This document shows, one piece after another, positions 1 through 64,000 of a DNA stretch of 64,000 bases. The stretch lies in sequence record MK250028.1; one strand, given 5' to 3'. The position numbers were made by a program, and so were the translations under genes. Position 1 is the first letter of the stretch, and the number at the start of each line of letters is the position of its first letter. The notes under the pieces were generated by a model. The model worked only from the letters and a program-made list of their open reading frames with translations. It was not told the DNA's origin and searched no databases.

Positions 1-3000
1 TAATACATTTGTTATATTTAAATGCTAACTTATATTTTTTCCTATAGTTGTAGTACGTCTTATAACATTTTCAAGGATCTATTTAGCTGTATGATTATAT
101 TCACCATCTGCCTTTGTAATAATATACGCATGACTATTACTTGATATTGAATTTACATGAGTTAATGTACCTGGATAATCAATATACTCATAATTTGTTA
201 ATACACCAATATCATTATAATTATTAACAGAAACATATTCATTACAATCAACTGAATTTTCCATATTAAATGAAACAAACTATGGTAAATTAGTTGATAA
301 TGTTGTATTTACTATCGGTACATCATACTATGTAAATAATGAAGACCATAAATTATGTTCATCTATTAATGACATTAATTGTTTATGAAAATTATTTTTC
401 TTATGAGCATGAATACCATTATTCATACAGTTAAGTGTCCTGAAATCAATATCATATGGTGCGTTAAGAACTGCATAATCAGCATAACTCTAATATTCAT
501 TTGTTGTAACATTCTTTATGTTAGATGTGCCTTCATGTGCATAATCAATATAGAACTAATGATTAATCAATAAGATGAACCTTTCTTTTAACGATATATA
601 AATCTCATTAGTTTTTGATAAATCATAATCGGTTAAAACAAATGCTTCAAACCCTGAATAATCTTCAAGATGAATATAACTATTAACAACCTTTGTATTT
701 AACTTAATATTAAATTTAATACCAGAAAATATAAACTCAAGACTTTTAATATTAGAATTATAATATACAGATGCTGTATCAATATTAGTATTATCTATCA
801 ATAATTTTTTAATGGAATGCTGTACAGAACTGTTTAATATACTTTCCTTATATGTAATTGATTCATTATTAATATACAATATATTATCTACTTTATTAGT
901 TACATATTGATTTGTATCATAATCTGCTACATTATAAGTATTTTCACAGAAATTACCATTAAATTCATAATTTTCATTTAATGTATTAACATCTAATATG
1001 TTATTATTATCATAATATTGTCCATTAGATTTCCATAAACATTGTACAGATGGAACAATAGGATATAATAATTCACTATTACCTGTATTATTAGGATTTG
1101 CAAAATAATTATTTGATTTTAATTCTGGAATTACAGTATCATAATTATATTCCTAATATTTTTGTTTGTCTGCTATTTTTAATTTAGTATTTTCTATAAC
1201 AGATATTGAATTCAAATTATTTACGTTTATAGTTGTACTTATATATGCTGTTTTAGAAGGTGTTATTATAAATGTCGTTCCTTTAGACACATTTACTTTA
1301 TTGAATTTAAGTTTACCATCTAAAACTTCATACATCACTCCATGTTGTATTCTATAATCCGTTTCATCTGTTGCAATAGTTTCACCTGCCGGAATATCAA
1401 TATATAAATTATCCTCATTATGTAATGTTCTGCTTAAATCAATAGTTGTATCTATATCTTTAATATTAGTAATACCCATTATAGCAACTGCGATTTCTGT
1501 AGGTTTATACAAATGAATCTTATTAGTTATTAATAACGAAGGATTAATAGTAGAAATCATGCATGTATTTACATCATATGGATTTGTTATTACACATAAA
1601 TCCTATGTTTTATTAATAAACTACTATTGATTATCTAAACTATAATTCTTATAATTATCTGGTTCCCATACGTTATTTCTCAAATATCCATTTGTAATAT
1701 TAAATACATTAACTGTATCATAAATACCATTTGTGTTATAAATTAATGGATACTTAATTTTATTAACTAAGTCACTAATATCTGTATTAACAGAATATGT
1801 ATAATTAAGTTCTTTTGTAGATTTAAACTTAACAACATTATTGTAACGCCAACCTAATGTTTCAAAACAATAATTGGAGAATGCACAATAATAATTATCA
1901 AAATAATCTGATTGATTTGTCAATGCATGCATTTCATAAGTTATATTACTATTAAAATATGAAATAGTATCATCTTTAATATTAACAGGATCTTCTGATT
2001 CAACATAACAATGTAAATCACTTATATTATTTAAATAATTATGTTCAAAATTATTATCTATATTCTTTATCCAATCATTTTCATTATCATCCGGTTGTAT
2101 ATCATTTTCAATATATTTAATACCATTATGTTTAATAAATGAAATACTGTTATTATATTCTTTATTTGTTGTATATAATGATGATACAAGACCATTTACT
2201 TTATCAAATCCAAAATAATCATAATGAAAATCATCAAACTTTGGTGTTAATATATGTTGAACATACATATTATCATATGATGAAATTATAGAAATACTCT
2301 TATCATTATAAGATCCAACTTTAATTATATTAGTATTAAATTTCTCAATACATTTTATAATACGATTAATCTGTACATCTAATGTTGCAGTTATATCATT
2401 ATATTCCAAATCCTATGAATAAAATGAAATTCTATAGAAATAAGTATTTTCAGAATATCTACATTTCTATTTGGTAACATATGGATTTATATTATAATCA
2501 GTCTCTAATAATCTATCATCATTTGATGCAATTATTTCATATACAATATGTTCAGTTGTAAACTTATTCGTTTCATATGTATTACCAGCATTAGTAACAG
2601 AAGATTTAATAGGATAATCCTATGCAATAAATTTAATATGTTCACCACATTCAATAGGTTTATTGAAATGTAATATTATAAAACTTTTATCAGTATCTTT
2701 ATCTATCTTAATTTCTGATGAATCTAATGACATTAAATTTGAGTCTGGAGTATTAGTGACATAATTCTTAAAGAAATTCTTTAAATCAATATCAGTCTAA
2801 ACTCTACCCACATTATTATTTGTTATTGCGAAGAATAATCTATCATAATATTTCTTATCGAATATTACTTTATAAATATTCTCATCTCCTTTATAAATAT
2901 CACCATTTTCATCATATTTAGTTAATACTGTATTTCCTGTACTATTCTTAGAAGAAACAACATAACCATAATTAATGAAATCATTTGCAGTTAAATATAA

Positions 3001-6000
3001 TCCAAAATAACGATGCATAGAATATTCTTCCATATCATTATCATCAAACATAAACTCAAGGTTTATAATATTGGAATATATAAGATTATGTCTTTCAAAA
3101 CCAGCAATAATATAATTATTAAACATTTCTTGTTTATTAGCTATATCTGAATTTAATATTTTAGATCCAAAATATGTTGTCTCTGACTAATTAACAAGAA
3201 TGCCTCTATCTACTGATATACCTTTCCATATATTATTGCCTTGTCTATAATAAGGAGAATTCTAATTATAATCCTGTTCAATAAATTGCAAATAACATTG
3301 TCCATAATTAGACAACATATTCTTATAATTATTAAGGTATTGTCCAATAGATGTTGTTGTTCTTAAATCAAATGTCTTTATAACCTTTGATTCTTTAATT
3401 AATTTCTTTAATTTTTCTGTATCATTAATTCCTTCACCTGAATATGTCTCTTCATTAAATATATCATCATATCTGAATATCGCGAAGAATTCTGGTACAT
3501 TATTTCCTATATGTAATGGCGCGAGAATCTTCATATTTTCAGAATAAAGACTATCTGTATTTGTTTCTGCACCATATTCATACATTGTTTCATATTGATC
3601 TTTATAATCAGTATAAACCTTATGTGCTTTCAGAGAATTTTCTGGTAATCCAAATAAATTTTTAATAGGAATTTTACTGAATACCTTTTTTATATCTCTT
3701 GGATAATTACCATCAGATGAAATAGGGTATTTACGAACATTCTTATTATTTAATACAGCATTAGCTTTAAATGTATCAAGATATAAGTTATAATCTTTAT
3801 CTACAACTAATTTAATATTTCCAGATAACTTTGGATTTGCTCTTAATAACATTGATGAATGATGTTGTGTATTAAGTTCATAACCTTTATTATCATAATT
3901 TGTTAGATGCTTTTCATTTTCATCATTAGTAACTATTAATCGTCCGTTTATTTTATTGCTAGATTTATCAGTAATAGTTAAAACAATATCTTCTGATGAG
4001 CTAATAGGATAATCATCATCTAAACTTATTGTAAATATACCAGGTTCTATCCTATTTTCAAATATAATATTATTATCTGTTTTATTTATGAAATCATTAA
4101 TATGAACACCATTAATTCTTAAATAATTTTTCAAAGCATTATTCTATAATGTTATAATATAATTTGAAGGAGTTTCTGCTTTTGCACGAATATTACTTCC
4201 ATATACAGATATTTTACTTATAACAGACTATGTATTAATATCAGATAGTTTTTTATCTTTTAAAACTATCATATCAGGTACTTGTTCTTTTAATTTATCC
4301 TAATCAATTATCAACTAATCTGTAATTTTGTCAACATATGAAATTTCTAAATTTGCTTCAATATCTGTTAAACTTTTATCGGATACTTCTTTTTCTGTAT
4401 TTGTATAATCATATACATCTGTTAAATAAATATAATTTCCAGATAAAATAGGATATACACCATATCTAGGAATTTGTTTTGTTAAAGGATTCGCACATTC
4501 TTTTGTTTCAATACTATGTCCGTCTTCATCTATGTCTATTTCATAATTATATAATTTTTCATTATTGTTTATATCGTCATTACCAGTTGCTATTTCATAC
4601 TTAGGTTTATCTTCATCCGTATTTATTAATACATAACGATGATATATAGCTCTATAAGAACTGTCTATACAACTTATACTCTTTTCACCTAATGTTATTA
4701 ATTTTGTGTTATCAACTATATCATCATTATTAGGATAATCGTTATTATCTTGGACAGGTACACTATAAATTATAGTATCTTTATTATTAATAGTAGTATC
4801 ATTATACTTATTACATATACGATTACTAAAATTATACATTTCTTTATAATCATTGAAGAATTCGGTTTCATCCTAATCAAAAAACACGCTTGAATCAAAT
4901 CGATTATATATTCTATATGAATTATTATGTGTACAAAAATTCTTGATTATAAAATCATTAATACTAAAGCTATAATTTTCAGCATTATTATGATATATTT
5001 TTATATTAGTTCTATATGTCTTAAAAGGCTCTTTATCATTATTAAACGTAAATGAGCCGTTAATATTAAAAGTATAAAAATCATTCTATGCATCCTTATC
5101 AACTTTAGTCGTAATATTTCTATCTTTAATATAAGTATTATATACAGTAGGAGACCAGATAAAAACAGGTTTATAATATATAAATTTTAATGGTACTGAT
5201 TTTTGTTTATATCCTAAATAAGCATTCTAAGAAACAACACATTCTGTATATGCACTAACAGACAATAATGATTTAGGATCTGTATATATTGCACTAATTT
5301 GAAACCTTAATACATTTCGGTCTTCCTATATAAAATTATCAGGTACATACAATAAATTGGTATGTGGTATTAATGTATTATTATCTGTATTATAATCAAA
5401 TGCTGGTAATAATAATGTATTGTTATTAAGTTTATCATCTTTCCATTTTGGTAAAGTTATATCCTTAATTGCCTCTTGTAATTTCTGCTCTTCTATATTA
5501 ATTTTATTATTATTATATAAAATTACGGGTTTAATAATTAATTTAAATGGAAAGTCACCTATATTTTTATCATATAAATTCCAATTAGTTAATGAATCAT
5601 TAATATGTGATTTATTATCGCTCCAATATATTTTAACATTAATCTTATAATTTGCAACATAATGATCATCAATATAACCTCCATTAAAATTTGAATTAAA
5701 TGCACTTGGTAAATCATTACCAATATTTACAAATGTACCTTCATCATATGTAGAATCGTCAGAATGAAATAATAAATCACTAAATATATTATTTGCTATA
5801 TTTTTATTAACATTAATATTATTTAATGGGAATATATTTCCATAAATTATTTTATTTGAATTTTTCTCTGAATTCTTTCCATAAAAAGGTAATTTATCAA
5901 ATTTTGCTGTTAATTCCATTTTAACAGGATATGGTAAATCACTATTTATATTTTCTTTATCTTTAAACTAAAACGAATCAGGGTCATATACATATCCTAA

Positions 6001-6129
6001 TTTATCTGTATTCATGACAGGAATTGGATATTCTACATCTTCATACCCATTTATTAAAACAGATGAATTAATAACAACATCTCTCTTATTTGGTGTTAAC
6101 TTAAATAAATATTTCTTTTCTTTTGCCAT
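1..6129 (-). CDS. Very large TAG-recoded protein (>2043 aa, runs off the left edge), probably virion structural
   Basis: ATG at 6129 (MAKEKYLFKL). Track fragments 5326-5919, 4315-4839, 3262-4134, 2797-3126, 1624-2409, 1153-1560, 556-879 and 79-264 share one frame and are separated only by TAG. I read no TAA or TGA down to base 1. Function inferred from size, recoding and context. Confidence 0.8.
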
Positions 6130-6163
6130 TTGTATCCTTAAATCAAATTCGTTTCATTATTTA

Positions 6164-6214
6164 TTAGATGAAAAAAGAGATATTACTTTTTATATTGAAG
6201 TAATATCTCTTTTC
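6164..6214. terminator. Long inverted repeat or intrinsic terminator between two minus-strand structural genes
   Basis: AAAAGAGATATTACTT...AAGTAATATCTCTTTT arms flanked by A/T runs, in the intergenic gap 6130-6231. Confidence 0.55.
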
Positions 6215-6231
6215 ATTAAAATTATTTTTAT

Positions 6232-8487
6232 TTAATCATCTTCTGAAACACTAATATCATAATTAATATAATTAATACTTGCAATATCTCCAAGATAACC
6301 AACGCTATCAAACTCTTTATCGATAGTATCAACTTTATCCTATAATGATATAGAAGTAATTACTTTTGTTCCTGATGATTCATCTGTATTCTCATACGCA
6401 ATGTTCTTCGCTATATGTTTAAAATACAAACCATTAACTGAATTACTATTAGGTATTGTATCATCAAGATGCGAAGTAACTCCAGACGAACTTAATGTAT
6501 TATTAATAGCGATAGTTAACGCATCATCATTTACATCCTTAATTAAATCTGCAATTTCATTTGTTGATGAAAGATTATCAGGAAATGATATAATAATAGA
6601 ATTAGACCAATCTGATCTTAAAGGATTTGTTGGATAACCTGCTTCTGATATTGATCTTACTTTAATCTCTACACGTTCACCTTTCTAGATAGGTATATCT
6701 ATTTGATTAATGTTAACTTCCGTGGAATCTGCGACATTCTCAACAACCCATTTATAGCCGTTACCATCATTTACTTTTGTCTTCATCTATGACTATGATA
6801 TATTCCAATCAGAGAATGTACCTGTAACGCTTGAACCTGTATTCTAATCATTATATGTAAATGTATTTAATAATACAGGTGTATTATCTTCTTTAACATA
6901 ACGATATGCAATATCAAATCCTATAATTTCTTCTTGTAATTCAGAATTTCCTATACGTGTTTTCTATACAGGGATAGAAAAGAAACCTCTGATTCTATAT
7001 TTAGGATCTGTTAATAAGGCACCATTTGAACGAACTTCAGACTAAAACGCAGAAACATTACTTGAATAACTAGACTATGCATTCTATAATTCCAATGTTT
7101 GTGTGTTTATTTGCTCCTGTTTCGCGTTATAATCACTGATGTTAGTAATATTCTATAACTCTGATTTTAAGTCCGCTATGGCAGATTTAAGGCTATCTAT
7201 CTTTGTCTTATCATCTGCAATAAGAGCTGCTGTATTCTTAATAGTTGTTGTGTCAATTGCCGCATTAATTTGTGTGTTAACCTATACGACTCTCATATCG
7301 GATTCTGATAATGTTGGTGCATTTGGTTTCTAACCACTCCAAGCGGTAACAGTTCTCTCCTTAGCCTCATCAATCATCTTTGCACCCCAATCAACTACAT
7401 AATTACTGTAATATTCAGATAATGAAGTTGTTGATACATTACCATTATTATCTTCATATAAAAGATTATCAGTATCAACTCTAATCGGTGTTGACCATGT
7501 ATCTCCTTGAAGATTATATGCTTCTGAAATACCTTTTACATATATAATATCATATTCATGTGCACCAACTCTTACAGAAATAACTTTACTTCTGAATGGA
7601 TCTTCATAATAATTAAGTGTCGCATAAACACCTGGCAAAGTCGCTCCTGTAATTCTCTTTAATCTTACCTTACTTGAATTCTGGTTAATCGCTATAATCT
7701 CAAATATTGAATCACTATATGATAACTAATCTCCAATAGATAACACATTATTTTTCCCCTAATCTATACCTTCGTTTGATATTGTAGAATATGTTATATT
7801 ATCCAATGTATACCAAACATTACCGTTAATAATATCTGGATCCTATATAATCTAGAAAATTCCTGATTTAGTATTTCTTACTAATGGTAGTTGAACAATC
7901 TCTTCATCTTCAGAATATGAAATATTATTATTAGCTAATAATGATTTCAATGAAAGATAATCCATACCAGATGTTATTTGATTATTATTCCACAATGTTG
8001 TAGCTGAATCATCATTAGAATTAAGAATTACCCTTACAACCTTAACTCTATCTGCATCATCTTCTATCTATCCTGTTAAATTAATATCGACCGTTAATCC
8101 TGGAAACATTAAGTCTTCAAAGAACCAATTAGTATCTAATTTAAATGTAGATGGATCTTGTAAACCTGCAATCTATGTCGGTGTCTAAGGAATCGAGCTC
8201 AACTTAATAGTTCTTCTTGAACCATCGTTAAGATTAATTGTTCCTTTACCGGTTGAAAGTGAATTAAGCGAATCTTCAACAGCTTTCAACCTATTAACAA
8301 TCGAAGCATAACTTGGTAATTGATATTTAGAATTTGTTCCCTATGTATCTTGATATTCATAAGTTACGAATGTATCATTAGTTGTTAAAGATCTTTGCAT
8401 AGCGGATAATAATGAAAGTTCATTAGTTTGCTATGCAATAGTCTTACGCATATTCTCTGCAAAACTGTTTATATTATTTGTACTCAT
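6232..8487 (-). CDS. TAG-recoded 751-aa protein, putative structural (baseplate or tail)
   Basis: ATG 8487 (MSTNNINSFAEN) to TAA 6232 in one frame with many in-frame TAG. Includes track fragment 7330-7638 and a coiled-coil middle region. Confidence 0.75.
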
Positions 8488-8500
8488 CTTATATTATCCG

Positions 8501-10381
8501 TTATTTATTTTCTAATTCTTGTATTCTATTATTTAAATCTTGTATATATTTAATCATTAATGGTATCAATGACTCATAATTGACAAATGTTGTTCCTCTC
8601 TCATTATCATTTGTTTCATCACCTGTTCTATATACTAACTTATCAAATCCAAATCCTTGTAATATATACTATGGTAAATCAATACTTGGATATACATTAT
8701 TGTTATATGTATAATAATTAACCTAAATACCGTTTATAATATCATTTATATTACCATTATCTGTTGTCCATTCACCTAATGCAGTATCAGCTTGTGATTC
8801 AACATTAAATATAGGTTTATAAACAGAAGGAACATTATAAGTATATTCATCATTCAAAATTTTTATTGGAGGCGTATAAGATGAACCTTGATATATAGAT
8901 GTATTGATAAAATCATTTTTTAAATTATTAAGTTGAATCTTAATAACATTATTGCCATCGCTTGTAGTTGAATCTGTAGACGTGTCTGTAATAGGTAATA
9001 TAACATTTGTCTTTACATTCTATGCAATAATACCAGATGTTTTTGAGCCATTAAGGTAACCATCTAATTTAGTTTCTAGTTCCTCTAATTTTTGTTTATT
9101 TTCATCTGTTAACTTAAGTGTTGTCATATAAGCATCTTGAATAGCCATTGTTGACTAAACATTAGTATTCATCACATCAATAGCTCTGTTAAGATTACTA
9201 ACAACATCAGAAAAATCAACACTATTAATAGAAGACATTGTTGTATTATCCTATATCATCGCATCTGTATTATCATATACAGATAAAGTCTTTATATTAA
9301 CACGGAATGAATAACTATTACCAAAGAAATTTGCCTTATTAGGACCTCCAAATGATTTCTTCTTAGTTAATGTAGGAATCTTAATACCTTCTGCTGTACT
9401 TTTTGGTGAATCTAAAAATACAATACCAAAAAGATTTATTGCATATGCTGATTTCGTAGTATCATTCTAATCATAAACACTATAATAAAGAAGAATTGCA
9501 TTAAAACCAAATTCACATGGTTTTGATGTAATATCACAGAATTGATCTTTAAACTAATTATTAGCATCAATATTTACATCATCATAAGAATTAATCTATA
9601 TTTGATTATTTTTGTCATTACAAAAGTTTCTACAGGCAGTTTGTATCTATGTAATATCCTTTACTATTTCATATGCGTCATTCAACTGATAATTTGAATT
9701 ATTAACATTATCATATCTAGGTTTTGTATCACTTAATATTTTTAATGTATCTACATTATTTGTTCTTCCTTGTAAATGTTCATTATCACCACAATTATAT
9801 GTATGCCCATATATATAATTAGTTTCTGCTGAATCCTAAACCTATTTAAAAAATACAGGACCATTACCATAACTAGTTGGAATATTAACATAAGTTTCAT
9901 TAAACATACCAAATTCTGTACTTAATGAATTACCTGCATCTATTGCTCCAAAACATTGAACAGTCCTTGTTTTATAATTGCCGTTATCTCCTTTTTCTCT
10001 ATAATAAACGTCATTATTCTTTTGATTTCTCTCTAATGTTAATAAATTATTAATATGTCTATTCTCAAATGATTTTAACCAATGAAAGAAACAACGCTCA
10101 GTAACTGTATGGTATTCTTGATAATTATACTTATCATCATTTAATAATCTTGTTTCAAGATTCATCATATAATTCTATAAATCAGTTGCAATTGCTATTG
10201 ATTCCTATTTAAGATCTGTATTACCAAACATTCTTGGAAGATTAAGTAAAGCATAATGTGACATTGCAACACCTGTTGCTCGACTATTTAAATTCAAACC
10301 AATATCTTCATTAGCAGATGGGAAAACATATAATGTTGCACCGTTATCTCTCAACGGTCTTAATAAAGGTGTTCTAATCAT
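8501..10381 (-). CDS. TAG-recoded 626-aa tail fibre or spike-like protein with a C-terminus resembling a peptidase S74 intramolecular chaperone
   Basis: ATG 10381 (MIRTPLLRPL) to TAA 8501, including fragment 9842-10168. C-terminus VNYESLIPLMIKYIQDLNNRIQELENK resembles the end of S74 chaperone domains. Confidence 0.65.
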
Positions 10382-10399
10382 TTTCTTTAAAAATTAATT

Positions 10400-11371
10400 T
10401 TATTTTCTCTCTATCATAATATCATCTGCTGAACGAACTGAATAATCTAATACATCCCAAGATGATCCATATTCATCATCATTGGCAATACATTTCAATG
10501 TAATTCTATTTAATTCATCCTTTGATATTCTTAAAAATTTATTTTCTTCCCTTGATAATACAACTCTATAAAATGCTTTTGATTTACTATCATTAAATCT
10601 TAATTTAACTATAGAACCAGGAATTCCATTTATAGAAGCAGTATGTTCATCATTTATAGTAACCGTATGATTGTAATCATAATAAGTATATATAAATCCA
10701 GATTTAATATCATTGTATTGATATTTTGGTAAATTCATTCTTTTTAACTAAATAGCAGTTGCAAACAGCATACTCTAATCAAAAGTAAATGACTAAGGTT
10801 CATTCAAACTCTACTCAGATGATTTACTTGCGCCATATAAACCAATATAACCTTGTTCATCAGAATAACTATTACTAAACTATTTCTTTAAACTATCAAC
10901 ACTACTTATAATCTATTCTAATGTATCAGCCAATGACTAAACGGTTCCATTTCCTAATTCAACACCAATAGCGCCAGAATTATGTGCATACTTATTCATA
11001 TCTGAATTAATTTTATCATATGGTACAGTTTTTAATAAGCCACCATCATTATATAAATAACGTCCATTTAATGCATCATGGTTTATACCTTCATTATTAC
11101 TACCACCAGATCTAATAATCTATTCAAGACTTTTTGTATCTTCAACTGAAAACTATTTAGCTGTTATTTTATTAAATACACCAGTATTAGCCTTTACATA
11201 AGATTTCTAATCATCTGTATTATCTATATTAACTTTAATACATTGTTTATTACTATCATATATATTATCTATATAATCAGATATTGATTGATTATTCTCA
11301 TTAATAATTCTTGGAAGCTAACCAATCATTGTTCTTATAGATATATCATTTAATTTCTCTTTTAAACTCAT
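10400..11371 (-). CDS. TAG-recoded 323-aa hypothetical protein, first gene of the leftward structural operon
   Basis: ATG 11371 (MSLKEKLNDIS) to TAA 10400, in frame with track ORF 10400-10738. AATAAATA late-promoter-like motif upstream on the minus strand. Confidence 0.75.
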
Positions 11372-11630
11372 CTATATCAAATAAAGATTTTATTTACTTA
11401 TTTATTTAGAGAAAATCATACATGTCAAAATTAAATTGATTATTTAAAATAAATTAAATAAAACTTTATTATATTATATATTTTACTAAACTTTTCTAAT
11501 AATGTTTATCTATATATAAAATAAAAAAATGATATAATAAAGAAAAAATTCTAAATTACATCATCTATATTAATTTCAAAAATATTTTACATTTTCCAAG
11601 GATCTACCTTTCTAAAAATATTATTTAATA

Positions 11631-12006
11631 NNNNNNNNNNNNNNNNNNNNNNNNNNNNNNNNNNNNNNNNNNNNNNNNNNNNNNNNNNNNNNNNNNNNNN
11701 NNNNNNNNNNNNNNNNNNNNNNNNNNNNNNNNNNNNNNNNNNNNNNNNNNNNNNNNNNNNNNNNNNNNNNNNNNNNNNNNNNNNNNNNNNNNNNNNNNNN
11801 NNNNNNNNNNNNNNNNNNNNNNNNNNNNNNNNNNNNNNNNNNNNNNNNNNNNNNNNNNNNNNNNNNNNNNNNNNNNNNNNNNNNNNNNNNNNNNNNNNNN
11901 NNNNNNNNNNNNNNNNNNNNNNNNNNNNNNNNNNNNNNNNNNNNNNNNNNNNNNNNNNNNNNNNNNNNNNNNNNNNNNNNNNNNNNNNNNNNNNNNNNNN
12001 NNNNNN
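11631..12006. other. Assembly gap (376 N)
   Basis: Run of N bases in the divergent intergenic region. Confidence 0.99.
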
Positions 12007-12150
12007 TGAAAAAAGTCTACATTATTTTAAATTATTTTTTAATTATTTTTAATGTAATTTTAACTAATAAAATAGACTTTTAATTAAGACTTTAATATAA
12101 TTATGCTATATAAATATAAGAAGAGAAAATTATACATATATAAAAGTAAA

Positions 12151-13746
12151 ATGAAAGTTGATATAACATTTGACAACAAATGGTTTGTTGTCAGTTCAAA
12201 TTATCTATTTGAACTTAATGTTATACGCAGAGCTTTTACAAGAGAAATTCCAAATGCGTGGATGTTAAAGAAGATTACTGACATACAAATTACTGATAGA
12301 GAATTCATGAACAAATATAATATGATTTCTACTAATTTGTGGTTAGAAATTATTAAGGTTGCTAAAAAGTTCAATATAGCAATGGAAATGACTCCAGCTG
12401 CACAGAATTATTTAAATTAGTTTACATTAAAGTTTGAAGATTTTAAGAGTTATATAGATGATATTTTTGAAGGTGCAGAAACAGATGAAGGAAAAGAATT
12501 TAGACCATATGATTATCAAATAAAAGCGGCGTATACATTATTAAAATATAAAAAATGTTGTGGAGAAATTTCTACTTCAGGTGGAAAAACATTAATTTCA
12601 TTCATGATATTTAAATATTTAATTGATACACAAGGTATAGATAATATTCTATATATTGTTCCATCAGTTGACTTAGCTAACCAATCAGCTGAACAATATG
12701 AACGATATGAGTCTTACCTTAAGAAACATAATCATAATTGGGAAATAGGAATTCTTAGGTCTGGTTTAACAAAGAAACAAAAAGAAAAAGTCGAATCATG
12801 TAACATATTGTTTGGAACTTTTCAAAGTCTTTGTAAACGTAAAAAAGAGTTTTTTGATAGATTTAAAGCCTGTATTTGTGATGAGTGCCATCATGCGGGT
12901 GGAGCAGTTTCTGTAAAGAATATATTATATAATATGTCAAATCTTATATATTCTATAGGTGTAACTGGAACTTTTCCTAAAGAAAGTATGTATGAGAATT
13001 TATATATACAATCTATTATAGGACCTGTAATATATAAGTTAACAGCAAATCAATTAATTAATACAGAGAAAAGAGGAACACCTATATATGCAGTAATTCA
13101 ATATCTTAAATGGGCAGATCAAAAAACAAAGGAAACAATGTATATCTATAGAGCAAATAAAAATCCTATGAATATAGGCGCAGGTAGTAAGGTTCTGAAG
13201 ATCGAAAGGAAAACGGTTAATGAATCATATACAAGATTAAAGTATATTTGTGATCAAGTTATCAAGACAAAGAAAAATGCTTTGGTACTATTTGGCGATA
13301 TTAAATATGGATATGGTAGAAAAGTATATGATTATATAAAAGATAATTCAGATAAAAATGTTTATTATACAGATGGAAATACGCCAAATAAAACAAGAGA
13401 TTATTATAAAGCAGAAATGGAAAAAGATATTTCTGGAAATACAGTGATAGTAGCGTCTATCAATACATTTGGTGAAGGTATCGATATTAAAAATCTTTGG
13501 TCTATTTTCTTGGTTGATACAGCAAAGTCCGAAAGATTAGTAAGACAAATATGTGGTCGTGGAATTCGTTTGTATCCAGGAAAAGATAAAGTTGTTATTT
13601 TTGATTTCGTAGATGATTTGAGATATTCTGCAGATCCAAATAAGAGATATAAAGATAATTATTTATGGAAACATGGTCAAGAGAGAAAGAAAATTTATCT
13701 TGAACAACATTTCCCTGTATATGAGCAGAAGATAGATTTTAAATAA
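12151..13746 (+). CDS. uvsW: UvsW-like SF2 DNA helicase with one in-frame TAG (12418-12420)
   Basis: Track ORFs 12103-12420 and 12604-13746 are in one frame. The linker reads FRPYDYQ...GEISTSGGKT (Q motif and Walker A). Also DECHH (motif II), GVTGT (III) and QICGRGIR (VI). Start at 12151 chosen as the likelier ATG. Confidence 0.85.
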
Positions 13747-13803
13747 TTTAAGAAATTATCGTTTAAAGAATAAATAATTAAACGATAATTTTAAATTTTT
13801 ATT

Positions 13804-15285
13804 ATGTTGTTAAGTGAAGTCTTATATATAGCAAAAAATATAAATAAATATAAATCTCTTAATGAATCACTTAAGTCTAATATATTATCTGATATATTTC
13901 ATAAGTTTGATTATTCTAATATAACTATTGAACCTGTTAATAAAAACTATTATATTGGTTATACTGATAAGGGCGTTTCATTTTTTGATGTCAAATTTGA
14001 ATATCAAAGGTTAGCAGAAAGAAATTAGTTAACACAAGATATGTGTGATACAGTGGAAGGAAGATAGAAAATTATTAATTGTGATTATAAAAAGAAAAAA
14101 CGTAAGAAATTATGGAATGGAACTTATGAAGATAATGGAATAATATATATGATTATGGAAGCTATCAAAAATAAGTCAACACATAAAATCGGTTTATCTG
14201 ATATAACAGATTCAGAATTAATAACTATATCACCAATAGACGCAAAGAAAAAAATATATAAAACCGGATTACAATTTTGGGTTGATTATGATAATAATCT
14301 TAGGGCTGTAGTAATAGATAATACAATAATATTATATATTTAGCAATTAAACCAATATAATTCATGGTTGAAACCAAATCCAGATTATCACGAGAAAACA
14401 GATTTCTCTACATTTGCTGATAATAGGAATGATGAGTATTTAGAAAATTTTATAAATAAAGCATTTATTAAAATACCAGTTTATAATATATTAACATCTA
14501 ATGTAGAATTAAAGAAAGAATTAGGTGCAAATAATGTTAAATCATTATAGAATGTTCCAGGAATATCAAAAGTATATGTGGTAAATACAGAAGGTATGGA
14601 AAATTCCAATATAGAGGAAAAACTAAAAACAAGAAGAGATTATAAAATATTTTTAGAGAGTCAAATAGATCTTAATAAGAAAAATATTGAAAGATATTAG
14701 AATGAATTAAAAATTAGGCGTTCGCAAGGTGTTGATTCTAAAATTATAAATAAGATTTATGATTTCCTTGATGTTTGTATGGATACAACAATAGAATTAT
14801 AGAATTTAGATAATGATGTATTGACAAATAAATCCGCCGATGATTTTATAGGAGATACCTATAGGCATTCTGCACCATTAGATTATGTATATTCATCTGC
14901 TTTAAAACGAATATATCCAGATAGAAGTTTTTTTGATTCAAAAGTAAGAAATATGTATGGTAGAGGAACACATATGGAAACTAATTGGTCTTTTAATTCT
15001 ATAGGAGATTGCTTGGTTGTGGCTAATTTAAAAGTTGAAAAATGTATAGAATATTCATAGTCTATAATTGATAGATATGACAAATATAATAATATAAAGA
15101 ATAAAGCTGATATTTCTTAGGATGAAATATTATATGAGTTGAATATATTAAAATCAAAGTATAAAGAATTAGAAGATTTTCTATCTTATAACTCATCTGT
15201 ATATAATGAAATAAGAAGGCAATTAGATAAAGCTAATATAGATCTTGATAAGATAATGACAAAAATAGATAATTTTCAATTTTAA
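13804..15285 (+). CDS. TAG-recoded 493-aa hypothetical protein, possible internal head protein
   Basis: Fragments 13804-14028, 14149-14343, 14368-14550 and 14821-15060 are in frame and joined by TAG, ending at TAA 15285. N-terminal LNES motif. AATAAATA sits in the loop of the upstream hairpin (about 13753-13791). Confidence 0.75.
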
Positions 15286-15321
15286 TATAATAAAGGGATA
15301 AGAAATAAATCTTACCCCTTT

Positions 15322-15537
15322 TTATTTTTTATAAACAATTAAAGGTAATTGTTGAATACCGTTGAATGAATGTTGTACAGGAGGTTTTGAATAAATTTTC
15401 TTATTCTTATTTTTTGATTTCTTTCCTATACCACCATTAAATCTATCACCAGAACCAAAAGTTCCCATACCAGCAGGAACTGGATCACCTATTCCTATTG
15501 TATTCATAGGCGTATTATAAACTACTCCTTCACACAT
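15322..15537 (-). CDS. Small hypothetical protein
   Basis: 71-aa track ORF directly downstream of the tail-tube-like gene, with a Gly/Pro-rich N-terminus and a basic C-terminus. Confidence 0.55.
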   Translation of the reverse strand: MCEGVVYNTPMNTIGIGDPVPAGMGTFGSGDRFNGGIGKKSKNKNKKIYSKPPVQHSFNGIQQLPLIVYKK

Positions 15538-15539
15538 AA

Positions 15540-16295
15540 TTATCTTAAACCATTGTTATTTTTAGGTAATGAAACTCCTATACCATTAGGTGCTCTTCTA
15601 GATAAAGACTATAAAGCATTTATTTTATGTTTAACTGAAATACCAGGATGCTACTTACTTTCATATTTAGGACTATCTAAATCTAAGTATTCACTGTTTC
15701 CATCCTTATATGGATCATATTCCTTAGATATTAATTCTCTTTCACCATTAGCATTTCTTATATATACATCATAATAGTTATAAACAAAAGACCATGTAAA
15801 TGTATTGAATGTACCCATCCTGGCTGCATAAGACATTGATAAGTCTCCTATACTTGTTGGTGTTAACTATTGATAACAATAACTAACAGTTTCAAATCCA
15901 CCATCATCCAATAAGGAAACAGTTATATTAGGTAGATATAAAGGTGTTAACTATCCTAACCTTAAATATAAATCATATTGATGTCTAGCGACAAAATAAC
16001 TAATATAACTTTCTGCAGTTTTAACAGTCAATGTTAATGTTTTCTCTAATAACATGTCTTCCTATTTACCTGGACGTTTCTATATTTTATATTCTCTTCC
16101 TTGCTATATAACAGAACCTGAATTTAAGCCTGGAAAATTAATTGATGCAATCTAAGCGTTAAAGAAATCTTCCAATGTTACATAAGGTAAATACATCCTA
16201 TTTAATATTGGCATCCACTTTTCTGTAACATCTGGATAAAACCAATTGAAATCCAATGCTATTACGAAATTTTGATCTAGATTATTTAATAACAT
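15540..16295 (-). CDS. TAG-recoded 251-aa protein, possible T4 gp19/gp54-like tail tube or baseplate fold
   Basis: ATG 16295 (MLLNNLDQNF) to TAA 15540. Segments ASINFPGL, TLTLTVK and SMSYAARMGTFNTFTWSFVYNYY resemble the tail-tube family pattern. Confidence 0.55.
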
Positions 16296-16362
16296 TTTTA
16301 ATTAAACTATATGATTGTTTGTATATTTATTGAAGATTATTTTTTATTTTCAAATATTTTAT

Positions 16363-16371
16363 GTATCTTTG
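16363..16371 (+). promoter_or_regulatory. Bacteroidota sigma-A type -7 box GTATCTTTG (early promoter); further copies at 17915, 21304, 41014, 45432, 47881, 51737 and 52313
   Basis: The identical 9-mer matches the TAnnTTTG consensus. All eight copies are intergenic and lie just upstream of + strand genes without in-frame TAG. Confidence 0.8.
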
Positions 16372-16611
16372 TGTTGTTAATAAAAAAAATATTGAACACT
16401 TAAAATAATAAAATTATGGATATTACATTATATAAAGTAAAAACAGATAGAGGTTTTTTCATAGTGAATGCAATTAATGAATTTAAAGCACGGTCACTTA
16501 TGGCGAAGAACGGTGAATATGTTCATACATGTGACAAAATCATAATTAAAGAAAATGATATTATACCATATAATTTATTTTAATCATGTATTAAATATTA
16601 AATTATGTATT

Positions 16612-16791
16612 ATGAGTAAAAAGAAAACGTATTCAGAGAAAGTAAAAGATTTATGTGATAAATTTTGGAATGATTATCAAGTTACATGTGATATAGAATT
16701 TGTTGATAGAACAATAAAATATTATATTGGAAGATTTAAAGCTATCGCAAGGTCTGCAGATAAAGAAATAGAAAAGTTATCTCAAAAATAA
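16612..16791 (+). CDS. Small hypothetical protein
   Basis: Track ORF 16555-16791; ATG 16612 (MSKKKTYSEK) is the likelier start. Confidence 0.55.
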   Translation: MSKKKTYSEKVKDLCDKFWNDYQVTCDIEFVDRTIKYYIGRFKAIARSADKEIEKLSQK

Positions 16792-16891
16792 AACTTTTTA
16801 TATATTTAATGTATAATACAAATATAATAGTTAACTGAGTTAATAATCCTCTAATAAAATTAACTTAATTAATAAAGAAAGGAATATTACT

Positions 16892-17737
16892 ATGGGTAAG
16901 CAAAAAAGAAGTGAAAATACGTATCAGAAGATTAATACAATCTTTAAGAGAGATGCGAATAATGTAATTATGCCTTATGATGAGTTTGCACTTCCCGAAT
17001 TGGAATGGATGCGAAATTGTAAGTTTGATGCAGAATCTAAAATCGATGGTACTAATACTCGTATTGAGGTAACTCGTGAATTTATTACATCTGATATTGG
17101 TAATAATGAAGGTATTAGATGGAGTGTTGCATATAAGGGTAAAACTGATAATGCACAAATTCCAAAGATGTTGTATACTTATCTTACTACTGTTCTTACA
17201 GAAGATAAAGTTCTTAATTCACTAGGACTTACAAAAGAGATGTATGTCAATGATGAGTTGATGAAAGAAAAAGGGTGGTCTGTATTGAATGAACAGTTTA
17301 ATGTATATGAATTGGATGAAACAAAGATTCCTAAGAGATATACATTGTATGGTGAAGGTTACGGAAATGGAATACAGTCTGGTGGATACTACAGACAAGA
17401 TAATTCTTTTATCGGATTTGATGTAAAAGTTGATGATATGTATCTCCTTCGAGAAAATCGTGATGAGATCTTTAATAAATTAGGTGTTGATATTGTTCCA
17501 TTTGTAGGACAACTTACTATTGACGAAGCAATTGAAATGGTAAAGAAAGGATTTAGATCTAAAATTGCAAAAGATGATCATCTTGAAGAAGGATTGGTTC
17601 TTCGTACACCTATGGGTTTGAAGAATCGTAGAGGTGAAAGAATTATATTTAAAATTAAAACATGTGATTTCCAGAAATATTTTTCAAAGTATGGAACATA
17701 TGATAAGGTAGATCAACCAAAGAATGAAAACTTTTAA
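16892..17737 (+). CDS. RNA ligase (Rnl2-like nucleotidyltransferase)
   Basis: Motif I SKIDGTN, III LYGEGYG, IIIa FIGFDV, IV EEGLVLR, V IIFKIK. No in-frame TAG. Confidence 0.8.
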   Translation: MGKQKRSENTYQKINTIFKRDANNVIMPYDEFALPELEWMRNCKFDAESKIDGTNTRIEVTREFITSDIGNNEGIRWSVAYKGKTDNAQIPKMLYTYLTTVLTEDKVLNSLGLTKEMYVNDELMKEKGWSVLNEQFNVYELDETKIPKRYTLYGEGYGNGIQSGGYYRQDNSFIGFDVKVDDMYLLRENRDEIFNKLGVDIVPFVGQLTIDEAIEMVKKGFRSKIAKDDHLEEGLVLRTPMGLKNRRGERIIFKIKTCDFQKYFSKYGTYDKVDQPKNENF

Positions 17738-17970
17738 TATATGATAGAAATTATTGAAATATGGTTTCCTATTATTGCATTTATTGCATGTTCATATTTA
17801 ATATATATGGATAGAAAACATTTTAAGAAAGTTGAAAAAGAATTAGATAAAATAGAAAAAGATATTCATCATGAATAATTTTTTGATTTTATTTTTTTGT
17901 TTGAAATAAAATATGTATCTTTGTATTGTTAATAAAAATAATATTAATTAATTTTTAAATAATAAAAAAT

Positions 17971-18441
17971 ATGATTACACGTAAGGAACTTGTTGCTAAG
18001 TACAAGATTGCAGTTAAGCGAGTAAATGAGTTGGAGAACAAGAAGTATGAGTATAAGACTAATCGACCATGTGCTCCATTTGGTAATGTGAAGAATATGA
18101 ATATTCCTGACATTATTAGAGCTGGCGCAAATGTGCATGATAGTGATGCTAATGTAACAGAGCGTATTAAGCAGTATGGTATTTTTCCAGAGGATTTGAA
18201 GAATGCAAATGATCATTTGTATGAGGGATTTGCAATTTCTACATGGGACCACGATTTTAAACTTCGTGTAGAGCAAATTCACGATGAGAAGAAGTTGAAG
18301 ACATATAAGGAAGTAATGAATAAGTTGTCTGCTAACTTTACTGATGAGGATCGCTTCATGATTGAGATGGGTGAGATTGATGCACTTGACATCGATTTGG
18401 ATGATGATGCACCATCAGATGAAGTAAAGTCTGAAGAGTAA
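17971..18441 (+). CDS. Hypothetical early protein
   Basis: 156-aa ORF behind the GTATCTTTG box at 17915, with an acidic C-terminus. Confidence 0.75.
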   Translation: MITRKELVAKYKIAVKRVNELENKKYEYKTNRPCAPFGNVKNMNIPDIIRAGANVHDSDANVTERIKQYGIFPEDLKNANDHLYEGFAISTWDHDFKLRVEQIHDEKKLKTYKEVMNKLSANFTDEDRFMIEMGEIDALDIDLDDDAPSDEVKSEE

Positions 18442-18535
18442 TATTTGTTACTTAAACAAATATATGTATGGTTAATACTTAACCCAATGTGGTTGGGTAT
18501 TAACCATTTTTCATTTTTAATTAAATTAAACTAAT

Positions 18536-18835
18536 ATGGATGAATTTTTAAAACAACTCATATCTAAATATAAACCAAAGTTTTCTCGTGATAAACTTTT
18601 TGGTGGATATGATATTGATGTATATGATAGAGATCAGATAAAGCACGAAACAATTAATTATTTAAATGAACATTTTCAAAATCCTGATATAAAAAGTGAA
18701 GAGTATCATGATTATTATAAGAAAATGTTAATAATTAAAGAGTTCGCAGAAACATTTGAAACATATTTTGCAAATTTAAGTTTTAGATTACCAGTACCAT
18801 CAGGTACAGAAGTTTATTGTTCACAACGAGATTAA
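18536..18835 (+). CDS. Hypothetical protein
   Basis: 99-aa ORF in a tightly packed operon. Confidence 0.7.
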   Translation: MDEFLKQLISKYKPKFSRDKLFGGYDIDVYDRDQIKHETINYLNEHFQNPDIKSEEYHDYYKKMLIIKEFAETFETYFANLSFRLPVPSGTEVYCSQRD

Positions 18836-18838
18836 TAT

Positions 18839-19237
18839 ATGAATAGTTTTATTAAGTTAGATAATGGAATAGTTCTTAATATTTCACAAATAGAAACATT
18901 CGGACCAATTTGGCCATTTGACTTACTAGAGTTCGATGATTCACAACCTATAGGTGATAATATTGGCGATTCTGTTAAACGTTTATTTCAAGATAAAGAA
19001 CATAATAATATTGCAAAAGAAATGGTTAGAACTTCATTTGCTACACCATTAAATTGCAATGATAATATGAGAAAATACGGTGAAGGCAAAATACTTAATT
19101 ATACGGTTCTCTTAAAATCTGGTCATAAGTTTTTTATTACTGAAGCAGAATATAATAATATTTTGGAAGTTATGAATTTATCTGCAAATAATGTATATTC
19201 TAATGTAGATAAAAAGTATACTAAATTTGATTTTTAA
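18839..19237 (+). CDS. Hypothetical protein
   Basis: 132-aa ORF, 3 nt after the previous stop. Confidence 0.7.
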   Translation: MNSFIKLDNGIVLNISQIETFGPIWPFDLLEFDDSQPIGDNIGDSVKRLFQDKEHNNIAKEMVRTSFATPLNCNDNMRKYGEGKILNYTVLLKSGHKFFITEAEYNNILEVMNLSANNVYSNVDKKYTKFDF

Positions 19238-19239
19238 TT

Positions 19240-19856
19240 ATGAATTTTGAATACGAAACAACATGTTATAAATTTACAGACAATGATACATATGTCTCTA
19301 TTGATGATATATTGGATGAGATTGATAAGCATGCTATAAAAATAGGTTGTAGTACTAATAGACCAAAATCCGCAAATGAAATTATAAATGATAATTTGAA
19401 ACAATGGAATAATTTTGAGCCTTATTCAAATACATTTAGAAAGAAACATATTTGTTGGTTTCCTGTATATATACAAATTGGTTTAGATAAAGATCTTGCT
19501 GATTATTTTGTATTGAAAGATATTAGTAATGATTATCATAGAGCAATTTATTATAAGATTTCGGGTGAATATGCGTTTACATTGTGTTATGATGGTTATA
19601 TATATATAAGAGAGAATCGTTCTCAGATTATTGTGATTATCTTCCATGTTATGTATTACCGTGTACAGCAAAAGATGTATTAGCACATAATTCATGTTGT
19701 AAGTTAAAAGATACTGCATTATTGCTGAAGGAAATTTGGGAAGATGTAAAAAAGAACTATTCTGATGCAATTGAGCAAAACATATGGTTTGAAAATGGTT
19801 ATTACTACCATACAGAACATTATATAAAAAATAAGTTTATTCATTTTGATTTTTAA
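19240..19856 (+). pseudogene. Hypothetical gene frameshifted at a (TA)6 tract (19597-19608)
   Basis: Removing one TA unit joins ORF 19240 to a second open frame that ends ...KNKFIHFDF-TAA at 19856, 8 nt before the next gene. Confidence 0.6.
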
Positions 19857-19864
19857 TTTATTAT

Positions 19865-21247
19865 ATGTCAAAACAATACGATAAATTTAATTTGGAAGTT
19901 GAACAAGATCCACTTGTTCAACTTCATAAAACTGATTATAATAATTATAGTGATTTGTCACATTTTGTAGATGAATACTATAAAGCGCAAGCACTTATAA
20001 AGGAATGTGGTAATTTTTATAAATCTTTTCTTTTAAGTAAACTTTTAACCTATTCTAAACTTACAAATACTTCATACAAAGAAAATGAATATAATTTTTT
20101 TAATATTCATATAACAGGAATACCATATAAAGCTGAAACATATTGTCTATATGATATGTTTGATGATTTGGATAATGATTATAAAGGGTATTATAATTAT
20201 AAGTCATTGAAAGGATATGAAAAACTTGCATATTCACGTGCAGTATTTAAGTTTAAGGAATTTTGTGATAATTCTAAAGATAAGTTATTTACTATAAGAA
20301 TTGAATGTAACAGAACTTCATATTTTCCAGGAGATAAAGATAAAGAAACAAATTATTATTTTACATTTAATGATTATATTTTTAAATCATGTATGTGTGA
20401 ACATTATATTTCATCATATAGTTCTATAACATATAATAATAAGTATGATGAGGTAAATAATAAAGATCTTCAATCTAAATTAAAAAAACTGGTTGATAAA
20501 GAAAAGAAATCTTTATATGATTATATGAAAGAACTTGATTTTTTATATAAAAAAGAATTTGATACATTCTATAAAGATGAATTAAAAAAATTATTTAAAA
20601 CTATAAATGTTCCTATTATTTATATAAATATCGATAATGATTTAAAGGATTGTGCATATGCGTCATATAATTCATATAAGAAAAAAGTTAAATCAAAAGA
20701 TATAGATAAAGATATTAAAGAACTTACAGAAAAGTATAATAATGATGGTGAGCGAACATCATTATATTTAAGTGAAATATTATCTGATGATGAAATTGAT
20801 AATATGTTTGATTCTTTTGAATATAAAGGTTGGTATAGTATGTATGATTGGATCTTGAAATATATTAATGATAATTATTATAATAAGATTATTGAACTTG
20901 TAAAACGTAATATTGCAGATTCTACATATGCATATAGAACTATTATAAGAACATGTTCAGAATATAATAATAATCAAAAATTATATATTATAGGTAAACA
21001 TAATGAATCACATTATTTTTGTAATCAAAATGATGTAGATAAAATTAAAATAGAACTTATAGAAAGAGAATTAGTATGTACATATATAAAAGTTAATAAA
21101 CATCTTAAATACAGTTGGCCTTCGAATGCACCAACTGTTGTAAATGAATTGACGCGAACAGTTAAGTTTAATGTAGATACAAATTCTGTAAGTTCTTTTA
21201 AAGAATCAACAGATACATATGAAATAGCAAATAAAGATAGATATTAA
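19865..21247 (+). CDS. Hypothetical protein (460 aa)
   Basis: Long standard-code ORF, followed by a terminator hairpin (ATCTGTTACCTAA...TTAGGTAACAGAT-T tract). Confidence 0.8.
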   Translation: MSKQYDKFNLEVEQDPLVQLHKTDYNNYSDLSHFVDEYYKAQALIKECGNFYKSFLLSKLLTYSKLTNTSYKENEYNFFNIHITGIPYKAETYCLYDMFDDLDNDYKGYYNYKSLKGYEKLAYSRAVFKFKEFCDNSKDKLFTIRIECNRTSYFPGDKDKETNYYFTFNDYIFKSCMCEHYISSYSSITYNNKYDEVNNKDLQSKLKKLVDKEKKSLYDYMKELDFLYKKEFDTFYKDELKKLFKTINVPIIYINIDNDLKDCAYASYNSYKKKVKSKDIDKDIKELTEKYNNDGERTSLYLSEILSDDEIDNMFDSFEYKGWYSMYDWILKYINDNYYNKIIELVKRNIADSTYAYRTIIRTCSEYNNNQKLYIIGKHNESHYFCNQNDVDKIKIELIERELVCTYIKVNKHLKYSWPSNAPTVVNELTRTVKFNVDTNSVSSFKESTDTYEIANKDRY

Positions 21248-21351
21248 AATTAATCTGTTACCTAAGTTTTAGGTAACAGATTTTTTTATTTAAAATATTT
21301 GATGTATCTTTGTAATATAATAAATAAGTTAGATAATTAAAAAATAAAATT

Positions 21352-21558
21352 ATGATTAAATATATTTTTGCGTTTGTAATGTTCCTTATGGTATTTGGAA
21401 TTATCTGTTTGCCATTTTATGTAATTTATCAAGGATTCGTATTGGTTGCATCTGGTTCACTATGGGGAATTCTTTCTGTTGCCGTAGGATTGATTATACT
21501 TAGGTTGTTTAAACCTATTTCAAATTTGTATGAAAATAAAGATTTTAAAATATTTTAA
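21352..21558 (+). CDS. Small membrane protein
   Basis: Two hydrophobic stretches; lies behind the early promoter box at 21304. Confidence 0.65.
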   Translation: MIKYIFAFVMFLMVFGIICLPFYVIYQGFVLVASGSLWGILSVAVGLIILRLFKPISNLYENKDFKIF

Positions 21559-21561
21559 CAT

Positions 21562-21981
21562 ATGGTTTACATTGATATTAAAACAGTTTCATATAATGAA
21601 CTTAAGAATTTGATTAATTCAGAAGCATTTATGTTTGATAATGAAAATGATTCAAATGTAAATCTTACTAAATTGATTCAACCGATGTTTATTAAAATTA
21701 TGTGCAGAGATACATTACGTATTAACGCATATAAGGATAATATTGGTAAAGTTCATATTATGAATGGAGAGAATGAATTTTCAGCTATTAATGAATTGAT
21801 AAGTGGAAATATTTGTATTACAGATTTTCCTGAATCATTTAAGCAGTTCAATAATCTTCCATATAATGAATGGCATTCATATAATAAGAAACAAATAGAG
21901 ATTACACCTGTATTTGAACTTCATATTTTGGAATGTCCTAATGAAGATGAAAAACAGTTTTATTTAAATATGATTAAATAA
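21562..21981 (+). CDS. Hypothetical protein
   Basis: 139-aa ORF in operon spacing. Confidence 0.7.
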   Translation: MVYIDIKTVSYNELKNLINSEAFMFDNENDSNVNLTKLIQPMFIKIMCRDTLRINAYKDNIGKVHIMNGENEFSAINELISGNICITDFPESFKQFNNLPYNEWHSYNKKQIEITPVFELHILECPNEDEKQFYLNMIK

Positions 21982-22043
21982 ACATTTTTATTGTTCTTCA
22001 TTATAAATAGTTGTGAAAGATTAAAATAAAATAATTAATAACT

Positions 22044-22592
22044 ATGGACGATCAGAAACAATATATACAGGATGATAATGAGAATGTATATAAGGTTATG
22101 CCAACTCATTATCTTAAATTATCTCCATGGAATGATGGTGAGGATCGTCGTGTAATGGAGAAAGATATAAATGGATATAAGTATATATCATATAAAAACG
22201 CATGTATGATTATTAATAATCAATTTGCGAATAAGACAGAAAAATGGACACATAATGGTAAGGAGTACATTGCATCAAAAATAAATGAAGATAAATCTGT
22301 AGATGAATATACAGCTTTAATCAGTATGCTACCAAACCATAAAGCTATCCTTCATGATAGCAAGAATCTCATGAAACATTTTAAAGATGAAATGTCTCTT
22401 ACAATTACATCTGAGGATAATAGTACAGAATTGAAAATGGTTAAACATAAGGGAAAGATTTATTATATTCTTCTTTTAAATAAACCATGTTCTCGAGTAA
22501 AAGCATATAATCTTTTTGGAGAATTTGTTCAATGGGTAGGAATTAAAGATTGCAAACCTATTTTTTGTGAAACAACTAAAAAATATATTTAA
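22044..22592 (+). CDS. Hypothetical protein
   Basis: 182-aa ORF with TATAAATA at 22002-22009 upstream. Confidence 0.7.
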   Translation: MDDQKQYIQDDNENVYKVMPTHYLKLSPWNDGEDRRVMEKDINGYKYISYKNACMIINNQFANKTEKWTHNGKEYIASKINEDKSVDEYTALISMLPNHKAILHDSKNLMKHFKDEMSLTITSEDNSTELKMVKHKGKIYYILLLNKPCSRVKAYNLFGEFVQWVGIKDCKPIFCETTKKYI

Positions 22593-22594
22593 TT

Positions 22595-23080
22595 ATGAAA
22601 TTACATAACGGCATTTATCATACAAGAAATTCATATAGTAAAGACTGTAAATTTTGGAAAGAAAAGTGTATTCCTTATATTGAATGGTATAAGAAACATC
22701 GACTTAGAAATATTCAATTGAGAGAACATAGAATTCCAGATGATTATGATAAGAGAGATGTTATGTCTCATCTTATGCATTGTTATACAGATTTATATAT
22801 GCAATCACATATTGGACGTGTAAAGAAATCTGTTATACGAAAAATATTTAATTATTGGTATAAACAACCGGGCGCATATCTTAAGAATGATGAATATCTT
22901 AATTATGATATTTTAACACCATATCCTATGTATACAGGAGATAGAGATGATGTTAGATTCCCTGTAGGTGAACCGGGTTGTTTTATTCTCTATATTACAT
23001 TATTTAAAAGAAATAAGAATGCTCTTACGAAGAAACAACAAAAATTATTGAATGAACTTCATTCATATAGAGAAAAATAA
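22595..23080 (+). CDS. Hypothetical protein
   Basis: 161-aa ORF in operon spacing. Confidence 0.7.
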   Translation: MKLHNGIYHTRNSYSKDCKFWKEKCIPYIEWYKKHRLRNIQLREHRIPDDYDKRDVMSHLMHCYTDLYMQSHIGRVKKSVIRKIFNYWYKQPGAYLKNDEYLNYDILTPYPMYTGDRDDVRFPVGEPGCFILYITLFKRNKNALTKKQQKLLNELHSYREK

Positions 23081-23101
23081 ATAATTAAAAATAAATTTAT
23101 T

Positions 23102-23956
23102 ATGAATAATTTTGATGATGCAATAAAAAAGAAATTATTAGAAGATGTTAATAATTTCAATGATATAATTTATAATAGAAAGACTATTAATGAAAGTTCT
23201 ATTAATAGAATGTTTTATTGGATTAATACATGTGATTGCGCATTTATTACTGCATTTAGATATGAATTAACAAATGTAGTAAATCCTGATAAAACATATT
23301 ACGGACCTAATAATGATTGGAAAGATAAAAAGATATTCACTCATGAAGAGAATCGCATGAAGAATAAATTGCTTTATGGTGAATTACTTAAATTAAAATA
23401 TGGTGTTATCAAGGTAAAAGGTGTATATCCAGAAGGTATGGATAAAGAATCATCTGAAGAAAGTTATTTAGTTGTAAATAGATTTAATGATCTTGAATTT
23501 TTAAATAATATTTTAAGATTAGGAGAATTTTATAATCAAGACTCTATCTATTATAAGCCGAAGAATAAAACATATGGTTATCTTATAGGCACGAATAATG
23601 CATACCCAGGTTATCATAAGAAAGGAGATGAAAGTACATTAAAATTAGGTACTGCTTCAAATTTTATGTCACGACTTGGAAATAAAGCATTCTCATTTAT
23701 TCCAAAAAATGCTATTAAATTTAATAATAAAGAAGATGCAGTAAATACAGAATCTGAATATCAAAAGTATTGGACAGATTATTCAGGAACGTCATTTAAA
23801 GATAGAAAAAAGAACAGAACAATAAATCCTAAATTACAAGAAGCTTTAGAATTTTGGAGAACTAATTTAGGTGGTATTGATATTATTGAAAAAATGCATC
23901 CAAAAACAAGATTATGTATGTTTAGTTTTTTAAGAGAAAATTTAAATAATGAATAA
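23102..23956 (+). CDS. Conserved T4-like phage protein (gp30.3-like)
   Basis: Pattern FITAFR...N..KN..L...L....YGVIKVKGVYPE...EESYLV...LG..YNQDSI, recognised from T4 30.3-like proteins. N-terminal INESS. Confidence 0.5.
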   Translation: MNNFDDAIKKKLLEDVNNFNDIIYNRKTINESSINRMFYWINTCDCAFITAFRYELTNVVNPDKTYYGPNNDWKDKKIFTHEENRMKNKLLYGELLKLKYGVIKVKGVYPEGMDKESSEESYLVVNRFNDLEFLNNILRLGEFYNQDSIYYKPKNKTYGYLIGTNNAYPGYHKKGDESTLKLGTASNFMSRLGNKAFSFIPKNAIKFNNKEDAVNTESEYQKYWTDYSGTSFKDRKKNRTINPKLQEALEFWRTNLGGIDIIEKMHPKTRLCMFSFLRENLNNE

Positions 23957-24959
23957 TAAAGATAATTAGATAATTTCAAAATATATAGAAAATAATTCTA
24001 TTAAAAAGAATTGTCAATATTGGAATCATATAGATACAGATGATCAAATTTATATTAAAGATAAATTTAAACATATCAAAGATATAAAATTATCAGAATG
24101 TCTCTATATGATTCTTCATCATTTAGATAATAGGCCAATTTGTCCTATATGTCATAAAGAAATAAAACTAGAAAGATTCTCATTAGGATACAAAACATTT
24201 TGCTCTAATACATGTAAATATTCAGATAAAGGAAAACAACTTATTCATGAAAAACAAAAGGAGACATGTTTAGAAAAATATGGAGTTAATAATCCAATGA
24301 AAGATATTTCTATCAAAAATAAATCTATATCTAAATGTAAAGAAACAAATAAACGAAAATACAATGTTGAATATAATTTTCAACGTGAAGATATAAGAAA
24401 ACAAATTATTCAAACAGTAAAAAATAAAACCGGTTATGAATATGCGTTTTTAAATAAAGAAAAAGTATTATATACATTACATAATAAATATGGCTCTGGT
24501 ATAGATAATGTATTTCAATTAGATAGCATTAAAGATAAATCGAATAAAACAAAAGAATTAAATAATAGTTTTAATACTTCTAAATATGAAGATTTAACAT
24601 ATGAAATATTAAGAGAACATTATAGTAATGTAATAAGACAATTTAAATCAGAATTATATCCATTTAATTGTGATTTTTATATTGTAGATAAAGATACATA
24701 TATAGAAATAAATGCAAGTTGGACACATGGCAAACATCCATTTAATGAGGATGATTTAAATGATGTTAAACTTTATAATGAATGGATGAATAAATCAGAC
24801 TATTATAAGAATTCTGCTTATAATTGGAGATTTAGAGATACAAAGAAAAGGAATATTGCAAAAGAAAATAATTTAAGATATTTTGAAATATTCCCTATAA
24901 ATATAGAAGATTTAAAAAATAAATTGAAAAAAATTATTCAAAAAATAGACAATTTATAA
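23949..24959 (+). CDS. Free-standing homing-endonuclease-like protein with a TAG at codon 7
   Basis: ATG 23949 overlaps the upstream stop and is in frame with track ORF 24108-24959. CPICH...FCSNTC zinc motif, basic repeats, and a C-terminal CDFYI...IEIN..WTHG nuclease-like motif. Confidence 0.7.
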
Positions 24960-25001
24960 AATTTCTTCTATAAATAGATAGAATAAAGAAAATTAGGAAT
25001 A

Positions 25002-26126
25002 ATGCCTAAGAAAGTTTAGTTTGAAGAATTTGAGTAGAGATTAAAAAATAAATTTGGTGATAAGTTTAAATATATTGATTTAAGTTTAATAGATAAAGAA
25101 AACTTTAATTATTTAGATAAGTATCCTATTAAATGTTTAATACATAATAAAATAGCATATAAAGAGCCGAAAATCTTTTTAAGATCTACAACATTAAATA
25201 TATGTAGTAAATGTCAAAGGGAATAGCAAGTTCGTGATTCACATAAAATGCATGAAGGTAAAGAAAGACATTATACATCAGTTGATGAATTTCTAGAGCG
25301 TTTATATTAGAAATATAAAGATAAAATAACTATTGATAAAAATGATATTTTATTAAATAAAAATGGTTCAGTAAATTTTTCATAGAAAATGAAATTTATA
25401 TGTCAAAAACATGGTGAATTTTATTGTAAACCATCCGATATATTTCGTTCAACTCATGGATGCTCAAAATGTGCTAATGAATATATGAAATTAAAAAATA
25501 TTCAATATGGTGAAGAACGAAGATAGTCATTTATAAATGATGCTATTAAAATTCATGGTAATCAATATGATTATTCAAAGGTTGATATAACAGGTAAACT
25601 AAAAAAAGTTGAAATTATATGTAAAGATCACGGTTCATTTTTTATGATGCCATCTTTACATTTAAGAGGTGAAGGTTGTAAACTTTGTAATAAAACAAAT
25701 TTATTAAATTGTGAACGACGTTTATATCAAATATTAATTGATAATTTTCCTAATGAAGAAATTATTAAATAGTATCATAACTTTTTAGGAAGACAAAGTT
25801 TAGATTTTTATTTTCCTAAATATAAAATAGGAATAGAATATCAAGGTAAGCAACATTTTGTTACTAGTGAATATTTACATAATGACACAAGGCATTCATT
25901 AAAACATTAGAAAGAACTTGATGAAAAGAAGTTCAATAAATGTAAAGAACATAATGTTACACTTTTATATTTTACATTTGATAAATAGTATGAAAATATT
26001 GAATATTACTCAAAACTATATGTAAATATAAAAGACTTAATTGAAAAAATACAATATATAATAAATAATTACAATGTTTGCGTTAATAGTAATACAGACA
26101 TTGAGCAACAAAAATTAAATACATAA
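25002..26126 (+). CDS. Free-standing homing endonuclease (zinc-ribbon repeats plus Vsr/EDxHD-like nuclease), TAG-recoded, 374 aa
   Basis: Missing from the track because of many in-frame TAG. Repeats CQKHGEF...GCSKC and CKDHGSF...GCKLC, then LDFYFPKYKIGIEYQGKQHF. TATAAATA at 24969-24976. Confidence 0.75.
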
Positions 26127-26132
26127 TAAATT

Positions 26133-29100
26133 ATGAGCAACAAAAAAGTAGTTGGAATTGATTTAGGTACTGGAAACAGTGCGGTAGCCATCATTGAGAA
26201 TGGCGTAGCTAAAGTAATTGAAAATGCAGATGGTTATAAGACAACTCCATCTGTTGTGTACATCAAGGGTGATGAAACAAAAATTGGTGCAGCCGCAAAA
26301 CGTGGTATGGTAATGAATCCAAAGAATACCATTTCATTTGTAAAGCGTTTTATGGGTGCTAAATGGGATGATCCTGATGTACAGAAGATGTTAAAGATGG
26401 TAACATATGATGTTATCGATGAAAATGGAAATCCTCGTCTTAAGATTGACGATAAAACATATTCACCAGAGCAAATTTCATCTATGATTCTTAAGAATAT
26501 GTATGAAGTTGCAAAGGGATTCTATGGAACAGAAGATTGTAAAGACGCTGTTATTACTGTTCCTGCATGGTTTAATGATATTCAGCGTAATGCTACAAAG
26601 GTAGCAGGTCAGTTGGCTGGTTTGAATGTTCTTCGTATTATTAATGAGCCAACTGCAGCAGTTCTTTCTTCAAATATTGATACAAAATCAGGAGACAAGA
26701 TTGTTCTTGTTAATGACCTCGGTTGTAAACATTCTGTTACTGCATCCGCGCTTGCTGCTTAATCACTAAAGCAAGTGTAAAGTTAAAAACCCGTTAATTG
26801 CTGAGAGTCCCACGTTAGATATATACTAATGATAAAAATGGTCTTAAATACCGCTATTAGATGGTGACATACTAATTAGCACCAACTTTAATGTGTTGGG
26901 TATGGTAAAAAGTTTAAGAATTGGGTGACCGCCGTAAATCTTAAAATATATTAAGATAGAGCATCCAAGTATCTTGGTAACAAGATAAAGGTTCAACGAC
27001 TAGAAAAAGTAATCCTATTAATTTAGGAAGAAATTTCCACGAATGCGGGTTAGTTTGGAAGTGGTACAAGTGATATAAGATAAATATTAAAAAGAATGTT
27101 TATCTTATGATTAATACAGAGTTCTTTGATTTATTGATTAAACATATACTTAAATTATATGATGAAAATAATAATGAAATTAAATTTAATGAAATAACAT
27201 ATAAATTTGAAAAACGAAAATTTTCATCAGTTACAAGTTTAGTTATATATGTAGATAATATATCACTAACATAGAAATAGTATCGTTCATATTTTATATT
27301 ATATAAATGTAGATGTGGTCGAGAACATAAAATATTATTACAAAAATATTTCTTAAAAAAGAAATTACATTGTATTAATTGCTGTTAGGATAGAAGTTTT
27401 GATGATTATGTAATAGCGTATTATAAAGGTAAAATTAAAGAAAATAAACAAATAATATTAAAAGAATTTGATGAATATGATGATTAGTTTAAAGAAAATT
27501 ATAAAAGAAATCATTTATCAAATGAAGAATTTAAAAAATATTTACCTTATATTTATAAAATTAATAATCATTTAATAACAGAAGATATATTAAATAATAT
27601 AGTATATTATTATACAGAACATGTTAATAATCAATTTAAATTTACTGTTAATATTTCTTTTGATAATGGTATTACAAAAGAACCTATAAAATAGTTATAT
27701 TTAAAATGTAATACATGTGGACGTATATTTAAAATACATACAAATAATATAAGATTACAAGATTTATCAAATATTCAATGTAGAAAATGTAAATTAGTAA
27801 ATACTACATATCCTATTAAAAAATATAAAAATACTAATATAACATATTAGTCAGGAATTGAAAAAGAATTTATTGATTTTTGCTTTTCTAATAATATTGA
27901 AATTGAAAATGGTAAAGAAATTATTTATGAATTTGATAATAAAGTAAGAACATATATAACAGATTTTTATTTACCATAGTTTAAATATATTATAGAACTT
28001 AAAGCTAAAAATAAGTTTTATAGAGATGATTTAAAATCTGGTAAAATTGAAGCAAAAAATAAGGTATGTATTGATTATTGTAATAAAAATAATTTAGAAT
28101 TTAAGTTTGTGTTTGATTATGAATTAAATGAATTTAATCAATAGCTTCTAAATGAAAGAGATAGTCTTGAGGAATGAAAGTTCCTCGGTAAGATAAAGAG
28201 CTTACAAAGTTAAATAGAAACAAATAGGGTACAGAGGATGTTTCTATTGTTGAGATTTCTGATGGTATGATTGAGGTTCTTGCATCTGATGGTGATGTGT
28301 TCCTTGGCGGTCAGAATTATGATAATGCCATTGTTCAGTGGCTTATCGATGAGTTTAAGAAAGATACAGGTATTGATTTGAGTAAGGATAAGATGGCATA
28401 TGCACGTCTTGTAGAGGCAGCAGAGAAAGCAAAGTGTGAGTTGTCAACTACTACTCAGACAGAGATTAACCTTCCTTATATTACTGTATCTGATGGTGTT
28501 CCTCAGATGTTGATTAAGACTCTTAATCGCGCTACATTTGAGAGACTTACAGAAGATCTTACAAATAAGGTTGTAGAGATTGCACATCGTGCTGTAGAGA
28601 AGGCAGGTATTACAGAGGATCAGATTAGTGAGATTCTTCTTGTTGGGGGCTCTTCACGTATTCCTTCAGTTCAGGATGCATTGGAGAAGTCATTTAACAA
28701 ACCTTTGAATAAGACCTGTAATTTTGATGAGGCTGTTGCACTTGGTGCTGCTATTCAGGCAAATACACTTGCAGGTAATGCAACAGAGGATTCAGTACTT
28801 CTTTTGGATGTTACACCAATTTCACTTGGTATTGAGGTAAATGGTTGTGAGATGGCTAAGTTGATTGAAGCTAATACAACTATTCCTACACGTAAGTCAC
28901 AGACATTTACAACTGCAGTAGATAATCAACCAGCTGTAACTATTAAGGTACTTCAGGGTGAACGTCCAATGTCCGCTGATAATAAGGTAATTGGTACATT
29001 TAATTTGGAGGGTATTGCACCAGCTCCTAAGGGTGTTCCTCAGATTGAAGTAACATTTGATATTAATGCGGATGGTATTCTTGAAGTAACTGCAAAGGAT

Positions 29101-29598
29101 AAGGGTACAAATAAGGAACAGAAGGTAACAATTCAGTCTCCTAACGCACTTTCTGATGAAGAGATTGCACGTATTAAGGCAGATGCTGAGAAGTTTGCAG
29201 AAGCAGATAAGAAGAAGAAAGAGGAAGTTGATAAGTTGAATACTGCAGAACAATATGCAACACAGGTTCAGAAGTATATTGATGATGAGAAAACAGGTGC
29301 ATCTGTTCCATCTGATAAGAAAGAAACATTGAAGACAAAGATTACTGCAGTTCTTGATGCAGTTTCTAAGAAGGATGTATCAGCAGCAGAGACTGCACGT
29401 GCAGATCTTGAAACTGTATTTAAACCTATTGTTGAGGAAATGTATAAGAATGCAGGTGGTGCAACAGCAGGTCAACCTCAGAATGAATCACAGGGAAATC
29501 CATTTGCTAATGCAGGATTTGGTGATGCAAATGCTTCAACTTCTGATACTAAGGCAGATGATGACGTTCAAGAGGCAGATTTTGAGGAAGTAAAGTAA
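26133..29598 (+). CDS. dnaK: DnaK (Hsp70) chaperone, spliced from exon 1 26133-26726 and exon 2 28228-29598
   Basis: GIDLGT, TVPAWF and RIINEPTAA in exon 1. Joining gives NDLGC|GTEDVSIVE, equivalent to the conserved DLGGGTFD. Exon 2 has LVGGSSRIP, LLDVTPISLG and ends EADFEEVK. Confidence 0.92.
26727..28227 (+). mobile_element. Group I intron in dnaK
   Basis: 5' splice U26726 pairs with G26742 in P1. P10: CATTCTGTTAC (26730-40) pairs with exon 2 start GTACAGAGGATG. P3 AACCCGT (26788-94)/GCGGGTT (27045-51). R GTTCAACGACTA (26991-27002). S/P7' TAGTC (28162-66). P9 GAGGAA/TTCCTC. Terminal G28227. Confidence 0.88.
27107..28177 (+). CDS. Intron-encoded endonuclease (zinc fingers plus PD-(D/E)xK/TnsA-like domain), TAG-recoded, 356 aa
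   Basis: ATG 27107 to TGA 28177 with eight in-frame TAG by my count. CRCG, CINC, CNTC and CRKC motifs, then YITDFYLP.FKYIIELKAK. Confidence 0.75.
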
Positions 29599-29782
29599 TA
29601 AAAATATAAGGTCTTGAAATATAGACCTTATTCTAAATAAGTTATATATATTATAACAATATACAATTTAGAAATAATGAAAACTATTAAAGGTGAGTAA
29701 AAGTATGTAAAGAAGGGACGTTATCATGAGAATTGTATAACGTCCCTTTTTATGTTTAAACATTAATTTATTTGATTTAAAT

Positions 29783-30871
29783 ATGACAAAAGACTTGTAT
29801 GATATATTAGGTATTGAGAAAGGTTGTAATGATCAGAAAAAGATTAAAACTGCATTTAGACAACTTTCTAAGAAATACCATCCAGATATGCAGAGAGGAA
29901 AATCAGATGCAGAGGTAAAGGAAGCTGAGGAAAAGTTTAAGGATGTTAACCATGCATATGAAGTTTTGAGTGATCCTCAAAAGAAAGAGAATTATGATAA
30001 TTTTGGTGATGAAAATGGAAGACCAAATCCATTTGGTGGTTCCGGTGGTTTTAATCCATTTGGTGGTGATTTTGATCCATTTGGAGGATTTAATCCATTT
30101 GGAGGATTTGGTGGAAGTTCACGTCAGAAGAAAAATCAGGTTCAACCAGGTAGGGATATTCAGATGAAGATTCCTGTATCTATTGAAGATATATTTAAGG
30201 GAGTTAAGAAGAGTGTTAAATTTAAGAGAAACGTAAGGTGTTCTGTATGTCATGGTGCAGGTGGAACTGGTCAGAAGACATGTCCAAAGTGTCATGGAAC
30301 TGGTAGAATTATTCATCAGCAGCAATTTGCAATGGGGTCATTCTCTATTCATGAAGAAGTTTGTCCATTGTGTCATGGAACTGGTTTTTATGTAGAGAAC
30401 AAATGTGATAAGTGTGGTGGTTCTGGATTTGATAAGAAAGAAGTAAAACTTGATATTGAATTACCATCTGGAGTACAGAATGGAGAATATCGTGTATATA
30501 GTGGTGAAGGATCCGAATCAAAGAATATTTCAGGACCTAATGGTAATTTTATCGCTATTGCAGATTATACGTTTGATACAGATAGGTATCAGGTTGATGG
30601 GTTGAATGTAGTTGAACATATTCATGTCCCTTATTATAAATTGTTGCTTGGCTGTTCATATACTCTTAATATTCCTTCTGGTGTAAGTAAGGTTGTTAAG
30701 TTGAAGAGTTGTATTAAGGAAGGAACAATTATGAGATTAACCGGCGAAGGACTTAAGAGGTCTGATGGCCAAAAGGGTGATTACTTCATTTGTGTTCATT
30801 ATCAATTTCCAGAAGACCTTAGTGCGAATGATAGAGCATTGCTTGAAGTTATAGAGAAAAACAATAAATAA
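29783..30871 (+). CDS. dnaJ: DnaJ (Hsp40) co-chaperone
   Basis: J domain with HPD, G/F-rich region, four CxxCxGxG repeats and a C-terminal domain. Confidence 0.95.
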   Translation: MTKDLYDILGIEKGCNDQKKIKTAFRQLSKKYHPDMQRGKSDAEVKEAEEKFKDVNHAYEVLSDPQKKENYDNFGDENGRPNPFGGSGGFNPFGGDFDPFGGFNPFGGFGGSSRQKKNQVQPGRDIQMKIPVSIEDIFKGVKKSVKFKRNVRCSVCHGAGGTGQKTCPKCHGTGRIIHQQQFAMGSFSIHEEVCPLCHGTGFYVENKCDKCGGSGFDKKEVKLDIELPSGVQNGEYRVYSGEGSESKNISGPNGNFIAIADYTFDTDRYQVDGLNVVEHIHVPYYKLLLGCSYTLNIPSGVSKVVKLKSCIKEGTIMRLTGEGLKRSDGQKGDYFICVHYQFPEDLSANDRALLEVIEKNNK

Positions 30872-30937
30872 TATTTATTAAAACAATTTAGCTATTTTTA
30901 TATATAAATAAAAATAGCTATTTTTATTTTGTAAACC

Positions 30938-31324
30938 ATGGAAGATTTTAGTAAAGTAGAAGGTATTAAGACTAAAGGTGGAAAACCTTATGTGTAGAAT
31001 AAAGAACTTATGAAAGAGATTGTACTTTCAAAGTAGAGAGATGAACTTACATATAACGCTGTTGTTATGCTTTAGTTAATTGCCGAAAATTTAGCAAAGA
31101 AAAAACATTATAAATGTCAAGAGGATAAAGAAGATTGCATACAAACAGCAATGATGGATGTTGCCATGTATTGGAGAAGCTTTGACCCTGAGAGATTTAA
31201 TAATCCATTTGCTTATTATACAAGTATGTTATGTAATGGATTATCAAAAGGATGGAATAAGATATATGGTAAATTTAAAGCATCTGAGATGACAAGTCTT
31301 GACAACAATATACATTCATTTTAA
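30938..31324 (+). CDS. gp55: T4 gp55-like late sigma factor with three in-frame TAG (30995, 31034, 31073)
   Basis: Read-through gives PYVQNKELMKEI...LIAENLAKK...SFDPERFNNPFAYYTSM, matching the T4 gp55 pattern YVNNKELL...LIAEGLSKR...NFDETKYKNPHAYIT. TATAAATA at 30903-30910. Absent from the ORF track. Confidence 0.8.
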
Positions 31325-31343
31325 AATTAAATAATATAAATTT

Positions 31344-31877
31344 ATGCCTGCATATGATAGTTATATTGCAGAACATGGAACTGCAATAAGTGATTTAACA
31401 TTGAAGAAAATGTTAGTTAATAAAAAAGATATTTAGGATAAAATTAATAATACATTTGCATATGAAGATACGCCAGCTGTAATTCCTGGTAAATCTATTG
31501 ATGATACAATAGATAAACAATTAGATTCTTTGAATGAAGATACTGGTATGAATTCATTGATTACACAAGCAGCAATGATGAAAGCAAAAAGCGAGACTGA
31601 TAAAAAAGAAGATTTAAAACAAAAAACAGAGCGACGTAAGAATTTCATTGAATCTATGATGTATCAGCAAGGTGAACTTTATTATCAACAACATCATTAT
31701 TTTATGGATGGTAAGACAAAACGTAGAGTTCGTAAAGCAGTTGAACGTGCATATGATAAAGGTAAGTATAATAAGAGCGGAATTTATTTTGAACAACCAC
31801 AAACAAAGACTATTATTAGAAAACCAAAGAATACTAATAAGGAACCAGTAAATATGCAAGATATGTTAAAGATGTAA
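31344..31877 (+). CDS. Hypothetical protein, TAG-recoded
   Basis: ATG 31344 is in frame with track ORF 31530-31877 across one TAG. Confidence 0.65.
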
Positions 31878-31904
31878 AAATAATATATATGCTCTATTAG
31901 ATAT

Positions 31905-32696
31905 TTGATTTCTGATAGAGCATTTAATTTATATATGGATAAAGATTTAGATACTATATTAAAAGAAAAGTTTGATATTTGTTATATATTAACTTTAAGT
32001 GATAGAGAAGATAGACGTAGTAGAATGCAATATCAATTTCATAAGATGTATTTAGATGATATAGATAGAAGTGATTTTTATCATTATCATTATACTACTA
32101 AATTTCCTTATAATAAGTTAATTGCAAATGCGTTTAATGAATCAGGTTTAGGTAGATTTACAAAACCTAATGAGTATGATTGTTCAAGGAATCATTATTC
32201 TATTGTAAAGGAATGTTATGATAGAGGATTTAATAATATTTTAATAATGGAAGATGATTTAAAATTCTTAAATAATAATCAGACTTTTACTAATTTTATT
32301 GATAATATTCCTGTAGATTATGATATACTTCAATTTGGAGGATTTACTACAGATCCAAAAGCAAAAGGTATATTAGAAAAATATAATGAGAATATTTATT
32401 GGGTAAAACATAGAGATATTGGTTTATGGAATGCGTCTATGTATGCTTTATCACGAAAAGGTATGGAATATTACATTGCATTTATGGATAAATTCTTTTG
32501 GGTTGCAGATGGACCATTATTTAAAGCTCCGATAAATGATAAGTTGGTAAATACATACGTTTCTACTATACCTTTAGTTATTCAGGAAAATAAAAATATT
32601 GTTTTATCAGATATAAGAAATAATGTGAATGATAAAATAGATTATCAGAATGACAATGTATATGAATCACAAGTTAAGTTATCAGACTACTATTAA
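31905..32696 (+). CDS. Glycosyltransferase family 25-like protein
   Basis: CYILTLSDREDRR start, CSRNHYSIVKE, ILIMEDD motif and ASMYALSRKG. Start codon uncertain. Confidence 0.7.
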   Translation: MISDRAFNLYMDKDLDTILKEKFDICYILTLSDREDRRSRMQYQFHKMYLDDIDRSDFYHYHYTTKFPYNKLIANAFNESGLGRFTKPNEYDCSRNHYSIVKECYDRGFNNILIMEDDLKFLNNNQTFTNFIDNIPVDYDILQFGGFTTDPKAKGILEKYNENIYWVKHRDIGLWNASMYALSRKGMEYYIAFMDKFFWVADGPLFKAPINDKLVNTYVSTIPLVIQENKNIVLSDIRNNVNDKIDYQNDNVYESQVKLSDYY

Positions 32697-32751
32697 AAAT
32701 TAATTTTTGATTTTTGTATAAATAAGAAAATAATTTTATATAATAATCTAA

Positions 32752-33117
32752 ATGACTATGATTAACATGTATGACGAGGCTAATATAGATTTAGAAGAAA
32801 TGATGTACCTTCAAGATGTTCAGGATGAAATAGAAGGTGATGAAGAACAAATTGAAGACGATGATATTTATGAAGATGATTATGATTTAACTTCTTCTTT
32901 TTTAGATAAACAATCTTTATTAAAAGATGATGAGCGTAGACATATAAAAGTTTTACATAAACCAACGGGAAAAATATTTTCTGGAAAGTTATATGGTAAA
33001 TGCGCTGGTATTCCTGATAAGTATGTATTTTCTATGCGAGAGGTGATAGATAATAAGGAAGTTGAGCCATTGAAGACTAAGATCTTTAAATTGTCAGATC
33101 TTGTGAAGAAAAAATAA
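32752..33117 (+). CDS. Hypothetical protein with an acidic N-terminus
   Basis: 121-aa ORF with TATAAATA at 32717-32724. Confidence 0.65.
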   Translation: MTMINMYDEANIDLEEMMYLQDVQDEIEGDEEQIEDDDIYEDDYDLTSSFLDKQSLLKDDERRHIKVLHKPTGKIFSGKLYGKCAGIPDKYVFSMREVIDNKEVEPLKTKIFKLSDLVKKK

Positions 33118-33150
33118 ATATCATAACTAAATTATTAATAAAGGAAACTA

Positions 33151-33333
33151 ATGGTAAAGAAAATGGCACCGCGACGGGTAAAGATTTGTCCAGGATGTCC
33201 CTCAAAAGGATTGGATTTTGATGTGACTCCACAATTTAATTTCGTTCCAGAGAAAAAACGAGATACTAAAAAAATTACAATTATCAGTGATGTAAAAAAT
33301 CATATTAAAGGAAAGATTTCATCATTGTTTTAA
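33151..33333 (+). CDS. Small hypothetical protein
   Basis: 60-aa ORF followed by a bidirectional terminator hairpin (ATAAGAGATTATAGT...ACTATAATCTCTTAT). Confidence 0.5.
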   Translation: MVKKMAPRRVKICPGCPSKGLDFDVTPQFNFVPEKKRDTKKITIISDVKNHIKGKISSLF

Positions 33334-33378
33334 TAAAATAAGAGATTATAGTTTTTTGTATACTATAATCTCTTATTT

Positions 33379-33825
33379 TTATAAATCTAAATCATATGTA
33401 TCTAAATTAATCATCTATAAATGTAATGTATCATGCTCTTTATCGAATTTCTATTCTATTTTCTTTATTCTTCCTTCAATTTGTGACCAATTTTTATTTG
33501 CATGATTTATTGTATCTACCATGTGATTAATTACATTTTTTTGTTTAACTACATCATGATGAATATGTTCTAAATCTCTATCCATATCCTATCCATTTTT
33601 GAATATAATGTTACCAGCACCTTTTAAATTACCGAATGCAGTAATAGCATTTATACCAATTAATGAGTTTTCATCAAAATAATATGCAACAGCTTGTTCA
33701 CCAGGGGATAAATGTTTTGACATTAAATTTTGATATGCTTCTTCATAACATACGAATGGATAACGGTTGTATGAATTTATATTTGATTTAGCTGTAGGTA
33801 ATATTTCGTATTGATTGTTATTCAT
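33379..33825 (-). CDS. TAG-recoded 148-aa protein sharing its N-terminal module with the 53930 protein
   Basis: Track ORF 33589-33825 extends through TAG codons to TAA 33379. Confidence 0.65.
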
Positions 33826-33897
33826 CTTAATTAAAACTAAACTTTATATATTTATTGAAAAACAATAAATAGAATAAAGGTTTAATATCATAAAATA

Positions 33898-34422
33898 ATG
33901 GAAAAAGATATTATATTAGCTAAAGGTAATATATAGAATGTGCTTAAACGAATAGGCGTATATAAAAGTAATTTATTTTGTATAGGTGAAGATGATATAA
34001 CAAAATCAGGTGTTATTGTATGTAACGGTGATATTATTTCTTCACGTATATTAGATATTACTATAAAGGCCGGTGGTGCAACTGGTAGTATGTTATCATA
34101 TAATTAGAATTATATTAATCATATAGATGTAAAATATGTTGATCCTAATGATAAAGATATAAAAACAATGTCATTTAATATACTTGATAATGATGCTTTA
34201 ATTGAAATTATTAAGTTTATCACAGAAAAATAGCAAGATAAAGAAAACATCGAAAAAATTGAGAAAAACTAGCTAATTTTTGATGAAAAACTTAAAAAAA
34301 TCTAGCAATTTTTAATCGAAAATAAAACACAGATAGAATGTATTGGAGAATTGAAAAACTAGATTTTAGATATGAATAATAAACTTGATGTTTTACTTAC
34401 AGAAAGAAGTTTAAGACATTAA
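33898..34422 (+). CDS. TAG-recoded 174-aa protein with a coiled-coil C-terminus
   Basis: ATG 33898 to TAA 34422 with several in-frame TAG. AATAAATA upstream. Confidence 0.65.
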
Positions 34423-34520
34423 TTTAATTTTACAATATAATTTATATGATGAAGAAATAGAATAATAAATTTGTATCATTTTATGATTATAAGAAAAGTA
34501 ATTCATTAAGATATAAATTA

Positions 34521-35390
34521 ATGAATGAAAATATAAAGTATAATTATGAATATACATCCTATAAGAATGAAATGATATAGTTATATGAAGAATATATAAA
34601 TAGATATTTTTTAAATACAAGTATATTTAATCCATATGATAATTATATTGATTCATTAAATGAAGGATTAATTATGTCATATAATTATGATATATTTGCA
34701 GAATATCTTGAGAAATATTCAGGTATAACGGTATTGGATATTAATTATGTTGATAATAATGATGCAGATACAAAAATGTTATATTTTATTACATATGAAG
34801 ATGAATATAATAAGTATAAAGATAAGTTAAAAACGTATATTAATAAATGCGGTTATTTTATTTCATTATTAAATAAGTATACATATCAAGGATTAAAGCT
34901 AGTAGATATATAGGTTGAACCAAAATTTATTGTGGAAGTAACATCAGGTATATATGATAAGTATGATTTAATATATGATAAAGAAAATGATGGTATTAAA
35001 AATAAATGTAATGGTATTTTATATCATATAACTTTGGATGCAAAATATAATAAAATAAAAGATAATGGGTTAATACCAAAATCAGGAAATAAAAAATCTA
35101 TTCATCCTGAAAGAATTTATTTTTATCCATCAAATCTTATAGATAAACCTGATATATCATTAATTTCACAAGCAAAATTTTTATATAAACCTAATGGAAA
35201 ATATATAAATTCTGTTATGAAATATGTAACGAAAAAAGGGTTAAAAATAGATATATTAAAAATTGATTTATATAAGTATCAAAATATAAAATATAGATTT
35301 TTTCAAGATCCTAATCATCCACAAGGAATATTTACATATGAACCTGTACATCCAGAATGTGTAGAATTATATAAATCATTTTATGTTTAA
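34521..35390 (+). CDS. TAG-recoded 289-aa protein with an ADP-ribosyltransferase/Tpt1(KptA)-like C-terminal domain
   Basis: Joins 34674-34913 and 34932-35390. LYHIT...KIKDNGLIPKS...RIYF is the typical YH-T...GL-P start of the ART fold. Confidence 0.55.
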
Positions 35391-35512
35391 AATATGAGTA
35401 AAGAAACAAATATACATTTGAAAGCAATAATATAGGTAATTATATTATTTTTAATTTTAGGAATAATATATTTTATAATAACTTTATAATTCAAAATTAA
35501 ATTTATTTAAGC

Positions 35513-36019
35513 ATGGATCGTGGTGAACGACGTTATCGTCAAAAGAAAAAGTGGATTTCTCGTTTAAAGAAATTATGGAATTCACATGTATTTTGGAATT
35601 ATATTTCTCCTGTAAAGAAAAAGAAACCAAAATGTATTAGAGAAATGAAAGAACATAGAGCTACATCATGGCAAGATTTTACGAAGGATCATTTTGGTGT
35701 ATTAGTTAAAAATACAGGAACTGTTATGACTGATAATAAACGTTTGGATATTACAGAAGAACATAAGAGAAAAATGCAAAACAGAAAACTTACAAAGGAA
35801 GATCAAGAAGAAGTTGATGAATATCTTGATAGAAAAGAACATCCATATAGGTTTGAAGATTTTTGTTGTAATTGTGATAATTTTCCTGGAGATAGATTAT
35901 ATGAATCTAGAGAATACGATGGTAAAGATGTTTGTCCATTTGTAGAAAGATTTAAATCTGGTGAATTAAATGGAGATACAGAATGGCAGAAGTTAGGATG
36001 TGAAAGTTTTATTGATTAA
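35513..36019 (+). CDS. Hypothetical protein with a Cys-containing C-terminus
   Basis: 168-aa ORF. Confidence 0.7.
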   Translation: MDRGERRYRQKKKWISRLKKLWNSHVFWNYISPVKKKKPKCIREMKEHRATSWQDFTKDHFGVLVKNTGTVMTDNKRLDITEEHKRKMQNRKLTKEDQEEVDEYLDRKEHPYRFEDFCCNCDNFPGDRLYESREYDGKDVCPFVERFKSGELNGDTEWQKLGCESFID

Positions 36020-36117
36020 TTAAATATTATTATAGGTGATTAGCAAATTATAGTTAATCACCTATAACTTTTTATATATTTTCTTATATAATCTTTAACT
36101 AATAATATTTTTAATTT

Positions 36118-37839
36118 ATGACAATGATGAAAACAGATATTGAAATTTCGCAGAGTGCACAACTTCAAAGTATTGATTATGTATTTGAAAAACTTGTTCC
36201 TTATGATGATCGTATAAAAAATGGATATATTGAGCAGTACGGTAATTATATGGGTAAAATTCCATTGACATATTTAAAATCAGGAATGGAATGTGCAAAT
36301 AAACATCTTATTCTTGTAACTTCAATTAGTCCTACTAAATCTGGTATTGGTAAGACAACTGTAAGTGTAGGATTGAATGATGCACTTAAGAAATTAAAGA
36401 AAAATTCCATTGCGGTATTGAGAGAACCTTCTCTTGGACCATGTTTTGGTATGAAAGGAGGCGCATGTGGAGGTGGTTATTCACAAGTAGTACCAATGGA
36501 TAAGATTAATCTTCATTTCACGGGAGATTTTCATGCAATTACAACAGCAAATAATATGATTGCTTCTGCAATCGATAATTATTTCTATCATAATCCAGAA
36601 AAAGAATTAGATATAAAGAAAATTACATTTAGACGCTGTTTAGATATTAATGATAGGTCTCTTAGAACTATTTACACAACACAGCGATATGGAAAACTTA
36701 TTCAAACAGGATTTGATATTACGCCAGCATCAGAAATGATGGCAATTTTTTGCATGGCATATGATATAGATGATTTACGTAAACGTATTGATAAAATTAT
36801 CATTGCAGAGCGAGAAGATGGTAGTTTTATGTATTGTAAAGAATTAGGAATAACCGGTTCAATTGTTGCATTGTTATCAGATGCGATTAAACCTAATTTA
36901 GTACAGAGTCTTTATAATAATCCTGTTATTATTCATGGTGGTCCATTCGCTAATATTGCACATGGTTGTAATTCAGTTATCGCAACACGTATGGGATTGT
37001 CATTATGCGATTATGTTGTAACAGAAGCAGGATTCGGTTCAGACCTTGGTGCTGAAAAATTCATTGATATTAAATGTAGAACTGCAGGTTTTTCACCAGA
37101 TGTTATTGTATTGGTTGTGGCTATTCCAGGTTTGAAAAATCAAGGTGGTTGTAAAGATATAACAAAGGAAGATACAAGATCACTTGAGATAGGACTCAAG
37201 AACCTTGATCAACATTTGAATGCACTTAATACATTTGGTTATAAGATTATTGTCACTAATAATGTATATGATACAGATACGCGAAATGAACAGATAATTC
37301 TTGAGAATTTCTGTAAGAGTAGAAAGGTAAAGTGTATTAAGAATACATGCTATGTAGATGGTAGAGATGGAGCATTAAATTTAGCACAAGAAGTTATTGA
37401 TACCATTGATAATACGAAGCATATAGCATTTCCAAATTGGGCATATCAAAAATATGATAATATAAAAGATAAGATTTCAGATCTTTGTGAAAATATTTAT
37501 GGTATAAATTCAGATAATATACGTTATTCATATAAGGCTGAAAAGTTTATTGAGAAATATGATAAGACATATGAGAATTATAAGGATGAATTAATTCAGG
37601 AAATTAGTGAATATCCTATTTGTATGGCAAAGACACAATATTCATTTTCAGATAATCCATCAGTATTGCCAGTGCCAACACATGATACTACATTTACTAT
37701 TGATGAAATTAAAATTAATAGAGGTGCTGGATTTTTAGTTGTTATTGCAGGTAATATGATGCGAATGCCTGGTTTACCAAAAGAACCAGCAGCAAAGAAA
37801 ATAGATTATGTTGATGGAAAAATTACAGGATTGAATTAA
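36118..37839 (+). CDS. fhs: Formate--tetrahydrofolate ligase
   Basis: TSISPTKSGIGKTT, LREPSLGP.FGMKGGACGGGYSQV.P, LHFTGDFHAIT, HGGPFANIAHG, TEAGFGSDLGAEKF, CMAKTQYSFSD and MRMPGLPK. Confidence 0.96.
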   Translation: MTMMKTDIEISQSAQLQSIDYVFEKLVPYDDRIKNGYIEQYGNYMGKIPLTYLKSGMECANKHLILVTSISPTKSGIGKTTVSVGLNDALKKLKKNSIAVLREPSLGPCFGMKGGACGGGYSQVVPMDKINLHFTGDFHAITTANNMIASAIDNYFYHNPEKELDIKKITFRRCLDINDRSLRTIYTTQRYGKLIQTGFDITPASEMMAIFCMAYDIDDLRKRIDKIIIAEREDGSFMYCKELGITGSIVALLSDAIKPNLVQSLYNNPVIIHGGPFANIAHGCNSVIATRMGLSLCDYVVTEAGFGSDLGAEKFIDIKCRTAGFSPDVIVLVVAIPGLKNQGGCKDITKEDTRSLEIGLKNLDQHLNALNTFGYKIIVTNNVYDTDTRNEQIILENFCKSRKVKCIKNTCYVDGRDGALNLAQEVIDTIDNTKHIAFPNWAYQKYDNIKDKISDLCENIYGINSDNIRYSYKAEKFIEKYDKTYENYKDELIQEISEYPICMAKTQYSFSDNPSVLPVPTHDTTFTIDEIKINRGAGFLVVIAGNMMRMPGLPKEPAAKKIDYVDGKITGLN

Positions 37840-38924
37840 TGAATGATAAAATAATAGATATAAATGAGTGGTTGAGATGGGTGATTTCCTTACACTCATC
37901 TCAAAAACAAATTAATACCATAAAACCATATTGGAAATGTAAATCTATGGGAGATTATCTTAAAGTTTTTAAAAACGATATAGGAAAATTTGGTAAGACT
38001 ATACCGGATATTAATGATACTGAATGGATAGATGGTAAATATTCATGGGAGTTAGATAGATTATTTGATATATATAAATTTGTTCCTAATTGTGAACAAC
38101 TCGCAAAGGTTAATATAGGATATTTTGTATTAAAAGAAACATTAGACAATGATAAATGGAAATATTATATTCAAGTGATAAAACAATATGATAAAGAAGT
38201 GAAAGATTATAAAGGTGGTCCATTTACATTTAGAATTATAATGGTAGACTTTGGTATTTTTAAATTATACGCACGTCAAACAAGAGAATTAGAAGGTGAC
38301 CATAAACATGTAATGTATTCTAATATTAAAAATAAAGAATTAGAGGAACAAAATAAGTTTATTGAATGCTGGAGTGATGATCAATGTATATTCATATCTA
38401 TACCAGGACTAAAAATCAATAAAGATTTAATAAAAGGTAAATCTCAAAAAATTGAATTACAAAAAGAAAAACGTTTATATTGTTTTAATGATAATAATGG
38501 AAACAAATATCAATTACCAGAATTATATTATCCTACAAATATAAGAACATTTATTGATTATTGTATAGATAAAAAAATATTACCATTTTCAAAAACTGTT
38601 AGAATTTGGTCTAAAACTGATTATTATGAGATATATTCAGACCCTGAAAATAAATCGTTCAAAGATTATATGTCAGAGGACGAAATGTTATATCGTTATC
38701 CATTTCCTATGATGAATATTAAATCAAAAAAAGAAATAAAAGAATATATTAATGATAGGAAGCAAAAACATGCATGGGAAATAAATCGAGGTTTACCAAA
38801 AACAGTTACAATAAATTATAATATAAATGATATATTCGTACCTATTGATTCAATTACGCAAGATATATGTAATGAATTTATATATAAGATGAATAATAGT
38901 AAATTATATGAAATAATACAATGA
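37839..38924 (+). CDS. Hypothetical protein (361 aa)
   Basis: Standard-code ORF overlapping the fhs stop. Confidence 0.75.
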   Translation: MNDKIIDINEWLRWVISLHSSQKQINTIKPYWKCKSMGDYLKVFKNDIGKFGKTIPDINDTEWIDGKYSWELDRLFDIYKFVPNCEQLAKVNIGYFVLKETLDNDKWKYYIQVIKQYDKEVKDYKGGPFTFRIIMVDFGIFKLYARQTRELEGDHKHVMYSNIKNKELEEQNKFIECWSDDQCIFISIPGLKINKDLIKGKSQKIELQKEKRLYCFNDNNGNKYQLPELYYPTNIRTFIDYCIDKKILPFSKTVRIWSKTDYYEIYSDPENKSFKDYMSEDEMLYRYPFPMMNIKSKKEIKEYINDRKQKHAWEINRGLPKTVTINYNINDIFVPIDSITQDICNEFIYKMNNSKLYEIIQ

Positions 38925-39415
38925 ATAAGGAATTACAACAATATATAAATAAAGCAGATAATTCTCAAAATATAAAGTATTTTGAGAATATGATGAATGC
39001 TTTATATAATAAAGCATATGAATATCGTAAATTAAGAGATGAAGCAGTTATATCTAATAAGGATTTGCGAGGTAAATATGTAAGGTTATCAAAAGAACGA
39101 GATTATGGTAATCCAGTATATATGCATGTAGTTAATCAGTTCGTTACAAATGATGGTGGTAGAGATAGATACCAAGTATATCTTGAAGGATTAACATTTA
39201 GATATAGTGATGCAACTATATATTTGGATAATATATGGCAAGAAGTAGATGGATGTAGACAAATTCATTATGATATTCATGAATTTGAAAATCTTCAAGT
39301 TAAATATTTAACAGAAGGAGAATTCAGAAAGTTATATATGGAAATGGTTAGTAATATGGTATCTATTTATGAACATGCAGAAAAGTTAATAAATAATAAA
39401 ATTTCATCAAAATAA
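38921..39415 (+). CDS. Hypothetical protein
   Basis: 164-aa ORF with a 4-nt overlap. Confidence 0.72.
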   Translation: MNKELQQYINKADNSQNIKYFENMMNALYNKAYEYRKLRDEAVISNKDLRGKYVRLSKERDYGNPVYMHVVNQFVTNDGGRDRYQVYLEGLTFRYSDATIYLDNIWQEVDGCRQIHYDIHEFENLQVKYLTEGEFRKLYMEMVSNMVSIYEHAEKLINNKISSK

Positions 39416-39561
39416 TTTTAGACTTTATTAATATAATTATGTATAAAATACATAATGAATGTTAATTAAGTTATTTTTTAATTATCAAAATTAATTAAAA
39501 TAAATTTAAAAATATTTAAGACTTTTTTAACATTCTTATGTAAAATATACATAAGATTTAA

Positions 39562-39972
39562 ATGATAGAATTCTTATATAAAGGACAAAAGTGCTATACC
39601 AATAATCTTCCGAAGAAATTAAAGAGAATGAAGATTACAGAGAATGATATTGAAATCCTTAGAGAATTTGATGAAACACAGAAGAAAGTAAAACCAGAAG
39701 ATAATAACAATGAATTTGATAATTGGACTAAAGTTGTATATTGGGATCCTATTACAAATTATACACATATTGGTTTTACACATGGTATGAATAAACCTGA
39801 TAAAAATGAATTTTTTAAAAATTCTAAATGGAATGAAGAAACAAAAACCGGGTTAAAATATTGTACTCAAGAATGGATGGATAATGTTGTTTTGTTAAAT
39901 GGAATACCTAAATATCCTATTGTAATAGGTGATGATGGTAAGCCTGTGTTAGAAACAAAATATAATTGGTAA
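39562..39972 (+). CDS. Hypothetical protein
   Basis: 136-aa ORF directly upstream of the suppressor tRNA. Confidence 0.72.
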   Translation: MIEFLYKGQKCYTNNLPKKLKRMKITENDIEILREFDETQKKVKPEDNNNEFDNWTKVVYWDPITNYTHIGFTHGMNKPDKNEFFKNSKWNEETKTGLKYCTQEWMDNVVLLNGIPKYPIVIGDDGKPVLETKYNW

Positions 39973-40049
39973 AATAAATATATTGTTCGTTATATAATTA
40001 ACGGATATGATGAGCAATATATTTTAGATATGTAAATTAAGATGTAGAA

Positions 40050-40366
40050 TGCCCTATGGTGTAATGGTAAGCACAGTAGACTCTTTAAATAGGAGCTTTA
40101 TATGGAAACATATAAATGAAAATTCCGCTAATAAACAGAAACCTTTTAAATAGAAATATTTAATTTGGCGATGACTTACTAAATTCAATATAAAATATAT
40201 TTGATAAATGGCGCAGAGACTATATACGGAATATCTAAGTTCTATATGAATATGATAATGAAATAGTCCAGACTACAAAACCTAAGTTAGTTTTAATATG
40301 GTTGTTTATGTAAAAGTAAATGTAGTACGAAATCTATTTGTCCGGGTTCGAATCCTGGTGGGGCAA
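40050..40366 (+). tRNA. Amber suppressor tRNA (anticodon CUA, tRNA-Gln-like), exons 40050-40084 and 40330-40366
   Basis: Spliced sequence TGCCCTA TG GTGT AATGGTAA GCAC A GTAGA CTCTAAA TCTAT TTGT CCGGG TTCGAAT CCTGG TGGGGCA A folds into a canonical cloverleaf with a 7-nt loop CU-CUA-AA and a U1-A72 pair. Confidence 0.9.
40085..40329 (+). mobile_element. Group I intron (245 nt, no ORF) inside the suppressor tRNA anticodon
   Basis: P1 CTCT|T...AGGAG with the U40084-G40092 wobble. P2 TTTATATG-GAAA-CATATAAA. P3 TTCCG (40123-27)/CGGAA (40227-31). R GCAGAGACTA. P7 GACTA (40218-22)/TAGTC (40264-68). ACTACA (40272-77)/TGTAGT (40321-26). Terminal G40329. Confidence 0.9.
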
Positions 40367-40406
40367 CAAACATAAGTAAAGTAATATTTTAAAGATTTGA
40401 TGAATT

Positions 40407-40691
40407 ATGAAGCAGAAGACAATTATTAAGACAGAATATTACGCAGATGATGGTAGAGTATTTAATAATGAGAATGATTGTAAGTTATATGAGGATAAAG
40501 TGAAAATTCCAAAGATTGGATTATACTCGGTTATTGATAAGTATGACGCTAAATCAGTTGTTAATTATATAGATTTGATTTTAGGACAATATAATGTTAT
40601 TGGAGATTCATATATTAGAGATACTAAAATTAAAAATATGTTAACACATCTTCAAAAACAATTTTCTAGTTATTTACCGGATGAAAAGTAA
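40407..40691 (+). CDS. Hypothetical protein
   Basis: 94-aa ORF with a Y.A.DG..F.NE.DC..YE motif common in small phage proteins. Confidence 0.7.
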   Translation: MKQKTIIKTEYYADDGRVFNNENDCKLYEDKVKIPKIGLYSVIDKYDAKSVVNYIDLILGQYNVIGDSYIRDTKIKNMLTHLQKQFSSYLPDEK

Positions 40692-40737
40692 TATATAAGA
40701 TGTCTTATTCTATTAAAAATAATAGTGAGATGATTTA

Positions 40738-40956
40738 ATGAATAAGGAAGATATATTGAAGAATGAATATACAGAAATTGCAGACTTAGCAATAAGAATG
40801 ATTAATAATGCAAAAGAAGCAGAAGCATTATATAATGAAGTAAAGAGAATTAATAGTATGCAATTAATAGAAGATAATTTATTTAACCTTCAATTTGTAA
40901 TGAATTGGCAGGATATTTTGAATAAGGTATCTATTACACAGGTTGAAGATTGTTAA
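40738..40956 (+). CDS. Hypothetical protein
   Basis: 72-aa ORF followed by a terminator hairpin (AAAGTCGAGA...TCTCGACTTT). Confidence 0.65.
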   Translation: MNKEDILKNEYTEIADLAIRMINNAKEAEALYNEVKRINSMQLIEDNLFNLQFVMNWQDILNKVSITQVEDC

Positions 40957-41049
40957 GAAATATAAAGTCGAGATTATTTTTTAGTCTCGACTTTTTTAAT
41001 TAAAATATTTTATGTATCTTTGAATTGTTAAATATAAAAATAGAATTTT

Positions 41050-41850
41050 ATGAAAGCTAAATCATATATATTTGTACATAATAAAGAAAAATCTACATAT
41101 AATATTCCAGACGAATATTTTGTAGATAATACAAATCTTAGAATAACTCATTTTAATACAGAAAATAGTTATTTTAATATATCTGCATATGGATTTCTTA
41201 TTAAGAAAGATATTTTTGATAAAGAATGTAAATCATTTTATACATTAAATCCTGTATCTAAATATACAAATGGTGATATTAATGGAAGACGCATTGCATT
41301 TGTAAAAATTAATAAAGAATTACCAAAATATGATTTAACCGGAAATGCTATTAAAAGTTCTTTATCTTCAGATAATTGGACAGTTGTAAATGTTATAGAT
41401 AATACATCAAGATGGACAAGAATTCCAGATGATTGTTATTTACTTACACCAAAGTTTAAATCAAGTGGACTTAAAATTCGGTGTTTTGAAAAAGAAGAAG
41501 ATGCTATTGCTGAATATAATAAAAATGAAGAGAAAAAATCAGCAAATAAAAAAGCAAAATGGAACGCAATAAATACGGCGCCAAATAATGGTAATATCAA
41601 TTTAGCAACACTTAAATATAAAGTTGAACGAATTCATATAAAGACAAATTATTTGAAGGATGTTCATGAAGGTGATATTATATATGGCGTTATTTCTGTA
41701 TTAGAGAATGGTAAGAATAAACTTAATGTATCATCTCATTATGCAAATTATGTAGATGTATATGTTAATGATAAATTATATAAAACAGTTCCCATGAATG
41801 TATTTGGAGATTTACTTTCAAAACATTTACAATTATCTGTTTTTGTTTAA
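41050..41850 (+). CDS. Hypothetical early protein
   Basis: 266-aa ORF behind the GTATCTTTG box at 41014. Confidence 0.75.
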   Translation: MKAKSYIFVHNKEKSTYNIPDEYFVDNTNLRITHFNTENSYFNISAYGFLIKKDIFDKECKSFYTLNPVSKYTNGDINGRRIAFVKINKELPKYDLTGNAIKSSLSSDNWTVVNVIDNTSRWTRIPDDCYLLTPKFKSSGLKIRCFEKEEDAIAEYNKNEEKKSANKKAKWNAINTAPNNGNINLATLKYKVERIHIKTNYLKDVHEGDIIYGVISVLENGKNKLNVSSHYANYVDVYVNDKLYKTVPMNVFGDLLSKHLQLSVFV

Positions 41851-41876
41851 TTAATAATCTTAAAAATAATTTTAAT

Positions 41877-42179
41877 ATGAAATTTTCAACATATATTAAT
41901 AATATAATAGATGCAATATTTTTTCCGAATTTTCTTATTGAAGAACGGGAAGATAATAAGAAATTAAATGAATCATATGAAAATTATATCAAATCAATTA
42001 ATGATTATGGTGATTCAGGATGGAAAGAAGCAACTAAATATGCGAAGTTAGTAGATAATTTAAGTTATCAACTAGATGTATTAGCAAGGGATTATAAGAA
42101 TTTAACAAATATAAATAGAGATTTAAAAAGAAAATTAGAACGGTATTATAAAACAGGAAAAAATTCTAAGAAAAAGTAA
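41877..42179 (+). CDS. Hypothetical protein
   Basis: 100-aa ORF with a coiled-coil C-terminus. Confidence 0.65.
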   Translation: MKFSTYINNIIDAIFFPNFLIEEREDNKKLNESYENYIKSINDYGDSGWKEATKYAKLVDNLSYQLDVLARDYKNLTNINRDLKRKLERYYKTGKNSKKK

Positions 42180-42217
42180 ACTATTTTATATTTCTTATAT
42201 ATAAATAATATAATTAA

Positions 42218-42624
42218 GGGGATGAATTTGGATTTGCTTATTAATTATGTGGTAATAAATCGTGTAGGAATGTTAATAGCCTTTTGTAGCAATACAAAGA
42301 AACTTAGCAAATAAATTTAAATGACGACGAAATAGAATTTCGTATGGCAGCTTAATCCTGATAGGATTGGTAATATACACCCATTGAAGCATTTGCTCCT
42401 TACACGGTAAGTTTGAGCATTGTCACAGAGTTCGTAAGAGTGATAATCTCTGTTAAATAAAACTCTTACATATACTTATTCATTGTCCAATAAGAGTGAT
42501 TATGACATTAAACTATTTAACTCTAATAACACAGATATAAATGAAAACTAATAAAGACATACGCACGTAGATAGTTTATTATTGACAAGTTAGTAATACG
42601 TGGTTTCGAGTACCACCATCTCCA
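42218..42624 (+). ncRNA. ssrA: tmRNA, tag peptide (A)DDEIEFRMAA
   Basis: 5' GGGGATG pairs with 3' CATCTCC-A, including a G3-U70-type pair. T arm GTGGT-TTCGAGT-ACCAC. Tag ORF 42323-42355 follows ATAAATTTAAAT and ends GCA GCT TAA. Confidence 0.9.
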
Positions 42625-42763
42625 CATTTTTAGATTATATTTCATAATATAGAATTTTTAATTGTTTAATTTTGTAAATGAGTTGTATGTTTAGATAAAC
42701 ATATGACTCATTTTTTTGTATAATAATAAATAAGATAATAAAACTAAATATAAGCATAAATAT

Positions 42764-44650
42764 ATGCCAACTAAATTTATAGCAAGAAAGTTTAATCCAG
42801 GGAAAGCAGATCATAATAAAATAAATACACTTATTAATCTGTCTTCACTTAGTTTAAATTCAGCATAGAGTATTCTTAAAACTTCATTGGCTTTAGGATC
42901 TACTCAAACAAGTAATTATTCTGGTGATTCATTAACACCGTTTAATGATATTTTAAATCAAGATTAGAATAAGTTTACATAGTATGCAGATATTACTAAA
43001 AATACAAGTTAGTCTTATGCATACTATGATTTGTCATATCAATAGAGAAGAGAATAGTTAAGGTAGTTTGCTTCACAACAAACTATTTCATTTGTTTTAG
43101 ATACTATTGCAGATGAATCTATTATATTGGATGAAAATAATTATTTTGCATAGTTAGATTTAAATCTTCTTAAATTAAAACTTAATACTAATTATAAAGG
43201 TGCAAATGGAGAAACTGCAGATGATTTAATAAAGAATTGTCAGAAAGCATTTAAGATTATATATTCAACATATGGATGGGATAAATCTAATGATGCATGG
43301 AATTATTTTAAGAAATTTCTTATAGAAGGTTATCTTGCATTTGAGATTGTTGTTGATAATCTTATGAAACCTACAAGAATCATAGGTATGAGGGAATTGG
43401 ATCCTGCTACATTGGAACCAGATATTGAAATTGATCCAATGACAAATAAAGAAGTAAAGGTTTGGTATCAATATAAAGGTGACGCATAGTTAGAAAGGAA
43501 AATTCCAGATTCTAATATTGTATATATATCATGGTCAACAGGTATGTATGGAGAGTAGTCACGTGTATCATATCTAGAAGGTTTAATAAGATCATATACA
43601 ATGTTAACATAGTTGGAGACTTCTCGTATGGTATGGAATATCATGAATGCATAGAAAAGAGTTAAAGTTGGTATTCCTGTTGGTAATATTTCTTAGGATA
43701 AAGCTCGTGCACGCGTAAATGAAGTTAAAGCAGATTGGAATGAAGAAACAACAGTTGATGAAATATCAGGTGAGATGGTAGTAAATGGACAACCACGATT
43801 CTCTTTTTCAAAGACACATTTCTTCCCTGTACGTGATGGTAATTCAATGACTATAGAAGAAATCCCTACAGAAGGATATGATTTAAGTGATATTACTCCA
43901 TTGAAATATTTCTGGAGGCGTTTCATATTAGAAACTAAAATACCCGCTAATAGATTTATGATTGACCCTGCAGCTGAAGGTGCACATCCATTAGGTGGTG
44001 ATGATGCAAGTATAACACGAGAGGAATATGCGTTTGGACGTTTTATTAGTCGTGTTAGAAATATATATCGTGAAATTTTGTTAAAACCATTATGGGTACA
44101 AATATGTTTAATGATGCCAGAGTTAGCAAGTTCTGAATTATTGAAACAATGTATAGGTATTGTTTTTAATGAAGAAAATATGTTTGTTAAAGCAAAAGAA
44201 AGAACTGCGTTAAAACAAGGCGCGGAAATTATAGGTACATTAGCATAGATTCAATTAGGTGAGAATAAACCATTCTTTAGTATGAAATTCTTAATTGAGA
44301 AATTCTTAGGTATGTCTGATGAAGATTTTGCACTTAATGAGAAATATAAACAAGGTGAAATTATAGAGCGCTTAGAACAAGCTAAAACTATTAAACAACA
44401 TCAAGAAATGGGTAAACAAGTTGGTGAACAACAAGGTAATGGAACTCCTGGTGAAATGGATTTCGGCGGAGGTTCTGATGCAGGTGGCGGAAGTTCATTT
44501 GACGATTCATTTGGAGGCGGTTCTGATGCAGGCGGTGATTTTTCTGGAGGTGATGAAGTATTCTCTGGTGGTGACACTGGTATGGGATCCGGTGGTTCTG
44601 AAATTGCAGATACTGGTGGCGGTGATGAAGGTGGAGGTGACTTCGCTTAA
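42764..44650 (+). CDS. gp20: T4 gp20-like portal protein, TAG-recoded, 628 aa
   Basis: Single frame from ATG 42764 to TAA 44650. DTIADESII, FLIEGYLAFEI, RELDP, SYLEGLIRSY..L, IPVGN, FFPVRDG, LKYF and ITREEYAFGRFISRVR follow the gp20 motif order. Confidence 0.88.
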
Positions 44651-44734
44651 TCAAAATATTAAAGGATTAGATATTGAATTATCTAATCCTTTATTCATTT
44701 AAAAATAAATATATTAAAATATATTATTATAATA

Positions 44735-45364
44735 ATGAGTGATAAATAGAAACATTTTTATGGATGTTTACCATCTAAATTGGATGGTACAGAACATATA
44801 GTAAATGTTGATTCAAAAATAGTATTACCAGATGAATTTTCATTGCGTGATGTAATGCCGCCAGTAAGAGATCAAGGAAACACATAGACATGCGTATGTT
44901 AGTCTTTAACTGCAATGTTGGATTTCCTTCATAACAGTAAAGTAGGAACTGATGGTAAATGTAATAATTATTCTATAAATGATTTGTATAGATAGAGATC
45001 TAATTATCCATAGGAAGGCATGTCAATTAAAGAAGCTATGAAAATTCTTAAGGATAAAGGCCTAAATGGAGAAAAGATTAATTCATACGCATTAGTTCCA
45101 TCAGTAGAAGTTATGAAAAGAACTTTAGTTATGTTTGGGCCTTGTTGCGCTGGATTACCTGTGTATTCTGATAATGATCCATATTTTTGGAAGAAAGGTC
45201 GTGAATATGCAGGGGGTCATGCGATCTGTATTTGTGGATATAATAAAAGAGGATTTATTATTAGAAATTCGTGGGGAAGTTCATGGGCAGATCATGGATA
45301 TATAACGATTCCTTATGATGAATATGAAGATTCTGTATTTGAAGCATGGACTGCAATTTTATAA
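44735..45364 (+). CDS. Papain-family (C1A) cysteine peptidase, TAG-recoded
   Basis: LPDEFSLR...PPVRDQGNTQTCVCQS (oxyanion Q and catalytic C), GGHAICICGY (His) and IIRNSWG (Asn). Five TAG in the N-terminal half. Confidence 0.85.
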
Positions 45365-45476
45365 TAATATATTAAAGATGATTAGTAATGTTAAATGTTA
45401 CTAATCATTTTTTTCTTTATATAATAATTATGTATCTTTGAATAAACAATTTTATAATTACTATATATTATAATAT

Positions 45477-45932
45477 ATGATAACATTTAATCATCCTTTT
45501 AATGAAGATCAATGTATAGAAAGACTTATGAATGAATATCATAAGCATAATAATTTAATAGTTGCATTTGATTTTGATAATACAATTTTTGATTATTATA
45601 ATGATGGTGGTGATTATTCAGATATTATAAACATTCTGGATTTATGTCATCAGTTAAAATTTACATTGGTATTATATACATGTGAAACAAGTGCAAAAAA
45701 ATTAGCATGGAAAATAAATTGGTGTAAAGAACATATGGGATTTAAACCAGATTATGTAAATAGTTCTCCTGTATTGAATAATATTACATCTAATGGTAAA
45801 ATATATTATAATATACTCTTAGATGATCGTGCAGGACTAAATGAAGCATATTCTATACTTGTACATGTTATTTCAAATATAGAAGGCGAAAAAGGTATTT
45901 ATTTAGAACCACAATGGGATAAAGAAAGATAA
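45477..45932 (+). CDS. HAD-superfamily hydrolase-like protein
   Basis: IVAFDFDNTI (DxD motif I) and ILLDDRAG (motif IV). Confidence 0.65.
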   Translation: MITFNHPFNEDQCIERLMNEYHKHNNLIVAFDFDNTIFDYYNDGGDYSDIINILDLCHQLKFTLVLYTCETSAKKLAWKINWCKEHMGFKPDYVNSSPVLNNITSNGKIYYNILLDDRAGLNEAYSILVHVISNIEGEKGIYLEPQWDKER

Positions 45933-45967
45933 TAAAATAATAATATTAATTTTAAATAATTTAGAAA

Positions 45968-46837
45968 ATGAAGACTATAGATCTTATTAATGGTAATAAG
46001 TCAGAAGTAAAGTATGAACTTACTACATTCCCTGATGGTGAACCACATATTAAGTTCCTTGATGATATTAATCGTAAGGATTCTTATAATGTTAAGTGTC
46101 GTATTACAAATCCATCAGAGTTGTTCGTTGTAATGCAAGTTGGACATATTCTTAAGCGTCAGGGTGTAGAGTTTAATCTTCATATTCTGTATCTTATGAG
46201 TATGCGTATGGATCGTGTTATTAATTTCAATGAAGCTTTTACATTGGAGATTGTTGCTAACATGATTAATAGTTTTGAAGCTGAACATGTGTATATTTTT
46301 GAAGCACATTCTGAACGTACATTTAAGTTGATTAAGAATTCTGAACCATATTATGTATTGAGTATGTGTGAAGATTATAATAAGATGCGTAAAGATTGTT
46401 ATGAAGCAGAAAATGCAGTTATTTGTTTCCCTGATCATGGTGCATATGAGCGTTATTCAAAGGATTTCTATCCAACATCTGCATACATTTGTATGAATAA
46501 AGTTAGAGACCTTGATAATAAGGGCGTTATTAAGTCCATGGAGATTTCAAAGATGCAACTTCCATTTATGCATGAGGAAGATGTTGAACAGATTACTATT
46601 GTAGATGATTTGTGTGATGGTGGTGGAACATTCTGTTGGGCTGCTAGTATTCTTAAAGAAAGATTTCCTAAAGCAAAGTTGAATATTTTTGTTAAACATA
46701 TGGTAAATCCTATAGGATTAAAGAAACTTATAGGTTCATTTGATAATGTTTATATTACAGATTCATATAGAGATTGGACATCTGAAATTGAAGTAAATGT
46801 TAATTCAACAGATAAAGTTCATATTATCCATTTGTAA
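45968..46837 (+). CDS. Ribose-phosphate pyrophosphokinase-like protein (PRS/Adps-like)
   Basis: TFPDGEPHI, YLMSMRMDR, FEAHS, CFPDHGAYERY, KVRD and IVDDLCDGGGTF (PRPP-binding loop). Confidence 0.85.
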   Translation: MKTIDLINGNKSEVKYELTTFPDGEPHIKFLDDINRKDSYNVKCRITNPSELFVVMQVGHILKRQGVEFNLHILYLMSMRMDRVINFNEAFTLEIVANMINSFEAEHVYIFEAHSERTFKLIKNSEPYYVLSMCEDYNKMRKDCYEAENAVICFPDHGAYERYSKDFYPTSAYICMNKVRDLDNKGVIKSMEISKMQLPFMHEEDVEQITIVDDLCDGGGTFCWAASILKERFPKAKLNIFVKHMVNPIGLKKLIGSFDNVYITDSYRDWTSEIEVNVNSTDKVHIIHL

Positions 46838-46929
46838 AAAATATAAAGTCTAGATGATTTTCTTGATTATCTAGACTTTTTCTTTTTAACCTAATATATA
46901 ATATATAATTAATTTTTAATAATAAGAAT

Positions 46930-47532
46930 ATGAAAGAAAACGAATTTATTGATGAAGTCGACGAGACAGAAGTAAATCCAGATATTGAAAATAATAACAC
47001 AGAAGATACAAGTTCAGATATTAATGAAGATGATATTGTTACAGATGAAGATGATAATGAGTATGTAACAAAAGAATATGCTGATAATCTTATTAATGAA
47101 CTTAATAAAGCAAAGCAAGAAGCAAAATCATGGAAAGATCGTTATACATATCTTTATTCTGATTGGGATACATATAAGCGTAGAGTATTAAGAGAAAAAG
47201 ATAATATTTCTAAATATGGAAGTGAGAAAGTGATTAAGGATATTCTTCCTATTATTGATGATTTTGATAGAGCATTTATGCATATGTCTGATGAGCAGAA
47301 GGAAGGAATTTCTATTATTTACAAGAATTTTATTTCTGTATTGGAGAATCATGATGTTACTATCATTCCTGCAAATCATGGTGATGATTTTAATGATAAT
47401 CTTCATGAAGCTGTTTCAGTTGTACCTTCAATGGATGATAGTGAGAAAGGTAAGATTGCTGATTGTATCACAAAGGGATATATGTTGCATGATAAAGTTA
47501 TTAGATATGCAAAGGTAATTGTATTCAATTAA
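46930..47532 (+). CDS. grpE: GrpE nucleotide exchange factor
   Basis: Acidic N-terminus, YLYSDWDTYKRR, ILPIIDDFDRA, FNDNLHEAV and KGYMLHDKVIRYAKVIV. Confidence 0.92.
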   Translation: MKENEFIDEVDETEVNPDIENNNTEDTSSDINEDDIVTDEDDNEYVTKEYADNLINELNKAKQEAKSWKDRYTYLYSDWDTYKRRVLREKDNISKYGSEKVIKDILPIIDDFDRAFMHMSDEQKEGISIIYKNFISVLENHDVTIIPANHGDDFNDNLHEAVSVVPSMDDSEKGKIADCITKGYMLHDKVIRYAKVIVFN

Positions 47533-47776
47533 TATATCTAATATCATCGTCATCATATAATTGTTTAAGCATATCATCAATATTCAATTTTTGAAATTGT
47601 TTCTACTATATACTCATATCAAAATTAAATCTATTTTCTGATTTATTATATTTTGCAATAGTTTTATCAAAATCAAATTGATTATCAGTATCAAATATAG
47701 AACGGAGTGTATAGTTTTTACCATTATGACGTAATGTTTTTACAAATTCTCTATTAGTTGGATATTTTCTATTCAT
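47525..47776 (-). CDS. Small TAG-recoded hypothetical protein (83 aa)
   Basis: ATG 47776 to TGA 47525 with two tandem TAG. AATAAATA upstream on the minus strand. Confidence 0.5.
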
Positions 47777-47913
47777 CTTTAAATATATACATTAATTATA
47801 ATTTATTTATTCAGAATTGTTAATGAATATTAAATATAGAAAATAACTAAGTAAATATTTTTATATTTAGAAAATATGTTGTATCTTTGCAGGGTTAATA
47901 ATTATTAAAGAAT

Positions 47914-48444
47914 ATGAATACAAATGAAGCAAAAGTAATCAACTGGTTTGATATTAAGGATGATGTAAAAGTCATTAATGAGAATACTAAACATAAAAAT
48001 AATGTTGAGAATAAAGTAAAACATAATCATGCAAATAATATTAATATATTTGATGGGCCTATTCAAGTAAATCATGCTATTTGCAAAAAAACTACTGCAA
48101 AGATTATTGAGTCATTTGAAAGTGTACTTGTACATAATGTAGCTGATAAAGTAAAGTATCATTGTGATGGTGGCATCTTTAATGGTAAGACAGTTTGTAT
48201 TAAATGTCGTGCTAATGCATATAATACAGGTGGAAACTTTACATTTACAGAAGATGATTTAACAGCGGATATGATTGCTGTTTATTACTATGATGAGAAT
48301 AGTAATCTTGGACATTGGTTTATTTGTGATAGAAATCGTTTGAGCAAGAATAAGATAAAACAATCACAAAATATTTATATTGTTCATCAAGATTATATTA
48401 AGAAACATGCATGGTGTGAATATACGGTAACGTTTAATAAATAA
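47914..48444 (+). CDS. Hypothetical early protein
   Basis: 176-aa ORF behind the GTATCTTTG box at 47881. Confidence 0.7.
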   Translation: MNTNEAKVINWFDIKDDVKVINENTKHKNNVENKVKHNHANNINIFDGPIQVNHAICKKTTAKIIESFESVLVHNVADKVKYHCDGGIFNGKTVCIKCRANAYNTGGNFTFTEDDLTADMIAVYYYDENSNLGHWFICDRNRLSKNKIKQSQNIYIVHQDYIKKHAWCEYTVTFNK

Positions 48445-48545
48445 TTTTTAATTTTTTGAGAAAAAAGTTTGTAAAATTATAGACTTTTGAAAAAAATTTA
48501 GATATATATTATATAGAATAAATTAAAATAATAAATAAGATAATT

Positions 48546-48752
48546 ATGAAAACTTTAAATATGACATATTGTATGCATCCAGTTTGTGGTATGATTCACA
48601 TGTTCCCATGTGGAGGTGGACGACTTATGTCTTTACTTGAGGATTTAAAGTTTTTTTGTATGTTGCAATCATAACCGGTTAACTCAACATATATACAATT
48701 TTTAAACCTCAAGTAGAAAATATCAGAAAATCTACTTGAGGTTTTATTTTTT
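48546..48752 (+). promoter_or_regulatory. Putative leader-peptide attenuator (42-aa leader ORF 48546-48674, antiterminator and terminator) before the tRNA array
   Basis: CCTCAAGTAGA (48707-17) can pair with TACTTGAGG (48634-42, inside the leader ORF). It can instead pair with TCTACTTGAGG (48731-41), which is followed by a T tract. Confidence 0.6.
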
Positions 48753-48757
48753 AATAT

Positions 48758-48831
48758 GGTCCGTCTGGTGTAATTGGTAACATGACAGATTGTGGTTCTG
48801 TTGTTCAGGGTTCGAGCCCCTAACGTGACCC
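48758..48831 (+). tRNA. tRNA-His (GUG), imperfect acceptor and T stems
   Basis: Anticodon arm ACAGA-TTGTGGT-TCTGT and T loop TTCGAGC. Confidence 0.75.
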
Positions 48832-48849
48832 AAAATATTATTAATATTT

Positions 48850-48926
48850 AGCGTAGTGGCCCAGTTGGTCTAAGGCACCTGTTTTGGGAACAGGTTAGAT
48901 CGCACGTTCGAATCGTGTCTACGCTA
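48850..48926 (+). tRNA. tRNA-Pro (UGG)
   Basis: AGCGTAG/CTACGCT acceptor, CCTGT-TTTGGGA-ACAGG and GCACG-TTCGAAT-CGTGT. Confidence 0.9.
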
Positions 48927-49040
48927 CAGAATAGAGTTCTTATGTTATCCTTACATAACTAAAAGAACTAAAACTTAAGATGGTAAGGCATCTATATAAT
49001 GGAAGTTCACGCCCAAGGGAAGATTTATAAGTTATAATTT

Positions 49041-49115
49041 ACTCTGTTAACTCAATTGGATTAGAGTATTTCGCTACGAACGAAAAGGTTGTGAGTTCGA
49101 TTCTTACACAGAGTA
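49041..49115 (+). tRNA. tRNA-Arg (ACG)
   Basis: ACTCTGT/ACAGAGT acceptor, TTTCG-CTACGAA-CGAAA and GTGAG-TTCGATT-CTTAC. Confidence 0.9.
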
Positions 49116-49124
49116 CAAGTAAAT

Positions 49125-49198
49125 ATCTCTATAGCTCAAAAGAATAGAGCAGTTCTCTCCTAAAGAACAGATAACAGTTTGATTCTGTTTGGAGATAC
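49125..49198 (+). tRNA. tRNA-Arg (CCU), atypical T loop
   Basis: ATCTCTA/TGGAGAT acceptor and GTTCT-CTCCTAA-AGAAC. T loop reads TTTTGATT. Confidence 0.75.
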
Positions 49199-49269
49199 AA
49201 ACAAAATTAACATTATTAATATAGACTTTTATCTATTAATGGAATATATTATAATGTAATTTGAATTTT

Positions 49270-49705
49270 AAAATACTATTAAAATGTGGGGAGTAGAGTT
49301 CCCATCATTTAAAGAGTTTCGAGAAGAAGGTATTGTATGTAAAAGCATTAAGTTTCGTTTAGCTGACGAAATGTTACCAAGTGGTGATGGTATTCATGTA
49401 CATAGGTCCATCCGTATAACTTCAGGGAATCGTAAGCATTAATCTTGGAGAGTACAGTTTTTAGTCTGAAATGACGAATTTTCCTACTGGTTGCTCAATA
49501 TGATATTAAGAGTCGGAGATAATTATTTGTAAGTTCCACAATTACGAGAGGAAAATGGAATTAAGTTGAAGGAATAACGTGATTATTCTTGGTGTGATTA
49601 GGAGAACGAAAATAACCAGTATGTATGGTGTACGTGTGCATACAGAAACAAAGCAAATAATAGCCCTTAGAGAATTTGCCGAGTAAAGGACATTAATAGT
49701 ATTTT
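49270..49705 (+). ncRNA. Unidentified ~436-nt structured RNA inside the tRNA array
   Basis: Perfect 13-bp closing helix AAAATACTATTAA/TTAATAGTATTTT, internal long-range pair TACTGGTT/AACCAGTA, several hairpins and no credible sense ORF. Confidence 0.55.
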
Positions 49706-49714
49706 TATTTATTT

Positions 49715-49792
49715 GCAGTATTGGTGTAGCTGGAGGCGCATTCCTGACTTCCACTCAGGCGGCTTGCGCGAGTTCGATTCTCGCATACTGCT
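49715..49792 (+). tRNA. tRNA-Gly (UCC)
   Basis: GCAGTAT/ATACTGC acceptor with U73, and CCTGA-CTTCCAC-TCAGG. Confidence 0.85.
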
Positions 49793-50001
49793 CATAATAA
49801 GGTAGAGTATCAATGAATGATAGAGAATAAGTTCCTGTCTGAGATCAACCTATCTGTAGTATTTAGATAATTTTATGTATACATAAAATTATAACGAAGT
49901 TTATATTACCTGTAGTCGTAATATTCAAATCGTTCGTTGACATAGTTATTCCGTGATGTAGTAGAGAGTTATAATCAGCATATAACAAACGGAATATTTT
50001 T

Positions 50002-50074
50002 GCGGAAGTATATCAATGGCTAGATAGATACGTTGCCAACGTATAGGTTGTGAGTTCGAGTCTCATTTTCCGCT
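50002..50074 (+). tRNA. tRNA-Gly (GCC)
   Basis: GCGGAAG/TTTCCGC acceptor with U73, and ATACG-TTGCCAA-CGTAT. Confidence 0.9.
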
Positions 50075-50218
50075 CTATAAACGTTTCGAGGTTTTAAAGT
50101 TGAATGTACCACCTTGCGCTTGTGTTGCTATTCACCTTTGAGTAATAGTAAAAAACTTATGGTACCAAGGATGTTTTCTACGTTGTTACATCCATTTTTT
50201 TGAATATGATAGAATATG

Positions 50219-50364
50219 AGAGTCAATACAGCAAATTAAATTGATAGATAATGTTTGAAGATTATACACAAAAAGACTCTTGAATCAAATTATAATGGGA
50301 GGCAATACAGCAAATTTTGTATTAAGGATTATTTTGCTAAAATAATATTCTATACGCCTCCTGA
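50219..50364 (+). repeat. Two tandem small structured elements sharing AATACAGCAAATT
   Basis: AGAGTC...GACTCT-TGA (50219-50283) and GGAGGC...GCCTCC-TGA (50298-50364). Each has the same 13-mer after the 5' stem and an internal hairpin. Confidence 0.6.
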
Positions 50365-50369
50365 TACTT

Positions 50370-50452
50370 GACGAGTTGCTGAGAATTGGTTAATCGCACG
50401 GTCTGCAAAACCGTTGGTCTTTGACATGTCGGTTCGAGTCCGACACTCGTCT
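50370..50452 (+). tRNA. tRNA-Cys (GCA) with a long variable region
   Basis: GACGAGT/ACTCGTC acceptor with U73, ACGGT-CTGCAAA-ACCGT, and a 13-nt variable region TGGTCTTTGACAT. Confidence 0.85.
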
Positions 50453-50485
50453 CTTTAGATTAATATTTTAAAATACTATTATAAG

Positions 50486-50746
50486 ATGAAGAAATTATTT
50501 TCTTTTATATTTTATACAATAATGATTACATCATTATTTGGATGTGCAACAAAACAAGATACAATTAATTATCTTAATAATTATGTACATAAAAATATTT
50601 CTGAAAATTGTATAAACATTTTCAGTAATCAAAGATATAATGAATATATTGATACTGTTACTAATATTAAATATTATGTTTATATAGATTATAATAGTAA
50701 CATCAATATAACAGATAAAAGATTTCCGAGGTATACAGCTCGTTAA
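50486..50746 (+). CDS. Small lipoprotein-like protein
   Basis: MKK, a hydrophobic stretch and lipobox LFGC. Confidence 0.55.
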   Translation: MKKLFSFIFYTIMITSLFGCATKQDTINYLNNYVHKNISENCINIFSNQRYNEYIDTVTNIKYYVYIDYNSNINITDKRFPRYTAR

Positions 50747-51044
50747 AAGAGGTTGACTTGTATATTCTACATTACCTACTGTATAACAATATATGAGTGT
50801 ACATGTGAAAAGATACACCATGTTCTATTAATATAAAAATGTACATATATAGGGTAACAATTATATTAATATCAGATGCATGACATATATGAATATAATA
50901 ACGAATTCGTGAAATGACTATTGTTTTTAGTTGCTTGGAAACGGCGAACTTAGTTTTATCAATAGAGGAAGTATAATATTAAAACAGTTAAATGTAAATC
51001 TTTCTGAGACAATGGGGACAACTTGTAGTAAGAGAGTATTTTTA

Positions 51045-51159
51045 GCTAGTATAGTTTAGTGGCAAAACACCCAAATCCCAGGGATAAGAGATGGTTTGAG
51101 TTGTAGTGTACAATACAATATACAGAAGATTTTGGTGAGTTCGATTCTCACTGCTAGCT
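51045..51159 (+). ncRNA. tRNA-like RNA with a 65-nt insertion replacing the anticodon arm
   Basis: Acceptor GCTAGTA/TGCTAGC-U, D arm GTTT-AGTGGCA-AAAC and T arm GTGAG-TTCGATT-CTCAC. No canonical anticodon arm. Confidence 0.65.
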
Positions 51160-51165
51160 CAATAT

Positions 51166-51293
51166 GAAGTGCGTAGTTTAAATGGTAAAACATCCTTTGA
51201 GTAGGACTCTGACGAGAGATAGATAACAATGTTAGACTCTATTTAATTCCATTGTTTTATTAATGAGTATAGGTTCGAATCCTATGGTACTTC
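51166..51293 (+). ncRNA. tRNA-like RNA with a 76-nt multibranched insertion
   Basis: GAAGTGC/GTACTTC acceptor-like helix, D arm GTTT-AAATGGTA-AAAC and T arm ATAGG-TTCGAAT-CCTAT. Confidence 0.65.
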
Positions 51294-51583
51294 CAAATTT
51301 ATATAGATAAAAAGATTCTGGTGATTAGATAAAACATTATAAGAAAAGAGAAAAAACTTAGGTAACTGCAGATAACTAAGGGTCGTAAGAGTATATGAAG
51401 AAAGATGAACTATGGATACCTCCTTATAATGCGTTTTATCAATAATTAAAGTAGTCTATAATATAAGTTCATTAACGTTATAGAAAAAACGAATATTGAT
51501 AAGTCTACTATGCAGATGGGGCATTGAGAATGCCGTATAGTTCTAAAGCATCGTAAAACAGTTTATTTATATATTTTTAATAT

Positions 51584-51658
51584 GGCTAGATAGCTCAGTT
51601 CGGTTAGAGCGCGTGATTCATATCCACGAGGTCGTGTGTTCGATCCACACTCTTGCTA
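51584..51658 (+). tRNA. tRNA with CAU anticodon (elongator Met or Ile2)
   Basis: GGCTAGA/TCTTGCT acceptor, CGTGA-TTCATAT-CCACG and GTGTG-TTCGATC-CACAC. Lacks initiator hallmarks. Confidence 0.85.
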
Positions 51659-51771
51659 CAGTGTTTTTAGTTGTTTATTAATGATTTGAGATATATCAAT
51701 TTTTGGTATATCTCTTTTTTATTTAGAAAATAATTTGTATCTTTGTATTATTAATTTAAATTTAATAGATT

Positions 51772-52263
51772 ATGAAGAAATATAAAGTATATCAACTTCG
51801 TCGAGAAAATGAAGTTATTATCGATGATAATGAAATATATGATGCAAGAATGAAAGTTATTGCAGAGTATGAAATTAAATCAGATAGAATTGATTTTGAT
51901 ATTATTTCAGAAGATATATGGCATTTATGTAATGTTCATTGTTGGGATAGATCATGGCATGCAGGTGAAGGTGTTCAGAAAGATGATATTATATTAACTC
52001 CTACATCTGACTTTGATGGTTTCTGTAATAGTGATATTGTCGTAGAAACAGAAGATGGACTTTATCTTGCAGAATCATTTGGATTTATGAAAGTAAATTC
52101 GTTAGAAGATGCATCATATAGAATCATTGCGAGATTTCCGTTTATTTCGTGGGATAATATGAGAAATAAGAATGAATATGATAAAGATAAACTATCTGAA
52201 GTAAAACGTAAGATTGATTATGAGAATAAATTGATGTTAGAAGAATATAAAAATAAAAAATAA
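51772..52263 (+). CDS. Hypothetical early protein
   Basis: 163-aa ORF behind the GTATCTTTG box at 51737. Confidence 0.72.
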   Translation: MKKYKVYQLRRENEVIIDDNEIYDARMKVIAEYEIKSDRIDFDIISEDIWHLCNVHCWDRSWHAGEGVQKDDIILTPTSDFDGFCNSDIVVETEDGLYLAESFGFMKVNSLEDASYRIIARFPFISWDNMRNKNEYDKDKLSEVKRKIDYENKLMLEEYKNKK

Positions 52264-52368
52264 TTTTTTGGAATAATTTCTCCTAAATATTTTTTTATTT
52301 AAAAAAGAACATGTATCTTTGTATTGTAAATAATAAACATATAATAAACAATTAAAAATATAAAAATT

Positions 52369-52806
52369 ATGGCAACAGTTAAGATTTCTCCAGCACAGGT
52401 TTTTCCAGTAGCAAACAAGATTCGTGCAGCAAAGCACATCTCAATGAAGGAAGCATACGCAGAAGCAAAGGCACAGCTTATTGCTGAAGCAGAGAATGCA
52501 GTTAAGAATGCAAACACATCTGTAGAAACTCCTACTAATGTTGTAGAGATTCCTGTAAATATGGAGTTGCATGCACAGCTTGTAGAGAAGATGCAGAATG
52601 CAAATGTAAAGTTCGTATTCTTGAACAATAAGGGTAAGAAGATTATCACTACTGGTACTTTGAATATGTCAAAGGTTCCTACAAACCGTAAGGTACAGGG
52701 ACGTAAGGAAGCAAAAGATGAGAACACACAGGTATTCTATGATGTTCGTCATGGTGTATATCGTTCATACCAGAAGGATAAGTTGGTAGAGATTATCTCT
52801 AAGTAA
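52369..52806 (+). CDS. Protein with a C-terminal WYL_2/DUF2693-like SH3 barrel
   Basis: VKFVFLNNKGKKIITTGTL...VFYDVRHGVYRSY pattern. Early promoter box at 52313. Confidence 0.55.
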   Translation: MATVKISPAQVFPVANKIRAAKHISMKEAYAEAKAQLIAEAENAVKNANTSVETPTNVVEIPVNMELHAQLVEKMQNANVKFVFLNNKGKKIITTGTLNMSKVPTNRKVQGRKEAKDENTQVFYDVRHGVYRSYQKDKLVEIISK

Positions 52807-53199
52807 AATATTAAGTTATTAGTAACAAACGGAAATAACAGGTTGTTTATTGAATGTAGACAATTTGTTATTTCCTTTATATAATATATAAATCGTTTCT
52901 GATAATAAATATAGAAGTGATTTTTATTTAATATGTTTATGAACTGATATTTTGCTAAGCATATGTCTGAATTGGAAAGCATATGTAATTTTCGTGCAAT
53001 GTTCAATTTTAATTAATTTTAATTTTGATAGGTTAAGGAGTAAGCCTATAAGTGCGAATAATAAAGTCGTATTGAAAATCAAATTTTGATTCCATAAAAG
53101 TTGGAATATGGTTTTTGAAGGCTAAGATGAAGTTATAAGAGATATTTGATATATTTCTTTTCATCGAATAATAAAAAATAACATAGAAACAATTAATTT

Positions 53200-53802
53200 A
53201 TGAAGAAAAAAATGATGTTAAAGAAAATTTTATTATTTACGCTATTGTTTTTATTACCTTTCATATCAATAAATGCCAGAACTATTGATAGTAATAATAA
53301 TGCGTATGAAGAAGTAAATACAAAGACAACTACAGTAGTTAAACATACAAAGTCTAGTATTGAAAATTCACTAGTAGAAGAAGCTAGAACATATATCAAG
53401 TCGTTATATCCTGGTTGTCCAGATATAATTCCTAGTTATATTGTGAAAGCAGGTTTAGCAAATGGTATTGATATTTGTTTTATGCTTGCTCAAACTCAAT
53501 TAGAAACTACCTTTGGAAAGGCAGGTGTGGGAAGAACAACCTCAAGACGTTCTTTGTTTGGTATCGAGAAAAGATACTATAAAAATTATAAAGAGGCTAT
53601 TAATGCGTATGTAGACACATTAAGAACCAAATATTTAGTAAAAGGCCGTACAGAACAACATCTTATGAATAATTATGTTAATAAAGACGGTCATCGTTAT
53701 GCTGGTAATCCTAAGTATGAAAGTCAACTTAAGAAACATTATAATACAATTGCGTCTAAAACAAAAATAAAGCAATTGCAACACCAGTACAAGAGATTAT
53801 AA
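53200..53802 (+). CDS. GH73 glucosaminidase-like peptidoglycan hydrolase with an N-terminal signal or anchor
   Basis: MLAQTQLET (catalytic E), SLFGI and YAGNPKYESQL motifs; hydrophobic N-terminus. No TAG. Confidence 0.7.
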   Translation: MKKKMMLKKILLFTLLFLLPFISINARTIDSNNNAYEEVNTKTTTVVKHTKSSIENSLVEEARTYIKSLYPGCPDIIPSYIVKAGLANGIDICFMLAQTQLETTFGKAGVGRTTSRRSLFGIEKRYYKNYKEAINAYVDTLRTKYLVKGRTEQHLMNNYVNKDGHRYAGNPKYESQLKKHYNTIASKTKIKQLQHQYKRL

Positions 53803-53929
53803 TTTTGAATAATCTCAAATCTTCTAGCAAATCAATTTATTCATATTAAATATAAAACAAGGGTAATGTTCATGTTATTTGAGCATTACCCTTTTCTAAT
53901 AAATATAATAAAGAAATTTTATTAAACAG

Positions 53930-55303
53930 ATGGCTTTATTTTTAAATAACAATATGCAATACGGTTCTGATAATAAGACATATAGTGATTCTATTGTAAT
54001 GTGTTATAATAAATAGTTTTTCTCTGATTATGACACAGCCAAAGAATCATTAATAAATAAAAATTCATTACCAGGTGAAATTACATTTGCTTATTATTAT
54101 GATAAAAATTCAGAGTATGGACAAAATGCTATTTTTTCTGTTGGACCATTAACTCAAGGATCAAATATCATATATAAAAACGCTAATGAAATAGATACAG
54201 TCGTAGATACATTAAATGAAACACTTACATATATAAATTCAAGTGTATCTAATATAGATAAACGAATTAATACTTCATTAAATAATTGTAGAGATTATGT
54301 AGATGAAAAAATTGATGATTTTAAAGTAGATATATCAGAAATAGAAAGTAATTTAGACATTCTTAATCGCAGATGTAAAGATGATAGTACAAATTTAAAT
54401 TTATAGATTCGTACTTTAAGAATTGATATGAATAATAAATTTGATGATACTAATAAAAATATTAAAAAATATATTGATAATACATCAACTGCAATTGTTA
54501 ACTATATTAATAATACATCCGACAATATTGTTGATTATATTAATCGTTCAATTTCTGAATCTTTTGATAATACAGTAGATAATACAAATTCATCTATTAA
54601 TTATACAAAAAATGAATTGACAAGTTCTATTACTAATTTTAAGAATGAGTTAAATTAGAAAATCACAGGTTTAGAAGGTACTCATAATAGTGATATTACT
54701 CGTTTAACTAACATTATTGATGAAGATGTTAAAGCAGATTTAACTAGATTATCTAATAGATTAAATAATTATATTATATCAAATGAAGATAATATAAAAT
54801 CTATCAATGAAAGTATATCCACAAATGTATTAACTTTAAATGATAAAATAGAATCAGTTGCTGGTAGAATTGTAGATTATAGTCCTAGACTTTCAGATAT
54901 AGAAAAACAAATATCAGTTGTTAATAATATTCCAGCAACAATAGAAAGTCAAAATAAATCTATTTCAAATCTTAATGACAAAATGAAACAAATTGAGGAC
55001 AAATATAATATACATTTTCAAGCTAATATAGAACAAAATCAAAAAAATATAACGTTATTAAACGAAAATATATCTGATATTAAAATAGATATGGCTGAAA
55101 TACGTACAAGTATTCGTGTAGATTAGGGTACAATAGGCGATAATATTAGAACTATAGAATAGAAAATAGATGATATAATTGAAAGATTAACAAAAATAGA
55201 TGTATCAATTAATACATTAGAAAATTATGATAAAACAAATGATGATACCCATAAAGATTTATTAGTAGAATTAAAATCTTATAAAAATTCATTAGATTAT
55301 TAA
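53930..55303 (+). CDS. TAG-recoded 457-aa coiled-coil protein, putative tail fibre or structural
   Basis: ATG 53930 to TAA 55303, in frame with fragment 54428-54658. Terminator hairpin and TAATAAATA upstream. Confidence 0.75.
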
Positions 55304-55325
55304 AAATTAAAAATTAAATTATATT

Positions 55326-57881
55326 ATGGAATATAAAAGTGCGTTACTGAATGAGTTAATATCTATATTAGATAAACGTAGTCAAATAGGAGAATAGAAA
55401 TTATCAGATACTATTAATTATGTAAAAAGTTATGATTCATCTATTACACGTAAATTAAGTAATGATGTAGATAATCTTAATTCTTCTATTAATAATGTTG
55501 GCGATTTAATTACAGGGAAATTAAATACAAGTATTAATAAAATTAATAGTGAATTAAGTTAGACTATATAGAATGTATCCTCAAAATTAGATTCATCAAT
55601 TAAAGAACTAATTAGAAATATTAATAGTTCATTTAATATAGTTAATAATGATCAAACATTATTATTATCTCAACTTAAAGATGAATTAGGAATTGACATA
55701 AACAATGTTGATAATAAATATGATTCATTAGTAAGGAATTTATCAACTAATTTAAATAGTAGTATTTCAGATTTATCAACAAGACTTACACAAAAAGTTA
55801 ATTCTATTGATACTAAATATGATTCTGATATAGATAGTTTAAAGTCTAAGCATGCAGAAGATATTGGCGAATTATAGAGATTAATTAATAGTACTGAAGA
55901 AAAGTTATCAAATAAAGAAACAAGAGATATTGGATCTGTTGAATCTAATATAAGAACAACTGAAACAACTTTAAGAAATGATTATGGTACGAAGATAGAT
56001 ACTTTAAATACATCAGTTAATAATTATTTCAATAAACAAGATACAAATATTAATTATAACAATATTTCTATAGGTGAAGTATCTACAAGATTAAAAAGAG
56101 AGGTAGACAACTTATAGAATACATTAAATGTATCTACAACAGATATTTATAATAAATTAGGTATTATAGATAATAAAATTGATACATCATTAAGTAACGT
56201 AAATGATAAAATTAATAATTAGTTTGATGCATCAATTAAAGCATTAAATACATCTATTATCACATTAAAAGGTGACATAAATACTAAATTTGTAACTACA
56301 AATACATCTATAAACTTATTAGATAGTAAATAGAAAAAAATAGACACATCATTATCAAATCTTATAATAACATTTAATGATTTGATATATACAGAAAAAG
56401 TTAATGGCATTATTGATACATTCAGAGAAATGGAAGATTTCTTAAGTAATATATCAGATGATAGTACATTAACCGGAATGATGAAAGATCTTAAAACATC
56501 TATTGATCAACATATTAATAGTTCTATTGATGAAGTTAATGGAACTATTTCAAGTGTTAAATAGGAAATAGGTTCAAACATTAATACTCGTATTAATGCT
56601 CTTGAACAAACATTAAATACTACTGTAAATAATAATATCGTAGATATTAATTCTTCAATAAGTGATATTAGTACAAAATTAGATGCATCTATTAAATAGC
56701 AATAGCAATATGTTCAAGGTAATATTGAAAGTATTAATTCTTCATTAGATAAATTAAATACAACTATTACATAGAATGTAGATACTTCATTAAAGAGTAT
56801 TCAATCATAGTTAAATACATCTTTGAATACAGTTAATACAAGTATATCAGGATTAAATCAAGATATAGTAAATACAAAAAGTAGGGTTAGTAAGTTAGAA
56901 TTAGAAAATGTTGTAAGTATTTAGAATACACAAGGTACAAATAATAAAACATGGAATAATAATAATAATTCTGTATAGGATGATACATATGTTGTAAATA
57001 CATAGGTATTTAATACACATGTAAATGGTAAACCTGTAAAGCAATCAGTTCGTCTTGTTAATGATAATATTATTAAAGAGATGAATAAATCTGAAAAAGC
57101 TGTTACAACATAGTTACTTGCAATTAATACAAAATTATCAAATATTGATAGTAGTATTTCAAATGTATTAGATACATCTTATATTAATAAGAAAAACAAA
57201 TATACAACTAATGGATTTAATACAATTGGCACATGTTTAGATTTTATTATTAATGATATGTATTATACTGCACCTGCTGCTGTTAATGTAACATATAATG
57301 TAACACCTACATCATTTATTAGAGGCAAGAATACTGCTGTTACATTTACATATAAAGTGAATAATTATCTTAATAATATACAAAGTATTACTTATAATAA
57401 TCAGTCAAAAACAGAAAAAGAATTTACAGAAACTATTACTGTTAATAATTCTGTATCTAGATCATTGTCTGTTATATCAAATTATGTTGATAGTAAAGAC
57501 GCGAAACCTGCTGCATTTACAAAAACAATATCATCTAATGCAACACTCGAATTATATGTATGGACATCAACCTCTACTACATTTAATAAAGCATATACAG
57601 CAAGTAATATGCCAGATGGTTATACAATATATAATTATAGTTCATCTAATTATAGTATTAATGTAAATAATGGTAATACTGCTAAATATATATTCTTTGT
57701 ATCTGATAAGAATTTATCAGAAGCAAAGTTCTTTGTATATGAACATGGTGGTTCGCCTACATTAGGTGGTGGTATTTCTAATTTAGGAACTATAACAATA
57801 TAGAAATATGATATTGCGATAACATATTACTTATATAGATCAAATAATGTTCTTAACGGAAATTGGGACATTAAGTTTTAA
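55326..57881 (+). CDS. TAG-recoded 851-aa coiled-coil fibre with a beta-rich C-terminal domain
   Basis: ATG 55326 to TAA 57881, in frame with 56382-56564 and 57258-57803. Confidence 0.75.
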
Positions 57882-57917
57882 CAATAAATAATAAAAATAA
57901 TTATATAATTTAATTAT

Positions 57918-60900
57918 ATGGCAATTAAAATTCCAGATACACTGAGAACATCGAATAGTACATATCCTATTGCGTTATCAGAAGAAATACAAGGTGGTAT
58001 TCGTGGAGTTTAGACTGTAGATGATTTAAGTAAGATTAATAAAGCTTTAATATCAACTGGTATGTTAGTATGGGTTGAAAAGTCAAAGAGTTATTATAAG
58101 TATACTAATGGTGAATGGACCATATTATCTGCATCTGCATCAGGAACACCATTACTTACATCTGCATAGATTAAAGTTTTAAAAGAGCAAGGTGTTTTAC
58201 CAGAGAATTATATTTGGATACGAACTAAAGGAGATAGTGATTTTATTGAAGGTGAAGTAACTAATAATACATATAAAACATCAAATAACGGAAATTATGT
58301 AGATATTTTATTTCAAGCTATAAGACAGTTACAAACAGAAGTTGCTAAAATGAGGAATACATTCAAATATGGTATGTATTCTTGCACTAATAAAGAAATG
58401 GCAGTTTCAAATGTTGTTAATGAAATGAAAACAACTCCCGCAGAAGAACCATTATGGGCAATAGAAGAAGATGGATTATCTTATGTATATGCATTGGATT
58501 TTTTACAAGGATATGATAAAGATCCTTCAAAACAAACATATAGTTTTTTTACGAAAATAAATGGTTTGATTGAAAATGTTAATGGTTAGTATTATGATAT
58601 TTCAGATACTAATCGAGAGAAATCAAAAAATGTATATTTTACTCATAAATCTACGGATTCTATGGATGATGAAGATATAGATGATAAAAGTATATTTAAT
58701 GACGCAGATGGAAAGGCTCCTGAAAGTATTAGTATGTTGGAAGCAATGGATGATCCAAAACAATTTATTTATATGACAATAACCAATAAAAAAGAAAATG
58801 GAAAAACTTTTTTATTGGATTTCTCCGTACTTATAGAGCCTAAAAAACATAAGTCTATATCTTCAGGTACATAGCGTGTTTCTATAGATAATATTAACTT
58901 CACTAATTTAATGCCAAATTATGTTGATACAGTTAATGTTATGTTATTACTTAATCGTAAAATGTGTAAAGAAACAACTGTAGGAGATGTAACGACATAT
59001 ACATGGTATGGAAATAACTATCTATATGTTTCTATTAGTGATTATTATTCTAATGATGTAATTATTCAGGGATATTATAATAAAAATGATGGAAAACTTT
59101 ATAAGAATATTCAAGATTTAGGTGATCAATATTTCTTTAGTACTGTATATTTTGGTAATTTAAAATTGAATAAATTTAACATTTATTCAAGATATTAGGA
59201 TTTTACTAAATTCATAAATGAAACAGATAAAGTTGTTAAACCTAATATACCTAATGATAGTGATTATAGATATAAAGTTGCACATATAACAATACGTTCT
59301 GTTACTGATGAAGCGGAATTAAAAGAAATAAAACAATATCTTCCAAATAATGAATTAATATGGGAAGAAAAGAATAGTGTTTTATGGATAAAAACAAACA
59401 ATAAAACAGTACAAATTGGAGGTACTAGTAATTCAAATAATAACGGAAATCAAAATAACAATAATAGTGATAGTATGACACAAGAAGAATTAATAAAAGC
59501 CCTTAAGGAAATGGGTATTGTTTATGATTCAAATAATGGGTTAGAATTAGAATAGGCAAAAGTTGAGGACATTACTTTTATTAATTCTAATTTGACAGAC
59601 AAATATGTATATTCAATAGATTCAGAAGGAAATCTACATTCTACTATAGTTCCTAAAGTAACATTGAAATCACGTGTTGCAAATAAAGGCTTATATGAAT
59701 CAAATAAACCAGGTTCTACATTTACAAGTCGTGGATTCGTCGCAAATCTCGTGTGTGGTGAGAAGAATACGGAATTAGGAATTGATAATACATTAAGTGC
59801 AAGTTCAAATGGTTCAATATTAAATGAATCTGATAGAATTCACATTTCTCAATTTTATGCTCCATTATCAACAGATATAGAAGAAGGTAAAATAGGATGT
59901 TCTCATGCATTTATAGAGTTAACAAATACATCTCCATATGATTTCTAGTTAGATGGATGCTATTTGCATTTCTTCTCACTTAATGATACAAATTAGACAA
60001 CATATTATAATTTACCATTAAAGGGTGTAATTCCTGCAGGTAATACATTTTTGATTAGAGGCAAAAAATATGCTGATTACAAGAATTCCAATGTATTCAT
60101 TAAGGTAAATTCATTTGATATAGAATGGTTTATAGAAAAAGATCAACTTATAGATTTAACCGTTAATACTATATATAATGGATATGCACTTGCGTTAACA
60201 TATGGTAATACAGTAGTAGAAAATGGAGTAGAAACAGAAATTAGTCCAGTAACAACATTAGCAAAAGTAGATACAGATAAAACAAACAAATATAGAGATA
60301 ATTATATTGACGGTATTATATATTCTTATAAAGTTGCTAATATTCCTAATACATATAGAACATGGGCTATATTTAATTCCGGATATAATGTATTATCTAA
60401 TAGCTTATTTAGAGAAACATTCTTATTGGACCCATCAAAACAAGGTTATCAAGCATTGAATTCAAATAAGAAGGATACATCTAGAGTACGTCATGCTACA
60501 ACAGCAGATTTCTAGTTATTATCTTTAGCAAATGAATTCATACAATTCCCAAAATCTGATTCAGTAAAAGCCGTTTCTGATTATACACCAAAAGCATCAT
60601 TTGAACATAAAACAGTTATTACAGAAAAGAGTAATATTGATTTAAATAAACCAAATATGATTACATGTGCGTTTGGTATTAATATGTTAACAACAAGATG
60701 TTTTAACTGGATTTCAGGAGGTATTTTTGATGAATTCATTTGGATTAGAAAGAAAGGTAGTATAACAGCTTGGAAAGATTGTGTACGATATGAATCTTAT
60801 ACAAGTTCAAAATGTGGTGTTGTTACAGAAAAATCTACTAATGAAATTCAAAAGAAAACATTTAATGTTGATAATGAAAAGATAAAGGAATTAAAAGAAT

Positions 60901-62630
60901 GTGTATATGATAGAATAACAGGTATATTTCCTGGTACTACCACACAATATACTGCACATAAGGTAATAGTTACATTACCTACGCCGTCAACTGGCACATC
61001 AGAATATGAATATTGCGTTGGACGACCATTATTAGATGGTACACCTGATCCTGATCATACAAATGTATCAGATCCATATACATTTACAATGTATGCAAGT
61101 TCTTATGTTCCTAGAGTTTATCAAACATCTGACCAACAAGGTTTCCATTGGATTGAATATCAAGTATGGGCTGGTGCAGCTAAGAAATTAAATGAATACA
61201 TTAATAATACTAAGAGTACAACATATATGCCAGTATTAGTAAATACTGGTGATATGACTCAATCTGGTTCTCGTATATCAGAATGGTATGATTATTATGA
61301 AGCTGGTAAGTGTTTGTTTAACCATCTTGAACAAATGAATGTTGTTGGTAATAATGACCTTGCAAATATTGATCCTACTATATTAGGTACGGGTGATGAT
61401 GCTGGTAAATCAAATTCATTCTATTTCCATGTATTCTATTGTTATGAAGTTGATGATTTTGAAGGTACTGCTTATCCTATCATTAATAAGAAATATATTC
61501 CATCATTATATTACTTTGGCACAACAGATTATAGATTCATAATGGTTAACTCAGAAATCACAACAAAATGTTGTAATGATTGGTTTAATATTGGTAATTA
61601 TAACATTTATACAGGTTATACTATTGCATCTTCAAATAATACATATAAAACAGATAATACATGGACACCAATTTATGATAGATTATATGCTATTATGAAT
61701 AATTTTACAGGTAAACAATTTATAACTGCATGTCATGAAATGCCATTTACCGTTATTACAAAAGCAAATATTAAGAAAGAAACAAATATATTAGCAGCAT
61801 AGAGAAGTGCATCTGGTACATCATTGGTAGGTTCTCACTTAAATTCTATAACTGCTGAAGATACAGGTTTTGGTTTTAATTGGTTTTCAAGATTACTTGA
61901 ATATTTTGCAAGTAAAGGTAAGACTAAATTATGTATTGGTGGACATAAACATACATATGCTATGACATTCCCTATTAGAGAGAATTATACATATACAAAT
62001 AATAGTGCAACTGTTGATTCAAAAACAACACCTATGCCAATGTCAGCAAATCTTAATAATAAAATTGAGCAATCTGTTAAATGGACAAAAAAATATACAT
62101 ATAATGCAGATACCTGTACATTTACAGAAAGTACATCTGGCACAGAAACAGTAAATACAAGTAAATTACCTTATATTACAAAAGATGTGAAATCAATGTC
62201 TTATAATGGTACAACAACTATTGCACAAGCTGCAAGCGCTATCTAGGGATTCTTACCATATCAATACTTAAATACGTTAACAACAAGTAATGCAATAACT
62301 TATTTAATGTGTTAGGCTACAGGTTATAAATATTCATCAAATAAAGAATTACCTGCATATACATAGGCATTCTCTGAACTTATACCATAGACAACAGAGG
62401 CGGAAAAACCAGCGTCAACATAGAAATTCCCTATGTTTATTGATATTACTTTGAATAATACTACAATTACATTTAAATTGATAAGTGTTACTAACGTATT
62501 TGATTCTGCATATTTGTTTACTCAGCGTACATATGGTACAGAAAATAGTGGATTAAACTATATGAAATTAGGATCTAATTCTTTATATGGTACATGGCAA
62601 GCGTCATCAACAAATTTAAAGACTCTTTAA
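57918..62630 (+). CDS. TAG-recoded 1570-aa protein with a lamin-tail-like domain and a calcineurin-like metallophosphoesterase domain
   Basis: All track fragments from 58350 to 62630 share the frame. FIELTNTS.YDF.LDGCYL...LKGVIPAGNTFLIRG (LTD-like). TSDQQG, NTGDMTQ, VGNND, CHEMP and GGHKHTY (metallophosphoesterase motifs). Confidence 0.78.
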
Positions 62631-62656
62631 TAAAAATATCAATCTAATATAATAAT

Positions 62657-64000
62657 ATGAAATATAATGGAACAGATAATATTATAACTGATAATGACAT
62701 CCTTGTTACTTCCAGCGCTGGAAGTAACAAGGATCTTCATACAGTTATAGAAGAACAACAATATGACATTGATGAATTAAAATCAAATGTCAAATGGATT
62801 TATAAATACGGTGGTGTCGGTGGTGTCGGTGGCTCCGGAAGTGGTTCTGTAAGTGCTGGAAAATGGTCTGCAGATGTATATATTAATGATGTGCCAGTAA
62901 CTAATGGTTCTATAACTGATTTATCAAAAAAACTTATTAATGATATAGCTCCTATTACTGTCAAAGTTTCTATTAAAAACCCTTCTGCTGGTGGATATAA
63001 GTTTAAATTGGAATATGGATATGATGATGGTTCATTCCAAACATATCCTCAATCATTAACAACAGATAATAATTGTAGTGCAGAATTTAATCTTAAAATT
63101 TCAAAAAATTCACAATTAGTTATAAAAGTAACAGATATAGATAATAATTATAAACAGACGATATATAAGTACTATATTTATGGTTTAGATTATAAAATAA
63201 TTCCAATGACTTATAATAGTCAAGGTGTTTTATATGAACTTAAAGATTTTGATTATAAACCTAGTCAATTTCCAAATGGTGTTGTTTATAGATTATCAAT
63301 TAATAATTTCGCTGGATTTATAATTAATTATAATATTGTAAGTACTATTGATTGCAAAATTATATAGATTAATGAATAGAATTATAAACTATATAATACA
63401 GATAAAAATAATGGTTCATATTATGATAATGAAAATTTAAAAGGTTATTTACAATCAAATGATACTATAATTACATTAGATTATTTAATAACGCAAGATA
63501 CTTTGAAAAATGAACTTAACTTTGGTTCTCAAACATTCATGGCGTATATAGAAAGTATAAGTAATGGTATTTCAAATAAAAATGAAGTAAAATCAGAATA
63601 TTCTATTGTGCCTGATAGTAATCAATATGTTATATGTTTATCTGAATCTATTATGGGTAAAGTTTATGATGATAATACAAATATTAGCATAGTAGAAGCA
63701 CAAAAAAAAGGAAATGCGTTTAATGTAGGTGATTCCGTATCATTTAAATTAAGACCATTTAATTTCTCCTCTGATACAATTACAATTAATTATACATTAA
63801 TTAATACGGAAAATGATATTAATACTTCTAGTATTATAAATTTAAAAGCAGGACGTTATATATCTCAATCATTTAAAGTATATTCGGGATGGAATAAGTT
63901 AATAATTAATACTAATATTGTAAAATATTATTATGGTGTAAAAATTTCAGCTTCTGTAAACTGGTATAATCAAAACGGTGAAAATAATTCAAAGGCAAAG
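62657..64000 (+). CDS. TAG-recoded protein running off the right edge, putative structural
   Basis: ATG 62657. After TAG codons at 63365 and 63377 the frame stays open to the window end. Gly-rich hinge YGGVGGVGGSGSGS. Confidence 0.72.

What the first reader, a model, noticed from the sequence alone, without database searches (positions are those of the whole stretch)
26727..28227. Group I intron inserted in the ATP-binding DLGxGT motif of a phage dnaK
Seen: P1, P10, P3, P7 and P9 pairings plus the terminal G define a 1501-nt intron. Removing it restores NDLGC|GTED in frame; unspliced RNA would give a 209-aa truncated DnaK. Established: phage group I introns mostly target DNA-metabolism or packaging genes at conserved motifs. 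A chaperone host gene is unusual. The spliced motif (DLGCGTED versus DLGGGTFD) is also atypical.
Basis: partly seen in the sequence, partly recalled or inferred. Interest (0 to 1): 0.7.

Follow-up and report, generated by a model that had tools for sequence, protein, structure and literature searches.

The report
Self-splicing intron in megaphage dnaK
The intron carries a homing-nuclease gene that can be read only with the phage's reassigned TAG codon, and the same intron sits at the same site in many related huge phages.

Summary
Confirmed. The window is a Prevotella phage Lak-B1-type megaphage (100% identity). Its dnaK is split into 26133-26726 and 28228-29598 by a 1501-nt insertion, 26727-28227. 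Uninterrupted dnaK alleles in Lak-A1 and Lak-A2 break at exactly these two positions and read NDLGC|GTED, so the unusual motif is native to Lak DnaK.

The insertion is a group I intron. Exon 1 ends in U, paired with G in P1, and the intron ends in G. It has P1-P10 with a P5abc-type extension, a P7.1 extension and P9.1. Rfam's Intron_gpI model aligns over its whole length to a natural 442-nt ORF-less allele (28.8 bits, E 2e-5). That score is below the curated cut-off, and the model does not hit the window's own copy.

Fourteen copies at the same dnaK site come from 11 phage lineages whose DnaK is 40-100% identical. They show many compensatory changes, and the guide sequence tracks the flanking exon codons.

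Loop L8 holds a 356-codon ORF (27107-28177) with 8 in-frame TAG codons, read as Gln. It encodes two Cys4 knuckles and a TnsA-like PD-(D/E)xK nuclease and is under purifying selection. Its last codons are themselves P8', J8/7, P7' and P9.

Contigs from three animal-gut RNA libraries carry the exact exon-exon joint. This supports splicing but does not prove it.

Verdict: a new member of a known kind.

The parts
26133..26726 (+). dnaK exon 1 (198 codons, no TAG). The last bases CGGUUGU 26720-26726 are the 5' strand of P1.
   Evidence: HSP70 profile 1-194, E 2e-69. Ends exactly where Lak-A1/A2 homology breaks.
26727..28227 (+). Group I intron, 1501 nt. U at -1 (26726), terminal G at 28227.
   Evidence: Absent precisely from Lak-A1, Lak-A2, L009 and L011. 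RF00028 aligns full-length to the ORF-less allele L010, 28.8 bits, E 2.3e-5. Covariation.
26727..26741 (+). Intron 5' segment that pairs with the first ~15 nt of exon 2 (28228-28242): an extended P10.
   Evidence: Duplex -10.5 kcal/mol here. Mean of cognate pairs -9.7 versus -6.2 for non-cognate pairs in 12 introns. Follows exon-2 codon changes.
26742..26748 (+). Internal guide sequence GCAUCCG, the 3' strand of P1. G26742 pairs with U26726 at the splice site.
   Evidence: Same 3 bp + U-U mismatch + 3 bp geometry in 11 of the 12 introns tested; the most divergent copy, L045, pairs all six positions. The guide covaries with the exon: GGUUGU/GCAUCC, GGUGGU/GCCUCC, GGUGCU/GGCUCC, GGUGGU/GCUACC.
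26749..26777 (+). P2 hairpin. Loop L2 holds UAA 26760-26762, the first in-frame stop after exon 1.
   Evidence: In all 14 introns the first in-frame stop is a UAA in L2, at intron nt 28, 31, 34 or 49, before P3.
26789..26794 (+). P3 5' strand ACCCGU. Pairs with 27045-27050.
   Evidence: 6/6 pairs in every intron, with at least 9 different sequences. Five of six pairs show double changes.
26799..26963 (+). P4-P5 domain. P4 26799-26802/26960-26963. P5 CCCA 26809-26812/UGGG 26922-26925. P5a 26842-26852/26904-26919 with A-rich bulge 26908-26912. P5b 26853-26880. P5c 26882-26899. Optional hairpin 26938-26957.
   Evidence: RNAalifold on 12 sequences; most pairs have compensatory changes. The hairpin 26938-26957 is absent in 6 lineages.
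26964..26992 (+). P6 (26964-26966/26990-26992) and P6a with GUAA tetraloop (26971-26986).
   Evidence: The third P6 pair is seen as C-G, G-C, A-U, U-A and G-U. P6a keeps GNRA loops GUAA, GAAA and GUGA. In this window G26964 is U, which weakens the first P6 pair.
26993..27002 (+). J6/7 and the P7 5' strand (UCA ACGACUA).
   Evidence: Matches the Rfam consensus GUUCAaAGACUA. Nearly invariant in 14 introns: one base of J6/7 differs in L041.
27003..27044 (+). Extension between P7 and P3', a subgroup IA-like feature. Outer helix GAAA 27003-27006/UUUC 27034-27037. Inner hairpin UCCUA 27013-27017/UAGGA 27024-27028. Conserved CACGAAU 27038-27044.
   Evidence: Both helices covary, e.g. GAGG/CCUC, GUAA/UUAC, GGU/ACC.
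27045..27050 (+). P3 3' strand GCGGGU.
27053..27062 (+). P8 5' strand GUUUGGAAGU. Pairs with 28144-28153 across the 1.1-kb loop L8.
   Evidence: Cognate duplexes mean -10.5 versus -4.2 kcal/mol for non-cognate. Every lineage has a different 7-14-bp P8.
27075..27108 (+). Hairpin in L8 whose 3' strand includes the AU of the ORF's start codon (ATG 27107).
   Evidence: Read from the sequence. The stem is kept in Lak-C1 and Lak-B4. Any function is inferred.
27107..28177 (+). Intron ORF, 356 codons, 8 in-frame TAG read as Gln. Homing endonuclease with two Cys4 knuckles and a C-terminal PD-(D/E)xK nuclease (E252, D286, E297-x-K299).
   Evidence: Open only with TAG=Q. TAGs are replaced by sense codons in Lak-C1. 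56 homologues. dN/dS 0.20 versus C1. Model pLDDT 88. TnsA Z 8.9, I-Bth0305I Z 7.8. Pfam TnsA-like_N in 14 of 25 members.
28144..28153 (+). P8 3' strand GCUUCUAAAU. Also codons L-L-N of the ORF.
28154..28167 (+). J8/7 (GAAAGAGA) and the P7 3' strand (UAGUCU). Also codons E-R-D-S-L of the ORF.
   Evidence: Matches the Rfam consensus AAGAUAUAGUCu. One base changed in 84 versus Lak-C1 over the 3' core.
28169..28186 (+). P9 hairpin GAGGAAU-GAAA-GUUCCUC. The ORF stop UGA is 28175-28177.
   Evidence: Every lineage has a different 4-9-bp stem here; 10 of the 11 lineages (13 of 14 copies) have a GAAA or GAGA loop, and L041 has a six-base loop.
28188..28205 (+). P9.1 hairpin GUAAG/CUUAC with conserved loop AUAAAGAG.
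   Evidence: 4 of 5 pairs have compensatory changes.
28228..29598 (+). dnaK exon 2 (456 codons plus stop, no TAG).
   Evidence: HSP70 profile 196-599, E 4e-135. In frame with exon 1 after removal of the intron.

Best explanation
A mobile, self-splicing group I intron sits between the codons for Cys198 and Gly199 of the phosphate-binding motif (DLGC|GTED) of the Lak megaphage dnaK.

**Splicing (structure shown, chemistry inferred).** In the pre-mRNA the guide sequence 26742-26748 pairs with the last bases of exon 1, forming P1 with a U-G wobble at the cut. The first ~15 intron bases pair with the start of exon 2 (P10). The P3-P9 core with P5abc, P7.1 and P9.1 extensions folds around them. A free guanosine attacks after U26726, and then the exon-1 3'-OH attacks after G28227. 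This gives an mRNA for a 654-aa DnaK.

**Protection from ribosomes (inferred).** A UAA kept in frame in loop L2 stops ribosomes that run from exon 1 into unspliced RNA before they reach the core.

**Homing (inferred).** Loop L8 carries a homing endonuclease gene of the TnsA-like PD-(D/E)xK kind. The enzyme is expected to cut intron-less dnaK alleles, such as Lak-A1, in co-infections, so that repair copies the intron in.

**Timing (inferred).** The ORF contains 8 TAG codons, the first at codon 56. It can be made full-length only once the phage reads TAG as Gln. Its last 34 nt are P8', J8/7, P7' and the start of P9. The most likely consequence is that splicing of the TAG-free dnaK message and endonuclease synthesis are separated in time.

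**Shown:** boundaries, structure, covariation, the ORF and its fold, polymorphism among alleles, and the exon-exon joint in RNA-library contigs.
For: **Boundaries**
- Intron-less alleles define the boundaries to the base.

**Ribozyme**
- RF00028 aligns over model positions 1-253 to the natural 442-nt ORF-less allele, 28.8 bits, E 2.3e-5. The P8-J8/7-P7'-P9 part also hits the 584-nt allele.
- 14 introns from 11 lineages lie at the same dnaK site. All have U at -1 and a terminal G.
- P1 guide and exon covary in four combinations.
- P3 pairs 6/6 everywhere, with at least 9 sequences.
- Cognate versus non-cognate duplex energies: P3 -7.1 versus -2.5, P8 -10.5 versus -4.2, P10 -9.7 versus -6.2 kcal/mol.
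- RNAalifold finds 57 pairs, 35 of them with compensatory double changes. P9.1 has 4 of 5. P9 stems differ in every lineage and all but one lineage keep a GAAA/GAGA loop.
- Between Lak-B1 and Lak-C1 the core diverges 5.5% (5' part) and 1.2% (3' part), while exon dS is 0.36-0.38.

**Endonuclease**
- The ORF is open only with TAG=Q. TAG alternates with sense codons in C1.
- Code 15, a CTA-anticodon suppressor tRNA and release factor 2 are reported for Lak phages (PMC6784885).
- dN/dS is 0.20.
- The fold is PD-(D/E)xK with invariant E...D...ExK.
- 9 of 9 sampled homologues, plus L036, lie between two HSP70 fragments.

**Alleles**
- Deletion alleles keep the core but lose the ORF: Lak-B4/B7/B8 at 584 nt and L010 at 442 nt.

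**RNA**
- A joint from 26726 to 28228 ('skips 1501') appears in contigs of 3 of 4 animal-gut metatranscriptomes from 3 studies.
- Intron-bearing contigs occur in the same libraries, and exon unitigs end exactly at the splice sites.
- Exon markers in those contigs match an intron-bearing lineage (L010) rather than the known intron-less ones.

**Codon use**
- dnaK and dnaJ have 0 TAG. The intron ORF has 8.
Against: - No Rfam match reaches the curated gathering score of 50 bits. The window's own copy gives no RF00028 match at all.
- The exon-exon joint in RNA libraries could come from intron-less phage alleles or from contaminating DNA.
- One of the four RNA runs (X17) shows contigs across both intron boundaries and no joint.
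- This window's copy has a G-to-U change at 26964 that weakens the first P6 pair. P1 carries a conserved U-U mismatch.
- Cleavage by the endonuclease, the timing of dnaK expression and the timing of TAG reassignment are not shown for this phage.
Confidence: 0.93

Rival explanations
1. The element is a decayed group I intron that no longer splices in this phage. dnaK is then a split or dead gene, and the joints seen in RNA libraries come from intron-less relatives.
For: The joint in RNA contigs is not proof of splicing. Intron-less alleles exist. X17 shows unspliced boundaries only. The window's copy carries U26964 in P6. Exon 2 has an internal ATG at 28267.
Against: The core is far more conserved than synonymous sites. 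The guide sequence matches the Lak-specific Cys codon. dnaK exons are under purifying selection, dN/dS about 0.1, in intron-bearing lineages. The in-frame L2 stop and P10 pairing are maintained. In X18 the joint and an intron-bearing contig share exon unitigs, and the exon markers are of the intron-bearing L010 type.
Confidence: 0.05
2. A free-standing nuclease gene, not an intron, was inserted into dnaK. The two halves are translated separately and perhaps reassemble.
For: Two free-standing endonuclease-like ORFs lie just upstream of dnaK. Gene callers annotate two HSP70 fragments in all relatives.
Against: About 430 nt of non-coding sequence flanking the ORF is conserved and folds into a covarying group I core. 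It also persists after the ORF is deleted. Exon 1 has no stop of its own. The insertion is precise to the base at a U|G context.
Confidence: 0.015
3. The interruption is an intein, a group II intron or an assembly artefact.
For: None beyond the fact that the gene is interrupted at a conserved motif, which inteins also favour.
Against: The insert length is 1501, which leaves a remainder of 1 on division by 3, and the exon frame hits a stop after 12 codons. There is no Hint or reverse-transcriptase domain and no group II match in Rfam. The same structure occurs in at least 9 independently assembled Lak genomes and many other contigs.
Confidence: 0.005

Closest known systems
   Same: A self-splicing group I intron in a phage protein gene, inserted at a highly conserved motif. 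It has an extra helical insertion between P7 and P3', carries a homing endonuclease ORF in a peripheral loop, has the start codon in a hairpin, and depends on endonuclease translation not disturbing the ribozyme.
   Different: The host gene is a chaperone (dnaK), not a DNA-metabolism gene. The ORF sits in L8 and its 3' end overlaps P8', J8/7, P7' and P9. The intron has a P5abc-type extension with an A-rich bulge, which I know from Tetrahymena-type (IC1) introns and not from td. The endonuclease is PD-(D/E)xK, not GIY-YIG. The likely timing device is a reassigned stop codon rather than a late promoter. The subgroup was not formally assigned.
Recoded group I intron endonuclease in 'Agate' phages (Borges et al., bioRxiv 10.1101/2021.08.26.457843)
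   Same: The intron endonuclease carries in-frame reassigned stop codons while the intron sits in a gene that does not use them. The authors propose that the intron splices early and the endonuclease is made only late.
   Different: There the codon is TGA read as Trp in a different phage clade, and the host gene is described only as an early gene. Here it is TAG read as Gln in Lak phages and relatives, and the host gene is dnaK. Relatives that use the standard code carry the same intron and ORF without TAG.
I-Bth0305I, in the recA group I intron of Bacillus phage 0305phi8-36 (PMC3239194; PDB 3r3p)
   Same: A multidomain endonuclease encoded in a phage intron, with a C-terminal restriction-endonuclease-like (Vsr/PD-(D/E)xK superfamily) catalytic domain. 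It is the top Foldseek match (probability 0.99) and has Z 7.8.
   Different: I-Bth0305I defines the 'EDxHD' lineage. The Lak enzyme has the classical E...D...E-x-K signature and is at least as close to TnsA (Z 8.9; Pfam Tn7_TnsA-like_N). It has two Cys4 knuckles upstream. Sequence identity is about 16%.
Group I introns and inteins that fragment genes of crAss-like and Jug gut phages (PMC12880540)
   Same: Gut phages of Bacteroidota with many genes interrupted by group I introns, with splicing supported by metatranscriptome reads across junctions.
   Different: The genes named there are terL, nrdD and DNA polymerase, and the introns average about 206 nt. dnaK is not mentioned. For Lak phages only tRNA introns had been reported (PMC6784885).

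Membership tests
Group I intron (Rfam RF00028 Intron_gpI) | 5' splice site after a U that forms a U-G wobble in P1 with an internal guide sequence | tested here: met
   U26726 pairs with G26742. P1 has the same geometry in 11 of the 12 introns tested (L045 pairs all six positions), and the guide covaries with the exon codons.
Group I intron (Rfam RF00028 Intron_gpI) | Terminal guanosine at the 3' end of the intron, and P10 pairing with the 3' exon | tested here: met
   G28227. All 14 introns end in G. P10 cognate duplexes are stronger than non-cognate ones.
Group I intron (Rfam RF00028 Intron_gpI) | Conserved core P3-P4-P5-P6-P7-P8-P9 in the canonical order, with the P3/P7 pseudoknot | tested here: met
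   The Rfam alignment covers the whole model on L010. RNAalifold finds 57 pairs, 35 with double compensatory changes. P8 and P3 pass the cognate tests.
Group I intron (Rfam RF00028 Intron_gpI) | Conserved J6/7-P7 and J8/7-P7' sequences (guanosine-binding site) | tested here: met
   GGUUCAACGACUA and AAAGAGAUAGUCU align to the consensus GUUCAaAGACUA and AAGAUAUAGUCu. They are almost invariant in 14 introns.
Group I intron (Rfam RF00028 Intron_gpI) | Score at or above Rfam's curated gathering threshold (50 bits); an operational criterion, not a biological one | tested here: not met
   No match on the window's ORF-bearing copy. 17 bits on the 584-nt allele. 28.8 bits, E 2.3e-5, on the 442-nt allele. 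The large P5abc and P7.1 insertions and the L8 insert explain the shortfall.
Group I intron (Rfam RF00028 Intron_gpI) | Precise excision at the RNA level | tested here: inconclusive
   The exact 26726|28228 joint occurs in contigs of 3 of 4 metatranscriptomes, alongside intron-bearing contigs. Intron-less DNA alleles exist and no matched DNA or control stretch could be laid.
Group I intron (Rfam RF00028 Intron_gpI) | Guanosine-dependent self-splicing in vitro | not testable with these tools
   Needs transcription and splicing assays.
Group I subgroup IA (IA2, typical of phages) | Extra helices between P7 and P3' (P7.1/P7.2) | tested here: met
   Two covarying helices lie at 27003-27037.
Group I subgroup IA (IA2, typical of phages) | Assignment by subgroup-specific covariance models | not tested
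   Subgroup models are not available here. The P5abc-like extension is not typical of IA2 as I know it, so the subgroup stays open.
PD-(D/E)xK homing endonucleases | Restriction-endonuclease-like fold of the catalytic domain | tested here: met
   Model pLDDT 88. Residues 231-356 match TnsA Z 8.9, NGO0050 Z 7.8, I-Bth0305I Z 7.8 and Vsr Z 7.0. Pfam TnsA-like_N matches 14 of 25 members.
PD-(D/E)xK homing endonucleases | Catalytic E...D...(D/E)-x-K residues conserved | tested here: met
   E252, D286, E297 and K299 are invariant in 25 sequences with 27-90% identity.
PD-(D/E)xK homing endonucleases | Cleaves the intron-less allele near the insertion site | not testable with these tools
   Needs enzyme and substrate. 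The natural target would be the Lak-A1 dnaK site.
EDxHD lineage (I-Bth0305I) | E-D-x-H-D catalytic motif of Vsr type | tested here: not met
   The alignment shows D286 and E297-x-K299 and no conserved His in the nuclease domain. It is therefore not filed under EDxHD.
Intein | In-frame insertion with Hint splicing domain | tested here: not met
   Length 1501 is not a multiple of 3. There is a stop after 12 codons and no Hint domain.

The most novel reading that the evidence does not exclude
Stop-codon reassignment acts as the clock of a mobile intron. While the infected cell still reads TAG as stop, ribosomes on the intron ORF fall off at codon 56, about 870 nt before the ORF runs into P8', J8/7 and P7'. 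The ribozyme can then fold and the TAG-free dnaK message is spliced. Once the phage's suppressor tRNA takes over, the endonuclease is made and homing can occur, at the cost of splicing. The in-frame UAA kept in loop L2 in all lineages would be the matching guard on the exon-1 side. If so, this intron family, which exists in both recoded and standard-code huge phages, is a natural paired experiment on how code change regulates selfish elements.
Probability: 0.35. Interest if true: 0.65.

Novelty: new member of a known kind. Interest (0 to 1): 0.5.

Why it matters
- **Annotation.** It corrects Lak and related megaphage annotation. The two 'HSP70 fragment' genes and the apparently broken ORFs between them are one dnaK plus one mobile intron with an intact endonuclease.
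- **Host genes.** It adds a chaperone gene to the list of phage genes colonised by group I introns. For Lak phages only tRNA introns had been described.
- **A clean data set.** The family offers intron-less, ORF-less and full alleles within one phage group. It has copies in phages whose DnaK is only about 40-50% identical, guide sequences that track exon codons, and copies in both TAG-recoded and standard-code genomes.
- **Uses.** This makes it a good system to study the homing cycle, co-evolution of ribozyme and host gene, and the proposed use of stop-codon recoding to time gene expression.
- **Practical point.** Rfam's single group I model at its curated threshold misses the element, and misses it altogether when the ORF is present. 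Similar introns are therefore probably under-counted in huge phages.

Tried and rejected
- **Rfam on the window.** At gathering threshold and at E up to 10 on 26500-28500 there was no group I match. A whole-window scan at E up to 1 found no other intron. The model matched only on natural ORF-less alleles.
- **The window's own assembly** is not held. The nearest record has just the one copy of the intron core, so paralogous introns elsewhere in the genome were not surveyed.
- **Single-sequence MFE folding** of the 584-nt allele is well below shuffles (z -7) but does not give the native pseudoknotted topology. I did not use it for the model.
- **A P1a hairpin** (AACA/UGUU) that I first drew in the intron's 5' end was dropped in favour of P10. 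That segment covaries with exon 2.
- **A hairpin UUGG/CCGA** that RNAalifold predicts at 26921-26932 never varies and competes with P5 (CCC/GGG). P5 has one supporting double change (U-A in L041 and L044). I kept P5, but this is weakly supported.
- **A possible L2-L9.1 loop-loop contact** was looked at by eye. No covariation was seen, so it is not claimed.
- **The endonuclease sequence** gave nothing in the PDB. In Pfam it gave only a weak zinc-ribbon match. Family assignment needed the homologue set and the fold.
- **IMG/VR** held few extra copies of the endonuclease. The diverse introns came from look-ups of individual homologues.
- **Formal covariance-model building** was not attempted. The ORF-less intron (442 nt) exceeds the 400-column limit.
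- **The count of structure pairs was not used,** to avoid typing long structure strings. I used RNAalifold counts and a cognate versus non-cognate duplex test instead.
- **Literature searches** for a group I intron in dnaK or hsp70 found nothing relevant.
Full report
**1. What the window is**

The region 26000-29700 is 100% identical to Prevotella phage Lak-B1 and Lak-B9, and differs by a base or so from B2, B3, B5 and B6. It is 90% identical to Lak-C1 and about 88% identical, in two pieces, to Lak-A1 and Lak-A2. Lak phages are about 540-550-kb gut megaphages. The literature reports that they read TAG as glutamine (code 15), encode a CTA-anticodon suppressor tRNA and release factor 2, and use TAG only in parts of the genome (PMC6784885).

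**2.

- Under table 11 an ORF at 26133-26762 (209 aa) matches HSP70 profile positions 1-194.
- 28228-29598 matches HSP70 profile positions 196-599.
- Joining 26726 to 28228 gives one frame of 654 codons reading ...VNDLGC|GTEDVSIVEI....
- Lak-A1 and Lak-A2 carry an uninterrupted dnaK. BLAST homology to the window breaks exactly at 26726 | 28228, and the A1 sequence across the site is GGTTGT|GGTACA.
- The motif DLGCGTED is therefore native to Lak DnaK. Other phage DnaKs fetched here have the canonical DLGG|GTFD.

**3. It is a group I intron**

*Rfam.* The single group I model does not see the window's copy, which has 1.1 kb inserted in one loop. Nature provides deletion alleles:
- Lak-B4, B7 and B8 have a 584-nt intron lacking 917 nt of the interior.
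- An IMG/VR Lak-like genome (L010) has a 442-nt version.

On the 584-nt allele RF00028 matches P8-J8/7-P7'-P9 (17 bits, E 0.09). On the 442-nt allele it aligns over the whole model, positions 1-253, at 28.8 bits and E 2.3e-5. This is below the curated 50-bit cut-off. The helices land where I had placed them by hand.

*A family at the same site.* The intron ORF has 56 database homologues. All nine that I looked up lie between two HSP70 fragments, as does one more from IMG/VR (L036). This gave 14 introns from 11 lineages at exactly the same dnaK site, in phages whose DnaK is only 40-83% identical to the Lak protein. In all 14 the exon ends in U and the intron ends in G.

*P1.* The guide sequence follows the exon:

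| Exon 1 end | Guide sequence |
|---|---|
| GGUUGU | GCAUCC |
| GGUGGU | GCCUCC |
| GGUGCU | GGCUCC |
| GGUGGU | GCUACC |

In 11 of the 12 introns tested the geometry is the same: three pairs, a conserved U-U mismatch, then three pairs ending in the U-G wobble. The most divergent copy, L045, pairs all six positions. The Lak-specific Cys codon (UGU) is thus matched by an A in the Lak guide.

*Other helices.*
- **P10.** The first ~15 intron bases are complementary to the first ~15 bases of exon 2 and change with the exon-2 codons (GTED, GTTD, GTHD, STLD, STTD, GTLD).
- **P3.** Pairs 6/6 in every intron, with at least nine different sequences.
- **P8.** Bridges the 1.1-kb loop and is a different 7-14-bp helix in each lineage.
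- **P9.** A different 4-9-bp stem in each lineage. Ten of the eleven lineages have a GAAA or GAGA loop; L041 has a six-base loop.

*Cognate versus non-cognate strand combinations* (mean duplex energy):

| Helix | Cognate (kcal/mol) | Non-cognate (kcal/mol) |
|---|---|---|
| P3 | -7.1 | -2.5 |
| P8 | -10.5 | -4.2 |
| P10 | -9.7 | -6.2 |

*RNAalifold.* On the stretch from P3 to P3' in 12 sequences it finds 57 pairs, 35 of them with double compensatory changes. These are P3, P4, a P5a-P5b-P5c three-way extension with an A-rich bulge, P6, P6a with a GNRA loop, and a two-helix extension between P7 and P3'. In P9.1, 4 of 5 pairs have double changes. The P7 strands and J8/7 are almost invariant and match the Rfam consensus.

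*Conservation.* Between Lak-B1 and Lak-C1 the 5' core differs at 5.5% of positions and the 3' core at 1.2%. The synonymous divergence of the exons is 0.36-0.38.

*Subgroup.* The helices between P7 and P3' are a subgroup IA feature. The P5abc-type extension is one I know from Tetrahymena-type introns. I did not assign a subgroup.

**4. The interior is an intact homing endonuclease gene, visible only with the phage's code**

*The ORF and the code.*
- With TAG read as Gln, 27107-28177 is a 356-codon ORF with 8 TAGs.
- Evidence for the code from this locus: the ORF has no TAA or TGA over 356 codons. Four TAGs are replaced by GTT, GAA, TAT and AAA in Lak-C1.
- Some homologues are called 'with TAG=Q', while others in standard-code phages have no TAG.

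*Selection.* The protein is under purifying selection, dN/dS 0.20 against C1. Its dS of 0.27 is close to that of the exons, which suggests it has diverged together with its host gene.

*Conserved residues.* An alignment of 25 members with 27-90% identity shows two invariant Cys4 knuckles and E252...D286...E297-x-K299.

*Fold.* The AlphaFold model has mean pLDDT 88. Residues 231-356 match:

| Structure | Z |
|---|---|
| TnsA | 8.9 |
| Neisseria Vsr-like protein NGO0050 | 7.8 |
| Homing endonuclease I-Bth0305I | 7.8 |
| Vsr | 7.0 |

I-Bth0305I is also the top Foldseek match. Pfam Tn7_TnsA-like_N matches 14 of the 25 members. The enzyme is a classical PD-(D/E)xK nuclease, not of the EDxHD type.

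*Overlap with the ribozyme.* The last codons, L-L-N-E-R-D-S-L-E-E-stop, are encoded by P8', J8/7, P7' and the first strand of P9. This explains why that peptide is conserved in the family.

*Start codon.* The start codon lies in the 3' strand of a hairpin at 27075-27108.

**5. Two features that look like protection of the ribozyme from ribosomes**

- In all 14 introns the first in-frame stop after exon 1 is a UAA in loop L2, upstream of P3. The distance from the splice site varies (intron nt 28, 31, 34 or 49), but always in steps of three.
- dnaK (654 codons) and the downstream dnaJ have no TAG. The intron ORF has 8, the first at codon 56.

Borges et al. proposed, for a TGA-recoded intron endonuclease in Agate phages, that such stops keep the endonuclease from being made until late. 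Here the ORF also runs into the catalytic core. Early termination at TAG would therefore keep ribosomes off the core. This is inference. The timing of dnaK expression and of recoding was not tested.

**6. RNA evidence**

I laid contigs of four animal-gut metatranscriptomes on 26100-29650.
- **The joint.** Three of them, from three studies, contain a contig with the joint from 26726 to 28228 ('skips 1501', ends AA..AG). One is 1808 nt long, with 301 nt of exon 1 and 1305 nt of exon 2.
- **Intron contigs.** The same libraries hold intron contigs. In X18 one contig runs exon 1, then the L010-type ORF-less intron, then exon 2, at depth 14.8. The joint contig has depth 73.7. The exon contigs stop exactly at 26726 and start exactly at 28228, as expected for a bubble between spliced and unspliced forms.
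- **Exon markers.** Two of the exon-1 variants in these contigs (26225C, 26246A) tell the alleles apart, and both match the intron-bearing L010 lineage rather than the intron-less A1, A2, L009 and L011 alleles. A third (26609) does not match L010.
- **Caveats.** These are contigs, not reads. The libraries may hold DNA, and intron-less DNA alleles exist. One run (X17) shows only unspliced boundaries.

I count this as support, not proof.

**7. Population picture**

Within Lak phages there are four allele types:
- full intron: B1, B2, B3, B5, B6, B9 and C1;
- core with the ORF deleted: B4, B7, B8 and L010;
- no intron: A1, A2, L009 and L011.

Lak-A1 and Lak-C1 differ at only 4 of 594 exon-1 positions, yet one lacks and one has the intron. 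This is the pattern expected from cycles of homing, endonuclease decay and loss.

**8. Comparison and verdict**

*Closest known.* By mechanism and parts this is an ordinary mobile phage group I intron. The closest known cases are:
- the T4-type phage introns;
- the I-Bth0305I recA intron, for the nuclease fold;
- the recoded intron endonuclease noted in Agate phages, for the code logic.

*What is new, as far as my searches show*:
- the host gene, dnaK;
- the existence of a whole family fixed at this site across huge phages with different genetic codes;
- the exon-tracking guide and P10 sequences;
- the conserved in-frame L2 stop;
- the overlap of the ORF with the core.

*Rejected alternatives.* The alternatives are an intein, a group II intron, a free-standing nuclease insertion that splits the gene, an assembly artefact and a dead intron. 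They are excluded or unlikely for the reasons given under rivals.

*Confidence.*

| Claim | Confidence |
|---|---|
| The element is a group I intron with these boundaries | about 0.93 |
| It splices in vivo in this phage | about 0.85 |
| TAG recoding times endonuclease synthesis against splicing | about 0.35 |

Noticed in passing
window 51045-51159 (+): A 115-nt match to the Rfam tRNA model (36 bits) that ARAGORN does not call. It is probably the intron-containing tRNA reported for baboon Lak phages (Devoto 2019). It lies in a tRNA cluster at 48758-51659.
   Followed up: no
window 42218-42627 (+): A phage-encoded tmRNA (Rfam RF00023, 47.3 bits, full-length).
   Followed up: no
window 23949-24959 and 25002-26126 (+): Two free-standing homing-endonuclease-like ORFs directly upstream of dnaK. 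The first has 1 TAG and matches DUF7487 and phrog_3339. The second has 9 TAGs, matches phrog_559 and phrog_681, and ends 7 nt before the dnaK ATG. Both share only the D-F-Y...I-E nuclease motif with the intron endonuclease (E 0.001 and 0.1).
   Followed up: partly
window 16892-23956, 26133-30871 versus 6232-11371, 42764-44650, 55326-62630: TAG (Gln) use is patchy. dnaK, dnaJ and a block of upstream genes have none, while several large ORFs have 11-21 each. The AT-rich endonuclease ORFs (GC 0.17-0.22) are TAG-rich islands inside the TAG-free block.
   Followed up: partly
window 29783-30871 (+): dnaJ (DnaJ, CXXCXGXG, DnaJ_C) follows dnaK. Related phages with the same intron also carry grpE or hsp20 between them (L027, L030), so these huge phages encode a chaperone set.
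   Followed up: no
window 26721-26726 / 28228-28239 and the same site in L027-L045: In the intron-bearing phage clade the DnaK phosphate-2 motif is unusually variable: DLGC|GTED, DAGG|GTTD, DFGG|GTHD, DLGG|STLD, DFGG|STTD, DCGA|GTHD. Uninterrupted DnaKs of other phages all read DLGG|GTFD. Possible causes are drift of the endonuclease target or relaxed ATPase constraints. This is unexplained.
   Followed up: partly
window 26964: The window's intron has U where Lak-B4, C1, L010 and all other lineages have G, at the first pair of P6 next to P4. It is a slightly weakening, lineage-specific change in the B1-type copy.
   Followed up: partly
L002:1028-1611 (Lak-B4) and L010:3559-4000: Two independent ORF-less forms of the intron. 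B4 keeps the first ~27 and last ~20 codons of the ORF and has a G-to-U change in the inner P7.1 hairpin. L010 has a clean 23-nt loop on P8 with compensatory changes in P8.
   Followed up: yes
RNA run X15, window 27797-28060: A 264-nt contig, about 92% identical, within the endonuclease ORF in a metatranscriptome whose dnaK intron contig is of the ORF-less type. Either a second intron form or a related endonuclease gene is present in that sample.
   Followed up: no

What the first reader, a model, noticed from the sequence alone, without database searches (positions are those of the whole stretch)
30938..31324. Late sigma factor gp55 itself needs three TAG read-throughs
Seen: an ORF absent from the track, with TAG at codons 20, 33 and 46, that translates to a gp55-like protein. 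TATAAATA, the T4 late-promoter consensus, lies 28 nt upstream. Established: T4 gp55 directs late transcription from TATAAATA promoters. Inference: recoding acts at the master regulator, not only at structural genes. The cascade would be intron splicing, then suppressor tRNA, then gp55, then late transcription of genes that are themselves TAG-locked (a double lock). AATAAATA also occurs upstream of the suppressor tRNA (39973-39980), which could give positive feedback, although such 8-mers are common in this AT-rich DNA.
Basis: partly seen in the sequence, partly recalled or inferred. Interest (0 to 1): 0.85.

Follow-up and report, generated by a model that had tools for sequence, protein, structure and literature searches.

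The report
Amber-dependent late sigma factor, Lak megaphage
In this Lak-type Prevotella megaphage, the only T4 gp55-like late sigma factor gene contains three in-frame TAG codons, so it can be made only after the phage has switched TAG from stop to glutamine; this places the genetic-code switch upstream of the switch to late transcription.

Summary
ORF 30938-31324 (+) has TAG at codons 20, 33 and 46. Read with TAG=Gln, it is a gp55-type sigma factor (PHROG 234 E=4e-11; predicted fold best matches T4 gp55, PDB 7D7C_F).

The window is a Lak megaphage, whose TAG=Gln code is already published. Across Lak-family relatives, every gp55 that sits in visibly recoded DNA carries TAGs. However, the TAGs fall at 19 different positions, so this looks like membership of a TAG-permitted gene class rather than conserved regulatory sites.

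The exact TATAAATA 8-mer is not enriched (26 found, 43 expected). The copy upstream of gp55 lies inside a terminator-like hairpin, and Lak-A/C keep that hairpin without the motif. An unbiased analysis nevertheless gives a clear result. [AT]ATAAATA, ending 20-30 nt before the ATG, marks TAG-rich genes: 57/98 versus 20/162 TAG-free genes in Lak-B5 (p=8e-15). The Bacteroidota host -7 box (TATCTTTG) marks only TAG-free genes (0/98 versus 35/162). gp55 belongs to the late class on both counts.

The tRNA intron is not a conserved step, because sister genomes carry an intron-less suppressor at the same locus.

Verdict: the wiring is real and apparently unreported, and it extends a known model. Timing and adaptive value are untested.

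The parts
30938..31324 (+). gp55-like late sigma factor gene (128 codons plus TAA), read with TAG=Gln
   Evidence: phrog_234 E=4e-11; PDB 7d7c_F gp55 E=0.014; hhalign vs T4 gp55 prob 89%; Foldseek top hit 7d7c_F, prob 1.00, TMq 0.67
30995..30997 (+). In-frame TAG, codon 20. Relatives have S, K, A or Q here.
   Evidence: TAG is shared only by the window clade and L103.
31034..31036 (+). In-frame TAG, codon 33. Relatives have E, K or Q here.
   Evidence: TAG occurs only in the window/Lak-A/B/C clade.
31073..31075 (+). In-frame TAG, codon 46, in the middle of helix 2 of the model
   Evidence: TAG is shared by 13 distinct homologues, down to about 49% identity.
30903..30910 (+). TATAAATA, the minor variant of the late-class motif [AT]ATAAATA. 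It ends 27 nt before the ATG, which is the modal spacing for the class.
   Evidence: Not conserved in Lak-A/C.
30889..30930 (+). 13-bp hairpin (TAGCTATTTTTAT / ATAAAAATAGCTA, loop ATATAA) plus T-run. Probably the intrinsic terminator of dnaJ. It overlaps the motif.
   Evidence: dG -14.4 kcal/mol, z=-4.7. Compensatory changes keep it in Lak-A/C.
29783..30871 (+). Phage dnaJ (TAG-free, CAG-rich), immediately upstream. A possible source of read-through transcripts into gp55.
   Evidence: DnaJ 6jzb_A E=1e-50
28267..29598 (+). 3' part of phage dnaK (TAG-free)
   Evidence: DnaK E=1e-108, chain residues about 216-620
26133..26762 (+). 5' part of the same dnaK. It is separated from the 3' part by an insertion that carries a TAG-rich endonuclease ORF (27107-28177).
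   Evidence: phrog_22485 positions 2-194 and 209-612
40050..40084 (+). Suppressor tRNA(CUA), 5' exon (ends ...ACUCU)
   Evidence: The joined exons fold as a clean 73-nt cloverleaf with anticodon CTA.
40085..40329 (+). 245-nt intron in the anticodon loop. It is group-I-like: the 5' exon ends in U and the intron ends in G.
   Evidence: Rfam Intron_gpI, only 15.7 bits, E=0.14; homologous intron at the same position in tRNA(CUA) of a crAss-like phage
40330..40366 (+). Suppressor tRNA(CUA), 3' exon
39973..39980 (+). AATAAATA, the major late-class variant, 69 nt upstream of the suppressor tRNA. It overlaps the stop codon of ORF 39562-39972.
   Evidence: No equivalent motif stands upstream of the alternative tRNA(CUA) of Lak-B5.
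17914..17923 (+). Example of the early-class box TGTATCTTTG (Bacteroidota -7 element TANNTTTGY). Seven more start at 16362, 21303, 41013, 45431, 47880, 51736 and 52312. All lie on the + strand before TAG-free genes.
   Evidence: consensus from PMC12632263
42764..44650 (+). Portal gene, an example of the TAG-rich late class (14 TAG, AATAAATA upstream)

Best explanation
The window comes from a Lak-type Prevotella megaphage that reads TAG as glutamine. ORF 30938-31324 encodes its single T4 gp55-type minimal sigma factor.

The genes fall into two classes:
- An early class is TAG-free and is preceded by the host (Bacteroidota sigma-A) -7 box TATCTTTG.
- A late class is TAG-rich and nearly lacks CAG. 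It is preceded by [AT]ATAAATA ending 20-30 nt before the ATG. This motif is close to the T4 gp55-dependent late promoter TATAAATA.

The gp55 gene belongs to the late class on both counts.

Proposed order (inferred):
1. Host RNA polymerase and the standard code express TAG-free genes. The code-switch parts (RF2 is TAG-free; the promoter of the tRNA(CUA) gene is unknown) must come on at this stage or soon after.
2. Once UAG is decoded, gp55 mRNA yields full-length sigma. The first gp55 mRNA probably comes from read-through of the leaky dnaJ hairpin.
3. gp55 directs RNA polymerase to the AATAAATA promoters, its own included.
4. The late mRNAs again need UAG decoding.

This amounts to a coherent feed-forward arrangement.

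Shown here: the TAGs, the gp55 fold and family, the two codon classes, the two motif classes and their association, and a single gp55 copy. Inferred: that gp55 reads the AATAAATA motif, the order in time, and where the first gp55 mRNA comes from. The TAGs in gp55 are more likely tolerated (CAG-to-TAG drift in a gene expressed after the switch) than specifically selected.
For: Identity of the protein:
- phrog_234 'late sigma transcription factor' E=4e-11.
- T4 gp55 chain 7d7c_F by sequence, E=0.014.
- Profile against T4 gp55: probability 89%, E=2e-6.
- AF2 model pLDDT 86.6. The best Foldseek PDB hit is 7d7c_F (prob 1.00, TMq 0.67), followed by sigma region-2 domains.
- One phrog_234 locus in the complete Lak-B5 genome, with 3 TAGs inside.

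Genetic code:
- Up to 25 in-frame TAGs per ORF.
- TAG-rich genes have almost no CAG (genome-wide TAG 1305, CAA 1421, CAG 200).
- The near-invariant Q69 of gp55 is TAG in 5 relatives.
- Published as code 15 for Lak phages (PMC6784885 and PMC8346664).

Gene classes:
- In the window, 12/13 TAG-rich genes have [AT]ATAAATA at -70..-10, against 2/20 TAG-free genes (p=3e-6).
- In Lak-B5 the figures are 57/98 against 20/162 (p=8e-15). The reverse-strand control gives 9/98.
- TATCTTTG is found before 0/98 TAG-rich and 35/162 TAG-free genes (p=2e-8).
- Unbiased k-mer ranking puts ATAAATA and AATAAATA first for TAG-rich genes and TGTATCTTTG first for TAG-free genes. In 43 of 67 cases the motif ends 20-30 nt before the ATG. 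For gp55 the distance is 27 nt.
- TAG-rich genes include portal, prohead peptidase, tail tube and tape-measure-like genes.

Relatives and switch parts:
- All 19 or so gp55 homologues in visibly recoded flanks carry at least one TAG.
- RF2 is TAG-free.
Against: - No transcript or protein data. No RNA run holds this DNA.
- The link between gp55 and the AATAAATA motif rests on analogy with T4. Two TAG-free sigma-70-family genes in Lak-B5 could be the factors that read it.
- The motif before gp55 is missing in Lak-A/C and in L105-L107.
- A strand-specific motif at fixed distance from the ATG could act in the mRNA rather than as a promoter.
- No gp45-type or DnaN-type sliding clamp was found, and gp33 was not identified. 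The T4 activation mechanism is therefore not demonstrated.
- TAG use in Lak is not confined to structural genes. The window's DNA helicase gene has one TAG, and Borges et al. report that replication genes are mostly recoded. 'TAG-bearing' therefore need not mean 'late'.
Confidence: 0.65

Rival explanations
1. Neutral drift only. gp55 is one of the roughly 40% of Lak genes expressed after suppression is established, where CAG-to-TAG changes are harmless. The dependence on suppression is real, but it has no regulatory meaning and was not selected as a lock.
For: - TAGs in gp55 occupy 19 different alignment columns across the family, and only site 46 is widely shared.
- The window's three sites are variable, polar positions.
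- 3 of 5 Gln codons are TAG in gp55, against 45% for the TAG-rich class.
- 197 of 495 Lak-B5 genes carry at least one TAG.
Against: - The two classes are sharply separated and match two promoter motifs. Something therefore keeps early genes TAG-free, and the class of a gene carries timing information.
- gp55 has stayed in the TAG class in every recoded lineage seen.
- This rival differs from the best explanation only on adaptive value, not on mechanism.
Confidence: 0.45
2. The TATAAATA before gp55 is only part of the dnaJ terminator hairpin. gp55 has no promoter of its own and is made from read-through dnaK-dnaJ transcripts, so there is no positive autoregulation.
For: - The motif lies in the loop and 3' arm of a 13-bp hairpin followed by a T-run.
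- Lak-A/C keep the hairpin through compensatory changes (TTTTTAT/ATAAAAA becomes TTCTTA/TAAGAA) but lose the motif.
- The 8-mer is not enriched in the window.
Against: - The spacing to the ATG (27 nt) is the modal spacing of the late class.
- Many diverged relatives (L102, L103, L104, L112, L114-L116, L122, L123) have [AT]ATAAATA 30-42 nt before their gp55 start, without this hairpin.
Confidence: 0.3
3. The protein is a gp55-fold factor, but the AATAAATA genes are read by another phage sigma (one of the two TAG-free sigma-70-family proteins). Alternatively, the motif works at the RNA level (leader or translation signal), and gp55 does something else.
For: - Two full-length sigma-70-family genes are present in Lak-B5.
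- The motif keeps a fixed distance from the ATG.
- No clamp or gp33 was found.
Against: - The motif is nearly the T4 late consensus, and T4-type late promoters are the only known targets of gp55-family factors (established knowledge; PDB 7D7C title).
- Region-2-only sigmas recognise just such a -10-like element with no -35 element.
Confidence: 0.15
4. The ORF is a decaying pseudogene, and the TAGs are true stops.
For: Under table 11 the frame is broken three times.
Against: - Protein-level conservation runs across the TAGs in dozens of relatives at 45-99% identity.
- The fold is predicted with confidence.
- The three TAGs are identical in all Lak-A/B/C genomes.
- TAG is sense throughout the genome.
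- It is the only gp55 gene.
Confidence: 0.02

Closest known systems
T4 gp55 late sigma factor with the late promoter TATAAATA (plus gp33 and the gp45 sliding clamp)
   Same: - Same minimal sigma region-2-like fold and family.
- A nearly identical -10-like motif stands before structural genes.
- The conserved, disordered C-terminal tail ...TSLDNNIHSF recalls the clamp-binding tail of T4 gp55...SPSLDFLYEAND. This is a resemblance only.
   Different: - 128 aa against 185 aa. The linker between the fold and the tail is missing.
- T4 gene 55 has no in-frame stops, and by established knowledge it is transcribed before replication from early and middle promoters. Here the gene has three TAGs and a late-type motif.
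- No gp45-type or DnaN clamp and no gp33 were detected.
- The host is a Bacteroidota species.
Stop-codon recoding as a timer of late gene expression in gut phages (Lak, crAss-like and others; Devoto 2019, Yutin 2021, Borges 2021/2022)
   Same: - Same phage group and same code (TAG=Gln).
- Suppressor tRNA(CUA) and phage RF2 are present.
- TAG is concentrated in structural genes.
   Different: - The papers read here treat recoding as a post-transcriptional gate on structural and lysis proteins. They mention sigma factors only generically, and neither 'gp55' nor 'sigma' appears in the Borges preprint.
- Here the gate also sits on the late transcription factor.
- The codon classes coincide with two promoter-motif classes.
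Bacteroidota sigma-A promoters (-33 element and -7 element TANNTTTGY)
   Same: TGTATCTTTG(Y) boxes 24-47 nt before the ATG of TAG-free genes fit the -7 consensus.
   Different: The upstream element is a T-rich TTTTTTATTTAAA-like block rather than a clear TTTG. Function was not tested.
Group I introns in tRNA anticodon loops (cyanobacterial and plastid tRNA-Leu(UAA), tRNA-fMet)
   Same: - The intron interrupts the anticodon.
- The 5' exon ends in U and the intron ends in G.
- Presence or absence is polymorphic among close genomes.
   Different: - It sits in a suppressor tRNA(CUA) of phages.
- The Rfam score is far below threshold (15.7 against 50 bits).
- Self-splicing was not tested.

Membership tests
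T4 gp55 family (PHROG 234, late sigma transcription factor) | Significant sequence match to the family profile over the conserved core | tested here: met
   phrog_234 E=4e-11, residues 16-100 on profile positions 8-103 of 181. hhalign against T4 gp55: probability 89%, E=2e-6. phmmer against 7d7c_F: E=0.014.
T4 gp55 family (PHROG 234, late sigma transcription factor) | gp55 / sigma region-2-like helical fold | tested here: met
   AF2 model pLDDT 86.6, pTM 0.77. The Foldseek top hit is 7d7c_F (prob 1.00, TMq 0.67, E=6.9e-3), followed by sigma-E, sigma-S and sigma-B region 2. The E-value lies above the tool's 0.001 line.
T4 gp55 family (PHROG 234, late sigma transcription factor) | Directs RNA polymerase to an extended -10-type late promoter (TATAAATA) without a -35 element | tested here: inconclusive
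   [AT]ATAAATA is strongly and positionally associated with TAG-rich and structural genes. Binding or initiation by this protein is not testable here.
T4 gp55 family (PHROG 234, late sigma transcription factor) | Activation through a sliding clamp (gp45) and co-activator gp33, by way of a C-terminal clamp-binding tail | tested here: inconclusive
   A conserved SLD...HSF tail is present. No phrog_223 or TIGR00663 clamp was found in Lak-B5. The downstream ORF 31344-31877 shows no gp33 match.
Sigma-70 family (NCBIfam TIGR02937 sigma70-ECF superfamily) | Score above the curated cut-off; regions 2 and 4 present | tested here: not met
   22 bits against a cut-off of 42.9. Only region 2 matches (residues 52-101). 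This is as expected for gp55-type minimal factors.
Genetic code 15 phage (TAG=Gln) with late-gene recoding | In-frame TAGs in conserved genes, aligned with Gln in relatives | tested here: met
   The near-invariant Q69 of gp55 is TAG in 5 homologues. TAG replaces CAG in TAG-rich genes.
Genetic code 15 phage (TAG=Gln) with late-gene recoding | Phage-encoded tRNA(CUA) and RF2 | tested here: met
   tRNA(CUA) at 40050-40366, with an intron. RF2 in Lak-B5 scores 402.8 bits, above the cut-off, and is TAG-free.
Genetic code 15 phage (TAG=Gln) with late-gene recoding | Gln actually inserted at UAG; suppression switched on during infection | not testable with these tools
   Needs proteomics or ribosome profiling. 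No RNA runs are available.
Group I intron | Match to the Rfam RF00028 covariance model at the gathering score | tested here: not met
   15.7 bits against 50, E=0.14. The U|...G| junctions and the homologous copy in a crAss-like phage fit a group I intron, but they are not a membership test.

The most novel reading that the evidence does not exclude
The code switch is the master timer of Lak infection, wired as a coherent feed-forward loop with graded thresholds.
- Suppressor activity first allows the late sigma to be made. It has 3 TAGs, so its yield is roughly the cube of suppression efficiency.
- The sigma then amplifies itself from its own late promoter.
- Only near-complete suppression lets the portal, tail and other giant proteins through, because they carry 14-25 TAGs.

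Together, the number of TAGs per gene and the sigma gate would make the commitment to assembly sharp and irreversible. The intron-bearing and intron-less suppressor cassettes would be interchangeable modules that tune this timer.
Probability: 0.25. Interest if true: 0.75.

Novelty: new variant of a known kind. Interest (0 to 1): 0.55.

Why it matters
Recoded gut phages are thought to use the genetic code itself as a clock, but so far the idea rested on structural and lysis genes alone. Two findings turn that idea into a concrete circuit: the only gp55-type late sigma is itself amber-dependent, and the codon classes coincide genome-wide with a host-type and a T4-late-type promoter motif.

The circuit makes testable predictions about start sites, the order in which proteins appear, and the effect of removing the TAGs.

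It also has practical value for annotating recoded megaphages. The motif pair predicts a gene's temporal class. Suppressor tRNAs can be hidden from standard tRNA finders by introns, which may explain some recoded phages reported as lacking a suppressor.

Tried and rejected
- Exact TATAAATA as a signal: rejected. It occurs 26 times against 43.5 expected. The generalised motif came from an unbiased k-mer comparison.
- AAACTTTT box seen before gp55 in some relatives: not enriched in the window (15 against 9.5). It probably consists of terminator tails.
- Upstream neighbour as a Q-like antiterminator (weak PHROG hits): rejected. It is DnaJ, and the hits fall on its zinc-finger region.
- Downstream ORF 31344-31877 as gp33: no support.
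- Sliding clamp: no phrog_223 or TIGR00663 match in Lak-B5. No complex prediction was run.
- TAG-free gp55 in same-code relatives: the L143-L160 group looked recoded by a crude count. ORF inspection showed that the TAG-laden frames are antisense shadows of TAG-free genes. L111 also looks standard-code locally. Ten-kb flanks cannot exclude recoding elsewhere on those contigs.
- The simple terminator scan does not call the hairpin, because its stem has too few G-C pairs. Folding does support it.
- Rfam at gathering threshold finds neither the interrupted tRNA nor the intron. ARAGORN without the intron option misses it. With introns allowed, ARAGORN places the junction one base off and calls Ser(CGA), which the lack of a long variable arm and the U/G junction rule make unlikely.
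- Expression data: no RNA runs hold this DNA.
- No whole genome is held for the window itself. The complete sister genome Lak-B5 (MK250024) was used instead.

Full report
**1. What is there**

The ORF runs from ATG 30938 to TAA 31322-31324 on the + strand. It has in-frame TAGs at codons 20, 33 and 46 (30995, 31034 and 31073).

The window has 25% G+C and is plainly TAG-recoded. With TAG read as sense, ORFs of 2043, 751, 626, 851 and 1570 codons appear, carrying 13-25 in-frame TAGs each.

By tblastn the ORF is 96-98% identical to all fifteen published Prevotella phage Lak-A, Lak-B and Lak-C genomes. In Lak-B the only mismatches are the three TAGs, so the TAGs are conserved in these close relatives. 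Lak phages are already published as code-15 (TAG=Gln) megaphages with tRNA(CUA), RF2, tRNA introns and TAG concentrated in structural genes (PMC6784885; PMC8346664; Borges preprint).

**2. Is it gp55?**

Yes, on several independent lines:
- The TAG=Q translation (P0001) hits PHROG 234 'late sigma transcription factor' at E=4e-11 over residues 16-100, a stretch that spans all three TAGs.
- The only PDB sequence hit is T4 gp55, chain 7d7c_F.
- A family profile aligns with T4 gp55 at 89% probability.
- An AlphaFold model built from 26 relatives is confident (pLDDT 86.6). Its best Foldseek match in the PDB is again 7d7c_F (prob 1.00, TMq 0.67), followed by sigma region-2 domains.
- It falls below the cut-off of the general sigma-70 model, as expected for a region-2-only factor.

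A complete sister genome (Lak-B5) contains exactly one phrog_234 locus, with three TAGs inside. The same genome has two full-length sigma-70-family genes, both TAG-free.

No truncated product could work. The first TAG leaves a 19-residue peptide, and the next in-frame ATG after codon 46 is codon 72, which lies beyond helices 1 and 2 of the model.

**3. TAGs in relatives**

Protein and locus searches gave about 70 distinct homologues. I read the DNA of each.
- All Lak-family homologues (45-99% identity) whose 10-kb flanks are visibly recoded carry 1-4 TAGs in gp55.
- The positions move. Nineteen alignment columns carry TAG in some member.
- Site 46 is shared down to about 49% identity. Site 20 is shared only by the window clade plus one relative. 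Site 33 is confined to the window clade.
- TAG replaces the near-invariant Q69 in five lineages, which supports TAG=Gln within this very family. In one clade (L128-L137) TAG aligns with conserved K or E, so the decoding there is unresolved.
- TAG-free homologues lie in flanks that look standard-code or in distant huge phages.

Equally, there is no sign of site-specific selection. gp55 uses TAG for 3 of 5 Gln codons, against a class average of 45%.

**4. Two gene classes and two motifs**

In the window, genes either have many TAGs and almost no CAG, or have no TAG.
- The TAG-rich genes with a recognisable function are portal, prohead peptidase, tail tube, tape-measure-like proteins and homing endonucleases.
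- The TAG-free genes include RNA ligase, a methyltransferase, a glucosyltransferase, DnaK and DnaJ.

Reading the upstream regions showed two motifs.
- In the window, [AT]ATAAATA at -70..-10 precedes 12 of 13 TAG-rich genes and 2 of 20 TAG-free genes (p=3e-6).
- TGTATCTTTG occurs eight times, always on the + strand and always before a TAG-free gene. It fits the Bacteroidota -7 consensus TANNTTTGY (PMC12632263).

I repeated the test on the whole 543,529-bp Lak-B5 genome.
- [AT]ATAAATA precedes 57/98 TAG-rich and 20/162 TAG-free genes (p=8e-15). The reverse-strand control gives 9/98.
- TATCTTTG precedes 0/98 TAG-rich and 35/162 TAG-free genes (p=2e-8).
- An unbiased k-mer ranking puts ATAAATA and AATAAATA first for the TAG-rich set and TGTATCTTTG first for the TAG-free set.
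- The late motif ends 20-30 nt before the ATG in 43 of 67 cases. For gp55 the distance is 27 nt.

The late motif is almost the T4 gp55-dependent consensus TATAAATA (established knowledge). However, the exact 8-mer is not enriched (26 against 43.5), and A, not T, is the preferred first base.

**5. The gp55 upstream region**

TATAAATA (30903-30910) lies in the loop and 3' arm of a 13-bp hairpin (30889-30920), which is followed by TTTTTATTTT (z=-4.7). This is most simply the terminator of dnaJ (29783-30871).

Lak-A and Lak-C keep the hairpin by compensatory changes but lose the motif. Several more distant relatives have [AT]ATAAATA 30-42 nt before gp55 without the hairpin. A late-type promoter on gp55 is thus recurrent but not universal.

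Since gp55 cannot make the first copy of itself, the first mRNA must come from elsewhere. The simplest source is read-through from the TAG-free dnaK-dnaJ genes. This is an inference.

**6. The suppressor tRNA**

Joining 40050-40084 to 40330-40366 gives a clean 73-nt cloverleaf with anticodon CUA and tRNA-Gln-like features (U1-A72, a D-arm like the phage's own tRNA-Gln).

The 245-nt intron follows a U and ends in G, as group I introns do. Rfam gives only 15.7 bits.

The locus is 100% identical in Lak-B1, B3, B6 and B9. Lak-B2, B4, B5, B7 and B8 lack this cassette at the site. Lak-B5, which I checked directly, carries a different, intron-less tRNA(CUA) there, with a different upstream flank and no AATAAATA. 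Splicing is therefore not a conserved step of the circuit.

A homologous intron (74% identity) sits at the same anticodon position of a tRNA(CUA) in the crAss-like phage cr115_1. It also sits in a similar tRNA on another 38-kb viral contig, whose anticodon I did not verify.

RF2 is TAG-free.

**7. Interpretation**

Mechanistically, full-length late sigma cannot be made until UAG is decoded. The genes that carry the late motif need UAG decoding again.

What remains inferred:
- that gp55 reads AATAAATA;
- the order of events in time;
- any adaptive role of the TAGs.

In T4, gene 55 is expressed before replication and has no such gate, so this wiring differs from the model system.

I found no mention of it in the Lak or recoding papers searched. 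I therefore rate it a new variant of known kinds, of moderate interest. No RNA data were available to test timing.

Noticed in passing
window 40050-40366; Lak-B5 (MK250024) 407870-407942; L216 (NC_055898 30169-31198); L223: Two interchangeable suppressor tRNA(CUA) cassettes occupy the same Lak locus. One is interrupted by a 245-nt group-I-like intron; the other is a different, intron-less tRNA. A homologous intron sits at the identical anticodon position of a tRNA(CUA) in the crAss-like phage cr115_1, and in a similar tRNA (anticodon not verified) on a 38-kb IMG/VR contig. Default tRNA finders miss these genes, which could explain some recoded phages reported without a suppressor tRNA.
   Followed up: partly
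window 26133-29598: The phage dnaK (Hsp70) is split into 26133-26762 and 28267-29598 by a roughly 1.5-kb insertion. The insertion carries a TAG-rich HNH-like endonuclease ORF (27107-28177, 8 TAG), so it is probably an intron with a homing endonuclease inside a TAG-free gene. Two more endonuclease ORFs (23949-24959 and 25002-26126) lie just upstream. dnaJ follows at 29783-30871. dnaK and dnaJ have higher G+C and many CAG codons.
   Followed up: partly
window 42218-42627: Rfam calls a tmRNA gene just at the gathering score (47.3 against 47 bits). It lies in the 584-nt gap before the portal gene, with TATAAATA at 42200-42207 immediately upstream.
   Followed up: no
window 51045-51159: An Rfam tRNA hit 115 nt long (36 bits) that ARAGORN did not report. 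It may be another intron-containing or otherwise odd tRNA within the tRNA cluster at 48758-51659.
   Followed up: no
Lak-B5 193461-194474 (-) and 334772-335707 (+): Two full-length sigma-70-family genes (TIGR02937, above the cut-off). Both are TAG-free, and neither has the early or the late motif in its -70..-10 region. They are candidates for a middle transcription class.
   Followed up: partly
loci L128-L137 (gp55 homologues at about 45% identity): In this clade the gp55 TAGs align with otherwise conserved K32 and E62, and with the variable S/A position 53, rather than with Gln. The amino acid decoded at TAG may differ there, or the changes may be non-synonymous.
   Followed up: no
window 31283-31321 (C-terminal tail of the gp55-like protein): The C-terminal tail ...SEMTSLDNNIHSF is highly conserved across the Lak family. 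It is predicted to be disordered and resembles the clamp-binding tail SLDFLYEAND of T4 gp55. No gp45-type or DnaN-type clamp was found in Lak-B5.
   Followed up: partly
Lak-B5 196541-196615 (-) and 340103-340175 (+): ARAGORN also finds two tRNAs with anticodon UUA (which would read TAA), although TAA is the near-universal stop codon of the called genes. Crisci et al. 2021 report the same puzzle.
   Followed up: no

Follow-up and report, generated by a model that had tools for sequence, protein, structure and literature searches.

Small self-splicing group I introns without reading frames occur in the anticodon loops of bacterial tRNAs, as in tRNA-Ile(CAU) of Azoarcus and tRNA-Arg(CCU) of Agrobacterium. 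There the 5' exon ends in U, and the intron lies 3' of anticodon position 36 in an ordinary sense tRNA of a cellular genome; their sequences were not compared with the intron described here. In phages, a 2014 review stated that all group I introns known then were in protein-coding genes (PMC3984707). Among the Lak megaphages, Devoto et al. 2019 (PMC6784885) described enigmatic tRNA introns, inserts that bacterial-mode tRNAscan-SE misses. These are about 90-140 nt, were not classed as group I, and in the B phages were reported only in Tyr(GTA). A ribozyme physically linked to recoding tRNAs of gut phages that use another genetic code is also described, the theta (HDV-like) ribozyme (PMC10879173), but it is found adjacent to viral tRNAs and is not a splicing intron inside an anticodon, and that paper mentions neither introns nor Lak. 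We found no report of a group I intron in a suppressor tRNA, although the literature searched did not include most subscription-journal papers, and so an earlier report is not excluded.

The locus analyzed here lies in a 64,000-nt stretch of DNA (the window) with 26% G+C, which reads as long open frames only if TAG is a sense codon. The window matches Prevotella phage Lak-B1 371984-435983 with no mismatch outside a run of 376 N at 11631-12006 (masked or a gap). The earlier note had proposed that 40050-40366 is an amber suppressor tRNA split inside its CUA anticodon by a group I intron. That observation stands, with every coordinate it gave. The closest known system is the same intron family in tRNA-Leu(UAA) of Bacteroidales. 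The window intron is 62-65% identical to Prevotellaceae copies. It shares with them the P1-P9 core, the invariant P7, insertion in the anticodon loop right after a U that pairs with G in P1, a following AAA and, in the compact members, the lack of a reading frame. It differs in that the host is a stop-codon suppressor tRNA(CUA), the break is at 35|36 rather than 34|35, the guide sequence is GGAG rather than GAGU, and it is carried by a phage.

A tRNA(CUA) gene interrupted in its anticodon

All features are on the plus strand of the window. The 5' exon (40050-40084, 35 nt) supplies the acceptor 5' strand, the D arm, the anticodon-stem 5' strand and loop bases C32, U33, C34 and U35. The 3' exon (40330-40366, 37 nt) supplies A36, A37, A38, the anticodon-stem 3' strand, the variable loop, the T arm, the acceptor 3' strand and the discriminator A. 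The next bases are CAA, so CCA is not encoded. Joined at U40084|A40330, where the sequence across the junction reads GTAGACTCTAAATCTATT, the exons form 72 nt that ARAGORN folds as a canonical cloverleaf with the loop CU-CUA-AA and the anticodon at positions 34-36. The break is therefore between positions 35 and 36, as the earlier note said. Default ARAGORN and the Rfam tRNA model both find nothing at this position. ARAGORN in intron mode finds the gene but places the break one base too early and reports Ser(CGA), which would end both the exon and the intron in C and is incompatible with group I chemistry. Across the family, this mode puts splice sites 1-4 bases off and names wrong anticodons (Ser-CGA, His, Arg and others), and those calls were rejected in favor of the group I rules. 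A chance match or an assembly artefact is ruled out, since 40030-40390 is 100% identical in the separately deposited records of Lak-B1, B3, B6 and B9, and the same sequence occurs in three IMG/VR contigs.

The intervening 245 nt (40085-40329) end in the terminal G40329. As the earlier note had suggested as a check, we ran the Rfam group I model (RF00028, Intron_gpI) on the intron. The match is full-length, on the right strand, and aligns the J6/7-P7 and J8/7-P7' segments with high posterior probability, but it scores only 15.7 bits (E 0.14) against the curated threshold of 50, which by itself leaves membership unsettled. The threshold is an operational test and not a defining property, and at that threshold the model misses most family members, including the Bacteroidales Leu introns. 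Family members are identified here by locus numbers (L numbers) assigned during collection. Of the aligned homologues, L060 scores 56 bits, above threshold, L042 scores 49.1 and L082 scores 31; the AT-rich phage copies score lowest, and other AT-rich members are not detected.

The family was collected starting from Blast, which showed that the intron is 74% identical to an unannotated stretch of crAss-like phage cr115_1 and that its core matches Lak-C1. In cr115_1, the architecture is the same, a tRNA whose loop becomes CU-CUA-AC after removal of a 228-nt homologue. An 18-mer shared by these copies, AAATAGTCCAGACTACAA, located at P7'/P9, recovered 48 IMG/VR loci and at least 80 loci in prokaryote genome assemblies, almost all Bacteroidales. 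A search pattern intended to be specific to CUA hosts (CTCTT, a gap, GGAGCTTTA) was too loose; all 120 loci it returned were chance matches, and none had the group I core.

Thirteen compact members were aligned. RNAalifold recovered P2, P3, P4, P5, P5a, P6, P9, P9a and P9b, and the pseudoknotted P7 and P8 were added by hand. Over 47 pairs, 94.8% of cells are standard pairs, and 30 pairs show compensatory changes. With the 3' partners slid by 1-3 columns, these figures fall to 33-44% and 9-18, and in 500 column shuffles the maxima are 80.4% and 23. P2 (40100-40104/40109-40113) has compensatory changes in all 5 of its pairs. P3 (40123-40127/40227-40231) has 13 of 13 standard pairs at every position, with compensatory changes at 4 of 5. 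The P4-P6 domain (40136-40204) consists of P4 at 40136-37/40172-73, P5 at 40142-43/40167-68, P5a at 40146-49/40160-63 and P6 at 40185-89/40200-04; P4 is very short, with only 2 covarying pairs. P7 pairs GACUAU (40218-40223) with AUAGUC (40263-40268, inside the 18-mer), forms a pseudoknot with P3, and is invariant in 13 of 13 sequences, as is the terminal G. In P8 (40232-35/40254-57), 3 of 4 pairs covary. P9 (40272-76/40322-26) encloses hairpins P9a (40279-82/40300-03) and P9b (40305-09/40316-20). We conclude that the insert is a group I intron of the small (IC3-like) tRNA-intron type. No homing endonuclease frame is present within it: the only frames of 60 aa or more overlapping the intron are two antisense TTG-start frames that need 2-3 TAG codons read as sense.

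The position of the splice site is supported by the guide sequence. P1 (40081-40095) pairs exon CUCU (40081-40084) with GGAG (40092-40095) as C40081-G40095, U40082-A40094, C40083-G40093 and the wobble U40084-G40092, and no other register gives more than 2 pairs. Across 18 homologues, the guide changes with the host tRNA. In 9 of 10 CUA hosts, the exon ends CUCU and the guide is GGAG, while L060 pairs UCU with GGA. In 7 of 8 Leu(UAA), Lys(UUU) and Ile(UAU) hosts, the exon ends (A)CUU and the guide is GAGU or its first three bases; the automatic search did not recover it for L021. The wobble thus falls after U35 in CUA hosts and after U34 in the others. Eleven distinct CUA-host genes, counting the window, all give canonical tRNA(cta) when spliced by the group I rules, each starting with U1. 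Two CUA-type members on IMG/VR contigs, L022 (+) and L032 (-), have an intron that appears to end in C instead of G (…AGTAGTAC|AAACCC…), and they may be inactive copies or may use a different 3' boundary. No intron-less allele with identical exons was found in IMG/VR or in metagenome contigs, and so the junction rests on the group I rules, the guide covariation and alignment to the nearest intron-less relatives. Those are CUA tRNAs of crAss-like phages, for example one of cr7_1 annotated tRNA-Gln, which are about 85% identical, have the same acceptor stem and align across the junction without a gap.

Distribution and descent of the intron family

In cellular genomes, the family sits almost only in tRNA-Leu(UAA), including Prevotellaceae and a complete 3.3-Mb Bacteroidales chromosome, and the spliced products are tRNA-Leu(taa). 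In the phage contigs, about 15 of the 48 loci are CUA hosts, and the others are Leu(UAA), Arg(UCU), Lys(UUU) and Ile(UAU). Besides the window gene, at least 10 other distinct CUA tRNAs from gut phages, including crAss-like cr115_1, carry the intron. Larger members (590-780 nt) encode HNH endonucleases. The closest relative of the window intron (about 80% identity), also in a CUA tRNA, is L068, on an 8.7-kb contig (JAKSUE010000044.1) from a MAG labelled 'archaeon', which is probably a phage contig that was binned wrongly. The phage contig of another CUA-type member, L035, also carries a RAGATH-1 hammerhead ribozyme (73 bits) at 1110-1213 (-).

In a maximum-likelihood tree, the window intron lies in a well-supported clade of 8 CUA-type introns (98/99), which is one branch of an unresolved group made up mostly of Leu(UAA) introns. 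Other CUA-type introns (the L035/L036/L061 group, L038 and L060) fall elsewhere, with L060 in a different deep clade, and CUA tRNAs were therefore probably entered more than once. This is tentative because of long branches and some errors in the automatic host labels (L061 is CUA by manual check, and L071, L090 and L100 are probably Leu); only the manually checked rows are relied on.

Lak-B1 itself has only two copies of the family. The second, 348 nt, is at Lak-B1 291147-291495, outside the window (loci L012 and L020), in a Leu(UAA)-like gene with guide GAGU. ARAGORN cannot fold its spliced product, so the 5' half may be degenerate or unusual; Devoto et al. list Leu-TAA only for A1 and A2. 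Two oversized tRNA-like genes within the window, at 51045-51159 and about 51167-51293 (+; 115 and 127 nt), correspond to the 'Gly CCC' and 'Undet' entries of Devoto et al. The first matches the tRNA model over its full length at 36 bits and appears by eye to have an insert of about 45 nt after the anticodon arm. That insert is not in the anticodon loop, and the family profile finds no copy of this intron family there.

Possible dependence on the split gene, and the alternative allele

An intron-less CUA tRNA elsewhere in the genome had been named in advance as evidence that would undo a timing role. ARAGORN with and without introns, Infernal with the tRNA model and a scan for CUA-loop hairpins find no other CUA tRNA in Lak-B1. 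The need for TAG decoding is heavy: of 292 stop-to-stop frames of 200 codons or more, 173 contain TAG, 1292 in all, while 263 end in TAA. The T4-like portal protein gene (Gp20; 42764-44650, +), 2.4 kb downstream, has 14 in-frame TAG codons, and several frames longer than 600 codons have 13-25. The tRNA gene lies in a block without TAG (35513-42179), which fits the published view that the code-change machinery is encoded in standard code (10.1101/2021.08.26.457843). That block includes a full-length formate-tetrahydrofolate ligase gene (36118-37839, +; Pfam FTHFS, 676 bits), which looks like an auxiliary metabolic gene. Between the suppressor tRNA and the portal gene is a phage-encoded tmRNA (42218-42627, +; Rfam 47.3 bits, threshold 47), which ARAGORN calls a permuted tmRNA with tag peptide DDEIEFRMAA.

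The notion that no suppressor exists until splicing is too strong, because Lak-B1 also encodes a canonical tRNA(UUA) at 344976-345048, and ochre-type tRNAs can also read UAG by wobble. Crisci 2021 found this tRNA in 51 of 51 Lak genomes, though TAA remains the main stop codon, but a CTA suppressor in only 38 of 51. One could accordingly suppose that the split gene is inactive and that UAG is read by tRNA(UUA), or by a host or modified tRNA, and the poor Rfam score of the window copy is in keeping with that. We consider it very unlikely. Every helix of the intron and every arm of the tRNA is intact in the window copy, the sequence is identical in four separately deposited records, and the compensatory changes across the family point to continued selection for folding.

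The locus is polymorphic among the Lak-B phages. Devoto et al. predicted Sup-CTA tRNAs in A1, A2, C1, B2, B4 and B5 (Table S2B), and their Table S2A gives B7 and B8 a second Sup as well. For B1, B3, B6 and B9, exactly the four records that carry the intron, only one Sup tRNA is listed, and it is TTA where Table S2B shows the anticodon (B1, B3); the five sister genomes have two. The split thus does hide the gene from scanners, as the earlier note expected. In B2, B4 and B5, the 406-bp cassette of the window (39973-40378) is replaced, between flanks that are 98-99.8% identical, by an 877-bp cassette. It contains a different, intron-less tRNA(CUA) and, directly upstream, a free-standing GIY-YIG endonuclease-like gene (253 aa, 34.4 bits, 8 in-frame TAG codons; 286-1047 of the Lak-B5 locus L006). 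Both alleles supply a CUA tRNA, which supports function of the split gene and shows that the Lak-B life cycle does not need the intron.

The alternative allele suggests that the intron might persist because it breaks up the DNA target of a homing endonuclease, either the GIY-YIG enzyme or the HNH enzymes of larger family members, so that the intron-bearing allele would be immune in mixed infections. There are precedents in T4 SegB, acting in the tRNA gene region, and in free-standing endonucleases that target intron insertion sites (PMC2988022, PMC3984707), such as cyanophage F-CphI at psbA. However, the target of the GIY-YIG enzyme is unknown, its own neighboring tRNA has no intron, there are no cleavage data, and nothing here shows cleavage near the anticodon. 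We regard this role as doubtful, although it can hold together with the main explanation below.

Interpretation

The interpretation in the earlier note is only partly supported. The nature of the split gene, the need for TAG decoding, the lack of an intron-less CUA tRNA elsewhere in Lak-B1 and the concealment from scanners all hold. The proposal that splicing times or gates the code switch is not supported. In its favor, this is the only CUA tRNA in the genome, it sits next to heavily recoded structural genes, and the intron is found again and again in CUA tRNAs with different bodies and in more than one intron lineage. Borges et al. (10.1101/2021.08.26.457843) propose that recoding times late genes, and the theta ribozymes show that ribozymes are linked to recoding in gut phages. 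Against it are the intron-less allele of B2, B4 and B5, the lack of anything identified beyond a P1-P9 core in the 245 nt, and the presence of the same family in Leu, Lys, Arg and Ile tRNAs, where no code switch is involved, and in cellular genomes. Related small tRNA introns (Azoarcus, Anabaena) splice quickly. A gate that is slow or conditional on, for example, GTP, Mg2+, folding or a phage or host factor, and that delays the CUA tRNA and so times translation of TAG-containing late genes, is not excluded, but it is unlikely and has no positive evidence. A further suggestion, that the intron shields the anticodon from host nucleases, is also unlikely, because those enzymes cut the anticodon loop of tRNA, and the spliced tRNA has that loop intact.

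The best explanation, to which we assign a probability of about 0.78, is that 40050-40366 is the single tRNA(CUA) gene of Lak-B1, a Gln-type amber suppressor with U1-A72, interrupted by a compact group I intron that is a selfish or neutral passenger and splices well enough to do no harm. In the inferred mechanism, the precursor folds into P1-P9, and a free guanosine attacks after U40084, held in the wobble with G40092. G40329 then takes the guanosine site in P7, the exons are joined, and CCA is added afterwards. The tRNA would then read the many in-frame UAG codons, which the literature assigns to Gln (Devoto 2019; Crisci 2021). The analysis establishes the anatomy, the homology, the covariation, the absence of any other CUA tRNA and the heavy use of TAG, whereas self-splicing activity, the amino acid charged and the passenger status are inferred. 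Splicing with guanosine and Mg2+ was not assayed, nor were charging with Gln and activity on the ribosome, though U1-A72 and the similarity to tRNAs annotated as Gln fit them. No RNA run containing the window was found, and four rumen metatranscriptome runs compared with L024, a related CUA-type locus, covered only about 60 nt of the conserved core and a neighboring gene without showing any joints. Those matches probably come from introns of other organisms and say nothing for or against splicing. Passenger status is argued from parsimony and was not tested. It is possible, though we think it improbable, that selection and not just tolerance keeps the intron in these tRNAs, with splicing as a checkpoint that sets when, or whether, the cell switches to the phage's genetic code, or with the intron making the suppressor locus immune to rival homing endonucleases. 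Either would explain why different intron lineages have entered different CUA tRNAs in Lak and crAss-like phages.

The split gene fills a gap in published annotation, since Lak-B1, B3, B6 and B9 were reported without a CTA suppressor, and it may be a new setting for group I introns. It also offers a reason for suppressors missing elsewhere. Suppressor tRNAs were found in only about 40% of TAG-recoded phages (Borges et al.) and, as noted, in 38 of 51 Lak genomes (Crisci et al.), and some of the others may be split by group I introns too long for tRNA scanners. The intron appears to have moved from the tRNA-Leu(UAA) of the host lineage into suppressor tRNAs found almost only on phage contigs, where the target loop is nearly the same (CU-CUA-AA against CU-UAA-AA), with a matching change of guide sequence from GAGU to GGAG. 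In these phages, a self-splicing step would sit upstream of the code switch, and in Lak-B1 the intron would make a ribozyme step obligatory for producing the CUA tRNA.

What the first reader, a model, noticed from the sequence alone, without database searches (positions are those of the whole stretch)
48546..48752. Met/Cys-rich leader peptide with attenuator architecture controlling the tRNA array
Seen: a 42-aa ORF MKTLNMTYCMHPVCGMIHMFPCGGGRLMSLLEDLKFFCMLQS (7 Met, 4 Cys, 2 His). Segment 48707-48717 has two mutually exclusive partners. One is 48632-48648 inside the ORF, extendable into a long hairpin via TGTATGTTG/CAACATATATACA. The other is 48731-48741, followed by TTTTATTTTTT, which forms an intrinsic terminator a few nt before tRNA-His. 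Established: this is the geometry of ribosome-mediated attenuation. Inference: stalling at early Met/Cys/His codons frees the antiterminator and switches on the phage tRNA cluster when charged or intact host tRNAs run low, for example after anticodon-nuclease attack.
Basis: partly seen in the sequence, partly recalled or inferred. Interest (0 to 1): 0.75.

Follow-up and report, generated by a model that had tools for sequence, protein, structure and literature searches.

The report
Leader-peptide attenuators gating phage tRNA arrays
In the 548-kb Prevotella megaphage Lak-B1, each of the two tRNA gene arrays is preceded by the same promoter, a short reading frame and a terminator with a competing hairpin, which looks like a built-in sensor that makes more phage tRNA when decoding runs slow; this is predicted from sequence and not yet tested at the bench.

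Summary
The window is Prevotella phage Lak-B1. The 42-codon ORF (48546-48674), the terminator hairpin (48705-48743 plus a U-run) 5 nt before tRNA-His, and the competing pairing 48632-48650: 48700-48717 are all present. The competing pairing beats chance (-17.4 kcal/mol; 1 of 2000 shuffles).

The unit is about 92% identical across Lak clades whose genomes share about 61-65% ANI.

Three new findings strengthen the attenuator reading:
- **A second copy.** The other tRNA array, 300 kb away, has the same 29-nt promoter block, found only at these two sites. It is followed by an unrelated 37-codon ORF, its own terminator and its own ORF-to-terminator pairing (-19.3 kcal/mol; 0 of 2000 shuffles).
- **Codon match.** Residues 9-28 of the leader are 16-17/20 His/Pro/Arg/Gly/Cys/Met. 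These are the tRNA identities of this array, and they occur nowhere else in the genome.
- **Switch position.** In a ribosome-masking fold model, the antiterminator forms with the A site at codons 1-26 and is blocked at codons 27-38, in both leaders.

No RNA or ribosome data were available. At equilibrium the terminator wins. The A-clade antiterminator is weak. The anticodon-nuclease trigger is speculation.

Verdict: a probable (about 0.55) ribosome-mediated, multivalent attenuator of phage tRNA arrays. This is a new variant of a known mechanism.

The parts
48450..48512 (+). Promoter-like block shared with the leader of the other tRNA array. It holds an upstream TTTTTTGAGAAAAAAGTTT and the 29-nt core AGACTTTTGAAAAAAATTTAGATATATAT at 48481-48509.
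   Evidence: The 29-mer occurs exactly twice in the 547,991-bp Lak-B1 genome, once before each tRNA-array leader. It is nearly invariant in all relatives. Related TAGACTTTT-N12-14-TATATAWTATA motifs lie before grpE (46872) and at 49222. The function is inferred; no transcription start site was mapped.
48513..48545 (+). A/U-rich 5' untranslated region that is predicted to be unstructured.
   Evidence: The ATG lies 61-65 nt after the AGAC of the promoter block in both leaders.
48546..48674 (+). Leader ORF, 42 codons plus TAA: MKTLNMTYCMHPVCGMIHMFPCGGGRLMSLLEDLKFFCMLQS.
   Evidence: The frame is open in all homologues, and length changes come only as in-frame 9-nt repeats, (MVH)n. Seven of the 8 ATGs are in frame. 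20 of 42 residues are His/Pro/Arg/Gly/Cys/Met, against 5-11 in the other five frames.
48548..48558 (+). Region 1: pairs with 48645-48655 in the full-length minimum-energy fold (a possible anti-antiterminator).
   Evidence: In L037 a C-to-U change keeps the pair as G-U.
48632..48650 (+). Region 2 (codons 29-35): the 5' strand of the antiterminator.
   Evidence: It pairs with 48700-48717 in the minimum-energy fold of every homologue when the transcript is cut before the terminator 3' arm.
48657..48693 (+). Inner hairpin at the top of the antiterminator. It contains the TAA stop codon (48672-48674).
   Evidence: -7.8 kcal/mol. The sequence is unchanged in 10 of the 13 aligned copies; L008 and L013 each carry changes and L037 has one change.
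48700..48717 (+). Region 3: the 3' strand of the antiterminator. 48705-48717 is also the 5' arm of the terminator.
   Evidence: The arm is invariant in all copies.
48731..48752 (+). Region 4: the terminator 3' arm (48731-48743) and the U-run (to 48752).
   Evidence: A 13-bp stem of -17.0 kcal/mol followed by UUUUAUUUUUU. The stem is invariant while the loop varies between clades.
48758..49198 (+). First tRNA block: His(GTG) 48758-48831, Pro(TGG) 48850-48927, Arg(ACG) 49041-49116, Arg(CCT) 49125-49198.
   Evidence: ARAGORN and Rfam. There is no room for a promoter between the U-run and tRNA-His (5 nt).
49715..51659 (+). Rest of the array: Gly(TCC) 49715-49793, Gly(GCC) 50002-50075, Cys(GCA) 50370-50453, two long tRNA-like genes (51045-51159 and 51167-51293), and an elongator-type CAT tRNA at 51584-51659.
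   Evidence: A second promoter-like motif (49222) and a conserved 52-codon ORF (49284-49442) lie between the two blocks.
51688..51724 (+). Terminator-like hairpin plus T-run that closes the array.
   Evidence: 12-bp stem followed by TTTTTTATTT.

Best explanation
The element is the leader of a tRNA transcription unit and works as a ribosome-dependent transcription attenuator. Lak phages carry two such leaders, one in front of each tRNA array.

**Proposed mechanism (inferred).**
1. Transcription starts at the shared promoter block. A ribosome loads on the A/U-rich 5' end and translates the short ORF while RNA polymerase moves on.
2. If the ribosome is delayed anywhere in about codons 1-26, region 2 (codons 29-35) stays free. 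It pairs with the terminator's 5' arm as soon as that arm is made, the terminator cannot form, and polymerase runs into tRNA-His and beyond.
3. If decoding is fast, the ribosome is on or just past region 2 when the terminator 3' arm emerges. The terminator then forms and the transcript ends at about 48752.

**Why codon supply would matter.** The first 26 codons of this leader are packed with Met, Gly, Cys, Pro, His and Arg codons. These are read by the tRNAs of this very array, and the phage encodes those identities nowhere else. The device would therefore report shortage of exactly those decoders and answer with more of them, as a closed loop.

**What is shown and what is inferred.** Shown: the sequence features, their conservation, their statistics, and the second copy at the other array. 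Inferred: translation of the ORF, kinetic competition between the hairpins, and the physiological trigger.
For: 1. **Architecture.** The ORF, the terminator and the mutually exclusive antiterminator are all present. The pairing is stronger than chance (-17.4 kcal/mol, 1 of 2000 shuffles; B7 -18.7 and L008 -17.4, 0 of 500 each).
2. **Conservation.** The unit is about 92% identical between the B and A/C clades, whose genomes share about 61-65% ANI (PMC6784885). Synonymous divergence in the leader is 0.04-0.18, against 0.33-0.57 in the adjoining gene. The ORF is open in every copy, and indels come only in units of 9 nt.
3. **Independent second instance.**
   - The identical 29-nt promoter block occurs only twice in the genome, once before each tRNA array.
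   - The other leader is a 37-codon ORF, MKQFNNIYKNNVDIYADSFNWYEQDCYADMLRDIVIS.
   - It has a -18.1 kcal/mol terminator plus U-run, about 15 nt before tRNA-Trp.
   - Downstream of the promoter region it shares no sequence with this leader.
   - It also has an ORF-to-terminator-arm pairing, ending at codon 34: -19.3 kcal/mol with 0 of 2000 shuffles, and -14 to -15.6 in the A/C types with p 0.006-0.04.
   - In IMG/VR and in metagenomes, every Lak-type copy of the block long enough to check (21 of 24) is followed by one of the two ORFs and then tRNA-Trp or tRNA-His. The other three are truncated or carry a ~270-nt insertion before the ORF.
4. **Codon match.**
   - The genome has 33 tRNA hits.
   - His, Pro, Gly, Cys and Arg(ACG, CCT) occur only in this array.
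   - The two CAT tRNAs of the other array look like initiators, so the only elongator-type CAT tRNA is here.
   - Leader residues 9-28 are 16-17/20 from this set (binomial p 1e-9 to 6e-11 against a background of 0.17).
   - The enrichment is specific to the reading frame, and only 2 of 5000 dinucleotide shuffles reach it.
   - The two leaders differ in codon class (Fisher p = 5e-4).
5. **Geometry.** The partition function was computed on the transcript cut before the terminator 3' arm, with a 28-nt ribosome mask. The antiterminator has probability 0.7-1.0 for A-site codons 1-26 and mostly 0-0.4 (0.49 at one codon in B1) for codons 28-37, switching over at codons 27 and 38, in both leaders. With the ribosome at the stop codon it is blocked in leader 1 and in A-type leader 2. 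With no ribosome, A/C-type leader 1 defaults to no antiterminator.
6. **Negative control.** The Sup-TTA tRNA follows a 59-aa protein gene and a weak hairpin that has no alternative pairing (p = 0.49).
7. **Host context.** Rho-independent terminators are used in Bacteroides, and leader-like small ORFs have been noted there (PMC7366714).
Against: - **No direct data.** No RNA, 3'-end or ribosome data could be obtained. There are no RNA runs, and the published transcript maps come from human samples.
- **Equilibrium favours the terminator.** With the whole terminator present, it wins at nearly all ribosome positions. The switch would therefore have to be kinetic. By my recollection this is also true of trp.
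- **Weak A-clade antiterminator.** In A-clade leader 2 it is -11.9 kcal/mol, p = 0.06. A G-to-U change in region 2 is not compensated.
- **Stop-codon geometry in the window's own type.** In B-type leader 2 a ribosome at the stop codon does not cover region 2 in the model.
- **Regulatory codons are dispersed.** They are not in tandem runs, and single Met or Cys codons are lost in divergent copies (L008, L037).
- **Leader 1 is uninformative on composition.** It does not differ from the proteome, so the codon match rests on leader 2 alone.
- **No true covariation.** The stems are invariant.
- **Internal promoter.** A second promoter-like motif at 49222 may drive Gly, Cys and Met independently.
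- **Unknown biology.** It is not known whether transcription and translation are coupled in Prevotella, or which polymerase reads this promoter.
Confidence: 0.55

Rival explanations
1. It is a conditional terminator, but the ribosome is not the effector. A phage or host factor (an antiterminator protein, a small RNA or an uncharged tRNA) would stabilise the 2:3 helix or the invariant inner hairpin. The tRNA arrays would then switch on at a set stage of infection, and the ORFs would be incidental.
For: Nucleotide conservation is far above what a peptide needs, including synonymous sites and the non-coding hairpin 48657-48693. The shared promoter block contains two TTTTGAAAAAAA repeats that could be operator sites. 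Equilibrium favours the terminator, so some stabiliser would help.
Against: It does not explain why both leaders keep an open frame of 37-48 codons at the same distance from the promoter. It does not explain the frame-specific enrichment of array-cognate codons, or why the allowed/blocked boundary falls at codon 26/27 in both leaders. There is no T-box or other Rfam family hit at E <= 1. No candidate factor was identified.
Confidence: 0.15
2. These are two ordinary small genes, each with its own promoter and a leaky terminator. The tRNAs would simply be made by constitutive read-through, and the alternative pairings would have no regulatory role.
For: Gene callers predict the peptide in many assemblies. 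Within the A clade the few changes are synonymous (A1 against L005 and L006: 2-3 synonymous, 0 non-synonymous). A gene-hairpin-tRNA layout also occurs at the Sup-TTA tRNA, where the upstream gene is clearly a protein gene. The peptide is rich in Cys, His and Met, as metal-binding peptides are.
Against: Over longer distances non-synonymous changes dominate (B7 against L008: 7.5 non-synonymous to 1.5 synonymous; pN/pS about 0.4-1.2), while synonymous sites are 3-6 times more constrained than in the neighbouring gene. There is no Pfam hit, and a search of 1.84 billion proteins found no relative outside Lak phages. The alternative pairings are non-random in both leaders and absent in the control. 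The codon set matches the array.
Confidence: 0.15
3. The logic is reversed: the device senses translation activity. Without translation, 1:2 and 3:4 form and transcription stops. Any translation of the leader frees region 2 and lets polymerase through, so tRNA output follows ribosome availability rather than shortage of particular tRNAs.
For: In B-type leader 2 the antiterminator is predicted for all ribosome positions except codons 27-38, including the stop codon. The full-length minimum-energy fold without a ribosome has 1:2 plus the terminator. A/C-type leader 1 defaults to no antiterminator without a ribosome.
Against: In leader 1 and in A-type leader 2 a ribosome at the stop codon blocks the antiterminator. 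This model gives no reason for the array-cognate codon enrichment.
Confidence: 0.08
4. The roughly 240-nt transcript from promoter to terminator is a stable structured small RNA that acts in trans, and the ORF is a by-product of its sequence.
For: It has its own promoter and a terminator, a fold z-score of -3.9 (leader 1: -5.8) and tRNA-like levels of conservation. Devoto et al. report highly expressed intergenic regions in Lak phages.
Against: Two unrelated sequences share only the promoter, the ORF layout and the terminator position directly in front of tRNA arrays. This points to cis control. The open frames and the frame-specific codon bias are not expected of a small RNA. There is no Rfam match.
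Confidence: 0.07

Closest known systems
Leader-peptide transcription attenuators of amino-acid operons (trp, his, phe, leu), especially the multivalent thr and ilvGMEDA leaders of Enterobacteria
   Same: A short ORF in the leader, an intrinsic terminator just before the regulated genes, and an antiterminator that shares a strand with the terminator and overlaps the ORF's 3' part. There is an upstream anti-antiterminator pairing, codons enriched for the thing being regulated, and several amino acids sensed by one leader. The terminator is more stable than the antiterminator (for trp, from my own knowledge).
   Different: The regulated genes are tRNAs rather than biosynthetic enzymes. The element sits in a phage of a Bacteroidota host. 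Six codon families are dispersed over about 20 codons instead of forming tandem runs. No Rfam leader family matches. In the B type the stop codon lies inside the antiterminator loop, downstream of region 2.
pheST (and other aminoacyl-tRNA synthetase) leader-peptide attenuation in E. coli, and T-box riboswitches in Firmicutes
   Same: Transcription attenuation that adjusts the decoding machinery to tRNA charging or supply.
   Different: Those systems control synthetase genes. T-boxes bind uncharged tRNA directly through a specifier loop and a T-box motif, and no T-box match was found here. I know of no described case where tRNA genes themselves lie behind a leader-peptide attenuator, and three full-text searches found none.
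Phage tRNA clusters (T4, T5 and others) and their proposed roles in codon compensation and in evading tRNA-targeting defences
   Same: An array of phage tRNAs that supplements or replaces host tRNAs. Phage tRNAs are known to counter anticodon nucleases, retron effectors and PARIS (PMC10264068, PMC11555353, PMC11464382).
   Different: Those studies concern what the tRNAs do, not a demand-sensing control of their transcription. The Lak papers describe the tRNAs, their introns and the suppressors, but no leader, terminator or attenuator (zero occurrences of those words).
pyrBI / pyrE-type attenuation (coupling of the ribosome to polymerase)
   Same: A leader ORF and a terminator whose formation depends on how closely the ribosome follows the polymerase.
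   Different: In those systems the ORF runs through the terminator, and close coupling prevents termination. Here the ORF stops 30-46 nt before the terminator and a separate antiterminator exists.

Membership tests
Leader-peptide (ribosome-mediated) transcription attenuator | A short ORF with a plausible start in the 5' leader of the regulated genes | tested here: met
   42 codons at 48546-48674 behind an A/U-rich unstructured 5' region. The frame is open in all homologues. The paralogous leader has a 37-codon ORF at the same distance from the promoter.
Leader-peptide (ribosome-mediated) transcription attenuator | An intrinsic terminator between the ORF and the regulated genes, with no promoter in between | tested here: met
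   A 13-bp hairpin of -17.0 kcal/mol plus a U-run ending 5 nt before tRNA-His. Leader 1 has a -18.1 kcal/mol hairpin plus a U-run about 15 nt before tRNA-Trp. That the terminator works in vivo was not tested.
Leader-peptide (ribosome-mediated) transcription attenuator | An antiterminator that shares a strand with the terminator and whose other strand lies in or next to the ORF's 3' part | tested here: met
   48632-48650 pairs with 48700-48717. It is present in the truncated-transcript minimum-energy fold of all 13 homologues. It beats shuffles in B-type leader 2 and in leader 1, and is marginal in A-type leader 2 (p = 0.06).
Leader-peptide (ribosome-mediated) transcription attenuator | An anti-antiterminator (1:2) pairing that gives termination when the leader is not translated | tested here: inconclusive
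   48548-48558 pairs with 48645-48655 in the full-length minimum-energy fold. In truncated transcripts without a ribosome, however, the antiterminator still forms in leader 2. Only A/C-type leader 1 defaults to no antiterminator.
Leader-peptide (ribosome-mediated) transcription attenuator | Regulatory codons, cognate to what is regulated, placed where a stalled ribosome leaves region 2 free | tested here: met
   In leader 2, 16 of codons 2-26 against 4-5 of codons 27-42 are His/Pro/Arg/Gly/Cys/Met, the array's own identities. They are dispersed and not in tandem runs. Leader 1's composition is consistent with its array but does not differ from the proteome.
Leader-peptide (ribosome-mediated) transcription attenuator | A ribosome that reaches the end of the ORF prevents the antiterminator | tested here: inconclusive
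   In the masking model this holds for leader 1 (0.06-0.15) and A-type leader 2 (0.01). It does not hold for B-type leader 2 (1.0), which is the window's own type. Steric effects and kinetics were not modelled.
Leader-peptide (ribosome-mediated) transcription attenuator | The ORF is translated, and read-through responds to the supply of the cognate charged tRNAs | not testable with these tools
   No RNA runs hold the region. Bench work is needed.
Rfam leader families (Trp, His, Thr, Leu, Phe leaders and others) and T-box | A match to the curated covariance model | tested here: not met
   cmscan of 47500-52500 at E <= 1 returned only tRNA hits. The same was found for the other array, at gathering threshold.
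Small functional protein (for example a metal-binding peptide) | Purifying selection on the amino-acid sequence and relatives outside this context | tested here: not met
   pN/pS is about 0.4-1.2, with synonymous sites strongly constrained. There is no Pfam hit. The profile search of 1.84 billion proteins found only Lak copies.

The most novel reading that the evidence does not exclude
Lak megaphages run closed-loop control of their own decoding capacity. Two paralogous leader ORFs share one promoter, and each is written in the codons read by the tRNA array behind it. Each acts as a multivalent 'hungry-codon' sensor that opens a terminator and raises synthesis of exactly those tRNAs when they run short, whether through host tRNA decay, tRNA-targeting defence or late-gene demand. 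This would be the first leader-peptide attenuator known to control tRNA genes, and the first in a phage of Bacteroidota.
Probability: 0.4. Interest if true: 0.85.

Novelty: new variant of a known kind. Interest (0 to 1): 0.8.

Why it matters
- **A regulated tRNA supply.** Phage tRNAs have been discussed for fifty years as passive codon supplements and, more recently, as decoys against tRNA-cleaving defences. A demand-sensing switch in front of them would show that a phage measures decoding capacity codon by codon and corrects it.
- **A new class of target.** It would extend leader-peptide attenuation, a textbook mechanism for amino-acid operons, to tRNA genes, to Bacteroidota and to a virus.
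- **A compact part to test.** The element is about 300 nt, and there are two natural versions with different codon sets, which is a ready-made specificity control. It could be tested in reporter constructs without culturing the phage.
- **Possible link to published expression data.** It might account for part of the 'highly expressed intergenic regions' reported for Lak phages; which regions those are was not checked against this locus.

Tried and rejected
- **Rfam.** Only tRNAs were found; no leader, T-box or riboswitch.
- **Pfam on the peptide and its neighbours.** Nothing for the peptide. The upstream genes are a GrpE homologue and a gene with only weak, sub-threshold phosphoribosyltransferase-domain hits.
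- **Expression data.** The look-up of sequencing runs returned no RNA runs.
- **Covariation.** All collections yielded only close relatives. The stems are invariant, so no compensatory changes can be counted. The paralogue comparison was used instead.
- **Equilibrium switch model with the full terminator.** The terminator wins almost everywhere. I rejected this as a test of a kinetic mechanism, but it is reported as evidence against a thermodynamic switch.
- **A third attenuator at the internal promoter (49222) and ORF 49284-49442.** There is no terminator and the fold z-score is -0.9. Rejected.
- **Minus-strand ORF 48596-48712 (38 aa, TTG start).** The 2-nt indel between the B and A clades at about 48701 falls inside it and would shift its frame. 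Rejected as spurious.
- **Read-through of the leader's TAA by the phage Sup-TTA tRNA, into an in-frame TAG in the terminator arm.** The same 2-nt indel breaks that frame in the A clade. Rejected.
- **Anticodons of the two long tRNA-like genes.** ARAGORN with introns allowed found nothing and manual reading was ambiguous. Left open.
- **Whole genome for the window.** Not held. The GenBank record was searched through a handle instead.
Full report
**1. What the window is.** The stretch 47900-49300 is 100% identical to Prevotella phage Lak-B1 (MK250020, 547,991 bp) at about 419.9-421.3 kb. It is 84-85% identical to the A and C clades, but only as far as the end of tRNA-His. Lak phages are about 26% G+C megaphages that read TAG as Gln and carry 31-35 tRNAs (PMC6784885). 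The leader ORF ends in TAA, so the recoding does not affect it.

**2.
- The 42-codon ORF is at 48546-48674.
- The terminator-like hairpin runs 48705-48717 / 48731-48743 (13 bp, -17.0 kcal/mol) and is followed by UUUUAUUUUUU.
- tRNA-His starts 5 nt after the U-run.
- The terminator's 5' arm has a second partner inside the ORF. 48632-48642 pairs with 48707-48717, and 48644-48650 pairs with 48700-48706. This long helix is capped by the hairpin 48657-48693, which contains the stop codon.
- In the full-length minimum-energy fold a third pairing appears: codons 2-5 (48548-48558) with 48645-48655, together with the terminator.
- The layout is therefore the classical 1:2 / 2:3 / 3:4.
- It is not a chance feature of A/T-rich DNA. 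The ORF-to-arm duplex is -17.4 kcal/mol against -8.1 +/- 1.9 in dinucleotide shuffles, and 1 of 2000 shuffles reaches it. The whole leader folds with z = -3.9.

**3. Conservation.**
- I collected the leader from Lak-B7, C1, A1 and A2, three IMG/VR contigs, several ENA/Logan contigs and metagenome contigs.
- Everything from the promoter block to tRNA-His is about 92% identical. The adjoining 176-aa gene is only 68-72% identical in protein, and the B and A genomes share about 61-65% ANI.
- The terminator stem is invariant and its loop varies. The hairpin around the stop codon is unchanged in 10 of the 13 aligned copies.
- The frame is open everywhere. The only length changes are one or two extra copies of a 9-nt unit, giving (MVH)2-3.
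- Substitutions are not codon-like over longer distances. L008 against B7 has 7.5 non-synonymous and 1.5 synonymous changes. Synonymous divergence is 3-6 times lower than in the neighbouring gene.
- The constraint is therefore mostly on the nucleotides, with some sign of codon-identity constraint among close relatives (A1 against L005 and L006: only synonymous changes).
- Because the stems do not vary, true covariation cannot be counted.

**4. A second, independent copy of the design.**
- The Lak-B1 genome has 33 tRNA hits. About 20 lie at 123-138 kb, ten lie in this window, and a few are single.
- In front of the first array lies the same 29-nt block, AGACTTTTGAAAAAAATTTAGATATATAT, with the same upstream TTTTTTGAAAAAAAGTTT. 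The 29-mer occurs exactly twice in the genome.
- It is followed at the same distance by a 37-codon ORF, MKQFNNIYKNNVDIYADSFNWYEQDCYADMLRDIVIS. Then comes a hairpin of -18.1 kcal/mol with a U-run, and about 15 nt later tRNA-Trp. The fold z-score is -5.8.
- Beyond the promoter region and roughly the first eight codons, the two leaders share no sequence.
- Yet leader 1 also pairs the 3' part of its ORF (ending at codon 34) with its own terminator 5' arm. The values are -19.3 kcal/mol with 0 of 2000 shuffles, and -14.0 to -15.6 in the A, C and G002 types with p 0.006-0.04.
- In IMG/VR and in the metagenome collection, 21 of the 24 Lak-type copies of the block are followed by one of these two ORFs and then tRNA-Trp or tRNA-His. 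The other three are cut short or carry an insertion (see section 10).
- Control: the Sup-TTA tRNA is preceded by a real 59-aa gene and a weak hairpin that has no alternative partner (p = 0.49).

**5. The leader is written in the codons of its own array.**
- The first array carries Trp, Asn x2, Val, Ala, Tyr, Asp, Gln x2, Ile x2, Lys x2, Arg(TCT), Glu, Leu, Thr and two CAT tRNAs.
- This array carries His, Pro, Arg(ACG), Arg(CCT), Gly(TCC), Gly(GCC), Cys, two undetermined long tRNA-like genes and one CAT tRNA.
- The two CAT tRNAs of array 1 have a 1:72 mismatch and a GGG/CCC anticodon stem, which are initiator features. The one here does not.
- His, Pro, Gly, Cys, Arg-CGN/AGG and elongator Met are therefore supplied only by this array.
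- Residues 9-28 of the leader (consensus GMHPVCGMVHMFPCGGGRPM) are 16-17/20 from that set. The proteome background is 0.17, giving binomial p 1e-9 to 6e-11.
- The ORF ranks first of 208 small ORFs in the window. The other five frames of the same DNA give 5-11 against 20. Only 2 of 5000 dinucleotide shuffles reach the observed count.
- At codon level, array-2-only codons are 13-17 of 41-47 (background 0.131) and Met is 6-8 (background 0.018). Leader 1 has 2-4 and 1. Fisher's test between the two leaders gives p = 5e-4.
- Leader 1 is 78% array-1 codons, but so is the proteome (71%). Leader 1 is therefore consistent with the idea but uninformative.
- I noticed this match after seeing the sequence. 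However, the set was fixed by the tRNA genes and not chosen to fit the leader.

**6. Does the geometry work?**
- With the whole terminator present, the equilibrium ensemble is almost always the terminator. Any switch must therefore be kinetic. By my recollection this is also true of the E. coli trp leader, where 3:4 is more stable than 2:3.
- I modelled the decision point by cutting the transcript before the terminator 3' arm and forcing a 28-nt ribosome footprint to stay unpaired.
- In both leaders the antiterminator probability is high (0.7-1.0) for A-site codons 1-26 and low (mostly 0-0.4; 0.49 at one codon in B1) for codons 28-37. Codons 27 and 38 are the changeover and vary by type: 0.13-0.66 at codon 27, and 0.42-0.88 at codon 38.
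- The array-cognate codons of leader 2 sit mainly in the permissive part: 16 of codons 2-26 against 4-5 of codons 27-42.
- With the ribosome at the stop codon, the antiterminator is blocked in leader 1 and in A-type leader 2. It is not blocked in B-type leader 2, which is the window's type. The model ignores steric effects.
- Without a ribosome, A/C-type leader 1 defaults to no antiterminator, while leader 2 does not.

**7. Weighing the explanations.**
- That this is a functional cis-regulatory leader of the tRNA arrays seems very likely. The grounds are the conservation, the duplication and its position.
- That the effector is the translating ribosome, with codon-specific sensing, is the best-supported reading. 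The grounds are the open frames, the frame-specific codon bias and the shared codon-26/27 boundary. I put it at about 0.55.
- The main reservations are listed in the Against line. The most important are the lack of any expression data, the weak A-clade antiterminator, the second promoter-like motif at 49222 inside the array, and the gene-hairpin-tRNA layout at the Sup-TTA tRNA. That last layout shows that read-through of hairpins may be a general way of expressing tRNAs in this phage.
- The rivals are factor-dependent or temporal antitermination, ordinary small genes with leaky terminators, reversed logic (sensing of translation activity), and a trans-acting small RNA.
Nothing here tests it. 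Decay or dilution of host tRNAs during a long megaphage infection would serve equally well as the trigger.

**8. Comparison with what is known.**
- It works like the multivalent leader-peptide attenuators (thr, ilvGMEDA). It matches none of the curated Rfam leader families and is not a T-box.
- It meets the sequence-level defining features of a leader-peptide attenuator. The functional features were not testable.
- The Lak papers never use the words leader, terminator or attenuator.
- Full-text searches for leader-peptide attenuation of tRNA genes or operons found nothing relevant.
- Rho-independent terminators are in use in Bacteroides, and leader-like small ORFs have been noted there (PMC7366714).

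**9. Verdict.**
- Novelty: a new variant of a known kind.
- Interest: 0.8.

**10. Seen along the way.**
- The two long tRNA-like genes with 40-55-nt inserts.
- The internal promoter-like motif and the conserved 52-codon ORF.
- A roughly 270-nt insertion with inverted ends that has landed at the same spot behind the promoter block in both leader types.
- The (MVH)n repeat expansion.
- Unusual tRNAs elsewhere in the genome.

These are listed under Noticed in passing.

Noticed in passing
window 51045-51159 and 51167-51293 (+): Two tRNA-like genes of 115 and 127 nt. The acceptor, D and T arms are intact, and 40-55 extra nt sit in the anticodon/variable region. Rfam scores are 36 and 30 bits. ARAGORN does not call them even with introns allowed, and the anticodons could not be read with confidence. 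They may be among the 'Undet'/pseudo tRNAs with introns listed by Devoto et al.; their positions were not checked against that table.
   Followed up: partly
window 49222-49442 (+): A second promoter-like motif (TAGACTTTT-N14-ATATATTATAAT) and a conserved 52-codon ORF (MWGVEF...) lie inside the tRNA array, between tRNA-Arg(CCT) and tRNA-Gly(TCC). No terminator follows, and the 447-nt region is not unusually structured (z = -0.9). The ORF ranks 4th of 208 small ORFs for His/Pro/Arg/Gly/Cys/Met content.
   Followed up: partly
L039 and L060 (metagenome contigs), at the position equivalent to window ~48512: In some Lak genomes a roughly 270-nt insertion with inverted ends (GTGAAGTTAA ... TTAACTTCAC) sits directly after the shared promoter block. 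It is at the same spot in a leader-1 copy (L039) and a leader-2 copy (L060). It looks like a small mobile element that targets this block, and it would separate the promoter from the leader.
   Followed up: partly
L009-L013 (relatives), equivalent to window 48591-48599: The 9-nt unit ATGGTTCAC is tandemly repeated two or three times, adding MVH units (more Met and His codons) to the leader peptide.
   Followed up: yes
window 46872, 48480, 49222, 12073 (+) and 12011 (-): An exact TAGACTTTT is followed 12-14 nt later by a TATATA-rich element, before grpE, before the leader, before the 52-codon ORF and in a divergent pair near 12 kb. It is a candidate Lak promoter type unlike the Bacteroidota TAnnTTTG consensus. 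The site at 12011 (-) abuts a run of N, which I left untouched.
   Followed up: partly
L001/L002 (Lak-C1, A1) 3886-4972, against window 48832-48849: In the A and C clades about 1.1 kb is inserted between tRNA-His and tRNA-Pro, and homology to the B clade stops exactly at the end of tRNA-His. The leader plus tRNA-His therefore behaves as one conserved module.
   Followed up: no
L015 (MK250020 121500-139500), L016, L017: Several unusual tRNAs lie elsewhere in the genome:
- two near-identical initiator-like CAT tRNAs;
- a tRNA-Asn with anticodon ATT;
- a tRNA with a four-base 'tttt' anticodon call;
- the Sup-TTA tRNA, sitting 8-10 nt behind the hairpin of a G+C-rich 59-aa histone-like gene.
   Followed up: partly
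window 45968-47532 (+): Upstream of the leader lie a 289-aa ORF with only weak, sub-threshold hits to phosphoribosyltransferase domains, a GrpE homologue (Pfam E = 5e-42) and a 176-aa protein with no family match. Their order is conserved in all relatives.
   Followed up: no
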